From: Raillietiella orientalis
Lineage: Eukaryota
Direction of reading: 5' to 3'
DNA length: 64,000 nt
Assembly (NCBI GenBank): GCA_036172245.1
Contig: JAYWIR010000024.1
Location: 1,984,001-2,048,000, forward strand
The position numbers were made by a program, and so were the translations under genes. Shown piece by piece: positions 1-64,000 of the stretch (within the stretch, counting starts at the first letter, position 1; the number at the start of each line of letters is the position of its first letter). The notes beneath the pieces were generated by a model. The model ran no database searches, had not been told where the DNA came from, and saw only the letters and a list, made by a program, of their open reading frames with translations.

Positions 1-1749
1 ATTGCAAAAAGTAGATTTTGCATTGCAGTTTGAAAGGTAACACATATTAGACAAGAGAAGTATAGTTTAAACATAAAGAAAAACGTAATGGCCAATGCAG
101 AATTGTTTGTATTTGAAATGCTTTAAGATTCTAAATGAAAACATACTTTTAAGTGAAACCTTAATAAAAAATGTAACTCATAAAGAGTTTCGAAACGAGT
201 CACTACAAAAGACTGCCTGCAAAAGGTGGTATTTTAAATGATATTCTTTTGGGAACCGGAAAAAAAAACCATCTGTGAAAGAGATTAAAACACCAGAATC
301 GGTACCTTAAATACATTCTACAGCTATATGTTGAAGGAGAAATTCAGAGTCAAGGAGGTAAGCGAGTCCACAAAGCCGACACTGAGATCATTAGCGATAT
401 CAAGGTGATGGAGCTTCCTCAGCTGATAAATATGTACCTACATTCCTTCTAAATACATCCTGCAATCGACCGACAATAAGGAATTTCTTTGGTTAAATAC
501 TTCAGAATATGAAGGTCAAAAATTCGTCTCGGATGTAATTACCAATGCAATTACGAACAGCAAATATTTCATCAATCTCTGAGGCATTTTTGTGATTTAA
601 AAGATTTTACTAAATTGATGGAGTACATAACATCTAGCTTATTTTTTCGAGACTGTTTAGTTCAGGTTAGAGTTAAGTAAACTCAGGAAGTTGGGCAGTG
701 ATGAAAATAAAAATGAAAAAAGCTGAAAGTGCACCTCTTAAGAATCCTAACCAGTATTATTATTTCGTTACACCTTCATTCGTTGATTATACTTTTAAAA
801 TAGAAATCGTGTGAACTCTCTCTCATATTTGTAAAACTACCTTAGAACTTCCCGTCGAGTAACTCGATAAACAGTTACCATATTAACTCATCTTAACATG
901 GTAATTGCTATCTGTCCAGCTTGAGAGGAATCACGACTTTGTTTAGGAATTTCGTTTTAATTTACTAAATTAATGATAACTAATTACGTGTTCAAGTAAC
1001 TTATTAAGATAAGGTGCAGACTAGATCTAAGAGGAATTTTCATCATGAACGCACCGGAAAAAAATTCTCGAAAATGAAATTTTCGTTATAGGCTCATTAC
1101 CTTTCTGAGGTCAGTCTCAAGCAGAGTTTTTTTCATTGATCTCCGAATGTTACGGGAACCAGAACATAAAGCGATAAGACAAATTTGCATCTATAACTGA
1201 TTCGTTCGGACAGTTGGCCGATGAAAACGTTCAGTGAACTTGTGTTACTGAAACGATAAGCAGAATCCAGAAAAATGAATCTCAGAAAAAACTAATGCTT
1301 TGAATACAACAGCTCCTTATCAAGTACAATAACAAGTACAATGAATATCTAATAGTTGAGTTTTGAAGGAGCAAAAATAATAGCATCGGATCCTAAATGG
1401 ATTTTGCAAATTCGAGAATTAAGGAAGTAGAATGCATTTGATCTTCTTAACATTCTCCTTAATGCACACCAGGAAATAAGATCATTTTAAAGCAAAGAGT
1501 ATTGATGGTTTGAAGTAAGCTCTACATTATTTTGAAATTTTTCTATTAATAAGATTAACAGTTACGAAATAGTGAGTATTTAATAGTAGTATTGATCATA
1601 CGTTCTGACTGACTTCCAAAAAGAAAAAAAAAAAAAACGGAATTACCACCAAATACTTAAAAAAAACGAATAAACATTCATTGGATTCAATGTAATAAAA
1701 AACCACTTAAAAAAGCCGAAGAGAAACATGTGTTTAAAGATTCCTCTAT

Positions 1750-2560
1750 GCTGATCTCGGATTTCTTATTTGCGGTGATTTCATGCGGTAGAATTTGATG
1801 AAAGTTTGCATTCATGATTTAGCTCAAGTTTTGTTTACAAAATTCCTCCTTCCCCCTTTTTCCAAATTTCGCAGGAATTCACATTGCGAGCAATTTTCAG
1901 ACTCACAGTTTGTGAATCAGAGCTCAGGAGAGCGTCCGTCCGCCGTTAACACTCGATTTTCGTGTTCCGACTGTGGATTTATCGAAATCGTCCCCAAAGC
2001 TGTGATTAGGATGATTACGAAAACTGTGATAAACTGCAGTCGGAAATGCACGCGGAGGAGATCGTCTCCGGAAAGAGGAAAAATCATCTTTATTAATCCT
2101 CATTCCCAGCGTTCGGAGCTGCGACAGTTGTGATGGTTATCGTTTCACAGATTCCATAGGAGTACCTGCACTTTCAAAACGCTTACTGCCTTTGGTTGTA
2201 AATGCTTGACATTGAAATTAAATACGCTTATAACTGTTGGTGCATAAATAATGAGTGGTGTAAGTGGGAGATAAAGTAGTTGTGTCGCTGGAAAACGGAT
2301 AAATCCGAGTTGAATAAAGGAAACTATATTGAATACGTTCCCAGTATGTTTTGAAAACATGAAATTGCAAGTTTATACTACCGTTAGGGAAGCCAATGTG
2401 AGTAGGTATGCGTGTGAATGCAGTATTGAAAGGGTGATCGTGATCCCACTTTGGAGGGTGATTCTGCCGATTTTTAAAACATCGGTGCCGATCAATTGCA
2501 TAGTTTTTGTAATTATTACGATTTCATCTTAAAGTTTCCGTGGCATTATTTTTCGTGTTT
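1750..2560 (+). promoter_or_regulatory. Probable CpG-retaining promoter / 5' UTR region of the ENL/AF9 gene
   Basis: Local CpG-rich patch just upstream of the CpG-depleted gene body. Candidate donor GTAAGT at about 2260 and acceptor TTCAG at 3032-3036. TSS not determinable. Confidence 0.35.
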
Positions 2561-3050
2561 GGAACTTTTGTGCCAAAAGTGTTTTGCCTCCTGTAACAAT
2601 TGCACCTGTTGTGTAAATCGTAAATAACATGCAAATTTACTTTAAAATTTGAGTGATTGACTGAATGCTAATTATTGAATAATAAGTCCAAGTGCTTATT
2701 TAATTCACCGTTTGTAATATTGCCATTCACCATTTTGCTTTGGTTTCTGTACTTTGTTTATCACTCCCTGTAATAATTTTAAAAACAATCATGTGATACT
2801 TAAAGAAACCTAAAATGGTTCATGCTTTTGTTTTTAGCCATTGCGGAAGTGTTAAACAACGGCATTCAAAATATTGTTAAACTACCAATGATGTTGGTGC
2901 CCACTATTTTTCTATCAAAGCAATATGTTAGGAATTTCAATGATGCACAATTTCATGCCTTTCTACTCATAGGAAATGGTTATCCAGAATTCTAATCATT
3001 TAAAATGAGTATCTTAACAAGTGTCTGTTTATTCAGATGTGTTGGATAAT

Positions 3051-3062
3051 ATGACCACAACT
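3051..3062 (+). CDS. ENL/AF9 coding exon 1 (MTTT)
   Basis: ATG ACC ACA ACT, then a GTATGT donor and a 45-bp intron ending TAATTAG. A 4-codon first coding exon matches the vertebrate ENL/AF9 layout as I recall it. Confidence 0.7.
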
Positions 3063-6000
3063 GTATGTAGAATATTTCGAAATTTGTGATAGTTATTCGT
3101 TAATTAGTGTGTCCAAGTAAATGTGGAATTGGGACATAGAGCTATTCCTAAAGAAAAGCCTATGCCAAATGGATTTACTCATGAGTGGACCGTCTTTGTA
3201 CGTGGACCGGATAATGCTTCAATTCATTTCTTTATAGAAAAAGTTGTATTTTACTTGCATGAAAGTTTTCAGAAGCCTAAAAGAGGTATGTGGAGTTTAA
3301 AATCAAAACAACATGCTTGCTTTTGTAATGTTTTGATTTTTAAAAATTTTTTCTATAAAAATTGACAGTTGTTCTAAACCACTACTCTCAAACATTGAAT
3401 TGTTGCTTAGCACATCATTAGTATTTGTGCATTCCAAATTACAAAATGATGTTTTCTGCCTAGACTTCTGTTTTCTGTCTTCTAGTTTTTCTGTCAATTG
3501 TTTCTGTATCAGGTGTTTCCGTTATGTTAAATTTAAACTATTTGGGTCAGTTGGAACATTTATTTGTTAGCTGAGTTGAAGTCTTTAAAATAATGTAATG
3601 TGGAAAGAGCTACAAAAGTTGTGCCAATGGGGACCCATCAAGATGCTTACAATAACTCAAATTTGTGCTTTTAGAGTATAAGTTGGAAACATTGCTATGA
3701 CATTGATAGGTATTTTTTATAATGAAAAGGTTCTGAAGGGGTCTGAAATGGAAAGTAGTAAATTCATTTGCATTTTTAATTCCATTTTAGATTTTCCTTT
3801 TGATCTCCAAAACATGTTCCAAAGAAATTCACAAATGAATTTTAAATGAATGTATACATGAATTGTTTTGAGTAAATAATGATTTTTTGTGAATGCTAAA
3901 TGTCTGTAATTTGTATCAATTAATATAATAAATTAATATTTAATGCTCATTCTGCTTCCAGTTTTAAAGGAGCCTCCTTATGAAGTATCTGAGTCAGGAT
4001 ATGGAGGTTTCATGATGGGTATTGATGTCCACTTTCGGAATGGAGCTCATATACGTTATGACTATGATTTATATCTTGGATTGAATGAGGCCATAACCAA
4101 TATTCGACCAGAAAAAGTTACTTTTCCAAATCCATCAGAGGAATTTCGTATAAAGTTGCTTCGAGGTGGTGGGGTAATATAGGATGTTATGTTCAGATCT
4201 CTTCATAATAGTTTTATCTCAGATAGGGGTTCTCAATGCTGATGAAAATCTGATCTTCCATGATCGTTTAAAGACAGCTGGAAATTTTAATTTGGAAGAC
4301 ACCAGCTCTAAGAGATCTCCCAGTAGTGGTTATGCTGGAGGAAAAGGTCCCGGAAATGTTCCAGCATCCAAGTCAAAGGTATCAGTTGTATTATGTTATA
4401 ACTTTGTGTTGTGTTGTGTTTTGTTACTCATGATTGCTCTAAAGTTTCTTCTTGCACATGAACTGCTGATGGGTAATTGGAGTACTCTAACAATAGAAGT
4501 TTGTTGCATTTTTATTTAGAAAAATTTGGTTTTCTCCCAGTATTTTGTATTATGCTGTCACTGATACCATTGATAACCTTATACCAAAAAAAAAAATTTG
4601 GCTTATTTTATTTTAGTCTTTCATAAGAAAAAGCATTGTATCTTAAACATTGAAAGTTGGTTAATCACATTCTCAGTTGTGTTTTGAAATTCCCTTAGTT
4701 AGTTATGCACAGTTACTTCCAAAAATTGGTTTTCATATTAATGCTCAGTTAGTTTGCATTTTGAGTGAAAATCCATATTCTTTGCATTGCATACAATTTG
4801 GATATTGATTTTTGGTTCATCTTTATTTCTGTATGTATGCATGCTATTCAAATGTTGATTGCAACTTTTTGAAATTAGTTTTCCAATTTGTTCAAGCTAC
4901 AAAGTTTTGCATGAACTCCAAGCTCTGGAATGCTAATATACTTTTTCTGCTCTTTTTTGAAATGTTGTACCATACTAGTTGTCAAAAAATATGTATTTTT
5001 CTATTTATTCCGACGCACAGTTTTATTAATTTTGTTTTTTTGTTTGCAACTGCAACATTTAAGTTCTTAAAATGACATTTTCACTAAATTTCATGTATTG
5101 CTTTGCATGCTTTGTGCACCCAATTTTGCTTGTTTTTGATGTTGTTTGCATTAACACATAACATACGACTTCATGTCCATGTGTTGTTTTCAGCTTATTT
5201 GGTTAATTGCTTCCATGTTTGCATCATCATTATCCTTACCTATTTGTGTGTCATCAAATATTTGTTAGTTTTATTTGGCTTATTTTTAATTAATTTTTGT
5301 ATTTCTTGCAGTAATACAGTTTTTTTCACAAGTTTTTAAAACAATACTGCCTATTAATTAAATTTTCATCATAAAACTGTATATTAACATTTGGGCACGT
5401 ATCATAACGATAGTGAAAATCTGAGAGGGAATGTTCATTGTGTGAAACTACATCTGTATTGTTGACTTCAAAATTGCAACGTTTAAAAACTGTAAAGAGA
5501 TGTTTGAAATTCTTGTTTTCATTTTTTATCTCATTAGAAAATCAAAAATCATTTATGAAAAATCTAAGTTATTGAAAGCTCAGTGCTGGTCAACATTTAA
5601 ACATGTTAATAATTGCTGCATGCTTATGTTTTGTGTATCTCTCTCCAGTTGAGACTCCCTGTGGAGATATTTATGCATTGTGAACATTAAGCAAAGATGG
5701 TATGTTCAGTTGTAAAAATTGGTTCCTCAGTGAGGAATTAAATTCAATGATGCAGACTTTTGAAAAATATCTGCAGATTTTGTCATTTTAATTGTTACGA
5801 AAATGTAATTGGTGTTGATAATTAAATTGATATATAATATTAAAAGTGATCCTGATGTTTGACCTTGTAAGACAAGGTTGTTTCTTAAAGTGATTGCAAA
5901 AATTGATTTTTAAATAATTAAGTATTTCATGGAATGTTAGACTAAGCCTTTGCATTGAATTGGAACATATGTGTAATGTTTTTCTGGAAATAGGCAAAAT

Positions 6001-9000
6001 TATAGGAATTCAATACTATTGCTACTACTGCTAATAATAAATAGAGTTTCAAGTCATGTGCTTAGTAAGTTCACCATTTCAGTGTATGGTTAATCTTGTG
6101 TTTTGCCCAGTCATTAAAAGAGGCAGTGTCTTTTGTGGTCTTTTTCCGTAAATGCTTATTAATATCTCACTAAAAAAATTGCATTTAATCTTGAATTGCA
6201 GAGTTAAATATAATTCACTTTGAAGTGTTCTTCAGAAGATTTAAAGGTATTCAAAACAAAGGCAATTTTTACTGAGCTGTACTAAAAAAAATAGTGTTAT
6301 GAGATTCAATACACATATTTTAGGAACATTATTTATTTTGTATGTATGGTGTATTTTTTTGATGAAAAGCAAGCTATGATTGGAAAGTGAAAATGAAAAA
6401 TGAAAATCAGTGTAATGGAGACGAAGTCAAACGGAATTAATCAAGCATCAAACTTTCAGCAAAAAAAAAAAAATGTAAATACAAAACCGTAAATACAAAA
6501 CAATGTAAATACAAACGTTGTATTTCAAGGCAAAAGTGTTTTCCGTGTGTTTCATCGCTTTGGTGTCCATGTGTCGTTGTCACCCTTTTACAAAAGTCAG
6601 TGATCAGTGTGTCATCACCATGATTCCATTCCTGTGCTCTTTAATTGATATTCGCGTTAGAAAGGTGATTCCTGTTTAATTTAAAGACTTCCGAAACGTG
6701 CTGTAGGTTGTATTCATAAACATGGCACTTCTCAAATAATAATCATAATGATAGAAGAAACATTTCTGATGACATTTGTTGGTAATGGTGGTAAGGGTTC
6801 ACTTATGGATGATACGTTTAACTGGGATCGGTTGGAGGTGTGCTTAACATCACTGAACGGTGTTGATATACATGTTGAGCAGTAGTTGCTTTTATGCATG
6901 TTATAGGAGTGGTATTATTTAATTGCTGAGCACTCATTTCAAATTGAAAAACTAGTAATGATTACTTATTCTCAGATTGCGTTGCTTTCTTTGTATATGC
7001 TTTCGTTAAGACGCCCTTGGATGTTCTGAAGATATTCAGGGTATTTTTTTGTGAAGAAGTTTGCACGTCGTTGTTCTTCTGTTTTCCCGAAAATAATTTG
7101 TGGGAAGTTCCAGTCGAATTTGTGTTAGCCCAGAATGGCAGTGAATACACATGCACGTGCCATCAGTACAACAAACAAGATGGAAGTACACATCATTCAG
7201 TTTCTGGGAAAAAATAACAAAGTCTCACCGTAGACGGCCATTCGTTGCATTCGTTGCATCACGGTAAACACCACCCAAGGGATCGTTTGAAACAAAATGA
7301 TGCTGATGCTGTAGGAAACGAATGGGTAGTGAGCGGTGATCGATTGCAGCGGTGGGCGAAATCACAGTAGATTCTTCTTCAAGGAAATCCTGACTTTATG
7401 ACCCCCACCATGTCTTTGATGACATTGTGAGGGTCACAAAGTCAGAATAAACTTTGGGTTCCCTAGAAAATGGACTTTAAAAGAAAATTTATTAAATATC
7501 ACTCGATTTCTGCAAATTTTACTGGTTTTTAAAAGCGGAAGAAAGTTGATCGGGCGTTGCCGAAAGTGAAAGACTTCAGTCATTAGGATCACACAGAAGA
7601 TTGCTTAAACTGAATTCATACATCGGTATGGGTGTCCGTCTCACATATGCACACAACCCTTTTCGTATTCTGGCATTCGAAAGACTCTTTCGATGGATGG
7701 CCAAAGATCGTTGCAACTCTTTGAGAACGGAATTTTTTCTGTTTGCCCCGTTAACAAATCCAGATCACTTGCAGAGATCTAGCAGCCTGAAGCATCGAGC
7801 AGCATTAGTTCGCTCCGCTTTCGGACATAAATTAAAAAAAAAAAAAATGTTTTATGCTTCCTCAGACTCTTGAAAAGGAAGCTGATGAGCGAGTGCTGAA
7901 TCACGCATCTCGTGTGTGCATGTGTGGAGCGGGAGAGAAGTTCCCCTTTGCCCACCGGTTCCTGCTTCGACGGAAAAGTTGGTTGCTTCAAAGAGGAATG
8001 TTTCAAGACGTGGACGCTGTTCCGGGAATAAGAATGCTTCCGAGTTTCGGCCTGCCGTTCAGCGGATCGCCGGTTTGAGGAGAAGTCGAAGGACCTAACG
8101 AGGTGCCTCATTAAGTGTTTGAAGTTGGCGAGGAAAGACGGAAAGAAAATTGCTAGATGGATGCGTCAGAGGGAGTGTGCTTTGGCCCGCCAACTCAGCG
8201 CTGGGAACGATCTCGAAAAGATCAGAGTGCAGCGAGAAACAGTATGCGAAATCCCGCCTTTCGAAAATTTGAGCCGCTCACGTAATGGACACTTAAATTA
8301 AGGACGTTTGGCTGCTTTGAATTTCTGCGGTTGCTAGGAACGGAATCGGGAATCCGGAATTTTTTTTTTTTTTTGCATCGCACATGTGCATGTCCTCAGT
8401 CACGGTGTGTGCTAAGCCTTTTGTGTGTGATCACGCAAGGTAGTCCTGGTCCAGATTGACTCCTCAATGCTAAGTGACATTTTGTATTCATTGCCGGTTG
8501 CTTTTTTCATAGCTCAGCGCGTTATTTTTTGAAAGTGAAAGTGTGGAAGTCCTTTCGTGGACGGGATGCCTGCTTTCAGTGGTTAGCAGGCTTTCATCTT
8601 GACGTGACACAGTGCTTTTCCGATCGTCTTTTTTATTCTAGGTTCCGAACACTCGAGACAATGTGTGAAATGTAATGTGCATGCGTGTGTTTATGTGCGG
8701 TCGGTGTATATATGTTGTGATCGCATATACAACACCCAGTATTGTGTGTGTATGTTAATGCATGTTTGTTGTTCTCGGTAACATTTTCTCCCTCCTTTTT
8801 CCTGATTCTGGACGAGTGGGGTTGAGCGCATGATAACGTTAAGTTGAGAATTGCAAGAAGAAGAAGAAGAAGAAGAGAAGAAGAAGAAGAAAAAAAAAAA
8901 AAAACACGCACGCACACGCATACTCAAACGCGAGAAACCAGCAGATTGCACAACTTAGACTTTCGCTTCATTCCTGACTGTGGCTAGCAGAAGACTGTAA

Positions 9001-11535
9001 TTTCAGTTAGAAATGCAAGTTATCTTTGCAAAAGCAGAGATAACTGGCATTTCTCTCCAATTGTGAACAAGGTACCAGAGATACTTGTGACGAATACGCA
9101 TGTGTGCTGCTGCATCATTCTGATTATCGAGTGCTTTTCTTTAGAATTCAGTTCACGAAATTTTCTTTCCTGCTAAGCGGGGTTTCTGTGGCCACACCAC
9201 CCTTAGTGTTTTCCAACGTGTCGGAGCAACTTATCGCTCCGATGGCGTGTCTTCCCTGCAGTGCATTAAGTGTTCGATTGTATTAACCTCTTTATGTCTG
9301 TTGCTGATGTGGTAAATGTGCCGACTCTTGAGATGTGAAGAAAATTCCTTAGTTCTGCATACGACAAATGTTAAGTATCCGTTTTTCTTATTGCTCGCCG
9401 TTGCTTCAGAGCGAAGCTGCATCTTATTCAGCCCACCCATGAATGCTTTCCCGTCGTTTGGCACGTTGCAGATTCTTCGCCGTTTTGACGTAAGCTCGGG
9501 GATTGTGAACACAAGGATGGGCTTGAAATGGGCTGAAAAGAAAGAAAGAAATCAAGTAAATCAAAAACCCGTGAAGGGCATGCGAAAAGTAGCTTTTCTT
9601 TTTTTCCAAGGCATTTCTTTTTCTTTCACTGCTTCGCTTGGAAGGCTGCAGCTCTTGTAAAACTCCGGACACTAAAGCCGGGGCCCCGTGCTCCACAGCA
9701 GTGTGTTCGAGGAATTCACTCATCAAGAACGTTATAATGCAAATATTGTAATAATTTATGTGTATGCGTCATGCTGTAATTTAGCCAAGAACCGTTCGGT
9801 GCATAAAAGATCCTCGTTGCCTTGGCTCCGCGGAAGATGAGAAGCATTCGCAGGAGCAGTCAGATTTGTGCAAAAACATCTCGTGTTGCCTTCGTTACCT
9901 TTTTTTTTTTTTTTTTTCTCCTCCGGAAACTCGACTTGTTGGGGCACCTGCTTTTTTATGTGGGGCATTTTTTTTTCGTTTTTTTTTTTTTTTTTTTTTT
10001 CAGTTCGGGGGCGTTCGCGAATTCCTGTTTGAACGGTCGTGCACGGAAAACACTTTACGGACATTTCCTCTCGCATGTAGGTTGCATCTCTTTTTTCGAT
10101 CCCGGTAACAAGGGGGCTAAAAAAAAAAAACAAACTAAACACCACCACCAATAACAACAACAACAAAAGTATTTCAGTTTATGCTGCTTTATTCCGAGTT
10201 GCATTTGCGTAAGGAATGCGAACCTTTGAAGCCTTAATTCACGCGTTTGATCGTGGACTTTCACGCGAAAATGTCCCGGGCGTGTATTTCTTTTTGCCGG
10301 TTTCACAGTGATTTTCTTTTCCCTGTTTGTTTCGGTACGCCGTAGACATCGTAGCACGGTTTCTTCGTTTTACCACAAAAATATAAACCCGGAAGGACTT
10401 TGTGATGTCCGAGCGCCAAGGACACACTGTTCCGCTAAGTGGATGCCATGCTTCGTCTGATCTCGTTGGTCCGGTGCCCGTGCCGCGCAATCGTGTAGCG
10501 TGTTTGTTAAGTGTTTACCAGCATGGGAACTCGTTCGTCAGTCTCCACGTGCTTCGTAAGATAGGTTTTCGGTTTTCAGTATCCCCGTGAATCCACACTG
10601 TAATTTCTGTTGTGTTTTAGGATTCTTCCGTGCTAAAGAACCGTCCCACCAAATCAAACCCGTTTTCTGAGCTGTTTGGAGAACCCACGTCGGTATGCTG
10701 TTTGAAATCCGAGCCAAAGAAGGAAGGGCAACGTACCAACGGAGAATACAAAGTGATACCCCAGGACTCTCTCAGTTCGAAGAGGTACAAGGAGCCAAAC
10801 CGCAAAAGCAGCAGTTCGAAACCGAAAGAACCCCTTCCGGATACCAAAGACGACCATAAGCTAACGAAAAAGAAGTCGGTCGAAGTTGCGGCTAGCAAAA
10901 ACCGCCAGTCGAGCACGCCTCACGTCGAAAGAAAGCACCATCATCACAAAACGGAAGCTCCGTCCAGTCCCAACAAAAAGGAGAACCGCGACAGGAAGAG
11001 AAAGCCATCCGATGACATAAGGAAGGAAAAAAAGGGAGGGAGTAAGCAGCTGGAGGATCATCAGAGACCCAAGCCCTGCTCCAAGAACGAACCAAAGAAG
11101 TCTTCCAAAGGAACCACGTACCCCATCCACAACCCTCTGAAAGCCCTGGAGGCAGAGCTGGATGAATCATCCAGTAGTGAACTCATTCCCAGTGACTGTT
11201 CAGACGCGAGTTCCCCTCATTCGTCACCTTCCAAGAGACCTCACGCCGAACCGAAGGCGTCCGACACGAACGCGTCCAAAAGTCGATCGCACAAAAATTC
11301 GCACGCGTACGCGAGAGACGAAGATGATCTGTTCAACCCTGAGTACATTCACGATCTGAAACAGTTGCAGCTGCATATCACCAATCTGACCGATGGTGCC
11401 CTTGCCCAGGCCGTTGTGGACATCGTGGAGGAAACGGGGCGTTACTCGATAGGATCGCGAACCGTGGACTTCGACTTGTGCCAGCTGGGCACATCCGCCA
11501 TCCAGAAACTGAAGAAATGCCTGGCACTCGCCTAG
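3051..11535 (+). CDS. ear (MLLT1/MLLT3 orthologue): ENL/AF9-family super-elongation-complex subunit (YEATS domain, Lys/Ser-rich linker, AHD); join(3051..3062,3108..3285,3962..4173,4223..4378,10621..11535), about 490 aa
   Basis: YEATS motifs [40 protein letters not shown] and [18 protein letters not shown]-terminal [11 protein letters not shown]...[10 protein letters not shown]...VDFDLCQL. All four introns are GT..AG with compatible phases (0,1,0,0). Extra exons inside the 6.2-kb intron cannot be excluded. Confidence 0.93.
3108..3285 (+). CDS. ENL/AF9 coding exon 2 (YEATS N-half)
   Basis: [11 protein letters not shown]...FQKPKR; acceptor AG at 3106-3107, donor GTATGT at 3286. Confidence 0.93.
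3962..4173 (+). CDS. ENL/AF9 coding exon 3 (YEATS C-half)
   Basis: (V)LKEPPYEV...KLLRGGG; acceptor CTTCCAG, donor GTAATA at 4174. Confidence 0.93.
4223..4378 (+). CDS. ENL/AF9 coding exon 4
   Basis: IGVLNADE...PASKSK; follows a 49-bp intron ending TCTCAG; donor GTATCA at 4379. Confidence 0.8.
7390..7445. repeat. 25-bp imperfect inverted repeat with 6-nt loop, in the large intron
   Basis: CTGACTTTATGACCCCCACCATGTC-tttgat-GACATTGTGAGGGTCACAAAGTCAG; 22 of 25 positions Watson-Crick. Confidence 0.85.
9009..9054. repeat. 21-bp imperfect inverted repeat with AAAA loop, in the large intron
   Basis: AGAAATGCAAGTTATCTTTGC-aaaa-GCAGAGATAACTGGCATTTCT. Confidence 0.8.
10621..11535 (+). CDS. ENL/AF9 terminal exon (disordered linker plus AHD)
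   Basis: Acceptor TGTGTTTTAG ends at 10620; long open frame in phase 0; AHD motif; TAG stop. Confidence 0.92.
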   Translation, partial: DSSVLKNRPTKSNPFSELFGEPTSVCCLKSEPKKEGQRTNGEYKVIPQDSLSSKRYKEPNRKSSSSKPKEPLPDTKDDHKLTKKKSVEVAASKNRQSSTPHVERKHHHHKTEAPSSPNKKENRDRKRKPSDDIRKEKKGGSKQLEDHQRPKPCSKNEPKKSSKGTTYPIHNPLKALEAELDESSSSELIPSDCSDASSPHSSPSKRPHAEPKASDTNASKSRSHKNSHAYARDEDDLFNPEYIHDLKQLQLHITNLTDGALAQAVVDIVEETGRYSIGSRTVDFDLCQLGTSAIQKLKKCLALA

Positions 11536-12438
11536 TTTCCCTTTCGACCCCCCTTGTTAACAAGTGCAATGTTTCGTGTGCAATCACGCCAGTCTCCTTA
11601 CTTTGTTTGCAAATTATCGAGAAGTCACATAACTCATTCCCCTTATGTGTGCATTCATACATACGTACGTATACGCGTGTTTGTATGTATTCCCCCCCCC
11701 CCCCCCTTTCGCCCCCCCCTTCTTCTTCTTCTTCTTCTTCCCCCCTCCCCCTCCCCCCCCCCCCAAATGCCAATGTTTGTCTTCATTGCATGTAATCGCG
11801 GAGTTTTTAAGAGTTATTTCATCAATATCAACCGAAGTGCAATAATTTCTGTGTTAACTGATCACGCACCATCGCGCGAATCGATCCACAAGTGTGTGTT
11901 TTTACGTGCAGCGACGTGACCGTTTGCGTTATGGAATTTGCGGGGCCGTTATACGTACATACGGTTGTGTTTTCGGTTGCGCCCAACGGCGAAGCAGGAA
12001 GTCGCTTCTGATGTTTCACGGCAGTGGGAAGAGTTCCTCCAGGTGATGGTGCGTGGTCTCAGAGAGACTCAGCGCGAATTCGAATTGCCGAGGATTTCGT
12101 TACCCGTTTTTTGGACCCCCCCCGCCCGCCCGCCCGCCCGCCCGCCCGCCCGCCCTTCCCTCCTCTTTTCAAACACGTTTTACAAGTTCAGTAGTTGAAA
12201 ATATATGGTTTTGACAAAGTGTGATATCCGCGTGGATTTTTTGGTTTCCTGAGGAGTGTGTGTTTGTGTGTGTGCTCGTCCTTGCGTGCGGCCGCACGGA
12301 GTAACTCGTGTCAGCGGCGAAGAGGCGGGAAGATGTAGGACAAGCTCGCACAGTCAAGGTGATTCTGGTACTCTTTCGGAGTCTGCCTTGCTCCGGGGGG
12401 GGGGGGGGAATGAAATGAAATCAAGTAACGGTGATAAT

Positions 12439-12477
<39 letters not shown>

Positions 12478-12718
12478 TCACGACTGATGTGAGAAGTCGT
12501 CGTATTCAGCGGTACTCATTAAACCAAATTACATTTCGATTGCTGATTTCGTAACACGGAGTTGCACTTAGCGTGTAATGATACATTTCAAGGGCACTGT
12601 GAGTTCCGATAGTAGAGCACACATGAAATCACGGCAAAGGTAGAATCGCTGGCGACATGGAATGCGGAAACTTTTACTGGAAACGCGTTCCTTGGGATTG
12701 GTGCACGCGGTTGCGGGA

Positions 12719-12761
<43 letters not shown>

Positions 12762-15700
12762 GGAGTCCCTGCGTGTGCTTGAGATCCATGGGCAGCAGCA
12801 CGTTTTTCCAGCAGCTCGGAAGTGTGGTACGACCGACGAAGCGAGAGCGCAGACCAAGGAGGAGGGATCGCGCGCGGAATGCAGCTGACCACGTGCCACA
12901 CCATCCTTGAGGAGCACTTCCACGAAGTGCAACTCGGGGGCGAGTGCGAGGAGGAGCGCGCGTAAGGCTTCCTGGAGAACTGGAAGGAAACTGCAGACAA
13001 AATAAAATAAAAGTGCGGTGGTTGTTTTGAGCGTCCTCGTTTTGTTTTGTTTTGTTTTGTTTTCTTCCTCTTTCCTTTCTGTAATGAAAGAGCAGCTTTA
13101 TTAAGTGGAAGCGGTGCGAGGGAGAAACTTTCAAATGCCCTTCAGGGAACGATCTCTTGTTACCCTTCTCGCACCGAGTTGGGTGTTTCCTCCCACTGTG
13201 ACGAATGGATTCCTTCAAGTGCGTTTAAACAGCGCTTCCATCAAAAACATATGTCTTTTTTTTTTTTTTTCCTGCTTTTTTCGAAGGTGCTGTTTGCTTC
13301 GTGATTATTATCGGGAACGAGAATCTACGCGCATCCTTGTCGAGTTGCTTCTTCAGAGATGCAAAGACGAAATGGAATGGCAACTACAAAGTAAAAATGG
13401 AACAACACGAAGACAATGCCTTGTTGCTTGTGCGTGTTTGCTGCGCCCTAGGTGTTCTTCTTCACCTCCTTCTACAGCATCGACAGCACCGTTCTGTAAA
13501 CATGGGGGTTTTGTGCCAATTCTCGGGATGTTGACTCTTTTGGTAGCATTTGCAGCTGGGAGCCCTGGAGGAGATGCCGCTCAGGGTGCGGCGGTGCCCT
13601 TGCTGTGGGTTGGTCGCCTCGATCGCACGTGTTCCAAAAGTGTCTGCCAGCTGGACGGTGAGAAAGGGCGAAGATTCTTCTTGCTCGGGTCGTTCTGATT
13701 CCCTTGGAGCGAGCTCTCCAGGAGACTTTCTAAAGCTGTTCTGCAATCTCTTTGGTTCTCCTTTCCCAATTAGATTTTCCGATTCGCGATTGGGGTATTT
13801 CCCCACCTCTCTATCGAAATCATCTATCCTTGCGGGTTTCAAAAATATCCTGAAAGCGTTTGATCGTAATGATCTCCCTCAGCGAGTGTTGCAAGAGTTT
13901 GATTAGAAACGCGCTGCGCCGTCGTTAGCTGCGATCTCTCCTGCCGCAGAGGCGAATAAAATATCCGTTTCGCTAGCGTTTTTTTCTTCTCCGCATGCCG
14001 TTCTTTTCGCTGTAACTTTCATGTTCATTAATCATTTAAACGTACTTTCCGGCAGGCTGCACCGAGTCTTCGTTTGCGTCAGCGCCGTTTCGGCGATGTG
14101 CCACGCCGCGCCGCTGCGTTTCGCCTCTCCCGGAGTCCGTGTGAGAGGAAACGAATAGGTGGTGGTGGTGGTGGTGGTAGGGGTAGGGAAGGACGCACCA
14201 TTTTTGCCTTTTTGTTTTCGGTGCTGGCTTCTCTTCCGCAAACCTCTGCTTCGCTGCCGTACATTTTTTTCTCTCTCTCTCCCTCCTCCGGAAGCGGAAG
14301 TCGTTCCCGAAATCTCGCGGAGCTTCCTACGGTCTTCGGCTCGCAAAAAAAGGGGGAAGCCAAACCCCAACGAACAAAGGAAGGAGGAAAGCTGATCAGG
14401 TTTTCGACAGAAGTTTGTTCGGGCAGTTGTGAGCTGAATCAGAACAAGTGCGCTCCCACCGGAGTGCGCGCTTCGGAAGACGTGGTGCCCGGAATCGGTC
14501 TTTCGCAGCGTTTCTTCCTCCGGGATGCGTGCGGCCGTGTGTTCTGAACGATCCTTTTGCCACGATCAGTAGACGAATAGGGGGGAAAGACCGCTTATGC
14601 AACCCACCTGAGAAGTCGTTTCGAAAACACGCAGGAAAAGTTCAATCGGGTCAAACGCCTCGGGTCGTGTTTAGGCGCAGCGCGTGTGAGGCCGAAGAGA
14701 GTGTGTTCCAAGAGTGCAGATAAACAGTATGCTGTGCGATCTGGCGCGACAAGGGGGATGATGCAAAGCTCAAAAGGTTTCAAAGTCTGCGAGAAGTGAA
14801 ATGCGCAAAGCCGACAAAGCGCTTCCTGATTCTGCAACGGAAAGGGCCGTTTGCGTGGCGACGACTGCCACGGAGTCGTCGTCTGCAGCAGCGTGGACAA
14901 GGGAAGGGCGCTTCGACGGACAAGCAACCCAGAAGCGGGTCACTCGAGCTCTTCCACTGGCGGCCTTCACGTTCTACTCATTGCAAGAGATTGCGAAGAG
15001 AATGCCACTTTCAGACTCTGCCAGTCGTGATTTCCGAAGATGCTAGCAGTTTCCCATGCAAAGTCTCAAAGGAAACGGGAAAGGAAAACTAATTTCACAC
15101 GGAACTGTACATAACGTGTCTGTTCCGCCACCTCCAGGACGTCAGCAGGTGTGCTTTCTTGTCCAACGCGGCGTCGCTCATGTAGAAGGACGGGCATCTT
15201 CAACGACCGTGTTTCTCTTCGGGCGCCGATTCAGCTTCGAGAACGCCTTCCTTCGGTCCAACCTTCGGGGAGTAGGCAGTGGGGCTAACTGCACGGAGGC
15301 AGGCGGCGCACGCAGTCCCCGGATTCGCACTGAAACCGAAGAGCGAGAGGACCGTAAACGTTCTTCGTCATCGCACAGTCAGGCACCGGTGCGAAGCAAT
15401 GAGGACGGCACGTGGGTGATTTTTGCCCCTCCGCCCGATGGGAACGAAGCGGTGCTTCTCACTCGCTCGGCGGCGAGTGAGAAGATGTGAGCATCTTCCA
15501 GAAAATTCGCGAAACGTTCGCTTGCGTGGAATTTTCAGAGTTCAGCCATCCCCGGACCAAGGCTCCTTTTTGTCTTCAGGCAACGGCGCCGTCCTGCCGC
15601 AGCCTAACCGTTGCTGCGTGGCTCCGATGCGTAAGGGAGGACCACAGGTGACGCAGGAGCTGGAAAACTGAAGCGAGGGGGGGGGGAGGGGAAAGAGGGG

Positions 15701-16440
15701 GCAGGAAACGTTCACGCAACTTCGGTTTTGTGCGTTCACTTTTCCCCCTTTAATTTCCTGGACGTTTGCGGCCTTCAGCTGAAACTCTCTCGCTCATGTT
15801 CCCTTTCCCATGTTGGTATAATCTGCTCGCAGCTGTTGGTTCAGCTGGAAGGCCGATGGGCCCTGGAAGACTGCTTTCGACCGTGCGGAGGATGCTGCTC
15901 GGAGAGGCGTAAAAGCCCGCACGCATGCGATTCGACCGCCGGAGTGCGAACCGCGCGTCGTTTGGACCTCGGGCCACCTCCCCTTTGAAGAGACTTTGCG
16001 GCGCGCGGATCTCATGTCTCTTCCTCCTGCCTAGGCGACCAAACGCTGCTTGCTCGCGTGCCGTTCCGGGCGTGGGGCGTCAAATCCTTTCCGGATTTCT
16101 CCTCCCCCTCTTTTCCGAGATCGCTCCCTCACGCCTTCGAAATTTTCTTTCTTTTCTTTTTGTTTCCTTTTTTCACTCAAGAGCCTGCGTCCACGCGTAA
16201 GGCGTGGGAGACTCTCAGGAAAGTCACTTTTCGTGACTCGTTTGGCCACAAGAGGTTCTCCCGGAGCCCAGCTCCGGTGCTCGTGGGCATGGATGCGGAT
16301 CGGGACCAAGAAAGACTTTTCAAAGCCCTTATCGAACTTCTCGAACGCTCATCCCGTGTGCGCTGAGTTTCTTGAGCTCTTTCATGCTGCGCTTTCTGTT
16401 CCAGGTGACCACATGAAGCGGAGGGGAAAGGACGATGCCA

Positions 16441-17100
16441 CCCGGCTACGCCGGGACGTTTATTAAAACATTTCAACGGTCAGTACATTACGTGGTATAA
16501 GGCCCCACTAACGGCCAACATTTCGCCGGACCTGCCGGGACGCTGGTACGCAGACCAGCGTGACTCTCCTCAGCAGTGGAAGGGGAAGGGGGGAAAAACA
16601 AAAAGAAAAATAAACCAGTAACCAAAAAAAAAAGAGTTTTTGGAGGGAAGGGAAGGGATCACTGCCCACTGGGAGGAGGGTCCATCCTTAGCAGGATACC
16701 CTCGAGGTCCTCCTTCAAGCTATCCAGCTGGGGCCATCCAGTAGCTCTCCGCAGGAAGCGAACAGCATATGGGATGACGTCCGTTACGGTGGAATCTTCA
16801 TCTTCGGCTTCACTCCAGGCCGCCACAATACCACGGATGCAGCAAAGTGCTGCGAGGGCTGCGGCTGGCTTCAGGGAGTCCCGCACGAAGAGAAGACTGT
16901 AAACATTCCTGGGGTTGCCACGAACCGGTATCCCGAGGGCCGTTCCAAGACGATCCCAAAGAATCCGGAGGGCAGGGCAGTCAACTAGGAGGTGAGGGGA
17001 AAGGACGAAGGCTCCCTGAATGGTCACTCGTTTTTTCAAGCAGCTGCTTGGCGTGCCATCGAAGATTTCCGCTGAAGACGATGCTCTTTGCCCTTTTCTT
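16441..17100 (-). mobile_element. L1/Tx1-like LINE 3' fragment (copy 1)
   Basis: PHLLVDCPALRILW..LG zinc-finger-like C-terminus, ALCCIRGIVAAWSEAE motif, pyrimidine-rich 3' UTR and the family terminal hairpin. Confidence 0.8.
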
Positions 17101-17829
17101 GCCATGAGCTTCACGCTCCTTCTCTCGTTGTGATTTCATTGGATCCAGGTGCCTCTTCCTCCTCCCCTCGTCGTCTCTGTTCGTTGGGAGGCCTGTCGAC
17201 GGGGTCTCCTGTAACTGTTTCCTGGTCATACCACGCCTTTGCTGGCGATTCGCGAGGCGATGCCGTTGCATCGTCCCCCCTCCCTTGTCCTCCCGGAAGA
17301 GGGACTCGTCGGTTCCGAAACGATTCTGGTTTCGGCCTGTTTCTTTGGCATCTCGAGGAGGTCCCGCGCAGGTTCTGGAGTCACTTCGGGGACTCGGCAC
17401 CTTGCCTCTGGCAAAGAGCGTGCTCAGTGGCGGTGAGAGTTTCTCTGCTCCAACCGCCTGCTTGCTGAACTCTCTATCACCAAGGAGCTCGTGAGGTTCA
17501 CTGAGGCGCGATTGTTGCTGACATCTACCACCTTCCGTTTTCTTCCGAGGCGGAGCGGATGGAGAGTTCCGGAAGAGCGGCGAAAAGGGAAAGAAGGTAT
17601 CTGGCCGGGCTCGTCATTCCTCATTGCCCCTTCCAGAAAAGCAGAGGAATCGACGTTCCAGTCTCTGTGGAGGCAGCTCTCCGCTTTCCCTTCTGGCAAG
17701 CACCCGGAGGAATGTTCGAAAGCGCCACTGTAGGCGGAGGAGGTTTCCATCGGAGGGGGCATTGCAACGGTTTCCTCGGCTTATGAGCTTGCTGGCTTAA
17801 TCTCTTCCGATCTTCAGAGCCTCCAAGAA

Positions 17830-18957
17830 TTTTTCCCTCTGGAGGAGTGTTCCTTGATACTCTGGAGAGGCGACCCCCTGAGGGAGGTGTTAACTAGCTC
17901 CATGGCACGCAGTAAAGGGGTTCCCTCCCTGAGGGGAGAAAGGGACGGCTCCATTTTCGCGACCGGAGGGGAACCCCTAAAGACTCCTCCTAGAAGGACC
18001 TCGGAAGGTCAACTTCCAAATTCCAGCCACTCAAAGAGGGCATCCAGGGGTTTCTAGCTTTTACCAGTGCCGCACCTGGAAACCTACTGGCCAGCCAGCC
18101 AGTAGGCTTCAAGGGTGGGTGAGTAGCGGAAGAACTCGAAACCCACGACCATTTCTCCGCGCTGATTCATTTTCAGCTGGAATTCGATCCCATTGCACGG
18201 AGATCGCAGCCACACGGCCGCACCAACGCGGCCCGGAGGAACGCTTTGGGCCTCTCCGAAGGATCAGAGAGAAACGGACGGACAGCGGTCAGTGCGCGGC
18301 GGGGAAGCGGAGGCAAGCAGACTGGCAGCTGTGACCTCGTTGGACCCCAGGGAGGGAGAGGAAGGAACGCTTGAACTGTACCAGATGTGGAGAAAGAAAG
18401 TCTCTCCCGCACCTGCTTCTGGATTGTGTTGATTTCCGGTCCCTGTAGGAACGCTTTGCCACGACCCTAGGGACTGCCGATGGCAGCCCCAGAGATGCTT
18501 GGAAACTCCTCTTCTTACGCGACGCTGCCAGCCGCATTCCCCAGCAGCTCTTTGCTGCCTACTCAGGATTGAGGTTTCCTGGAGCACCGCCGAGAGAGGC
18601 AAGAGCGACGAGGGATGCCATCCGTTATGCGGCCCGCTACTTGAGAATACAACGAGATGGCCCCATCCGGGGGGAGCATGCATCCTGAACTTGACGGCAT
18701 CCTCGTATGGATGCAGAGAATGCCCCAAAGCAAACAGAGATCCTTTCCCCCACCCCCACCCCCCATCCAGAGTTTCTTTTATGTATTTTGATTTAATTTT
18801 TTTTTGTTTCCCTTCCCTCTGAGGTAGATCCGATTCTCGCCAGTCTGCGCACCGGTTTCTCGGTAGGTTCTTCGATCAGTGGACGTGGCAGGGGCAGCCG
18901 TCCTACAGCCCCTTTGTGCGTTTCTTGATTGCAAGAAACGCTCCGGCGCAACCGGGT
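17830..18957 (+). mobile_element. L1/Tx1-like LINE, internally deleted (copy 2)
   Basis: Shared 5' block (homologous to 28235-28350, 43400-43700 and 48455-48700) joined to a CTRCGE..LPHLLLDC C-terminus and the family 3' UTR. Confidence 0.75.
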
Positions 18958-20089
18958 AAGGAGGCAGATCCGGCCGAGTGGTTTCGCCTACACGACGGTG
19001 CCGGACGTGCTCCCAAGGAACCTCGTTCAGCGGAAGGTTCATACGTTTCCAGGGAAAAAGAGTGAGGGAGGGGGAGGGGGAACTCACCTTTTTCGAGCTT
19101 CTTCGGCTTCCTGATGTGGTGCAGCGCGCCTGGAGAGTTTGCTGACAGTGGTCCATCAGAAGGTCGTGCGGGACTCCTGGACTCTGTCGAAGACGGTTTG
19201 CTTCCTCAGGTAGCCGGTTGACCAATCCTTTTCTTTCCACTTCTCCCGGTCTACCCTTCTCCCCTCTCTCACTCCACTGCGTCGTTGCTGTTGTCGTCGC
19301 CTAGTTCGCGAGGACACTTACCCGTCCCAGGGAGCGACCGAAGAGGTCCCGATTCGTTTCCCGGTCAACACAGTCGCGACGGGAGCAGGGATTTAGGGCG
19401 GGGTCGTTGTCACGAAACCCCTGCAGGAGTGAGTCAATTACCTAAAGGCTCATGCTGCCGGGAGAAACTCACCGGTACAAGTCATCTGCCCTACCGAAGA
19501 ACCGTAGGACTCCGTACTCCCGGATGTTCCCATCTATTCCACGTTAATGGCGATACTCCTCCTGAGTGTGTTCCTGCCCTTCCCTCCCCGAGGTCTCCTT
19601 GAGGTACCTACAGCCCCGGATGCGGCGCACAGATCCTCCGAAGCCCGTGTGTGGTGGAAGGGGTGCGTGTGGAAAGGGAACACATGCCATCCCTCACGTG
19701 ATTGGCGAACCGTGTTGAATCTCGCGACCGTGTTGACCGGAAACGAATCTCTGCCTGGGATGTTCCTGAACTCCACCTTCCCTCGACTCCTCACTTATTG
19801 TTGTCTCCCGTCGCTTTTTCCCTCGTTGAGACCAAGGAGAGAGCCGGCGAACCTGAGGAGGAGGACCGCCGTGGAGATGGCGCAAGGCGCTTGAGGTTGG
19901 GAGGCGCTGCTGCGCAGCCATGCGGAGGTGTCTGGTCGGTCATCCTGACACCGAGGAGGGCGTGGCTGCGATCTGGAGACTAATTCTCGGGATGGGCGGT
20001 GCCGTTCCTTCCACGTGCCAGCTCCCGGTCCGCTGCGCAGGTCCGGAGACTTCGTTGCTGCAAGGCAGCCGCCGCAGTATCGGTCAGGG

Positions 20090-20480
20090 TACAGTGGTCT
20101 CCCGGAAACTGGACCAAGATCAAGGAGGTCAAGATCTCCCAACGGTCAAGATCCTCCGGCAGCGTCGATGGACCTCCCTCCCGCAGCCTCCTTTCTGAGA
20201 ACTTTCTTGCTCGAAGGCGGCAGCTGGCACCTGGGCGCGGGTGACGCCCGCACAACGTGCCTACGCGACGTCTCGGGAGGCTGCCTCACGGCAGCGCGAA
20301 GCGACGCCAACACCAAGAAATGGCCTGAATTGACCCGCTCCGCACCGCTTCTGCAGTGTGCTCCCCGAAACATGTTGGAACGCCGCTCGCGCTCTTTCTA
20401 GGAAAGTGCGGCGAGTGGTCGGCTACATCTCCCTAGATACGCCAGGTGTCCCAGCTGAGCGCTGTCAGAGGAACGGCGAC
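20090..20480 (+). mobile_element. Degenerate L1-type RT N-terminal fragment
   Basis: Frameshifted SSGSVDGPP (like KSPGxDG) and ARALSRKVRRVVGYISLDTPGVPAER (like RT domains 1-2). Confidence 0.45.
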
Positions 20481-21219
20481 GTGGACGGAAGGCCACGGCG
20501 TTCCTACTCTCGGGGCGTGCAGCAGTGGGCAAGGACGCTGTCGCTAAGGAGACCGGAGGAGTCCTTAGCCTATGCGGTGCCGCCGTAGGAACGGCTAAAT
20601 CGAGAAGAATACCGCTAAGCCGATGCAGGACCGCTGGGATCTCCTCTCCTGGAGGACGAACTTGTCTCCCGTCGCCGGTGCATTCCAAGCTCAAGAAGGA
20701 GCCTCCTCTTCCCGGATGCACAAGGGCATTCGTGACGAACAAAGGTGCAACAACAAGAGAAGGTCAGTGATCTGCCGATCCCAAGCGGAAGAGCCTCATT
20801 GGAGACAACCGGGCAGGAATTGAGGGAAGAGGGTGAACCAGCTAGTGAACGGAGAGGATCAGCCTCATGGTGATCGTCGCCGTTCGCGAAAGTCAGAACG
20901 GGGTGGGAAGGAAGGAGGACATGGGATGCCATTGCCACTCGAGTCGACTGTTTCACCCTCATTTGCCCCAGGGGTCTGTTTCCTGCCATTATCGGCCTGG
21001 CCCATTTCGCCGCGCTGGGCGGCTCGAGGGCAACGGAGGTTGCCAGCGGCGCCCTTGGACGGCTACTCATCCTGTGTACCGCGAAGGAAGCGGTGCGACG
21101 AACCCTTGCGCCGGAGCCCGGAGGAGGAGCGTCCTGGGTGCGGGTTCCGTCTTCCCTCCTGGGACGACGGGAACTGCACCCGACGAATGGGACGACGACG
21201 AGAGCAATGACAACGCAGG

Positions 21220-21560
21220 GGGCCAGGAGCAAAGAGTACGGGAGGGAGCAGGAGTTGGAGTGGGAAGAGGAATAGTCAGGGAAAGAGTAGGTCCGGAAGC
21301 AGAAGTGAGAGTGGGAGAAAGGGTAGGGTAGTAGAAGTGAGAGAAGAAGAAAGAGGAGGAGAAAGTGTGACGGAAAGAGTAGAGGAAACGGTAGGGAGTG
21401 AGAGAAAGACAAAAAGCAGGAGCAAGAGCAGGGAAAGGCGTGGAAGCACTACTATCACTACCACCATTACTACTTCTACTAGTAGTAGCAGGAGGACGGG
21501 GAAGAAGAGGAGAAGAAGGAGTAGTAGTAGTAGGAGGAAAAGGGAATAGGAGGAGGGTAT
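21220..21560. repeat. Purine-rich low-complexity tract (GAG/AGT/AGA)
   Basis: Seen directly. Confidence 0.85.
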
Positions 21561-21579
21561 GATTCTCTTTAATATGGTT

Positions 21580-22100
21580 CACCCGCGCTGCCTGAAAGTG
21601 TCAGAAGATGACCCAGGCAGGGAGGCAACCGGTAGTTCCTAAATGGTGGGTTTCCTGATGACAATGTCGAGGGAAACGATCGAAACGCTCAAGTGGCCTC
21701 GGGATGCAGGTCCAGCTCTACTGCAGGTTTCGACTCATTGGAGACTCGAGCGTCAGAGGTTTCCATTTCCGACGTCTTTGCAGGGCCCTTGCGGTGAAAG
21801 AGCGCAGGTGGCTGCAGGTGACGGCCAGTCTCCTGAAGAGTGCCACGTACTGCAACCCGTGCTCCCTTCTAAGCTTCGGTTTGCCTTCTCCCGGCTCGCC
21901 CATCTGCGATTCCTCTGCGCCTCGCAGAAGAAATCGTCCACAGCTGCTGCTGCTGCGTCTGTTTCGTTTACCTGCGACGGTGCTGGGCGAAGACACGGCC
22001 AGCATCCATATCTGATCCGATCCATGTATTCCTGGAAAGTGCCGTTTCCCTTCCTCCTCTTCGTGCAGCCGCAGCTGCTGACAGGCTGTCTGCTAGGTGT
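21580..22100 (-). mobile_element. Degenerate L1-type EN-RT linker / RT start
   Basis: Frameshifted AAVDDFF, RSLEG, HGLQYVALFRRL and RNYR segments in the expected order. Confidence 0.35.
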
Positions 22101-23479
22101 GCCAGGGGAGGGGAGGGAGGTCAGAGCTCTCCTCCGTCCTTTTGGTAGTGACTCGAGGGACCACAGGAGATCCGTTGGCGTCTAAAATGATCTCAAGATG
22201 CCCTACAGCAAGGCGGAGTCGTGTTGTCCCGGGGATCGCCGAAGGGCAGCTTCCCCAAGAGCTAGTTGGTGCGGTCGCTGGGAACTGGGAGCGCCAGCAT
22301 GCTGCCCACAGCCCGTGGCGCGGAATCCTCGGGAATGGCCGGGGCTGAGAGCTCGGCCTGCTGTCCACCGGTTCTCCCCATTCTTTCCCGCATCTATCCT
22401 TCCCGGGTGTTCTCTCCCTCCCCTCAGCGTGCGACCTGGTCCCTTCCTTTTCACGTCGCTGCTTCCTGCGCGTCCTCTTGCGGAAGAGGATGGCGGTCAG
22501 CAAGACGAGGAGGAGGGTCCGAGGCACCAATTCCGTAGGCTCTGGTAAGGGCACGCAAAAAGATCGAGCACAGTCTGGTCCTGGTCCTTCTCGAAGCTTC
22601 CCCACGAGTGACCAACTCTTCGGTCTTTCTTCTACGTTGCGGCGGCGCACCGCTATTGCGCACCACCAATAGCGTAGACGTTCTCGACCGGGAAGAACCC
22701 TCACGGGATGAGGCATCGTGGGGGACCCCCCCCTGCGCGTGGGGTGCCGGAACTGAGCCTGTCTGCAGTGCGTTCAGTGAGGGCGGGGTGATGGCGTCTC
22801 TTTCGCTGACCCCACTTCAGAGAGGGAGGAGAGCGAGTGATGACCTCAGGACCCCCTGCACCAGGGCATTCTTGCTTGAGGAGCCGTGACGAAGTGAGGA
22901 CATGCTGGTGTTCGTGTTTACCGGGGCTCCATCCGAGAACTTTGCCTCCGCCTCTCCCCCCCGCTGAGGGCGCGCCATCATCACGAGCGGAAGGGGTGGG
23001 GTGGGGTGGAATCTTCCACGAAGCTGCGCCAGGTGCTATCGTAGGCGACTGAGCTGTCTCCTGTCCCCTCCGAGGCGGCGGTCGCCATCTTGCGCGCAGC
23101 ATCCGGTCTCTTCTCGCTGAATTGCCTCAGCGGCGCCCTGAGGCCACTCGGACGTATCCGTGCCAGGGAAGGCGTCCTCTCCCTCACTGTACGAGCCCCG
23201 GGGTGCGGCACCACCTCCTTCCTTCCCTTTCCCTCCTCCTTTCTTGTGCCGTCCTCTCGCGCGGGCGTTCCTAGCGGAGGAGGTGGAATGCCCACGAGGC
23301 TTCAGCGACGCCTGAGTCCGCGCGGCTGCCGGGGAGACGCCGGGTGAAAGTTCCCACCTTGACGGGTCATAGGCGGCACGCGAAGAACAAGGAGCTGCGT
23401 TCAGGGACCACCTGGCGCCACGGGAGGGAGGGGCGAAAGAGGGTTCACGGAAGAAAGTGAAAGTGGAGAGAGGTCGCTT

Positions 23480-24330
23480 GGAATCAGAGGCGGGTAGTGC
23501 TCGTGACCCCGCTCCAGCTCACGGAAGGCGGCCCATGGAGGCGCACACAGAGAGAAACAACGAAAAGTGGAAACCAGACCGCACTCGTCGCCACCAACAG
23601 CGAGAAGTTCTCTTCTGCCCTCTGCTCCTACCGGCGGTTGCGCTTCGCATGGTTTTTCGTTCTCTGGAGGGGTGCATCTGCGACAGCCTTGAGAATAGGA
23701 GGGTAGAGGATGCGGGGAGAGCGAAAGGCTTTCCTTCGTGGGCAGCCTTCAGCGGTTCCTCTCCTGGAGACAGCGGCACCTGTGTGCGGGCGACCCGCAG
23801 GGTTTTCTTGCCCAAGGCGGAGCGTCACGCGAATGCAACGCATTCTTTCGGGATCGGAAAGGATCCCGGAGGCTTCCGAGATGATGATTCGACGTATGAG
23901 GAAGCGGAGACCCCTCGTTCCGGGGTTGACCCCGCTTCCCTTCGTACTCTCTCCACCGCCGGCTTCCCTCCGCGTGCCTACAGGGGCGCCGCGCGAAGCG
24001 GGTCTGTGTGTGCAGCAGCCTCACGTCGCGGAGATAGGCAGAGGCTGTTTGTCATGGTGATCGCGTGCCCAGAGCGCTGCATGCCGTGTTTAGGAGCCAG
24101 TCGTTTGTTCCCGGTTCCTGGAGGCGGCCGAAGGCTTTTATTTTTCGAAAATGGGCGGTTGAACCTGGGTGTCGCTTAGCCGCCAGAGGCCTCCGTTTTG
24201 AAATGGTCAGCTGCTGATTCTTCAGGGTGCGGATCTGAAGCTTCCACTGACGTTTTTGGGGGAGAGAGCCCTGAGGAGTTCCGCAAGCTTCTGAGTGCGT
24301 GGTTGCCCTGCCTCTGCGTCCAACACCGAA
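23480..24330 (+). mobile_element. Helitron PIF1-helicase C-terminal remnant (frameshifted)
   Basis: Ordered degenerate motifs: FSCPRRSV..RIL..ERIP (like ILxPxNxxVxxIN..IPG), PASLRTLSTAGFPP (like EFLxSLxxxGxPPH), LSRQRPP (like RxQFP), GQLLILQGADLKLP (like GQTLxxVGxDL). Confidence 0.55.
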
Positions 24331-26384
24331 GCTCGGAGGAACGAGGAGGCTTCGCGACACCCAGTCAGGTTCAGGGAAAGTAAGGGGGACAACGGGTGTC
24401 TTGAGAACGCGCGTGCCCTCTAGCATCCCCTATAGCACCAAGCACTTTGCCCACGCGCCCCGTTGGCAAACTCTTCCTCTCAGACGCCACTACAGAAGCA
24501 GCAGGCTGTCCACAGCAGTAACTTCCAGCTGGGCTGTCATAGCGACGAGGGAGCTTTTCGTCCGGAGAGCATCCTCCATCAGTTCCTCCAAGACGGATGG
24601 AGCATCTAGACGGATGGAACGAACAGGCGACTCCGTGTGGGTGCACGACTAAGGTTCCTCATGAGCCCCGAACTGCCGTGAATTTCCCTCAAAGGGCAAA
24701 CCTTCCTTCCTAGGATGAAGAATTCTCTGAAAAGGCCCACGGGAATGACGCTTCGGTTTCAAGTAAAAAAACACCAAGTGTTTCCTACTTTGAAGATACA
24801 AACGATTTTATTGCTCATGTGTGCCGTTACATAACTGGTTATAGGGGGGCTGTGGACATTCTTCCTCAGTTCCTCCACTGTTTACTTGGAGTTGGGCCTC
24901 TAAAGAGATTGAAGGTTTTCAGTGCATCCCGAATTGCCTGCCGGTCATTTCCGAGCATTCCTTCATAAATCAAAATAAACAGAGGAACAGCGAACGGTAG
25001 AAGCAACAAACAGGAAACAGGAAGAACAAACAAGCAACACGCAGGAAGGACAACAAACGGGAAGCAGGAAACGAAGGATTCGTAAGAAAGATTTGGAGTT
25101 TTGAAGAACGGCTTCCCGGTCTTTTGGTAAAGATCAAAGTTGCGTTCTGGAAGAGGGTGGAAGCCGTCGAGTGGGAGGTGTTGGAGAGCAAGTGAGGAAG
25201 AGGAGCCAAGAAACAAAGGAAAAGAAAGGAAAGGAGGGAAGGCAGGGAAGAGGTGACCGGTTAGCCGTCTCCCACTAGCCTGCGCTCTCCTTCGCTTCCC
25301 TTCCTCTCCCCATTCCAGAGGGAGACACTTCGCCACGCCCAAAGGTGGAACGAGCAGGTTCTCGCGGTCGTTGGCGCAACCCGATGGCGGCGAGCTCAGA
25401 GGACCGCCCCTCTTCCTTCAGACACAAAACCCGTCGCTTGTGAGGCGGCGCCGCAGCAGTTCCTCTCCCAGGGTGCCCTTCGGGTGCGGCGGTGTTGCAA
25501 CGGCGAGAGAATCGATTCAGGCTGAAGGGCTGTTCCTGACCCTGGCAACCCTTTAGCGTAAAAGTTCGGCTCGCTCATGATATGCGAGCCCGGATCTGCT
25601 CCTAATTGCCATGCAGGCAGAGAGCTGCGTGTCCAGTGGTTTTCGGTGCTTTTGAAGGAGATTGGACCACCTTTCGGTGAAAACGCGTTTCCATGGAAAA
25701 AAAAAAGATGTTCTCAGATTGAGTGCTTTAAACGCAGCATCTTTGCTTGGGATGGGAAGCTCTCGAGTGAAAAGGTTTCAAAACTGGTTGCATCGTAAAG
25801 GCAATAAAAAAAAAAAAGGGAGCTTTGATTAAGGAAAAAGAGGAAAGGTTCTCCAGCTAGACGACCAGGTGATGAGGAGAGCTGACACGTTTGGTCTTTC
25901 AACCATGAGCAGGACGGGGTCCAGTAAGTTCCAAGGAAAGAAGCCAAGAGGATTCAGAATTGCGGAAGGAAATCTAAGACGACGATCCCGGAAAATGGTT
26001 TTCTTGGTCCAGAAGCTGATGCTAATGGATTCGGCAGAAGATAATTAGAGCGGTAACCAGTGAGAGTGCAGCAAAAGTAGGGTCTACTAAGAACGTACCA
26101 ATCTGGTGAAAGAGGAACGCTCGATTGCTTCTCGCAACCAATGATGGCAAAGTTGGCTGCTACGTAGAACAAACTCTGCAAATCAACCTCTTTTATCTTT
26201 CCAGCTGCTCTTCAGGCAGATGAAGCACGCCGTCGCTCTTCCGCCTGCCCCTGTCTGGGCCATAAACTGGCATAGGGGACAGCGGGCCAGGTGATGAAGT
26301 GGTCCATCACGTAAAGACTGAGCCATGGAGAGCTAGTTCGTGAAATCCATCACACATACCGGTACGGGTGTCCTTCCGAAGAAG

Positions 26385-28930
26385 TTTTTTACCCGGAGAA
26401 GCCGAGGCTTTTATTATCAAAATTTTACAAGAAACTTAATAATAAAATATGGTCTTTTTGTAATTTTTTTTCAGGCAGAACACATGGTTCTGACTGTCTT
26501 GGCGCACTTGTTCTTACCGACCCGCAGGCCGGTGAGGTCGTCTACACGGGCGAAGGGGGCTGGAAAACCAGAAAAAAAAGAACAAAAAACGAAAACACAA
26601 GAGGGAACAAAGTTTTATGGGAAGGGGAGGGAAGGCAAGGGATCACAGTATGCCGCGAGAAGGCCTCTGCATCCGGTTTCGGATGCGGGCAAGTGCCGGT
26701 AGAATTGTCCTTAACCGGCGCCATCGGGAGGCCTTCTCCATGGAGAGGACTGCCCAATGAATGGCATTCCGACTGCTGCGGTCTCTCCTTGACGCAGTGC
26801 ACTTCTCCAGGATTCCGCGTGTGCAGCAGAGAACTGCAACACGCGCGGCTGCTGGCAGGGCGTCCCGCATCATGAGGCGACGGAAAATGTCTTTTGGGTC
26901 GCCCACCGGAATGTTCACAATCAGCGAGAGGCGATCCCACATGAGGCAGAGGGCGACACATTAGATGAGGAGGTGGGGGAAAGTTTCCCGTTCCCTACAC
27001 TATGCACAACGGGCATCCATACTTCCGAGTGTTCAGTGAGAGAGGCGTGCTCTGCAAAGGAGTCCCCACTGCAGCACTAGCAGCGCTGTCTCCTGCCAAT
27101 CCAAAGGGAGGGTGCCGTTGTCCCAATGCGTTGGAGCCACTTCTCCTCCTCCGGAGGTATGCCGAGCAGCTTGCCCCAGCTCACAAGTCCATTATACAGG
27201 ACACTCGGGGTTGCAGCGTCCGCTAATTCCCGAGATGTCCACGCCTTCACGAGTTTTTTCCTGCCTCTGATGATGCAGGACACTTCCTGAGATGCCTCCT
27301 GTTGAGTGTCCCTAGCTTTGATTAGGGAGGGAAGCACGGGGGCAAGGGTGGTAGAGGAAGCCCACAGAAGTTTCTGGGGTTGGTAACGATCTCCCGCAGG
27401 GGCTGGCCAGCGTACCTGCCTTTACGAAGGCAGGAGAAGTCCACATCGCTGGAGCCGTTGATCCTTGCCCACGCGGAAACTGACTCCTGAAGCCAGGTAG
27501 TCCAGTTCTCGGGGACGCAAGAGATCCAAGAATTATCCCTCATCAGGGCATTTACGTCGCGCAGTTGAAAACCACAATGGTTTAGGCTGCATTCGTTAGC
27601 AACAAGGATTGAGGTCAATCCATTGCAGCTGGTTGCCCTATTGGCAAGGAGATGTGTCGGGATGTACCATGGCGCAGTCCAGTATCTCGCCAGAAGGGCG
27701 AGCTTGCGTATTTGGAGCTGACGCTCCATGAGCTCCATCGCCAGGAGACCGAGTCCACCGTCCCTGCGTGGAGCGCACAAGTCTTTATGCCGGACGCGGG
27801 ACCTCTGATCACCCCACAGGGCTTTTCTTAGGAGGCCCCGTGTACTTGTCTTGATCTGGGATGGGGCGGGGCAAGCAAAAAGTACAGGGCGAAAGAAGGG
27901 GGCCGCAAAAGCGTTCCACACAGCGACCCGTTCCTGCAAGTAAAACTTGCCGTCACGGAACGGGCCGATCGCCAACTCCAACTTTTGGAGACCATCGGAT
28001 CAGGCTTCTGCGGCGCAGAAGTCCCCCAACGGAGGTCAAGGTACTTAAAGCACCTGCCCGTGGGGATCCCCAAGCGGATCCAGTCTGGCCGTGCAGCTCA
28101 CGCCGAGCCGATGTGGATGATCGACGACTTCGCCATGTTCACCTCCAGGCCCGTCCCGTGGTGTAGCAACTCGAAGAACCCCTCAAGAGTGGAAGCTGGG
28201 GCGGACCCGGGGAGCAGCAGCAGAAGATCGTCAGATTGGAAGTTGACCCTCCGGGGTCCTTCAAGGAATTAAGGAGCCGTTCTCCTCCGGTTGGGAAAAT
28301 GGAGCCGCCCTGTATCGCATTCCATGGAGCTGGTTGATACCCCCGCTAGAGTTTGCCTCTCCAGAGTGTTAAGAAGAGCGCTGCTCCCTTGGGGAGCGAC
28401 GCTTCAGAGAAAATCGGGAAGTGTCCCTCCGGGGTTCTCTTCAAAGGAGCACCAGCAAAGAGCGGTTCCCTTGCGGGTTCCCTCCGGAGAAGAAATTCCA
28501 GGAGCGGACCCTTTCCGGATTCCTTTCGGAGTAGAAACGAGAGTGACCCCCACAAACCGAAGGGTCCATCCGGAGAGAATAAGGAAGGAGGTTCCCTTCG
28601 GAACAACCAGGGCGAGAGTTCCCTACCAAGAGTAAGAGGAACGGACTCCTTCTTCTGGAGTCCTTTCTGGGCCTATAGGGTGGTACCCCCTATGACTTGA
28701 AGAGTGGTACACCCTCTCGGGTGGCATGGACGGTGCAAAAGAAGAGCTTCGTGGGCCCTTCCTACGGGGGCGAACGGTTCTTCAGCACTTGAGGACGCTT
28801 TCCGGATTCATTGGGCGTCCCTTCGGGGTCATACCCTAACTTTAAGAGCTGCACGCCTCCTCAGGTGGCGTGGACGATGCTAAAGAAGAGCCTCGCGGAC
28901 CCTCTCTACGAAGGATAGCAGTTCCTAGTA
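26385..28930 (-). mobile_element. L1/Tx1-like LINE, longest copy (copy 3): 5' block fused directly to RT domain 5, then thumb, zinc finger and 3' UTR
   Basis: DDLLLLL...GTGLEVNMAKSSII, FKYL, LCAPRRDGGLGLL and the family C-terminus; frameshifted; short A6 tail at 26385-26390. Confidence 0.88.
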
Positions 28931-29330
28931 CTTTGCGGGGAAAGTAGAGAAGGCGCCTGTCTCCTCCCATTGTATATCGCCTTCCCCGTTCCTTCTGCAG
29001 CTCCTGGATGGAAAGGAAACCCAAGCGCAGGCAGTTGCCAGGATAACGCAGCGAGTTTCCAGGACTTGAACATGGGTGCACATGCAAGAGAAAACACAGC
29101 CCAGGAGAAGAGTCCTTCTTCCACACTTACGAGATCCCAGTTCTCGCAGAATTTCAAGGAACCCCTGCACCCTTTCCAACGCATTCGGAGTGGGCATGTC
29201 CTTATACTTTTCTGTGCACATGTGCGCGCTGGAGATTCTCGTGATTGCGGCCGGATCCGTATTCTCCTCATGTATCGGGATCCCTCAGGATATTGTAAGA
29301 TGGTAGCACTTAGCAGGGATGTTTACGATG
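28930..29330 (-). mobile_element. Possible Ty3/gypsy RT-connection remnant
   Basis: IRPQ..EKYKDMPTPNALERVQGFL and DIQWEETGAF resemble KVxAIxxMPxPxxxxxVxxFLG and FxWxxExxxAF. Confidence 0.4.
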
Positions 29331-30419
29331 CGAGCAGCTGATGCAGGGAAGTAGCACTTTTGAAAAGACAACTTTTGCACATGACAATCAATTTGCGGCT
29401 CTTCCGGAAACGCTTTCCAGTTGCCGCTTTCCAAGGTTGTGGTCGACCAACGCAGTCTGCTCCACTCACGACCAATGAAAACCAGAAAGCAATCTCGAGC
29501 AGCGCGTCCTCCCAGAATCCAAGTCCACGTAGCTCGTCGTCTCTTGCCGCTGTTTCACGAGCGCGGCTGGCTTTGCGCGCGGAGGCTCGCTATCCTGTAA
29601 CAGTGCAAAGGGAGTTCAGGCTAGAAGGGGGATGATCCCAATTCTTCGGAGATTCCTGTCGGAAACTTCGATGTCTATTCCAGGCCATGGGACGACCGGA
29701 TAGCGCACGATCCCGCAGATCAGTTCTGAGCCGGTGGCACACGATCCTGGAAAAGAGGTGCTTCGAGATGAGCGTTGCCTGAGGCAGGGAAAGCATGCGC
29801 TTCGAGAATCGAGAGGGTCAGGAAGCATGGAGAAGTCCCTTCAATCGATGTCCTCCTCTCCAAGCATCTGAACAAGAAATCGAGCGGCTACACATGTGTG
29901 ATTCTTTGCAGCGGGAGAGACGCGTCGGTTGTCAAGCAACTGCTGCAAGTTCCGTACCGCGCCGTTCCCAAGATCTTCCGTCAAGTTTTTCTCGAGATGC
30001 ATGGTGAGAGAATGCGACACTACATGAGCTCCTCGTCTCTCACCAATGTAAAAGACACGTGAGATCAGAAATGCAGCATCCTACGCAGGCCTATTTGCGA
30101 AGCCTCTTGCCTATCAACAGTACAGTCAAGTCCACTTATGAGGTATCCATAGCGCTATCTGAAGGTCTCTTCTCGGATCAATATGATTCGTACAACAAGA
30201 CCGATTTCCCCTGACCTATAAGGCAAGCATTCCGTGAGCATGGTGATTGTGGGGTCCGCAGAAATTTCGTTCTTCCTGGAATCTGCTTTGCTCAGCCACC
30301 TTCCACATTGAACTCTTGAACCGTATGCTTTATCGTCAGGGAGATCAGTCGGATGGTGGTTCACATTTTGGTGGCATCAACAAGAAATTTCTTGTCATGA
30401 GGCGAACAGAGAGAGGATT

Positions 30420-30525
30420 TGCTTCATCGCCCTTAACCTAACTTCACTTCACCTTAACTCGCAAACCCTATCCTACCAAAATCAACTTCACATCGCCTAA
30501 CCTCACCTATCCTAACCGACCCAAG
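30420..30525. repeat. Degenerate (AACCT)n / TTAGG-like pentamer tract
   Basis: aacct aactt cactt cacct ... cctaa cctca cctat cctaa. Confidence 0.6.
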
Positions 30526-30684
30526 CTTCTTAGCACTTCAAACAAAAATGCAAATCTGAAGACTTCCAGCACTGCATGCTTGCCACACTTCGTCCTTGAG
30601 GATGGGAGGTTTTTATTAGAATAGGACCAACGGGAGCAGAAACTCTTAGTGACTCCCGGATAACTCTGACTTGATCGCAGAAGT

Positions 30685-30915
30685 GGTGGTCGCCATCATC
30701 ACCTCGTCACTACCATCAACCATCGATCACCATCAGCAGAAACAGCACCGCCTCCATCGTCATCGTCGTCATCGCCATGTCAGCCGTCGCCATCCCAGTC
30801 ATTGACCATCGATCACGAGCATCGCAATCCACCGTCTCGTAAGCGTCATCATCAGTGTCATTGAGCATCGATCGCGAGCACCATTGTCGATCACCGTAGC
30901 CACCGTCGATCACCG
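30685..30915 (-). repeat. Dispersed (GAT/GAC/GGT)n low-complexity element, related to the copies at 41525-42600
   Basis: Shares the TGATCGATGGTTGATG motif with those copies, in opposite orientation. Confidence 0.65.
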
Positions 30916-33900
30916 GCCGCACCCTTTTTCCGGGACAGCTGGCGCTCGTCGAGGTGGAAGGGACGGCGTCGCCTCCCTGCGCCCACGCCAGCGACCAGAG
31001 GGACCTCGCGCTCCGAACGGGAGGGAAGCCCGGCCCGTTCGGGCATGCGTGGTGGCGCGCCTCGACGCAGGAAGGGTGCCGGTTGCTGCGGCAACGCGCA
31101 AGTTGTCGTGAACCCGTCCGGGTGCGCTCGCAGCGACTAGGCGACTGGGGTGGTCCCGAGGCGAGGCCGGCCCTGGAAACGGGTAGATGCCGTGAGCGGA
31201 TCAACTCCGCCTAGCTCCCGAGGCCAGGGCGTCGCTGTCTGGCAGAGTGGCGGCGTCGGGCGGGTTGCGCCGACCTCTGCGGCGGCGGCAAACGCTCCGG
31301 CGTGGCGCCGAAGGTGAGATGAGGGTCCGGTTTCCATGGGGACGGCATCTGGGCACGGTCCGACTGATCCCAGGTCCCCAGAGAACTTCAACGGATTCAG
31401 ATTTTTCTGTAGTCCGGATAGAAGTCGAAACCGAGAAGTTCCCGAAGACATAGCAGACGGACAGAGTTTCCTTGGGAGCAGAAACGCAAAGATGCTTAGG
31501 GGGTCAAGAGGGAGGCAGGTTCAAGAACAGCAGACTGAGGTTGCAGAAAATAGCGTGCCAAGAACCATGCAGGAAGCGTGGTCAATCTGTTCTGTCAGAG
31601 TGACCACGGCACGTTCACGGATAACACGGCGAGGCAGTGGTCCGTGAATCGAACGCGAATGTCCAGGCTTTTCGCATAGGCTGGGTCAGGAATAGAAAGA
31701 AATGGGGAGGTTTTCGATTGGTTTCGAAGAAAGCGCTCCCACTGTCTGAAGCGACGCGACTTTCCTTTTCGGTCACGGACGCCAGCGCATCTCGATGGCA
31801 AGCGCAGGGAGTGTGGAAAGAACGGTCCAGATGGCTGCAAACAGCCATGGATCTGTTGAATCCTGTCCGGGTCACCGGGACAGTAAAAGAGGATGCCCAA
31901 GGAAACAACTCCTCACAAAGAGCACGAGACTGGAAATGGTCCTGAAGAGCAGCGAGCTCTGGAACAAGGACTTGGCCATGGAAATTTCGCTTTTCGTCCC
32001 ATAGGCCACCGAAGGATGTCTCCGGAGACGACAACATTTGACTGTCGGCGACTGCGAGCGATTCCCCACCAGCCGGAGCACAAGCTCCAGACTCCAAGGG
32101 CGCGCGACGCACAAGTCTGAAGGATTCTGGCAGGCTCAGGGAAACGTAGCAGACGAAGGTCATTCCCGAGGACCGAATGACTACATACCACCGCAAACCT
32201 TCGCAGAGGAAGCGATCAACTCGACGTGGGCAAGGACCTCCTGAACCCATGATCCATCGGGACTGCCCTGTGGAGATTCGAACGGCCTCGAAAATCCACG
32301 GAGAAAATAGAATTGTCGGTACACGGTGAGCACGGAGTGGATCTGCTACACTTTTCTGTGACCCCGCATCCTCCTTTCTGTGAATCCTCTTGTCCCCTTG
32401 TCCTGTGGCGCGAAGGAGGCCAGCGGAACCTTTCTCGCGTTGCGTTGGCAACAGCGAACTGTTTTCCTGCCTTCTAGCTGAATCGATAAATCCATCCCAC
32501 CTCGAGTCTTTGATTGAAAAGTCTTTGATTCGATAGTCAAGCCTCCCGGCTCTTTCAGTCGGAGTCATCGGAAAACCGTTGCCACGTGAACGCGCCAGCA
32601 CCCAGCATTAAGAAGGAAAGTTCCCAAGAGTGGGTGAATAGAAAGGATTATAAAAGAAGTAACAACATACCGCCCAACATCTTGTCGGTGCTGCAGGCCT
32701 GCCGCAGCTCGGTGTCTTTCCATTAGTAGCTGTTTGAAATCACTTGCGGATCCAACGACTTTTATTTTATTTTTTTTTTTTGAGAGTGCATTGTGTTCTC
32801 CAAACAGGAGATGACATTCCAAGCAGCAAAACAAGGCAAAAAAGGACAATTGGGCGTGAAGACATTTCGCAATCGGAAAACGGAACTGCTGCTTCCAAAC
32901 TTTCGAATTCGAAATCAGAAAAATTATTATGGTGAGATAAAGAGGAGTAGGCAAAACGGGAACAGCCGTGCTTTCCAAATAGCCACGGGCCAAAATTAAG
33001 GAACCCGGTTTTTTTCCTCGTTCGTTATATGGTACCGGATTTGACAGACAGGCGTTGGAACTGGCAACCCTTGGCACGGATGCAAATGAATGCCAAAAAA
33101 CTGGACGCCAAGGCGTGGATCCCTCTCTCTCGCCTTTTCCCGTCGGAATTTCAAACCATGCAAGTGCTGCCACGAACGTGGATGACGCAAAGGTTGCAGA
33201 AGAAACCATTTCATCAAGAAGTGCAGTGGGCGCAGGAGCCTCGTCAGAAGCAGTGCAAGAATCCTTAACCCCCGAAATAGGCAAGGGTGGTTGACCAGCC
33301 CGGCAAGCAGCTCCGTAGCGCCAGACAAATTGGATTCCCTTGCCCGAGCTCCTGGATTAGAATCTATCGGACCGATTCTTTCTTTTCTTCTTCCCGACGT
33401 CATCGTAGATTGCACCGTGGAACTGTGGAATTTTCGAGAGCTCCTTCTACTTTCCTTCGAATCCTTCGAGCGGTGGTCACGGCGGCGCTCGCTCTCGTTC
33501 TCGATTTCCCGTATTTTCATTTTCCTGTGCCGACGTGGCGTGGCGCGTGCACGCGCTGCTCTTCGCCGTGCTCGTCATTCCGTCGTTTCTCATGTCGGTG
33601 TGCGCTCATCGCATCACATGCTCTTGCCGTGCCACGCATCGTCGTGTGAGGAACATTTCGTCCGCAGATCCTCGAGGAGATGCCTCCCTGTGCTGCTCTG
33701 CCCTGGACGCCGCAGCGCTCCCGGACACTTTTCACCCGGCGGAGGGAGTGTTCGAGGACGGCCGGATCAACGATTCCGCCACGCGTTCGAGGCTCGACGT
33801 CCCCGCCCGCGCGAGCAGCGCCCACAGGGATGCTCATCGAGGAATCGTGTGGATCGGACATGCAGAGGATGCGGGATGCGGGAAGTGCTCGCGTTTATCC

Positions 33901-36179
33901 ATTGCCGCACTGGCAGCTCCAGCGTCGTCGCTTCCAGGTACGAAGCTCGATAGACCGCATCGGGACCTCCCACCGGCCTGGGCCACGGGGACGCGTGAAA
34001 GAGCTTCCAGAGGGTTGAAGGTCCCTTCTCGCTGACCTCCCCATCCGAATCGGCGGGCCCTGGCGGCAGCACTGAAGGGGTTACACGTAGGCGGACCCGG
34101 CGGAGAGAATCGTGGCTCCGCAGCCTCACTGTTTCGTTCCGTTGGCTTCCCCGGAGATTTGCGGGGGAGGCGGGTTTCGCCCGGGCGCGAAGGCGGGAAA
34201 AGAACCCCCCAGTGCTGGATCCTCGCCCTCCTCCGGCCGCCGTCACTCCCTGATCTCCCGACAGGAGTTCCAGCAGAGGAAGGCGAGGGGACGGGAAACC
34301 CCTCCCCAGGGATCCACCATTCCTCTGCGGGACGGGCCCAGGGAGACTTCCGGAAGTGGAAGGTTTAGGGAGGGCGTGACCCGGGCAACCGCGGCTGTGG
34401 GACCTGGGACGTCGCTCCGGAGGAACACGTCGAGACAACTCCGAAGACAAAGGAGAGGCGCGCGCAATAGCCCACCCCCGTCCGCGCCCGCGAGGAGGGC
34501 TTGCCCTAGAGACCCCGCTACCAGGACATCGAAGCCCGTTTCCTCCGAGTCACCTGGGTCCACGGTTCCAGAGGTCCTCCTTCACCTGGCGTCCTTGAGC
34601 GCCCTGGAGGAACAGTAGCCGTCCCTGACTCCGCCTGCCCCTCCGGGAACTCGGTGGCGTGCCTCGAAGACTCAACAGGCGGGAAGGTGATCGGAGGAAA
34701 CAGGAGTCTCTAGGAGCGCTCGTTCTCGGGATGCTGGGAGCGAGGTTTTCGGGCGCCGAGGGAGGGAAGGGGCACTTGGCGCAGCCGGGACGCGAAGCAG
34801 ATGCAGCGAGGGGAGGCGCCACTCGTGAGTAGCCCTTCCGACTCCCATGACCTCGGAGACTTCCGCGTTCTCTTCTGCCCCCGCCTCGCGCTGGGACGCA
34901 TCTCATGTTGCGCTTAGTGCCTTCCGGCTGAGTTTCGGAGCGCGTGCGCCGGATTTTCACCCAAATCCGTGACAGCCAGCCCCCCCCCCTCCCCTCCAGC
35001 GCTTCGGACTGCTCGCATTCTCTTCCGCTCCTCTCCGGCGTCTCTGCCCCTCGGCGCGTCTGTGCTAAAAAGCGCCGATGCAGGGAAGAGTTTCATCCAA
35101 TCCTGTCCGCCTGCTCCTATCCTCTTCGACAGGCCCTGTGGTCACGAAGGTTTCCCGCTGCTGACGACGGTGCAATGCCAATCGCTTCGCCCAAAGACTC
35201 AATCCCAGATGGCGGAAATCCCGAAAGATCGAAATCCCGAAAACGTGTGCAATTCATCATCTGCTGAAGAAGTTTCCATTTATGGAGTGTTGGAAACGAC
35301 ACGACAATGAACAAATTATATATATAAAGAAACAATGCTGAGAGTTTTTTTTATAAAAAAAAATAAAAAAATAGGAAACAAAAAAAACAAAAAAAGAAAA
35401 TTCGATATGTGGAAAGCAGAAGGATGGAAAGTGGCGTCCTCGAATCAGCGCGTCAATGGTCTTCATTCAACTCTGAGGCCAGGTCAAGACCAGGGCCAAT
35501 GGGGTGGTGGTGCTGCTTTCCCCAGGTCCGACAAGCGGTGGGGTGAATTTATTGAACAATGACGACAAAGGTACAATTACAACAATGTCAACAATTCGAA
35601 CTCGTTCGGTCACATCCCATCTGTGGATTCTCAGTTTCACACACGTTGTCCTTTTGTATGTCACCATTAGGATTGTTTCCTTTGGATTGGGTCACTGGAG
35701 GCTGGAGGGCAGTTCACTCGCTCGGGCCACGTCCACTATCTTTTGCAAGATGTAGCGGTACGTCCAGGCTGGTATCTTGCCACACAGTTCCTGATCCCTA
35801 TCTCTCGTTTCATCAGTCCCTATAATATGTTGAGGGATGGAGCTGTAGCCCCGTATTCCTCATCTTTGCCCTTCTTACCACGAAGCTCGTGATGGGGAGG
35901 GTGATGGTGAGACGAAGCATGGGTTTTAGTGCGGAACGTTCCTGTTCCCATTAAGCATCCCCACCAAAATCTGCACTCCCGTGGTCCTTCGCAGGCCGAT
36001 CACCGCCTTCAGCGTGCTCCAGTCCTGGCGCAGCGTCGGGCAAGTGAGGACAGGAAGCTGCCACACGTCCTCGCGGAGTTCTATTCGATGTTGCCAGTCC
36101 AGTGTCTTGTCCTGCTCCCACTCAGGATGTATCCATGGTTAAACAGGACGAGGTCACCCTGAGTACCTGGTGGTTTGGC

Positions 36180-36900
36180 ACCCGGTTCCTCTGGGGCGTC
36201 TATTTATATGAAAAATAAATACACAGGTCAGTGGCAGGACGCTTGGTCCTGCCACTTTATGAATATACGAAAAAGAACTTGCCGGCAACCGGCACGCAGG
36301 ACGGCAGGGTTCGCTTCGGTAGCAGAGGGGAGGAGAGGAGATAACAAAAAAGAAAATGAAACAAAAAAATATATACAAAAAGCTTGGGAGGGTTCGGGAA
36401 GGGATTACTATGTGCTGGAGAGCGTCCTCTGCACCCTATGCAGGATGCCGGCAAGTTCCTGTTTAAAGACTCCCAGATGGGGCCATCTTGACTCTGTCCT
36501 CATGAAAAGGACATCCAAAAGATGACGTCCCTGTCGTTCTGCCCTTCTCTGGCGTTGCTCCATGCATCCACGGTCCCGCAGCATAGGCAGCAAAGTGTTG
36601 CCAAGGATGCAGCCGGCGTGAGGAGTCGCTCAGGAAGAGGAGCTATAAAGCGTCTGTGGGGTTGCTCTCGGGGATCCGCAGGGATGCGGAAAAGCATTTC
36701 CACAAGGGATGGAGGGCCACACAATCCACCAGCAGGTGCGAAAGGGACTCTCTTTCGCTGCACCTGCTGCCTCTGGGGCTTGCACTTCCTCGGGTCCAAT
36801 GGTGTCGGCGGGTGTTGCACTGGAGGCCTTCCAATGCAACAGAAGGATCGCCGACTCTTGGGTGATGACGTTGGACATCGCTTAGCCCTCTTTTCCCCAG
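36180..36900 (-). mobile_element. L1/Tx1-like LINE 3' fragment (copy 4)
   Basis: ESLSHLLVDCVAL, TLCC, DAWSNAREG, ELAGILHRVQR and the family 3' UTR. Confidence 0.82.
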
Positions 36901-36949
36901 TCTGAGTCGCGGCGGGAAGAATTCATTGAATGATCAGAACCATACAAAC

Positions 36950-37900
36950 AAACAAACGTCGTCACTTTGGCGGCCGGTGAGTCTCTTGTCATATCCGTGC
37001 GGCCCGCGCGGGCAAGTCACTGACACCGTCCCGGTCTCACACTTCACCTATCCTCAGGCAGCGCAGGAGGGTACAGAAAGATACCCTCCCGCACGCACGA
37101 ATGCTGTCCCCTTCCTCAGGAACGAACGCGACCATCACCCGCAGGGTGGAGTTGTAGCGGGACGCGCCATCTCCTCCCCTCCTCCGGCAGTCCTCGCAGG
37201 ATTTCCAGTTTCGGTGCATCGTCCCGTCCGATGGCCTGCCGTACCACTTTCCGGTCCTGGACAAGGGTGCGGCAGGTGCAGACATGAAGTTCATCCTTGG
37301 TCGTCCCGCATGCCGGGCACTGTCATCGTCAGGGTTTCCGGTTCAGCGTCGGACCACATAGGATACCTCCGTGATAAAACATCAGGAGGCAATCCTGAAC
37401 GTCAGGCGGTAACGAGGGGCTGAATTGCAGGTTCAGCGGACCTGTCCCGCATCTTGCTCAGCGCTCCCGCTGCAGCGACACCGTCCGGTGTCTTCGCGCT
37501 GTCGGCTCGGGCGCTTACCCCGGACCACTGCATGACCTGGGCTTGTCAGAGCTCGCGAATTTTGTGGGTCATCTATCCTTCCGAGAGTCCTTTGCATGCG
37601 AGGACTCGCGCCGCGTATATGGCTCCGGTGTGGGTAGTCGCTCACAGTCACCCGTAGGGAGTTTCTTGTATTCTCAGAGCCGGGCCTTGCGCTTCCCAAG
37701 GAGCTTCGACAAGCAGCGGGATCACCTTGGTGAGTTCCTTATGTCACAGTTCTCGACTTCTAGGACTTTCTCCGACGACCTTCAATTTCAGCTTCTTCAA
37801 GAGGGTTTGCATCCTCGGTCAGGGATGGGGTCGACGACTTTCCATTGCCCGGATTGGAGTGACATAGAGGACACCAGGTCGCCATCGGCTCCATGTATGG
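36950..37900 (-). mobile_element. Possible very degenerate LTR-retrotransposon pol (RNase H end / integrase start)
   Basis: Only weak motifs: VMQW...AAAGALSK (like RW...ADALSR) and FVPEE. Confidence 0.25.
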
Positions 37901-37961
37901 GGCCTTCAGCGGCACCTGGAATGAATGGATTGAGGTACGGTAGCACGAAAATAGTTTGACA

Positions 37962-38291
37962 TCATCTCTGATGATGGTTAATGGAGTTTTTACTGGGCTC
38001 TGAAGTGACCTGAACAGAATGAGGCTGATGAGAACATGATGATGGATAGGTAACATTGGAAAGATGATTAATCTCTGGGTTCTGAGATACAGATGGAGAA
38101 TTGGCTTGGATGGTATTTAAAGATGGTTGCAGTGAGATAGCGGGTGATTGCGTTTGATTTGGGTGTGGTGAATGTTGCGATCCAGGCATAGGAGATGGAA
38201 TTGGATTCGGAGGACACGTAGGTGAAGATGGCTGATGGGCTGCTCCTAAGGAGTTTGAAAGTTGCATGGTAGTTGGACTAGGTGATGCCAT
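37962..38291 (-). pseudogene. Pro/Ser/Gln-rich coding fragment in a CpG-poor island (about 37940-38760); probable displaced host-gene piece
   Basis: 109-aa ORF with disordered-protein composition; sharp compositional boundaries against GC-rich TE DNA. Confidence 0.4.
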
Positions 38292-38989
38292 GATGCAAAT
38301 TCATACAAGTAATGAAAAATATCCATTAATTCATTAGGAAAAGAAGATCCCATATCATTATTGCAAAGGTACCCATCACCAATTCTACATTATGTCTCCC
38401 TCAGTTGAACTGTTGACACAAGACCCTCAAATCAGCCCTATTGTGTAGCTATGGCCTATCACTAAGTGTGAATGAATTCTCGATGTAGTTTTTTGTTTTT
38501 TTCAAATAAAATGTAATTGCCTTGATATTTTATATCTTCCTAATTCCTTAGGTCAGTAAATAGATAATTTTTTTTTCCGAACTGCTATCCTGACACCATA
38601 ATATTCTTTCATTTTGAATATTAATCTAATGCATTTTATAGATTCATGCTATTCTCCATACTTAGTTTACAGTTTGAACTCAATTTGATATTAAACGCCA
38701 GAGACTTCATTTTGCAGAGATTATGGCCAATTAGGTTACCAATCAAACGTGCTTTGTAAGCCTTGCAAACAGGCGAGGAAGCCTCCAGAATGCAAGTTTA
38801 CAGCACTTGTGACCCTAGCATCACCAGGCGTGAGACGATCGCACAATTTGTGATACGGAGTTCTATTTGTGATGCGGACGACCAGCCAGCAATCCAAGGA
38901 AGGAGACGTCGGTGCAAAGGTGCTGACCGCCATCACTGGAGCTGTCGGATCCCTCCGTGCTCTGGGTGTCCCGCGGATGGATGTTTGAA

Positions 38990-40390
38990 CCCGGTTGCGC
39001 CGGGACCTTTATTTTGAAACAGGAACAAAATAAACTACAAGGAGGAGGGGAAGAAGGGTATGTCCTCAGAAGCACGGAACGCCAAAAAAGGAAAAGAAGT
39101 TCGCCCGAGATAACCACCGGCGCGCAAGCCGGCTCCTCAAAACTAGGAAGCGGAAGGAAGGGACAATAAATAAATAAAAAAACACGGGAGGATGGGGTCT
39201 CTGATACGTAACATTCCTTAATTTTTAGAAGCGACTGCGGATGGTGGCGATCACCTTGGCAATTTCTTGCAGATGAGGTCACCTTGCTGCTGCCCTCATG
39301 ACGGCTGCTGCCATGCTGGTGGCCTCTCTTCACTGCGAACTTGATTCCTGCACATGGAATACTGTCACCATGGTGCGGATGCAACCGACTGTTGCAATCA
39401 CAGCGCCCTTCTTCAGCCCGCTTTCTGTAAAGAAGCGTCAGAGCAAGTTCGTAGCTGTGGTCTGCGGTCTACGGAGTGATAAAGAGACTCTGCCGCAAGT
39501 CCTCCAGCGCACTGCAGTCCGACAGCAGGTGAGGAAGCGATTCCATCGCCCCGCACCTCGAACAGTCCGGGGAGGAGGCAACTTTCTCCCGGAAACACGG
39601 TGCCTGCGCTGATTAAATTGGAATCCCTAGTGCAGAAACAGCAGAACATCCTGTTTCCAGCGCAGTGGAAACAGGGAGGTGTCCACTCAAAGGGAAGAGA
39701 CCGCTTTTCTTCGGGGGACACACCAAGCGGGTCGCTGCACCGAAGGAGTCCCTTTGCCCGAAAACGAGGAGTAGCGGCGTCCACCAACTCGCTCGTCTTG
39801 CAGCCGTTCAGAAGTATTTCGACTCCTTCAATGCTGCAGGAAAACTGCCACCCCGCCGGTTGGCTGCTGTCATTGCTTGCCCTGAGGGCAGTCAGCGCTG
39901 CAGCAAGGGGTGTGACGGCTATCCAAGTTCATTACGTCCAATTATGCAAGAGATCTTTCCGCGGTTTGCGTAGGAGACCCTACAGCGGTCGCAGTCCCTC
40001 TAGGCGCACTTCCAAAGTGGCAGCCCAGGAACCCAGAGCCTCCTGCCGTCAGGCATTCCAGTTTATGGGTCGGCAGGAGATCCACGGATAGGCTAACAGT
40101 AATGGGGACAGATGCCTCAGATGATAGCAGAATCCAGTCCTCCGGTGTAGGTTGAGCGGCAGTCCCACCAACGCATCGCTGGAGGATGTGGTGTGCCGAA
40201 GCACACCAATGAGAGGACCACAGTTTCCCACACAGGAAGAGAAGTCGCAACTGCAACTGCAGTCCGATCTTGTCGATGACCAGACCGGAGTCCTGGTGCG
40301 GCGCCATGAATTCTTTCAATCGGATCCGAGACCTTGCAGTGCCCCATAAGACTTTGAGTAGGAGGTGCTGCGCCCGGATATTTACCGAAT
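38990..40390 (-). mobile_element. Diverged L1/Tx1-like LINE 3' part (copy 5)
   Basis: KVLWGTARSRIRLKEFMAPHQDSGL aligns with KALWGDQRSRVRHKDLCAPRRDGGLG of copy 3; CSRCGAMESLPHLLSDC zinc finger; AATAAA plus terminal hairpin. Confidence 0.8.
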
Positions 40391-40479
40391 GAGGGAGCAG
40401 ACAAACAAAAAATAGGGGGCAAAAAAGGGGGCAACGGAGGTGTTCCATGGATGGATGCGGATGAAACGAGGCAGCTCAT

Positions 40480-40660
40480 GCATCCGCCACAAACCCGCGA
40501 CGTCTGTTGGACGGGCACCTTGGCCCGGACGATCGCCGGACGATGCCCCAAGCCTGCAATAGCCTCACGAAGAAGAGCAGCTCTTGGACGGAGAGGAAGA
40601 CGTCGCCGCAGTGCATCCCACAGGACGTCCCGATATGTGGAAGCAGGGCCACTTTGCCAT
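40480..40660 (+). mobile_element. Possible piggyBac C-terminal cysteine-rich remnant
   Basis: RLLDGHL...RR...AC...RKTSPQC...VPIC pattern with several cysteines lost. Confidence 0.3.
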
Positions 40661-40718
40661 CAAGACAACCCCAGCCTGAGTATGCCTCCCGCCCGCGCGC
40701 TAGCCATATCGCTTGCAG

Positions 40719-41422
40719 TCAACAACGAAAACTACTGCGGGGCGACAGGATTTCTGCCCCCTCCTCCTCATTTCAAATGGTGTTCGGCATCTACCTCACC
40801 AAGATCGACGACGCCTGGAGCCAGAAGAGCTACGTGTGCGTCCAGTGCAAGCCGAGAGGGCCCGGGGAGCTGGTAGGGAAGATCAACACCCCGGACGCGT
40901 TCCGGGAATTCCAAGGTTACGCGGACCCGAAGGAGACGGAGACAAAGATCGCGAAGGACGTCTTCGCCAAGGGGGTCTTGACAAGTTCGGGAGACATCCT
41001 GGTCACGGACGAGCTGGGGTACCTGAACTTCAAGGACTGCAGGGGCGACAACTTCCGCTGGTGCGGCAAGAACGTGACCTTCTCGGAGGTGGAGTCCGTC
41101 GTCAGAGGGACTGCTCGCATATGGTGTGAAGGTCCCCGGCATCGAAAGGGACGCGGGCATGGTCTCCATCGCCACTGAGAAGGAAGCGGTGAACATCGAG
41201 AGACTCTTCAACCACCTCCGCGCTTCTCTTCTCCGTTTCACCCGCCCCTTGTTCCTGTCAAGGGACTCGATGTCACAGGGACGTGCAAGCTGAAAAATTT
41301 TGACCTGCATAAGGAAGGCAGGATCGAGGATGGCCATGTTTTTCCTGAACCCCTTGGGTAGATTCGAACGGCTCACCCCGCAGCTGCACGAAACGATCGT
41401 CCAGCAGGAGGTGCGGGTGTGA
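40719..41422 (+). pseudogene. Fatp: Fatty acid transport protein (FATP/SLC27, very-long-chain acyl-CoA synthetase) 3' fragment, frameshifted
   Basis: CGATGFLP, CKPRGPGELVGKI, FQGYADPKETETKIAKDVF, SGDILVTDELGYLNFKDCRGDNFRWCGKNV..EVE, YGVKVPG..AGM, DVTGTCKLK; TGA at 41420-41422; begins after TTGCAG; N-terminal part absent. Confidence 0.9.
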
Positions 41423-41524
41423 ACCTCTTCTTACTATATAAAACGATGCTACCCATACCGTTTTTATAGTTCTCTATGCTCTGCATTCCACTGTCTCATC
41501 GTTTCCAACACTCAGAAAACAATG

Positions 41525-42600
41525 CCGGCGTTGATGACGGTGATCACGACGATAATAATGATAATGATGGCGATGACCACGGCGACGATAGCGACGTGAT
41601 GATGAGGACGACGACGATGGCGACGTTGGTGATGGTGGCTCTGGTTGTGCTGGTCGTGATCAACGGTTGATGATACCGATGGCGGTGGTCGATGATGCTT
41701 TTAGTGGTGATGATGTGGTGGTTGTGGCGGTCATGATGACGATGAAGGCGACGACGACAACGGAGATAGTGATGATGATGATGATGACAGTGACAGCGAT
41801 GGTGGTGCTGGTCATGATCGATGGCTGATGATACCTCCTTATAAAAGGATGTACTGATGTAATTCTTTCGGTTCTTAAGGGTGAACAGATTTCCAACCTG
41901 GATGAAAAAAATGTGTCAGTGTAAGAATTCGTCTCTTGAGAGAACTTTCCGGAAGCGAAGAACCACTTCGCACGCGATGGCAGACGACACTCACAAAGAA
42001 GGCGTGTCTGCACCTCAAGCTCCTGCTTTCCCTAGTTTCACGCGCGTCGCGGCTACGATTTTGGTAAACTGATTTTCCTGATATTGGTGCACAGAGGTTG
42101 CCACTCTGCTTCATCTTTGGCTCCTGTCACGGAAAGATCCATGAAATTCAAGGGATTCAAGCATTCAAGCGTGGGGTTTGCGCTCTATCGAGAGAACCTC
42201 AAGGTGATGGTGTGGCCGCTTGTTAAATCATTCAAGTTCCTTCCGGCTGTCCCAACTGGTTCTGTGCAGTGGCTTTGAGAGTGTCCACGGACCGACGGTT
42301 TTCAGATTTCTGGATTCTCACTGATGCCACATAGGAATACACGCAAGAAGTTCTTGCAGATAACGATGCCGATGACGAAGATGATGACAGTGACAGCAGT
42401 GGTGGTGATGGCGGCGGTGCTGGTCATGATCGATGGTTGATGATACCGATGACGATGACGATGATGATGATGGTTTTCGTGGTGATGTGATGGTGGTGGC
42501 GATTTTGATGACGATGGCAGCAGCGACAGCGATGATAGTGATGGCAGCGACAGTGGTGGTGGTGATAGTCGCGATCGATGGGTAGTAAAGGCCATGGCGA
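41525..42600 (+). repeat. Two (GAT/GAC/GGT)n low-complexity blocks (41525-41835 and 42360-42600) sharing GGTCATGATCGATGG(T/C)TGATGATACC
   Basis: Direct comparison. Confidence 0.75.
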
Positions 42601-43810
42601 TGGCTTCCTCGGTCGCATTCTGCAGCGGACTCCGGTCCTTCCAGGAAGACGTTGTGGGTCTTCGAGGAATCGCGCTTTCCCATTCGGTGAGTATCCGACG
42701 TTTTCGGCTCGCATGCCAGGAGGAGGTGGAAGGGTTGGAGGACCCCCTCCTTTCCTTTCCAACGTGTTTGTCCTTGGGAATGTTCGATTTTCTCCCGACG
42801 TTACACTGGCCTGTCGGATCTCAAGGATAATGAGGTCCTGCTATTGCGGATGTCGCTTCAGAGGCGGAGCAGACAACCGATCCTCGGCAGTTGCTCTCCT
42901 TGCTGCTTTCAGCGCGGCTGCTGAATATTCAGAAGGGCGGGCGACTTCCGGAGTGACCGTCTTCTCCGCCCTGCAGCACGAGATCCAGTTTGTGCACTGA
43001 ATCCGTTCCCAGGATGGTGAGGCTGGAGGCCACTAACTCCAGGTGCTCTTTTCAAATGGATTCCGATGACCTAAACAGCGGCCACAAGCGCGAATTCCAA
43101 GGAGGAAGGCTGTGGAAAAAAGTTTCCCAGCAACCGATGATGCGCTCCGTCTGCTGGTCGCATCCGAGATCTGCCGAAGTCGAAGTCGAGGCGTTTGAAG
43201 GGGATGGAGCTTCAGCCGATCTGGCCTTAATCTCGACAAGGCGGGTGTCGATCGCTCGCTCCTCTCGCAGATGTTTCTCGCGTTTCCAAGGAGGTCGATG
43301 CGGCGCCATGCCGATGCTATCCAAAAACTCCCGTGTGTCCGTGAAGAGGGCATGAGTCAGAGGTCACGTGGTCACGGTCTTCGCTCGTGGCACCACCAAG
43401 CGTCGCGGGTTCGAATGCTCGGAAAAATCGACGCCGAGAGATGGGAGGTGCGTCGTGGGTTCGAGTTCTTCCTGCACAATGATGCTGGTTGGCCTCTATT
43501 CATTCGAGTGCGGCACCAGTAGCAGTGCAAACCGGATGGCCCCGATGAGTGGCCGGAATTGGGAATCGACCTTCCAGGAAACAGAATCAAGGAGTGCCTA
43601 TTTCCCTTCCAATCGTGCAAAGGAGCGGAAGCCCCTTCGGGGGCACCCTCCGTCTGGTACCATGGAGTAGGTGTGGTACCTCCCCAGAGTGCAGAGAAGT
43701 GTGCCTGCTCCCTTCGGGGAAGCGCCCTTCTGAGAAATTTCGGAAGCGTCCCTTCGGGATTCTCTTCAGAGGAGGAAAGAGGGAGCGGTTCCCTTGCGGG
43801 TTCCCTCCTG
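42600..43810 (-). mobile_element. LINE 5' block plus probable endonuclease/linker remnant
   Basis: 43400-43810 is homologous to the shared block of copies 2, 3 and 7; the rest is only weakly recognisable. Confidence 0.55.
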
Positions 43811-43817
43811 AGTTGTC

Positions 43818-45470
43818 ACCCGGTCGCACAAGGGCGCTTATTGATGAAAATAAACTCACAACTTTCGTGGCACGAGGCCCTACTACGGCCAACTTAACAT
43901 TGGACCTGCCGGGTCACCGGTACGCAGACCGACGGGGGTCGCCTCGGTAGCGGAGGGGAAGGGGAGAAAGCGAAAATGAAAAATAAAAATAAAAATAAAC
44001 AAAACCATTTTGGAGGGGCAGTAAGGGGATCACTGCCGGCTGGACGGAGTCTGCATCCGTTCCAGGATGGTTCAGCAAGGTCCGTTCAAATAGATTCCAG
44101 TGGGGTCATCTGGCCGCCATCCGCAGAAAGTGAACTGAGGACTGAACGGCGTCCTTCCCGTTTCTTCCTCCGTCGGCTTCGCTCCATGCCGCCACAATCC
44201 CGCGGATGCAGAAAAGTGTGCTGGGGCTGCGGCTGGCTGCAGGGCGTCCCGCACGAAGAACAGATGGGGGAAGTGCCGACCGGGATCCAGAGAATCGTCC
44301 CAAAACGTTCTCATAGGTGCTGGAAGGCAACATACTCCACTAGCAGGTGCAGGAGGGATTCCCGTTCCCACAGTCCGGGCTCACCCTCCCCAGCATCCAG
44401 TGGTGTAGGCTCGCGTTTCAGGGGAAACACCAGTGCAACAACAACGGGGCTGACTCCCGCCACTTCAAGGGGTGGATGCTCGTGTCCTTCAGCAATGTTT
44501 GTAAGTGTAAATACACATGAATTTTCATATTCACGTGCACAATGTGCCGATGCATAGCATAATGGTTTAAGCATGATACTAAGCTGTAATTTATGGTGAT
44601 AAATTCTGATGGTTTATGTAATTGATATTCCTAATTTTTTTTTTACTGGAAAAGCACTACAATTCATGTGTAAGTGTACCATATTTTTGACTTTTTTTTT
44701 TTGAAAAATACTCCTCCATAGCTAGTATCGAACAATTAGCAATTTTTTTCTTCAGCAGCTTAAATGCACCCTTAATACATTGTCTATTCTAGTTCTCTGC
44801 AAAAGAATTGCTTAAACATCTCAAAAATGTCTTACAACTTTTCTGACATTGAAGTCCCTTCAGCACTGGGGGGCCATTCCAGTTCTTCCGATTAGAATGC
44901 TGAGCAGTTCGACCCGGAGCTGTAATCCTCATGGGAGGACACTTGGGGTCGCTGCGTCCGCCAGCTGTCCCGTGGTTCAACCGCTCATCAGATTCTTCTT
45001 GCCTGCAATCTCGCAGGAAACTTTTCACCGCTGCCTTTGGCTGCTGCCTAGTGACCTCCTTAGAAAGGGCAGCGTTGCAGCTAGGGGGCTCGTCTCCGCC
45101 CACGTGCTCCTGCCAGGATACTCCGGGACATTCCGGAGAGAGCAGAGGGCGTGGTTGCCGAGTTCCACCTCTCGGTTCCCTCCGGAGAAGAATTCCTGCT
45201 AGCGAATCCTTTCCGGGTTACCTTCGGAGAAGAAAACCCGGAAAGACCGACCCCTCCGGGGGTCTCTCCGGAGAGAATAAGGAAGAAGATTCCTTCGAGG
45301 ATGTCTTCTCCACCCCAGACGTGAGAAAAACGGACTCCAAGCCTTTCTTGGATTCATAGGGCAGTCTCCTCCGGGGGTATCCCCTATCCTGAAGAATTTA
45401 CACGCACCTTCGGGTGGCGTGAAACAGCGTCAAAAAGCTGCGTGAGCCGCCAAGCGTGCGACGGCTCTTG
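43818..45470 (-). mobile_element. L1/Tx1-like LINE, internally deleted (copy 6), interrupted by a 362-bp AT-rich insert
   Basis: ESLLHLLVEYVAF, TLFCIRGIVAAWSEA and the family 3' UTR; 5' block at about 45160-45470. Confidence 0.8.
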
Positions 45471-47540
45471 AGGTACTCGGCGAACCAAAAACAAAGGAAG
45501 GAGCGGAGTCTGGCCGCTCGCATCCCCTCAGCTCCAGGGTGGACGAAGCGGGCGCCGAAGACGCACAGAGCTCTTCGAGGGCTCGGATCTCGTCCGGAAA
45601 CGGCTGCTCCCTGGACACGCGAGACGGGAAGGAGCGCGCGGCAACGAGTGGCTACGAGGAACGAGGTGGTGGTTGCCTAGTTCGCTCGTTAGAACCTCCG
45701 TCCGCCACATTTCCGGGAAGGCGCGACCGTATTAAGTGCGAGAAGCCGCAACGGAAGAGGAAACTCGTCCGCAAGACTCACCGAGGAAGAAGTCGAGCAC
45801 GGTTTTGGTGTTCCGCATCTCAGTCTACGGCAACGATCGCACTTCATTTAGGCGGTATTTGATGCAGTGTAGGATGCTGCATGTCTCGCATTTCGGTCGG
45901 TGAAGATCGACGAAGATGCTACGGAATCACCGAGGATTGTCCGTCAATCGCCTTGGGATGTGCATGAGCAGGTGCGCCCGCTGCTGAGACGGCGGAAGTA
46001 AAGTGACCTGAATACTTGGATCCACTCAGTCACTTGGCTCGTCCGTATCATCGCCAGCTCAACCACCCCACTTTTGAGATGCCCACTTCGAAAGGGAAAC
46101 TCCAAGTTGGTTGGCGCGCCTCTTTTCCGAGTCAGCTCATCGATTTTCCCAGGATGGCGCAGGAACAAAATGGGAGAGGCCTGTCATCGTCGCGTGTCTC
46201 GATCACTCGTCCGGAGCCTTGCTCGACATCGCCTCCCCTGGGGATCGAAGAAGAGAGCGAGGATCCGTGCAAGGGTGACCCCGTCCGCCCCAACCCTCTA
46301 GGGAGGTCTTCGTCGCAAGTTTCGCCGTCGGCGGCAACAAGCGGCCAAGTAGGAAGGGGGAGGGGGGGGGAGGACACAACTTGTACACCGTTTCTTCAGC
46401 AGGCGGACCAGCGGTGGGGTCGGATGTCCTGGGATCCCTGAAGCATCCCTAAGTTGAAATCACGAATCGGGGGCAATATCAACTGCTCTTCAGTCCGAGC
46501 GTGGCATCCCCCTAAGGGTCGTTTGGATTAAAGCAACCTTGTCGTAGCATCTACGTGACTTCCCAACCTAAAGTGCCTAGGGGCGATTCCTTTGTGGCTA
46601 CTCCGACAACAGCTAGGTGAGGAGAGAGGATTCCGGAACTCCAGAGCAAAGGAGAGAAGCCTTGCGAGTTTCTCGCAACCAGTGGGATGAGCAGATTGAA
46701 ATAGGTCGCCTTCGCTTCATTGGAAAACAAGAAGGATGGAGGGGGGGGGTCATGCTCTGGGAAAATCGGTACGGAATGCTGAAGACGTCTCGAATTTGCG
46801 AGGGTGAGGCGGGACTATATCTTGGTTTCTGGCTGGCCGTGATTCCATGGCAACGATCACTGTTGATCTTTAAACACCGCTGGAACGTTTGCTGCTTTTG
46901 TTGGGCTCGATTGGCATTTTGGAGTGGGGCACCACAATCAACTCTGGAGAGGCGTAAGACTGCGGCTGTCATGTCAACAGCCCGCCTCACTGCGCGAAGC
47001 GGGAAACCCGCCGTTTTGGGATGCTGCGATGTGAACGGGTACTCCAGGCTGGACCGTGAAGCGCGGACAGCGACTTTTACAGCGGAGCGGTGCGCTGCGA
47101 GATGTCTGTCACGCCCTGCTCGAGAAGATGCGAAACTCCCACACAGAGGTCCCGATTTTCCGTCTGTGCAGTCAACGGAGAGCTTCCTGGGTCTCCTGCT
47201 GAGGGATGGACCTCTCTGCTCGGAGGTATCCGTGCGGAAGTAGTCACGACTGCCCTCCCGGGACCACACTCGCCCCAGGCGGGCGGTTGTGTCGCTCGGG
47301 ACGTCCGCGGCACGAGCGCGCCTCCAAGGTCGAACGGTCTCCACTCCCACGCGTGCGAACCAAGACCGCCTGAGGCCGAACGGCTAAGTCGGATGCAGAT
47401 GAAAATGGGAGATGAGGGATAAGGAACCTGCTAGGAAGGATCTTTCCAGAGAAGAGGGAGTTCGTGGAGGCGAGAATCCCGCGAAAGCACCAGGGCTCCC
47501 AGTCTCGTCGGCCAGGATGATAGTCAAGAGCGTGCGGCGT

Positions 47541-49979
47541 GGCACTGGCTGACGACCGGTCACGCCGGGGCGTTCATTTATGAAATAAACACGCGTCTGT
47601 GGCAGGACGTTTGATCCTGCCACGTTAGTTATAACCACGAGAAGGAACCTGCAGGGAACTGGCACGCAGGCCAGCGGGGTTCGCCCCGGAAGCATAGGGG
47701 AAGGGGAGACAAACAAAAAGAAAAAAAGGAGGGAGGGCGGGTTCGAGAAGGGATCACTGTCCGCTGGAGGCCGTCCTCTGCATCCTTGTAAGGATGCCAG
47801 CAAGTTCCTGTTTTATGGTTCTCAGATGGGACCATCTTGATGCCGTCCTCATGAAGGGGACAGTTAAAAAGATGGCTTCCTTGTCGTGTTGGCCTCCTCT
47901 GGCGTTGCTCCATGCGGCCACGGTCCCGCTGCGTGGGCAGCAAAGTGCTGCTAGGGATGCGGCCGGCGTGAGGGCGTCGCTCAGGAAAAGGCGCTTTCAA
48001 ACATCTCTGACGTTGCTGCCAGGGGTTCCGAGGGTGACGGTAAAGCGTCCCCGAAGGGGCCGGAGGGCAATACAGTTCACTAGGAGGTGCGGGAAGGATT
48101 CCTCCTCCCCGCACGTTGCACAGTTTGGGTTCACACACACCCGCGTCCACAGATGCCGGTGGGCGTTGCACGGGAGGCCCCAGTGCAGCGGCATCAATGC
48201 CGACTCCTGCCACTTTGAGGGGAGGGTGCGGGTGTTCATGAGCACCGGGAGCCACCGCAGGTCTTCCTCTGGAATACCCAGCTGCAAAAGTCCACGAAGT
48301 CGAGCACTCGGGGTCGCAGCGTGGGTGAGCTGGTCCGTCGCCCACTCGCCCAGTCCTCTTCTCCTTCCGGAGATTTCCGCAGTAACCTCTCCCATTTTTC
48401 CGCGAGGTTCCTGTCCATGTGTTGCCCAAGGGAGGGCAGCGCGGCGGCGAGGGAGGTGCGGCACCGGTGGAAGTCAGAAGCCGAATGTACCGTTGACTGG
48501 CCGAGATTCGAAGTTGATCCTCCGCGGTCCCTGTCAAGAATCAAGGAGTCGGCTCCCTTTGGGGCTTTTTCTCAGGTTGTGCAAACGGAGCCTTCCCGTT
48601 CTTCTAGGGAGGGTATTCTCCATAGCGTTCCATGGAGCCGATGGATCGATACCTCTCCAGAGTGTGAAGAAGTGCGCTGCTCCCTTCGGGAGCGATCCCT
48701 CAGAGAGAATGGGAAGCATCTCTTCGGGGTTCTCGTCAGAGGAGGAAACAAGAAGCCGATCCTTTCCGGGAAGTCCCTCCGGGGAGAACAAGGGAGAGGT
48801 TTCCTTCGAGGTTCCCTTCGGAGGCAGCCGGGATGGAGGATTTCTTCCCACCCAAGCGCTACAGGAGCGGACTCCTTCCTTCGGAGTCCTTCCTAGATTC
48901 ATAAGGTGATCCCCTCCCAGAATACACTCCTAACTTGTAGAGTTAACACGAAACCGCGGGTGGCGTGGAGCAGCATCAAAGAATTTCGTGATCCCCCAGG
49001 CGAACGGTTCTCCAGTACCCCTTGACAATTAAAAAAAAAAAAAAACATTTGGAAGGGAAGCAGCGAAACAGAAGAACCCAAAAAGGGATTTCCATCATCC
49101 TAGGCTCAAGATGCGGTGGGTCTCATCTACCTCTCCTGCCCCAGTGCTGCCCTCCTTGAAAGACTCAAAGGACAGCGACCTTCCAGCAAGGTGAGAGGTG
49201 TCCTGCTGCATCGAAGGCAGGAAGAAACTTCTGGGGGCATGGACAACTCGGGAAGTCACGGACGCTGCGACCCCGAGTGTGCCACCCCAAGGACTTGTAC
49301 GCTGGGAAGAGATGCTCGACATCCCTCCGGAGGAGGTGAAGTGGTCCCCAGCTTGCTGAAACCGTGGCGCCCTCCCCTTCAAGTGGCAGGAGTCGTCGTT
49401 GCTGGTGGTGCGTGGAGAAATCTCGTGCAAAGCGCGCCTTCACCACCGGACACGAGGGAGCGGGGACTCGGTGCGCAGGCGCGCGAGGAAGGAGACCCTC
49501 CTGCACCTGCTGTTGGACTGTGCTGCCCTCCGACCTCTTTGGCTCGCCTCTTAACGACCCTAGAAACCCCGGTGCACGACCCCAGGGACACTTTGAAACG
49601 CCTCCTCGTGAGTGATGCCGCACTGCCGCCGGCCGCATCCCTCTCAGTCCTCTGCTGTTTCCGCGAGATCACGGAGGCCTGCAACGCCAGGAGAAGAGGT
49701 CGAACTGGGCGCGGATCTTCCTGAAGAGCTCCTCGGCATGGCCTCACCTGGGCGCTACACGAACGGAACTTGCCAGCGTCCTGAGGAGGATGCGGAGAAC
49801 ACCTGGCAGCGTACCATGATCCTTACCTCGATCCCCTCCCCGTGTGTAATTTCCCCTCCTCTGGTTTGTTTGTTTTGTTTGTTTGTTTTGTTTTTGTTTC
49901 CTTTTCCCCCACGCTGACGAAGCGTGTCCTCGCCGATCTGCGCACCGGCCTTTGGCAGGTTCGTCGCACGTGGTAGAAC
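47541..49979. repeat. Left arm of 2.44-kb inverted repeat (LINE copy 7 on -, copy 8 on +)
   Basis: Reverse complement of 53564-56001. Identical translated ORFs (371, 302, 202, 191, 157 and 155 aa) occur in both arms; the only difference I noticed is A15 vs A14. Confidence 0.97.
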
Positions 49980-52900
49980 AACATCAATGTATTTCGATGA
50001 CTTTATGTAATAAATGCCCCTGCACGACCGATTGAGAATCATTCTGGGCCGATAGCAAAGGTATCCCCGTGAGTTCGCATCTGGTCTTTAAAAAAAAAAA
50101 AAAAAAATGGATGAAAAGAGGGATGCTGCTGACAACCACACCTCGTTTGGAGATGCTGGAAACACAAATAGGGCTTCTTCCTCACAGCCCTGAGTAAAAC
50201 CGCAGGCTGCAAGAGGTGCATTGCACACTGTCGTGCAGCCGTTATCGTCAAGTGCCTTCGAGTTGCTCAAGTCACTCAATGCGGCTTCCTGGCCGTTCCC
50301 AATTTTCCCCGCTTCAAGGTTCGGGCTGCTTCCCGCTCTTCCCGGAACGCCACCGCCAGAGAGAGAGGTCTGGCGTTGTGTTGGCCTCACTTCCGCGAGT
50401 CGGGTCGGTTCGATGGTTCATACCCGTCAGGAGAGGCGAGAGCCCTTCCAGGCTGCTCCGGTCCGGGACGGATGGTTTCCGGGAAGGCGCGCGCTCGGGA
50501 AGAGCGCGTTGTGGCGGCGCTTTCCGGTTGGCCAATTCCCCGCAAGCCAGCGGCGACGAACAGAGCGATTTCACAAAAATCATCGGCGGCTTCGGATCGA
50601 AGGGAAGGTCATTCCTGAGGGATCAGATGAGATATGAGATTGCCCGAGGCTGAGGCGCTTAGGGAAAAAGGCAGAAAAATCTTATCGACGGTTGTGTTTT
50701 CCGTGCGCCTGGTGATCTCATCTGGGGAATGGGAGAGGGAAGCGGGTCAAGCAAATGTTCCTGATGAGAGGTTCCTCTCCTCCTCCTCCCTCAACAATCT
50801 TTGAGACCGCTGCGCCGATTCTTTCCGTTTTAACAGACTCCCTCGAACAGCGTTCCCCCTGCATTCGTCGGGTGAGCACATTTCATGTTTCGCGTTGGAA
50901 ACGCGTCCTGGAAAAAGATGTCCCTCGTATCATTCCGGGAGCATGGAAGAAAATTGGCGCATGCATACGACACACGTGACGTGCCGTGGCCTCCTGCACA
51001 TGAATTGGCTGTGGACCGATTGCTGCATCTTTCGACCGACGGGTCTGGGACCACGCAACTTTCCGGCCTGCCCAAATGGCCTGCCCAAGAAGGACTTGGG
51101 AGGATGAAGATGAAGATGCGAGGGAACCGTCGTCAAAGCAGGTGAGAACTGGAAATCTCGATGGATCAGCGCGACCTTGGAGCAGCAGAGAGGCGAAGGA
51201 AGGTGCTGAAACCCAGACCTCTCGCACTTGGACGAGCCATTTCCCCTTTTGCCCTTCCAGAGATCACGTGGCAGCGGGCACCGCGTCGCCAACGTGCAGC
51301 GAGAGCTGACTGCGGAAGGGGCGCAGCTTGGACGGTATCTGGGTCGCGTCCTCTGCCATCTCTGGACCAATGGCAGGGGAACCTCTTCCGCGAGATCAGG
51401 AGAGTTGACTTGACCCTTTACCAGCCGAGCCCATCAGTCCAGCACACTTCGGAGATGTGCATGTGACACACCTTGCCAGCAAATGACCGCGACAGCTTCG
51501 GAGCTCATCGCAGTCGATCATGATGGACCTCAAAGAGCCAGCAGCGAAGGCTCTCACTGAGACCAGAGCTCCAGAGGCCGAGATGAAGAGGGGACGTCTA
51601 CTGTGTCTCTCTTCTTGCGCCTTCCGGGATCTCCTGACCACCTGCCACGGCGAAGGGAAACGTTCGGGCGTCTTCCTGGAGGAGGTTCCGAGCCAGGGAC
51701 TGCCGTCTTCGGCCATGAAGGCGTCGCGATGCTGGCTGCGAAAAAGAGCGGAGTGCCGGACGCGACTTTCGGATGCGCCCAGCGGTGCCCCGTCGCACAA
51801 CTCCCGCCACCCGCGCGAACGGCCTTCTCCTCTCCTCCTAGCAGCACCAGAAGGGGAGAGACTTAGCCTGGAGGCATGCTGGAGGTGGAAGTCGAGGAAA
51901 CAGGTGGATCCCTTCCCCACTTTCCGATGGTAAAGAAGTCTGGGACCCGGTGGGGTCCAGCTTTTAAGACAAGATGCCTGTTCAGCATCCTCTGTCAGAA
52001 AGGCCGTGCCACTCCGCGCCGCTCGAAAAGGATGAAGGTTGAAGAGATAAGGGAAGAGGGAAGGACAGGAACTACCCATTTGCAGGCCACATAGCTGCAG
52101 CAGAAGACTTCCCGGACGAGCAAAATGAGGCACACCCTGAAATGCTTGGTCCCGACCAGAGCAAATGCTCTGCCTTCGGGAATGGAGCTGCTATTTCTTG
52201 GAAATACCTCGTGGGGGAAAGGGAGGAGATCTCCGGAAGGATGTGCAGGTGCAAATTCGGATGGCTCTTTGGATGACCAAGGTGCACCTGACCACGACGA
52301 GATCAAAGAACACCCTGGAGGAGTCTCTCAGCATCCTTGGTGCCAGCTATTCGCAAGAGCTGGATGCAGGGGCGAAAGAAGAATCAAACCTTCTAGCAGT
52401 CGCTTTGTCCCAAGCATTTCTCCCGTCCTCCTCCTCATCTTCCCTTCTCCCTCCTCCTCTTTCCTTCCTTTTCTCCATCTCCTCCTTCTCTCTTCCTCTT
52501 CCTCCTCCTCATCCCGGTCTTCCATCATCCTTGCTGTCCAGCTTGGCACTCCCTTGTTGAACAGAATCCCGATCAGGGAGGGCGGCGTCTTCCAAGCCGT
52601 TTCCCACACCCAGGAGAATCCATGCAACTTTCGAAACAATTCCTGGTGCGCGGCTGGCCACTGTCTCCGCCTCATCCCCTACGCGCAGTCGTCATCAAGG
52701 GAAGGCCACCCGCTTGAAAACCGCGCGTTGTGGAGAGATGCTGGGTGCAGCGCGTTGCTCAGTACAGCCCGCTCCGCATGCCACCCGCAGGCGTCACCAT
52801 CCAGGGTGGACCAAGTTCAACAGACGGAGCGACCCGGGCGGTCCCGACGAGAACCTTCAGAAGGAAAGGACCATCGCCCTCGGAGCTCGCTGTCCCTCCG

Positions 52901-53563
52901 AAGGACCGGCGCCAAGGGAAGGAGTGTCGACACGCGAGCGGGTGCACAAAAGGACGGGCGTCGGCACGGGCGAGGGTGCTCGCTTCCCCGGTCACGGAGA
53001 GATTCGAGAAATAAGAAAACCCTGATGGAAGTCCAGGCCGCTCAACGGCACGGCCGAGAGGATGCTCGACGTGGAGAGGAACGTTGCAGACACATTTTCA
53101 ACATGGGACTTCTCGGTCTCGCCACCAGAAGGCATCCTCGAGCAGGAAACGACCGGTATCCTGCAGGAGACTTCCATCCTTTCCCAAGAGGACAGGCTCT
53201 TTAAAACGCTCTTCTTCAAGGTCCTCCTCCTTGCATCTGAGTCTGTTCCGACTTAAGCATCTCCTCCAGTAAGTGTGTTGCATTGCCAATCTCCGGCCGT
53301 TTCCTGGACAGCCGCTTGTTTTCCAGGCTTCTTCGAAGGGCCGTAACGAACTTAAGGGCTCGCAGTGCTTCCTATCGCTGAGATCCAGGTGGCGCGTTGG
53401 AGTTCCTCTGTCCGTCCTCGTTGCCTGCATCTCCGCTCTTGCAGCAGCTCTTCCCCCTCATCCCTTCCAATGGGCTGCTGCTCCATCTGGGACCGTCAAT
53501 TAGGATGCTTATCACCTATGCTTATCCCAGGGCATGTATTACATTGCTGTGGACAAACCGTTG

Positions 53564-56001
53564 GTTCTACCACGTGCGACGAACCTGCCAAAGGCCGGTG
53601 CGCAGATCGGCGAGGACACGCTTCGTCAGCGTGGGGGAAAAGGAAACAAAAACAAAACAAACAAACAAAACAAACAAACCAGAGGAGGGGAAATTACACA
53701 CGGGGAGGGGATCGAGGTAAGGATCATGGTACGCTGCCAGGTGTTCTCCGCATCCTCCTCAGGACGCTGGCAAGTTCCGTTCGTGTAGCGCCCAGGTGAG
53801 GCCATGCCGAGGAGCTCTTCAGGAAGATCCGCGCCCAGTTCGACCTCTTCTCCTGGCGTTGCAGGCCTCCGTGATCTCGCGGAAACAGCAGAGGACTGAG
53901 AGGGATGCGGCCGGCGGCAGTGCGGCATCACTCACGAGGAGGCGTTTCAAAGTGTCCCTGGGGTCGTGCACCGGGGTTTCTAGGGTCGTTAAGAGGCGAG
54001 CCAAAGAGGTCGGAGGGCAGCACAGTCCAACAGCAGGTGCAGGAGGGTCTCCTTCCTCGCGCGCCTGCGCACCGAGTCCCCGCTCCCTCGTGTCCGGTGG
54101 TGAAGGCGCGCTTTGCACGAGATTTCTCCACGCACCACCAGCAACGACGACTCCTGCCACTTGAAGGGGAGGGCGCCACGGTTTCAGCAAGCTGGGGACC
54201 ACTTCACCTCCTCCGGAGGGATGTCGAGCATCTCTTCCCAGCGTACAAGTCCTTGGGGTGGCACACTCGGGGTCGCAGCGTCCGTGACTTCCCGAGTTGT
54301 CCATGCCCCCAGAAGTTTCTTCCTGCCTTCGATGCAGCAGGACACCTCTCACCTTGCTGGAAGGTCGCTGTCCTTTGAGTCTTTCAAGGAGGGCAGCACT
54401 GGGGCAGGAGAGGTAGATGAGACCCACCGCATCTTGAGCCTAGGATGATGGAAATCCCTTTTTGGGTTCTTCTGTTTCGCTGCTTCCCTTCCAAATGTTT
54501 TTTTTTTTTTTAATTGTCAAGGGGTACTGGAGAACCGTTCGCCTGGGGGATCACGAAATTCTTTGATGCTGCTCCACGCCACCCGCGGTTTCGTGTTAAC
54601 TCTACAAGTTAGGAGTGTATTCTGGGAGGGGATCACCTTATGAATCTAGGAAGGACTCCGAAGGAAGGAGTCCGCTCCTGTAGCGCTTGGGTGGGAAGAA
54701 ATCCTCCATCCCGGCTGCCTCCGAAGGGAACCTCGAAGGAAACCTCTCCCTTGTTCTCCCCGGAGGGACTTCCCGGAAAGGATCGGCTTCTTGTTTCCTC
54801 CTCTGACGAGAACCCCGAAGAGATGCTTCCCATTCTCTCTGAGGGATCGCTCCCGAAGGGAGCAGCGCACTTCTTCACACTCTGGAGAGGTATCGATCCA
54901 TCGGCTCCATGGAACGCTATGGAGAATACCCTCCCTAGAAGAACGGGAAGGCTCCGTTTGCACAACCTGAGAAAAAGCCCCAAAGGGAGCCGACTCCTTG
55001 ATTCTTGACAGGGACCGCGGAGGATCAACTTCGAATCTCGGCCAGTCAACGGTACATTCGGCTTCTGACTTCCACCGGTGCCGCACCTCCCTCGCCGCCG
55101 CGCTGCCCTCCCTTGGGCAACACATGGACAGGAACCTCGCGGAAAAATGGGAGAGGTTACTGCGGAAATCTCCGGAAGGAGAAGAGGACTGGGCGAGTGG
55201 GCGACGGACCAGCTCACCCACGCTGCGACCCCGAGTGCTCGACTTCGTGGACTTTTGCAGCTGGGTATTCCAGAGGAAGACCTGCGGTGGCTCCCGGTGC
55301 TCATGAACACCCGCACCCTCCCCTCAAAGTGGCAGGAGTCGGCATTGATGCCGCTGCACTGGGGCCTCCCGTGCAACGCCCACCGGCATCTGTGGACGCG
55401 GGTGTGTGTGAACCCAAACTGTGCAACGTGCGGGGAGGAGGAATCCTTCCCGCACCTCCTAGTGAACTGTATTGCCCTCCGGCCCCTTCGGGGACGCTTT
55501 ACCGTCACCCTCGGAACCCCTGGCAGCAACGTCAGAGATGTTTGAAAGCGCCTTTTCCTGAGCGACGCCCTCACGCCGGCCGCATCCCTAGCAGCACTTT
55601 GCTGCCCACGCAGCGGGACCGTGGCCGCATGGAGCAACGCCAGAGGAGGCCAACACGACAAGGAAGCCATCTTTTTAACTGTCCCCTTCATGAGGACGGC
55701 ATCAAGATGGTCCCATCTGAGAACCATAAAACAGGAACTTGCTGGCATCCTTACAAGGATGCAGAGGACGGCCTCCAGCGGACAGTGATCCCTTCTCGAA
55801 CCCGCCCTCCCTCCTTTTTTTCTTTTTGTTTGTCTCCCCTTCCCCTATGCTTCCGGGGCGAACCCCGCTGGCCTGCGTGCCAGTTCCCTGCAGGTTCCTT
55901 CTCGTGGTTATAACTAACGTGGCAGGATCAAACGTCCTGCCACAGACGCGTGTTTATTTCATAAATGAACGCCCCGGCGTGACCGGTCGTCAGCCAGTGC
56001 C
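53564..56001. repeat. Right arm of 2.44-kb inverted repeat (LINE copy 9 on -, copy 10 on +)
   Basis: As for the left arm; contains CATCGEEESFPHLLVNC zinc finger at about 55420-55470. Confidence 0.97.
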
Positions 56002-56034
56002 GCACCGGAAGTCTACAGGGTAAGCAGCGCCATT

Positions 56035-56150
56035 CTACTTGGGGAAATCGAACCCACAGCGTATGGATTTCTCTGGAGTCGATCCTTCACTTGGGGATTC
56101 GAACCCGAAACGCCTGGTACCACGTGCGGAGAGCGCAGCCATGCGGCCTC
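56035..56150 (-). mobile_element. Degenerate tRNA-derived SINE-like head
   Basis: B-box-like GGGTTCGAATCCCC (about 56093-56106) and a second GGGTTCGATTTCCCC (about 56041-56055); no complete cloverleaf. Confidence 0.35.
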
Positions 56151-57191
56151 TCAACGCAGCGAATGGGTCTTCGGACCGTGGAGAGTGTCAGAGGTCACGG
56201 AACCGAGAATCCAGACTTTCTTTGACCTTTCTGTAGGTCGCGAGCTGTTCCATTTCTGCGGCCCACCGCGGCTTCTACATGCATGCCGGGAGGGAGAAAT
56301 GGAATCGTTGGGGAAGAGGCTGCGTCCTTTCTCTTGTTCCCATATCGAGACTGAACAAAGCTTGGTTCTCAGATGTCTTCGCCCCGTGAATCCTTTCATC
56401 CCCATCGTTTTACCAAACAGCAGTTACAAATCCCTTCGGCTGCAGAAATCAACCATGGGCTAAATGGAAGTCCTTTCTTTCTCACGTACAGAGACCCTTT
56501 TGCCCGCTGTGATTACAGGAACGTGATCGCCTCAAGGGGTCCAGAACAGTCTTTCTAACCTTTAAGATTCTGGGCAGACTTCAGTGCCTTCGTTTCTGGC
56601 CCCGCTTCACTGGATGAATTTGTTCTCGTCAGCTCTATGCCACATACGCCGCCTACGTGGTCAACGATTTTGGCAGGGAATGCACGAAAACTGCCCTTCC
56701 TTCTACTAGGGGGCTCGAGGGCTGTTTTACGGGAAATTCCAAACACAGCAGACTTTAGCATAACGCTGGAGGTACGCCGCGCGTTATACGAGCTCCATGC
56801 GTTCACGCATGGATGACACTATGGTATTCGTGAAAGGAGTAGAACACCTTCTAAAAATGTTATGGCGAAGAAAATCTATTATTCCACTTTTACACAAAAA
56901 GAAAAAAAAGAAAGGTGTTTGTTTATTTTTAACTGAAAAGTAAAATTTTGCCGATTCTTTGTTCCTTCGAACAATCCCACAGTTTCAGCTCTCCCTCATC
57001 CTTGTAAGAACATTTGTCTTCTCGCTTTGTTTTATTCACGGAACTTTGAGCTGCGGAGATTTCTCGGCGAAAAAAAGGACTTTTCCATAATGTGAAACTG
57101 TTCTGAAATTCAGCCCACTCGAATCATATGTTAGCATCCTTTCTATGAACAGATGAAATGGAGCTGTACTGCGATATTGAGATGCTGTGGT

Positions 57192-57236
57192 CCTTCGGGG
57201 CTGATTTACCATAACATGGTAAATCAGCCCCGAAGG
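57192..57236. repeat. Perfect 21-bp inverted repeat with 3-nt loop
   Basis: CCTTCGGGGCTGATTTACCAT-aac-ATGGTAAATCAGCCCCGAAGG. Confidence 0.95.
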
Positions 57237-58162
57237 TCTGTAGAGATTGAGGACTGTAGAGATTTTTTTTCTTTTCTATTTTCCGTCGCGTTATAAGAAT
57301 CTGTTCCTGTCGGCAGCTCTTTTTGTTTGGGTTACCCTAATTTGCTCCTTCCCTCTTCCGCTTGCTCAGTAGCAAAACAATCAGCGATCTTTGTCCATGC
57401 TGCGGATGCACCTTTGCACAGCAGATGAGCAAGAAAGACTGGTCGAAACATTGGAATGAGTCCTGTTGGATTCTGAACGACCACTTTTTCGCACATCCTC
57501 TCTCCTTTTCTTTGATCCTCTCCTCGATCGATTTGAAAACGGGTCCAGAATAAGAGTCCTCGGACTGTCAGGCATTCCTAGACCTCCTCCGCAGAACGAA
57601 CTTCGCGTGCGTGTGGCATCGAAAGTTGAGGCTGACTTAATGCTCCGGGTCAGAGGAAATCGTAGACAAAGCAGAAACTTTCTCATTTCTAAATCCCGAA
57701 ATCTTTTCGACTTCTTTTCCAGACATAATAATCCGAGTGTCAGACGGAGTGCTCCAAACTGCACATTTCTGAGCTGTCTTCTTATGCAGCAGTTCCAGAG
57801 CTCAGATGCCCTAGTAGATCTCATCATCTTTCCGTATGCATGGCACGCTATGGACCAGTGATGGGGGATCAAAAATTTTCCCTGTGACAAATTTATAAAA
57901 TCTGGCAACACACATGCTCACGCAGCATGCCTCAGCTCTGCCTACAAAATGTTGAATAATTTTTCTCAAGATACAGCGTTTGAAAAAACAAAACCTACTG
58001 TGCGCTTTAAAAAAAATGAAAAGGAAAAAAAAAAAGGCGTGCTCTGACACAACGGCAAAGATTTTAATAAAATCACAGCTCGCTCCAAAATTTGGTGTGC
58101 GTTGTTGGTTTGCCATTGCTGACTCTGTTCATTGACCGACTTAACGTCCATAGTATAGAAGT

Positions 58163-59229
58163 TTAACCCTAGAAGGGTAACGCGGCCATTTTGTGCACAG
58201 ATGGCTGCGTGGTGTCGTATAGGACACCAAATTAAAATGATAAAAGCTTTCCAATTCCTCATAAACATTTTATCCTGTCAACGAATTTCGATTCTCTTTA
58301 CAGATTATTTCATAAGTCATTTGCACATTCACAACGTAAGGGTTTTTTTGCAAACTTTTCCCCTCCTTCCCGGTCGGCGGGACGTGGGCACACTTGGCAG
58401 CGCTTGCGGGCGGTCGAAGCTCCCTGTGGAACATCTTGGGACCTCGGATCTTCCTTGTTCCGTACAGATACAACCAAATCTCGCAAAGAACGAGGCAACT
58501 TCTTCTTCTCGCAGGCAACCGGCGTTCCACGTGAGGCGCTACGAGCTGCTGCCTTCTATTTTGGAGGAGCACTTTTCCGGAAATTCAGCTTTGTACTTTG
58601 GATTCCCAAGGGCAGCGGACACCACCACGCGCCGTCCACCATTCCGTGACAAAACGCGCAAAGGCCATCCGCACCACTTCCATCAGCTGCAGATTCGTCG
58701 TCTTGTACGCCCTCTGCTTCCGAACCTCCGTCATCCCAATCCCGGTCTTCATCAGACAAGGAAATTTCATATGGAGAAGTTGCTCGAACATCTCAGATTC
58801 GATTAAGTGCCTCAGTATTTCTTTTTTCATCCTGAGGGCTCAGCTCAAAACTCTTTTGAATTCGTTTCTCCTCTCTCATGGAGTCCAATCAACCCTTCCA
58901 CTTCATTCTGCGCGAAAATTTTATTATGGGAGAGGCCACGGGTGCAAACATCTTTGCATGCAACGTAAGCGGTGGCGCGGTGTCGTATACGACACAGTCG
59001 GGCACAACACGGAAAAAAAAAAAGGAAAAAAAAAAAACCCAATTTGTACCCAAAAAAAAACCCAACCCAAACCCAAAATTTGTACGCCATTGCGACTGCA
59101 GGCACACGGAAGGCTTAGTCAGAGGTAGCTGGAACGGCATGCTCTCGGCACTGACCATGGCGGACAGTCTGCACGTTTTAGTTCCTGGTTGTCGTGTATG
59201 ACGTCACGTTACCCTTCCACTTGGATTAA
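58163..59229 (-). mobile_element. Internally deleted piggyBac element (about 1.06 kb)
   Basis: TTAA|CCCTAGAAGGGTAACG at 58163; decayed opposite end CGTTACCCTTC..GGA|TTAA at 59207-59229; subterminal palindromes GTGTCGTATA(G/C)GACAC near 58212 and 58980; frameshifted transposase C-terminus (CAFCHGMVD, QLVAPHVERRL, LPRSLR, RKRCQVCPRPADR..KPL.CEC) fused to an acidic N-terminus. Confidence 0.85.
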
Positions 59230-60349
59230 TTCGGTTTCTTACTGGAATGCTTCGGACAGGGAAACTAGAATCTCTTTCTTGTGCACTCGTGTGTAATGGA
59301 ACGTTCCTTCCTCCTAAGCATCTCCGCTGGAGGTGTCCGTTTGGGTTTCCTTTTCTGCTAGACTTGCAGATGACCCCATCTTATGAGAGCTGATTGGAGG
59401 GTGATTGATATCATGCTTGCTCTGCATTCGATCTTGCCTTTCCTCAGTGTTTTCATGGTGATTTTGTGCACTGATAAGTGAAGCCATCTCAGAAAATAAT
59501 TCCATAACATGAGTAAAAAAAAAAAACACTTATTAATAGTAATTCTTGAGACGTACCACATAAAGTTTGCACGAAATGAATCCAAGAAACTCGTCCATCG
59601 AAAGGACACGACTGCTGAAATTTGTAATCGGCTGCAATTTGAGTTTGAGTCATCACTAGTTAATTGCGAAAGAACTGTATAGTAACGTGGTATTTCATAT
59701 GTACTCTATGATTCCAAAGCTGTTAGCAGTGTAGAAAGAAACCAATCTATTTGGCCTGTCGCTGTGCACAAGTAATGGTAGTAATCCTGGTGTACAGTGT
59801 AGCAGTGTCGGAAATTGAAATTTTCTAGGCAACCTATGCAGTGAAATATAGTCAGCTAGAACGTGCCATTCGATGGAGAAAAAAAAAAAAAAAAGGTCAC
59901 GTAGCCTTAGAGTCATATTTAATAACATAATAAGTGTTTGATCAACTTTCTGAGCGAATCTTGCACGCTGCCTTCCATTCGTGCGACATTTCTAAAGAAC
60001 ACACTGTATAGGTCACATTGTGTCTCGGTAGGTTCTCATGGTCTGCTTCCATTTCGATAGAAATTCTCTTCGATTAGAAAGCAAAAAGAAAAAAAAGAAG
60101 GAAAGGAACCAGCCTCTTATTCTCATATTGGACATTTGGAAGTGTTGTACTGAGTCCTTAGATATTTACTGTTCGCCAAAGCATTTTTCCTTTATTGTGT
60201 CTTTAGAATGCGACACGCAGCGGGAAGATGGGGATCACAGGCACTCAAAACCGGAATTGGTTGGTATACTCTTTTCTCACGCAGCTCCAACCCACGAGAA
60301 TTTGAATTACGTCTAGAAGAATCATCTTCCCTCGTATCGGCAGGGTTCG

Positions 60350-61200
60350 TTCCCAATAAAACAGATCCTGGAAACGAATTTTCCTTTTATTCACCTCGAG
60401 ATTCGCAAAACACAAAGTGACGCAAATGCTTTTCCTCCTCGTCCGTGTCGATCAAGCTGAGCCCGAAGTTTCCGATCTCAGGTGACTTCCTCGAATGTTT
60501 TCCGGCTGAGCACCCCCAGCCCCCCCAAAATGCCTTCCTTTTTTCGAAGCGGCTTGCAGGATTCGTCCTCACGAGCTTCCCTGATCTTCACTCAGCACCG
60601 GGCTTCCTGCCTCATCTCGATCTTACCTGCTCCAGCTTCGGCTGGGATTCTCGAACATTCCTGCACATGGCAACCGGATGGACCAGAGGCGCGCGCAGGG
60701 CCCTTTGTGATGGAGGGCATCCAGCCTCGTAGGATGGAGTCGTTTCGTCATCGAACCCCGTCTTAATCAGGAAGCCTGATGAAGACGAATGACAAAAATA
60801 ATTAAAGGTTCGGGAAATGGGATTATCCTTTCGCATAAAGTGCTCAACGCAATGCTGGCTGATTCCCATGCCGCCGGTTCGGTAAATCTGGCACGCATGA
60901 AGTCGTGCTGGCGCTCCCGGAAGATTTCAAAGCGACTTTTCACCTCGTGTGAAAGCACCTCAGGTTTTGCGCCGTTTAGTTTCTAGTAAAATGAACTTTC
61001 GAGAATCGTGAAACGCGTGTTGATTCAGAGGCAACGAGATGCTGGACCAAATATTGACAGATTCGCTTCGGAGAAGGGGCAGCGGAATCAAACACGGAAT
61101 AATTTTCGAGCGGAGAAAGCGACTCGCATTTTCACGTACGAACTGAATCCCTGGCAGATCATTCCTGTGCCCACCACCGTGCATGCCAAAGCCACGCGTG
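60350..61200 (-). mobile_element. Possible very degenerate hAT transposase remnant
   Basis: Weak ordered resemblance: EIF....F....FTEPAAW, then AFW...PEI...FCES (dimerisation-like). Confidence 0.25.
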
Positions 61201-64000
61201 GTATGTCGTGCAACGAATGTGTTTTCGGATTATTTTGGATGTGTTTTGGAAGAAGCGTAATTATTCGAGATTCTGTGGCTCTTGGAATGCATGATGTGGC
61301 ACGCCGTGATATGTGTTCATTCTGTCACGTGGAAAATTTTCGATTGGCCACTGATGCAAACGATGCGAAACTCCAAATTTGATTTGATTAAAGCGAATTG
61401 AAATTGTACAGTATAGCACACATTTATAACCGTGTTAAAGCTGTATGAACATTCACCCCTCTTCGTCTCAAACATCACTCATTAAGGAAGAAAATATGCA
61501 TGCAAGTAAACGTACGTGTACATTCCTATTAGACGAAGACTTACAAATACATACATAAGCACACATATATATGTGACTGAATTTACATATAGGATAGCCA
61601 TTCCTTCCGCTTATTTCGATCCTCGTAGATGATTCGTCTGAAACGACATCATGATAAATGTTCTTTAAGTGTCTATTAGTGCCTCGAATTGGAAGGCTAC
61701 GCATACCACAGGCACAAAAAACTCCGACGATTCTTCGTGATTCTGAATCTCTATGAAATTAAACACTCTTAAATTTCTCATAGGACGATGGAACGAGGAA
61801 GGGTTTGTGCTCCCACCTTGGAGAATCTGCTAGACTTTCTAGAAGTCACGATGAGAGAGAAACGTGGAAGTCTGCATCATTCTTGGTTGACTAGAAGGAC
61901 GTGAGGGACCGGAATCGGCAAGCTGAACATCACACTTCTTGAGCATCCATGTGGTCCGTGCTTTCGAATTGTGTCGACCTGAGGCTTGTTGCGACACCAT
62001 GTGCACACGTGAGGTATACCAGCATACCTCTGCACACACGAATCTGCATCTGTGCTGCACCACAACCGTGTTTTGTTACTCTTCCCAGTCCGACTCTTTC
62101 CATCGACCAATCTTGCAGCTTCAGCAGCAGCTACTCTTGTGCTGCACCTTACCGCCATTCGGCTGGTTACCGGATGGACTACGGAACTTTGCCTCTTCAT
62201 CCTGCTGAGGGTCCTTTTCAAAGTTGTTGCGAACGGAAGCCCAGGTTCACCACTGTCTCATACCGTGGGCAGCATCTTCTTTGTGCCCCTTCCACAATCC
62301 GAAAGAACAATCAGGGCAGTCATCAGTTCGCAAGCACCGTCCCGGAAGAGAGATTCGAAAGCCCGCTCGCGGAGAGGAGTCTTTGACTACGACTTTCTGC
62401 CTACCGATAAAACAGCAAATGCGAAAGAAGGAAACTGTTTGCCAATGAAGCAATCTGAAAAGCAAATTAGAAAACTCGGATTACTCCGATGTTCTTCTGA
62501 TGGCATATGGGGAAAAAAGAAAGAAAGAATGATGCGAAAGTAATCTTCCTCCGCCAGAAAAAAAATAAAATGATGCCATGTTAACGAATCAAGCTTGCGG
62601 AGGCTGGCCAAAGCCCTACCATGATGGAATTTTCTCCCTGACCAACATAGGAAAGAAAGTTGTTCCGTTTAATTTTCTTTAATGATACTTTGCTAAATCA
62701 AACTTTGGAAAAATCGGCGTACGGATTTCTCATCTTGAATCGAATTATCGCGTATTGGATTAATAAGCGTGAAGAATGCGCTGTTTGAAAGGGCAAGAAA
62801 AAAAAAAAAAACAAGAGGTGAAAACAAAGAAACCTAACTGTTTCTTAAGACCGAGATGAGGAAACAGGAAAACCTATCTGACTCTCAGGCGGGAATCACT
62901 CAGATCTTCTCTTGAACTTTCTTGGATTCCCGGAAAGATGAAGAGGACTGGCTGCGGAGTCCGTTTTGACAAACGCAACGCAGAGAGAGGCAGAACAAAA
63001 TGTCAAGCAAAACGTTCAAGCACGTGTACGTGGCCCGTCCTTACTCGGACAGCTCCAGGTGCCCCCGGCGAATCGTCTAAGTGATGAGAAGCTACTGCTG
63101 CAGCGTGCTGCCAAACAGTAGGCAAAAGGATGCAACACGCAGGACGCCCACTCTGCGCTCCCTCGAGCACTCCCAGGATACGAAAACATCGTTCTAATTG
63201 CGATACATCGGAAGGATGGAGAAATCCGTCTCTGACGTAACACGAACACTCGTCTTCCATCTAGTTCCGAGAACTCCACGGTGTGAGTCATCAATAAACC
63301 ATACACAATTTCGCCAAGTCTGTAGGCTCCAGCTAGATGCACGAAGCTGCCAGCTATTTTCTGAATTCTGCCGAAACGGAATATCCCAGGTGTTCGAGTT
63401 ACAAGTGTGGGTGCTTCCGTCCAAAAACTGCTGAGCATCCTCCAGCAGATCTCTGCTCGCAGAAGAAGCGAGATTGCGTTGTAAGGAAATCAAACGACCG
63501 AAAGAGACGCAATCGGCCATTACAAGAGTGGACCAGAAACCAAGGCCAGAAAAGTCAAAGGTCGAAGACGAGAGCGAATGCTCCTGGATCCTGCTCCTTC
63601 TTTCTCGGGATGGGTCGCCTAGATCGTTGAAATAAACGCCCTTTTATGCAGGCAGGGGAACATAACGGTGCATGATATGCGTCGCCATGGAGTTCCTGCG
63701 TGGTTGAAAACGAAATATCGCGTTTCCCAGGCCAGTGAAAGGTGGCATCTCCAGGATTCGGCAATGTCGAGCTCTATGGAAACGGCATAGTGTTTCGCTG
63801 AAACCCAGGGGCAGCAGCTTACATTTAGAATCGCATCTCTACGCCTGGTTCTGGGGGCATTACAATAAGGGTGGAATTTCACACAACTTTCGCAATATTT
63901 CCGGAAGAGTAACGAGCAGCAGATTCTCTCACCAGTGTCTGTTTCATGATCAAAATCACCTCAATTCCAGGAGCTTCTTTCTAGGGCTTTGATGACGCCG

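Follow-up and report, generated by a model that had tools for sequence, protein, structure and literature searches.

A conserved 3' UTR hairpin in a LINE-like repeat family of Raillietiella orientalis

The 3' untranslated region (UTR) of a LINE-like family contains a conserved structured RNA element that is absent from Rfam. Its centre is a 6-bp hairpin, which is maintained by compensatory changes over diverged lineages of the family within the 64-kb stretch of DNA that we analysed (the window). The preliminary description of this DNA had proposed an H-type pseudoknot formed by pairing of the hairpin loop with a downstream GCAGG. This proposal was the main source of interest in the feature and is the part that found no support, as one of its pairs belongs to the hairpin, its second stem shows no covariation beyond shuffles and its first loop is predicted to be too short. 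Without the pseudoknot, the feature looks like an ordinary LINE 3' UTR stem-loop. We tentatively favour, with somewhat less than even confidence, a signal at the RNA level: a stem-loop that acts in cis in an L1-like LINE of the stringent type.

A profile search found ten occurrences of the motif in the window, all with E ≤ 3.3e-7 (the next match had E 0.64). Two of these are twins in an inverted duplication (47535-49979 / 56007-53564, 99.877% identity over 2445 nt): the 47.6 kb occurrence is the twin of the 55.8 kb copy, and the 53.6 kb occurrence that of the 49.9 kb copy, which leaves eight independent copies. The string first described, at 55867-55894 (GCTGG CCTGC GTG CCAGT TCCCT GCAGG, copy c10), is present as cited, and each of the other five copies cited with it has the homologous block at its cited position. 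Two further copies, at 36.3 kb (c36) and 26.5 kb (c26), are absent from the earlier list. The copies appear 5'-truncated to ~1 kb, and they differ from one another by 27-36% overall. All eight independent copies are degraded and dead, with stop-ridden ORFs.

Stem 1 of the proposed structure holds up, with one pair more than described. The base 3' of its 5' arm and the base 5' of its 3' arm form a sixth pair, which is C-G in four copies and U-A in the other four, and the resulting hairpin is capped by a hexaloop, CUGCGY, in which the UGCG core never varies. In c10 (55867..55884, + strand; non-independent twin at 47658..47675, − strand) it reads GCUGGC-CUGCGU-GCCAGU, with U-A at pair 3 and C-G at pair 6. 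The hairpin of c1 (16542..16559, −) is a perfect 6 bp with U-A at both positions, and MFE folding extends it to 8 bp (ACGCUGGU/ACCAGCGU). Pair 3 is C-G in the remaining six copies, so that the swap between U-A and C-G, together with changes that preserve G-U pairs, stands as described. Two wobble pairs and U-A at pair 6 are found in c6 (43916..43933, −). Three copies carry a stem mismatch: U × C at pair 5 in c36 (36288..36305, −), A × C at pair 5 in c8 (49932..49949, +; twin at ~53594-53611, −) and A × C at pair 4 in c2 (18839..18856, +), the last two with U-A at pair 6. The hairpin is intact in c26 (26516..26533, −; ACCGGC-CUGCGG-GUCGGU) and in c5 (39116..39133, −), the most divergent copy, where the loop is UUGCGC.

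Pairing is present in 45/48 cells of the hairpin alignment (93.8%, compared to 86.2 ± 2.3 after shuffling), and the covariation score is 0.518, compared to 0.334 ± 0.060. Neither value was reached by any of 500 shuffles, a test in which related sequences without any structure can beat every shuffle in 5-25% of trials, and which here draws on eight independent, degraded copies only. The 6-bp hairpin was also the only structure returned by RNAalifold on the anchored alignment. Seven of the 48 cells are G-U wobbles, which would be mismatches if read on the antisense strand, and thus the hairpin is specific to the sense (RNA) strand. In a tree built from 650 nt of upstream sequence and without the hairpin itself, the sole strongly supported clade joins c8 and c26 (97/99), which differ in their pair-6 state, while c36 is the sister of c10 (82/82) and differs from it at pair 3; this topology forces at least two changes of state at pair 6. 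Calculated by hand and ignoring phylogeny, the probability of exact association is 1/70 at the sixth pair and 1/28 at the third. The hairpin diverges from its consensus by ~0.13 per site (hand count), compared to a median terminal branch of 0.4 for the flank. The change at A16 in c10 and c1 is compensated within the hairpin and not within a competing CCRG/CCGG helix. Helices between either arm of stem 1 and the third CCGG were rejected, being uncompensated in c10 and c1 or without covariation.

The thermodynamics of the motif are unremarkable. Folding Z-scores for the eight copies were 0.14, -0.65, -2.05, 0.24, 0.16, 0.21, 1.29 and -3.49, and the hairpin is part of the MFE fold in only three of them. 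Perfect 5+5 pairing, as first proposed, occurs in only three copies (55.8, 16.5 and 43.9 kb). Since the generic 5+5 arrangement occurs 233 times on both strands of the window, pairing in any one copy is unremarkable too.

The hairpin is embedded in a 3' UTR of recurrent layout. In c10 it begins ~80 nt past the stop codon, beyond a polypyrimidine tract of variable length, and its distance to the 3' end of the element ranges from 103 to 146 nt across the copies. A conserved GGCAGGUY begins 4-5 nt 3' of the hairpin (10 nt in c5). The flanks had been called hard to align, which is not uniformly so: ~25 nt upstream, the downstream GGCAGGTYC and the last ~40 nt are conserved. In all eight copies homology is lost after ...CCGGGU(G), and each ends in the same block of AATAAA plus hairpin. 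In c10 (55953..55988, +) an AATAAA-like signal is followed by a short CCGG/CCGG hairpin, where the homology between copies stops; in c1 (16439..16478, −) the block reads AATAAA-CGU-CCCGG-CGUAG-CCGGG-U. The further terminal blocks are at 38989-39027(−), 43816-43855(−), 18919-18958(+), 36179-36216(−), 49995-50034(+) and 26390-26428(−), with a duplication twin at 47554-47589(−). None of the eight copies has a poly(A) or A-rich tail; c26 alone has a run of six A. No SINE partner sharing the tail, and no additional tail-only copies, were found in the 64-kb window.

Could the conserved segments be read as linear sequence? They might be binding sites for host or element proteins, involved in stability, export or 3'-end processing, with the hairpin incidental to CCGG palindromes and GGCAGG a repeated motif. 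Such sites would account for a second GGCAGG-like block, CGUGGCAGGR, 25-35 nt further 3' in most copies, for the presence of three CCGG-like tetramers, any two of which could pair, and for the invariance of the UGCG core, its unpaired G included. Folding energies no better than those of shuffled sequences in 6/8 copies also agree with linear sites. However, at two hairpin pairs both bases have changed, over at least four lineage events and with pairing maintained as described above, which a purely linear motif does not predict. We consider this explanation unlikely.

The proposed pseudoknot is distinctly unlikely. It would be a compact fold in which the loop (YCUGC or CUGC) pairs with GCAGG alongside stem 1, serving recognition by reverse transcriptase or resisting exonucleases. 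The 3' arm of its stem 2 is at 55890..55894 (+) in c10, within the conserved GGCAGGUY, whose conservation equals that of the hairpin; GCAGG is also found at 16531-16535 in c1, 43905-43909 in c6 and 49955-49959 in c8, and c2 has GUAGG (18863-18867). In the anchored alignment the CUGC/GCAG core is paired in 27/28 cells, and only one of the 2189 possible 4-bp helices ranks above it, but an equally good 4-bp helix arises somewhere in 14.7% of column-shuffled alignments. Complementarity in the crossing order a-b-a'-b' is kept in 37/40 cells for stem 1 and 33/35 for stem 2, which is complementarity and not proof of folding. The pseudoknot had been called covarying, which holds for stem 1 only; stem 2 alone scored 0.214, a value reached in 356/500 shuffles (0.225 in shuffled alignments), and the full 5+5 model was matched by 52/500 shuffles. 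Its sole double change, from CUGC/GCAG to UUGC/GCGA plus a wobble, is in c5 (GCGAA, 39100-39104, −), where the linker measures 11 nt instead of 5-6 nt and the alignment was anchored as in the preliminary description. Changes in the 3' arm are otherwise mostly uncompensated: c36 has GCAAG (36278-36282, −), with a C × A mismatch, and c26 has ACAAG at best. The statement that each 3'-complete copy carries this arm is contradicted by c26, which has the hairpin and the terminal block and no recognisable GCAGG.

The structure itself also argues against the pseudoknot. The first base of stem 2 covaries with the base 5' of the stem 1 3' arm, in the two states given above for pair 6, and so belongs to the hairpin. 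A linker of 5-6 nt can cross the shallow groove of 5-6 bp (21.8-25.7 Å), but loop 1 is 0 nt long and would have to span the deep groove, where the P-P distance across 4-5 bp is 10.4-12.7 Å, compared to 5.7 Å for neighbouring residues, in an idealised model. With the A-form parameters assumed in that model, classical H-type geometry is predicted not to close; a literature search found no explicit statement of a minimal loop-1 length. In addition, the pseudoknot leaves the invariant loop G11 unpaired, and UGCG fits the UNCG tetraloop pattern, which would occupy the loop bases. At most, contact between the loop and GCAG is a weak or transient tertiary contact, and not an established pseudoknot.

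A two-state switch is very unlikely. Here the 6-bp hairpin would alternate with a long-range 7-bp helix, GGYCUGC/GCAGGUY, in which the top of stem 1 and the loop together pair with GCAGGUY. The 7-bp helix is paired in 46/49 cells, and this fraction (0.939) exceeds 0.913, the 99th percentile obtained for the best 7-bp helix when columns were shuffled 300 times. However, the alignment was partly fitted, two or three of the seven pairs are wobbles, and the covariation was reached by 174/500 row shuffles. The hairpin is broken by two G-to-A changes, at pair 5 in c8 and pair 4 in c2, both of which give A-U pairs in the longer helix, but two such events are too few to count. By energy, the two folds are near-equal in c10 (-8.9 vs -8.6 kcal/mol); the longer helix wins in c6 and c8, loses to the hairpin in c1 and c5, and comes near it in c2 (-2.0 vs -2.3 kcal/mol).

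As little credence goes to a slowly decaying ancestral remnant without function, whose double changes would come from transition-biased or CpG decay (CCGG to CTGG or CCAG): the copies are dead and both pair-3 changes are CpG-type transitions, but a CpG observed/expected ratio of 0.83-0.97 in the repeat cluster indicates no strong CpG decay and weakens a CpG origin of the U-A swap, the pair-6 changes lie outside CpG context on the 5' side (Y then C), and the hairpin has kept its pairing despite the divergence of the copies and terminal branches of 0.2-0.73 per site.

What kind of element carries the hairpin? The window is animal-like, and an AHD-domain gene lies nearby. The coding remnant of c10 (55069..55785, +) is a degraded C-terminal region with a CxxC...H...C motif, one in-frame stop (55543-55545) and a terminal TGA (55786-55788). 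The top match in four of six fragments was zf-RVT, at 13.9-17.7 bits and thus below the cut-off of 27.5, and Atlas gave zf-RVT on 27/30 named matches (score 0.96), with a recognition value of 2094, below 2300. The L1/Tx1 label comes only from this sub-threshold, zf-RVT-like C-terminal domain and is accordingly provisional. No reverse transcriptase or endonuclease domain was found among 299 ORFs scanned, including 142 ORFs of at least 112 aa and 150 of the 405 ORFs of 62-111 aa searched at E ≤ 0.01. Searches for homologous proteins with a single fragment, and with an alignment of fragments against longer proteins, gave no match. The one match from exhaustive phmmer, a 507-aa tandem-repeat protein, was judged spurious.

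Searches for the RNA element gave no known relative. Rfam covariance models had 0 matches at the gathering threshold on the whole window, in keeping with the earlier view that the motif does not fit the HDV, hammerhead, twister or pistol consensus, and in a permissive Rfam search of three UTRs nothing recurred between copies (best 17.2 bits against a threshold of 100). A degenerate pattern for the terminal hairpin hit 92 metagenome and two viral loci; these are chance matches, because blastn showed no kinship beyond the pattern and the motif was absent from their context. From one sequencing run, the only contig obtained was 195 nt long, at 47541-47652, and it covered no motif. A 3' splice site (polypyrimidine tract then CAG|G) was rejected as a misfit to the consensus, as were IRE1-type loops, Smaug SRE loops and histone or IRE stem-loops.

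The reading we favour starts from LINEs of the stringent type, which are recognised via 3' stem-loops according to Hayashi 2014 (PMC4176376) and Ohshima 2012 (PMC3472496). Conserved stem-loops of this kind are the standard mark by which such LINEs select their own RNA for reverse transcription. The present family has a 3' UTR stem-loop with compensatory changes and a conserved loop, as well as a defined end without poly(A); the poly(A) tail of the relaxed type, typical of vertebrate L1, is missing. The location differs from that of the stringent type, as a different conserved hairpin occupies the terminal tail. The element would be a non-LTR retrotransposon without a poly(A) tail, with a putative L1-like zf-RVT C-terminal domain, and its hairpin a probable cis-acting signal on its RNA. 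Most likely, the hairpin would be one module of a bipartite putative site that the ORF2 protein of the element recognises, or would act in RNP assembly. The second module may be the hairpin next to AAUAAA at the terminus, the predicted start of reverse transcription as in stringent-type LINEs.

The closest parallels are eel UnaL2 and zebrafish ZfL2-1/2, of the L2 clade, in which part of ORF2 binds the stem-loop and retrotransposition requires it (PMC4176376). These elements resemble ours in having a short conserved 3' UTR hairpin, with a conserved loop and a variable or compensating stem, and in not depending on a poly(A) tail. They differ in that their hairpin lies in the terminal tail rather than upstream of another hairpin. 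Their clade and loop sequence differ as well: the C-terminal domain of the present element is zf-RVT/CCHC-like, and no SINE partner was seen in the window.

The motif had also been put forward as a possibly undescribed element in an L1-clade family. Its absence from Rfam agrees with this, but its novelty is weakened by Ohshima 2012 (PMC3472496), who described monocot L1-clade LINEs of the stringent type, their 3' stem-loops conserved and compensating, as well as a tail common to LINE and SINE in Chlamydomonas. The monocot LINE1-1_ZM group and Chlamydomonas L1-1_CR are L1-clade elements, as the present one may be, with a conserved 3'-end sequence like its own, and the 3'-end hairpin of the monocot lineage has compensatory stem changes and conserved loop bases, as here (PMC3472496). 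Those elements are plant or algal, whereas our window is animal-like, and their conserved bases are a UCU loop and CGAG, compared to CUGCGY and GGCAGGU here. In contrast to the present element, L1-1_CR and the majority of plant L1-clade LINEs have a poly(A) end, with the tail of the monocot stringent lineage unstated (PMC3472496).

As one more candidate example of a stringent-type signal, the hairpin would help to annotate the repeat family and to find its SINE partners. Its importance would be greater if the element proved to be L1-clade in an animal, since the reported stringent L1-clade cases are from plants and a green alga (PMC3472496), and a literature search on LINE 3' structures found no animal case. 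It is a long shot that an animal L1-clade LINE without a poly(A) tail has kept or regained stringent recognition, with a bipartite signal made up of the terminal hairpin and the internal CUGCGY hairpin, the loop of the latter docking on GCAGG, either as a strained mini-pseudoknot or through a switch between hairpin and long helix. If so, the element would offer a live model of the shift of L1 to relaxed template recognition.

Two further systems share parts of this architecture. R2, as described in its literature, is likewise a non-LTR element with a structured 3' UTR, to which the element's protein binds in order to prime reverse transcription. R2 belongs to another clade, has a restriction-like endonuclease and folds a far larger part of its UTR, and its fold is pseudoknotted, unlike the supported structure here. 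The 3' UTRs of vertebrate L1 elements (lizard, frog and fish) have a C-/T-rich polypyrimidine tract and a terminal AATAAA, as does the present element. They end in a poly(A) tail, with no conserved hairpin described in the accessible part of PMC5381506, whereas in the present element AATAAA is followed by a hairpin instead of an A tail.

A conserved motif in the 3' UTRs of a LINE family, taken in the preliminary description for an H-type pseudoknot, recurs across the window. At 55867-55894 it reads GCTGG CCTGC GTG CCAGT TCCCT GCAGG, as first described, and a homologous block was found at the expected place in 5/5 of the other copies named. Searching the window with a profile of the aligned blocks gave exactly 10 occurrences (E ≤ 3.3e-7; the first match beyond these has E 0.64). 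The occurrences at 47.6 kb and 53.6 kb are not independent, because an inverted duplication makes them twins of the 55.8 kb and 49.9 kb ones: 47535-49979 matches 56007-53564 over 2445 nt with 99.877% identity and a spacer of ~3.6 kb. This inverted duplication, which takes in two LINE 3' ends, may have arisen by recent palindromic duplication, or it may be an artefact of assembly. The hairpins of the eight independent copies start at 55867 (+, copy c10), 36305 (−, c36), 16559 (−, c1), 43933 (−, c6), 49932 (+, c8), 18839 (+, c2), 39133 (−, c5) and 26533 (−, c26). Identity between best-matching copy pairs is only 64-73% over common stretches.

Stem 1 of the proposed structure is present, and is 6 bp long rather than the 5 bp proposed. 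The base 3' of its 5' arm and the base 5' of its 3' arm are C and G in c10, c36, c5 and c26, and U and A in c1, c6, c8 and c2; these matched bases therefore extend the hairpin to 6 bp, which close a hexaloop, CUGCGY, whose UGCG core is invariant (8/8 copies). In a MAFFT alignment of the copies, 45/48 cells (one pair in one copy; 93.8%) were paired, compared to 86.2 ± 2.3 after shuffling, and the covariation score was 0.518, compared to 0.334 ± 0.060, for eight sequences only, whose relatedness can mimic such a signal; 0/500 shuffles reached either value. Two pairs had changed on both sides: pair 3 from the base (C-G in six copies, U-A in two, the swap originally noticed) and the loop-closing pair 6 (C-G in four, U-A in four). 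The pair 3 swap could trivially have arisen through CpG decay of CCGG, but this idea is weakened by the CpG o/e of the repeat cluster (0.83-0.97). The G-U retention and stem mismatches first described were also seen, the former as wobbles in 7/48 cells, which favours the sense RNA strand, and the latter in three copies. RNAalifold on an anchored alignment predicted the 6-bp hairpin as the sole structure.

A tree of the 650 nt upstream of the hairpin, with the hairpin left out, was nearly star-like, with terminal branches of 0.2-0.73 per site. Its one strongly supported clade was c8 + c26 (97/99), which differ in pair 6, and c36 was the sister of c10 (82/82), from which it differs in pair 3. 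This requires several independent double changes. Comparison of the sequences supports a hairpin that is conserved and covaries in the 3' UTR of an L1-like LINE of the stringent type.

The case for structure depends on this comparison, as pairing within single copies is not beyond chance. A scan of both strands of the window found 233 perfect 5+5 bp arrangements of the motif's shape, among which c10, c1 and c6 were the only family members. Folding of the motif was no better than that of dinucleotide shuffles in 6/8 copies (z-scores for the eight: 0.14, -0.65, -2.05, 0.24, 0.16, 0.21, 1.29 and -3.49).

As a minor rival, the hairpin may alternate with a 7-bp helix, GGYCUGC/GCAGGUY, which excludes the hairpin top and would thus form a switch, not a knot. 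This helix is paired in 46/49 cells, exceeding the 99th percentile of column shuffles, and the two hairpin-breaking G-to-A changes, in c8 and c2, yield A-U pairs within it, but its covariation was reached by 174/500 row shuffles. Which of the two folds is favoured energetically varies between copies.

The H-type pseudoknot, in which loop bases of the hairpin pair with a downstream GCAGG as stem 2, is unsupported: stem 2 shows no covariation beyond shuffles, and the geometry is sterically strained. The whole 5+5 model scored 0.304, compared to 0.257 ± 0.037 for shuffled alignments (52/500 reached it), and the claim of covariation, while sound for stem 1, failed for stem 2 alone (0.214 vs 0.225, 356/500). 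The first base of stem 2 is already used by hairpin pair 6. This leaves a 4-bp core, CUGC/GCAG, which has 27/28 cells paired and ranks second among 2189 candidate 4-bp helices; an equally good 4-bp helix arises somewhere in 14.7% of column-shuffled alignments. Its sole double change is in c5, which was anchored in the alignment according to the proposed arrangement and has a linker of 11 nt, compared to 5-6 nt. The downstream arm of c36 (GCAAG) has a mismatch, and c26 is 3'-complete but lacks a recognisable GCAGG, contrary to the claim that each 3'-complete copy carries this arm. Once the 6-bp hairpin forms, loop 1, between the 5' arms of the two stems, is 0 nt. In an idealised A-form model, the deep groove over 4-5 bp measures 10.4-12.7 Å, compared to 5.7 Å for neighbouring nucleotides, so a classical pseudoknot would be unable to close unless the covarying pair opens. 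As the loop and GGCAGGUY are both almost invariant, a contact between them is conceivable, yet we found no evidence for one. Also against stem 2, the UGCG core of the loop matches the UNCG tetraloop pattern; canonical C(UGCG)G closure is present in c26.

The UTR is modular, comprising, from 5' to 3', a polypyrimidine tract, a conserved ~25-nt block, the hairpin, GGCAGGUY, a second GGCAGG-like block and a terminal block, AAUAAA-CGY-CCCGG-CGYRR-CCGGG-U, after which homology between copies stops. All eight copies end with AATAAA and, within 2-5 nt, the conserved hairpin CCCGG-CGYRR-CCGGG-U (c1, 16439-16478, −; c2, 18919-18958, +; c26, 26390-26428, −; c36, 36179-36216, −; c5, 38989-39027, −; c6, 43816-43855, −; c8, 49995-50034, +; c10, 55953-55988, +), and none has an A-rich or poly(A) tail at its end. 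The internal hairpin starts 103-146 nt upstream of the element 3' end. Variation in the terminal hairpin is wobble-type only, with no double changes. As a candidate start site of reverse transcription, this hairpin is preferable to the internal motif. By analogy, the two hairpins would most likely be modules of an RNA signal for the element's own protein. Between motif and terminal block, c10 (55918-55942, +) and c36 (36234-36258, −) have in common a perfect 9-bp hairpin, GUGGCAGGA-N7-UCCUGCCAC; the other copies retain just its 5' half, the second GGCAGG-like block.

The motif had seemed to fit no familiar ribozyme consensus, and Rfam gave no match at gathering thresholds, nor in permissive mode on three UTRs. 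The stringent type is defined by ORF2-bound stem-loops in LINE 3' tails (PMC4176376). For the L1 clade, stringent elements whose 3' hairpins show compensating changes have already been reported from monocots, and a tail common to a LINE and a SINE from Chlamydomonas (PMC3472496). L1 3' UTRs of non-mammalian vertebrates typically have polypyrimidine tracts and a terminal AATAAA, and do end in poly(A) (PMC5381506). Pseudoknotted 3' UTRs are described for R2.

Upstream translation of each copy gave a CxxC...H...C motif and a terminating TGA in CAGTGATCC. Pfam zf-RVT was the top match, below threshold, for 4/6 fragments (13.9-17.7 bits, cut-off 27.5), and was found by ESM Atlas in 27/30 named neighbours (score 0.96), a weak result with recognition at 2094 (< 2300). 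No RT or endonuclease domain was detected in 142 ORFs of at least 112 aa, in 150 scanned of 405 ORFs of 62-111 aa, or in 7 long ORFs, and protein homology searches with the upstream coding fragments found no relative. Together these results suggest a LINE-like element with an L1-type C-terminal domain, for which 'L1/Tx1' is a provisional label.

The copies lie among degraded repeat fragments in both orientations, which make up a 45-kb island (12000-57000) of 48-62% G+C in which CpG is not depleted (o/e 0.83-0.97); the flanks have 31-47% G+C. A 304-aa open frame at 10621-11535 (+), with a match over its last 61 residues to the ANC1 homology domain (AHD) of AF9/ENL-type proteins (E 1.2e-18), is probably a host-gene exon adjoining the cluster. 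A separate ~135-nt repeat, unrelated to the 3' UTR motif, occurs at 28356-28490, 43677-43812, 48650-48785, 54757-54892 and 45174-45297, in copies that are 77-80% identical.
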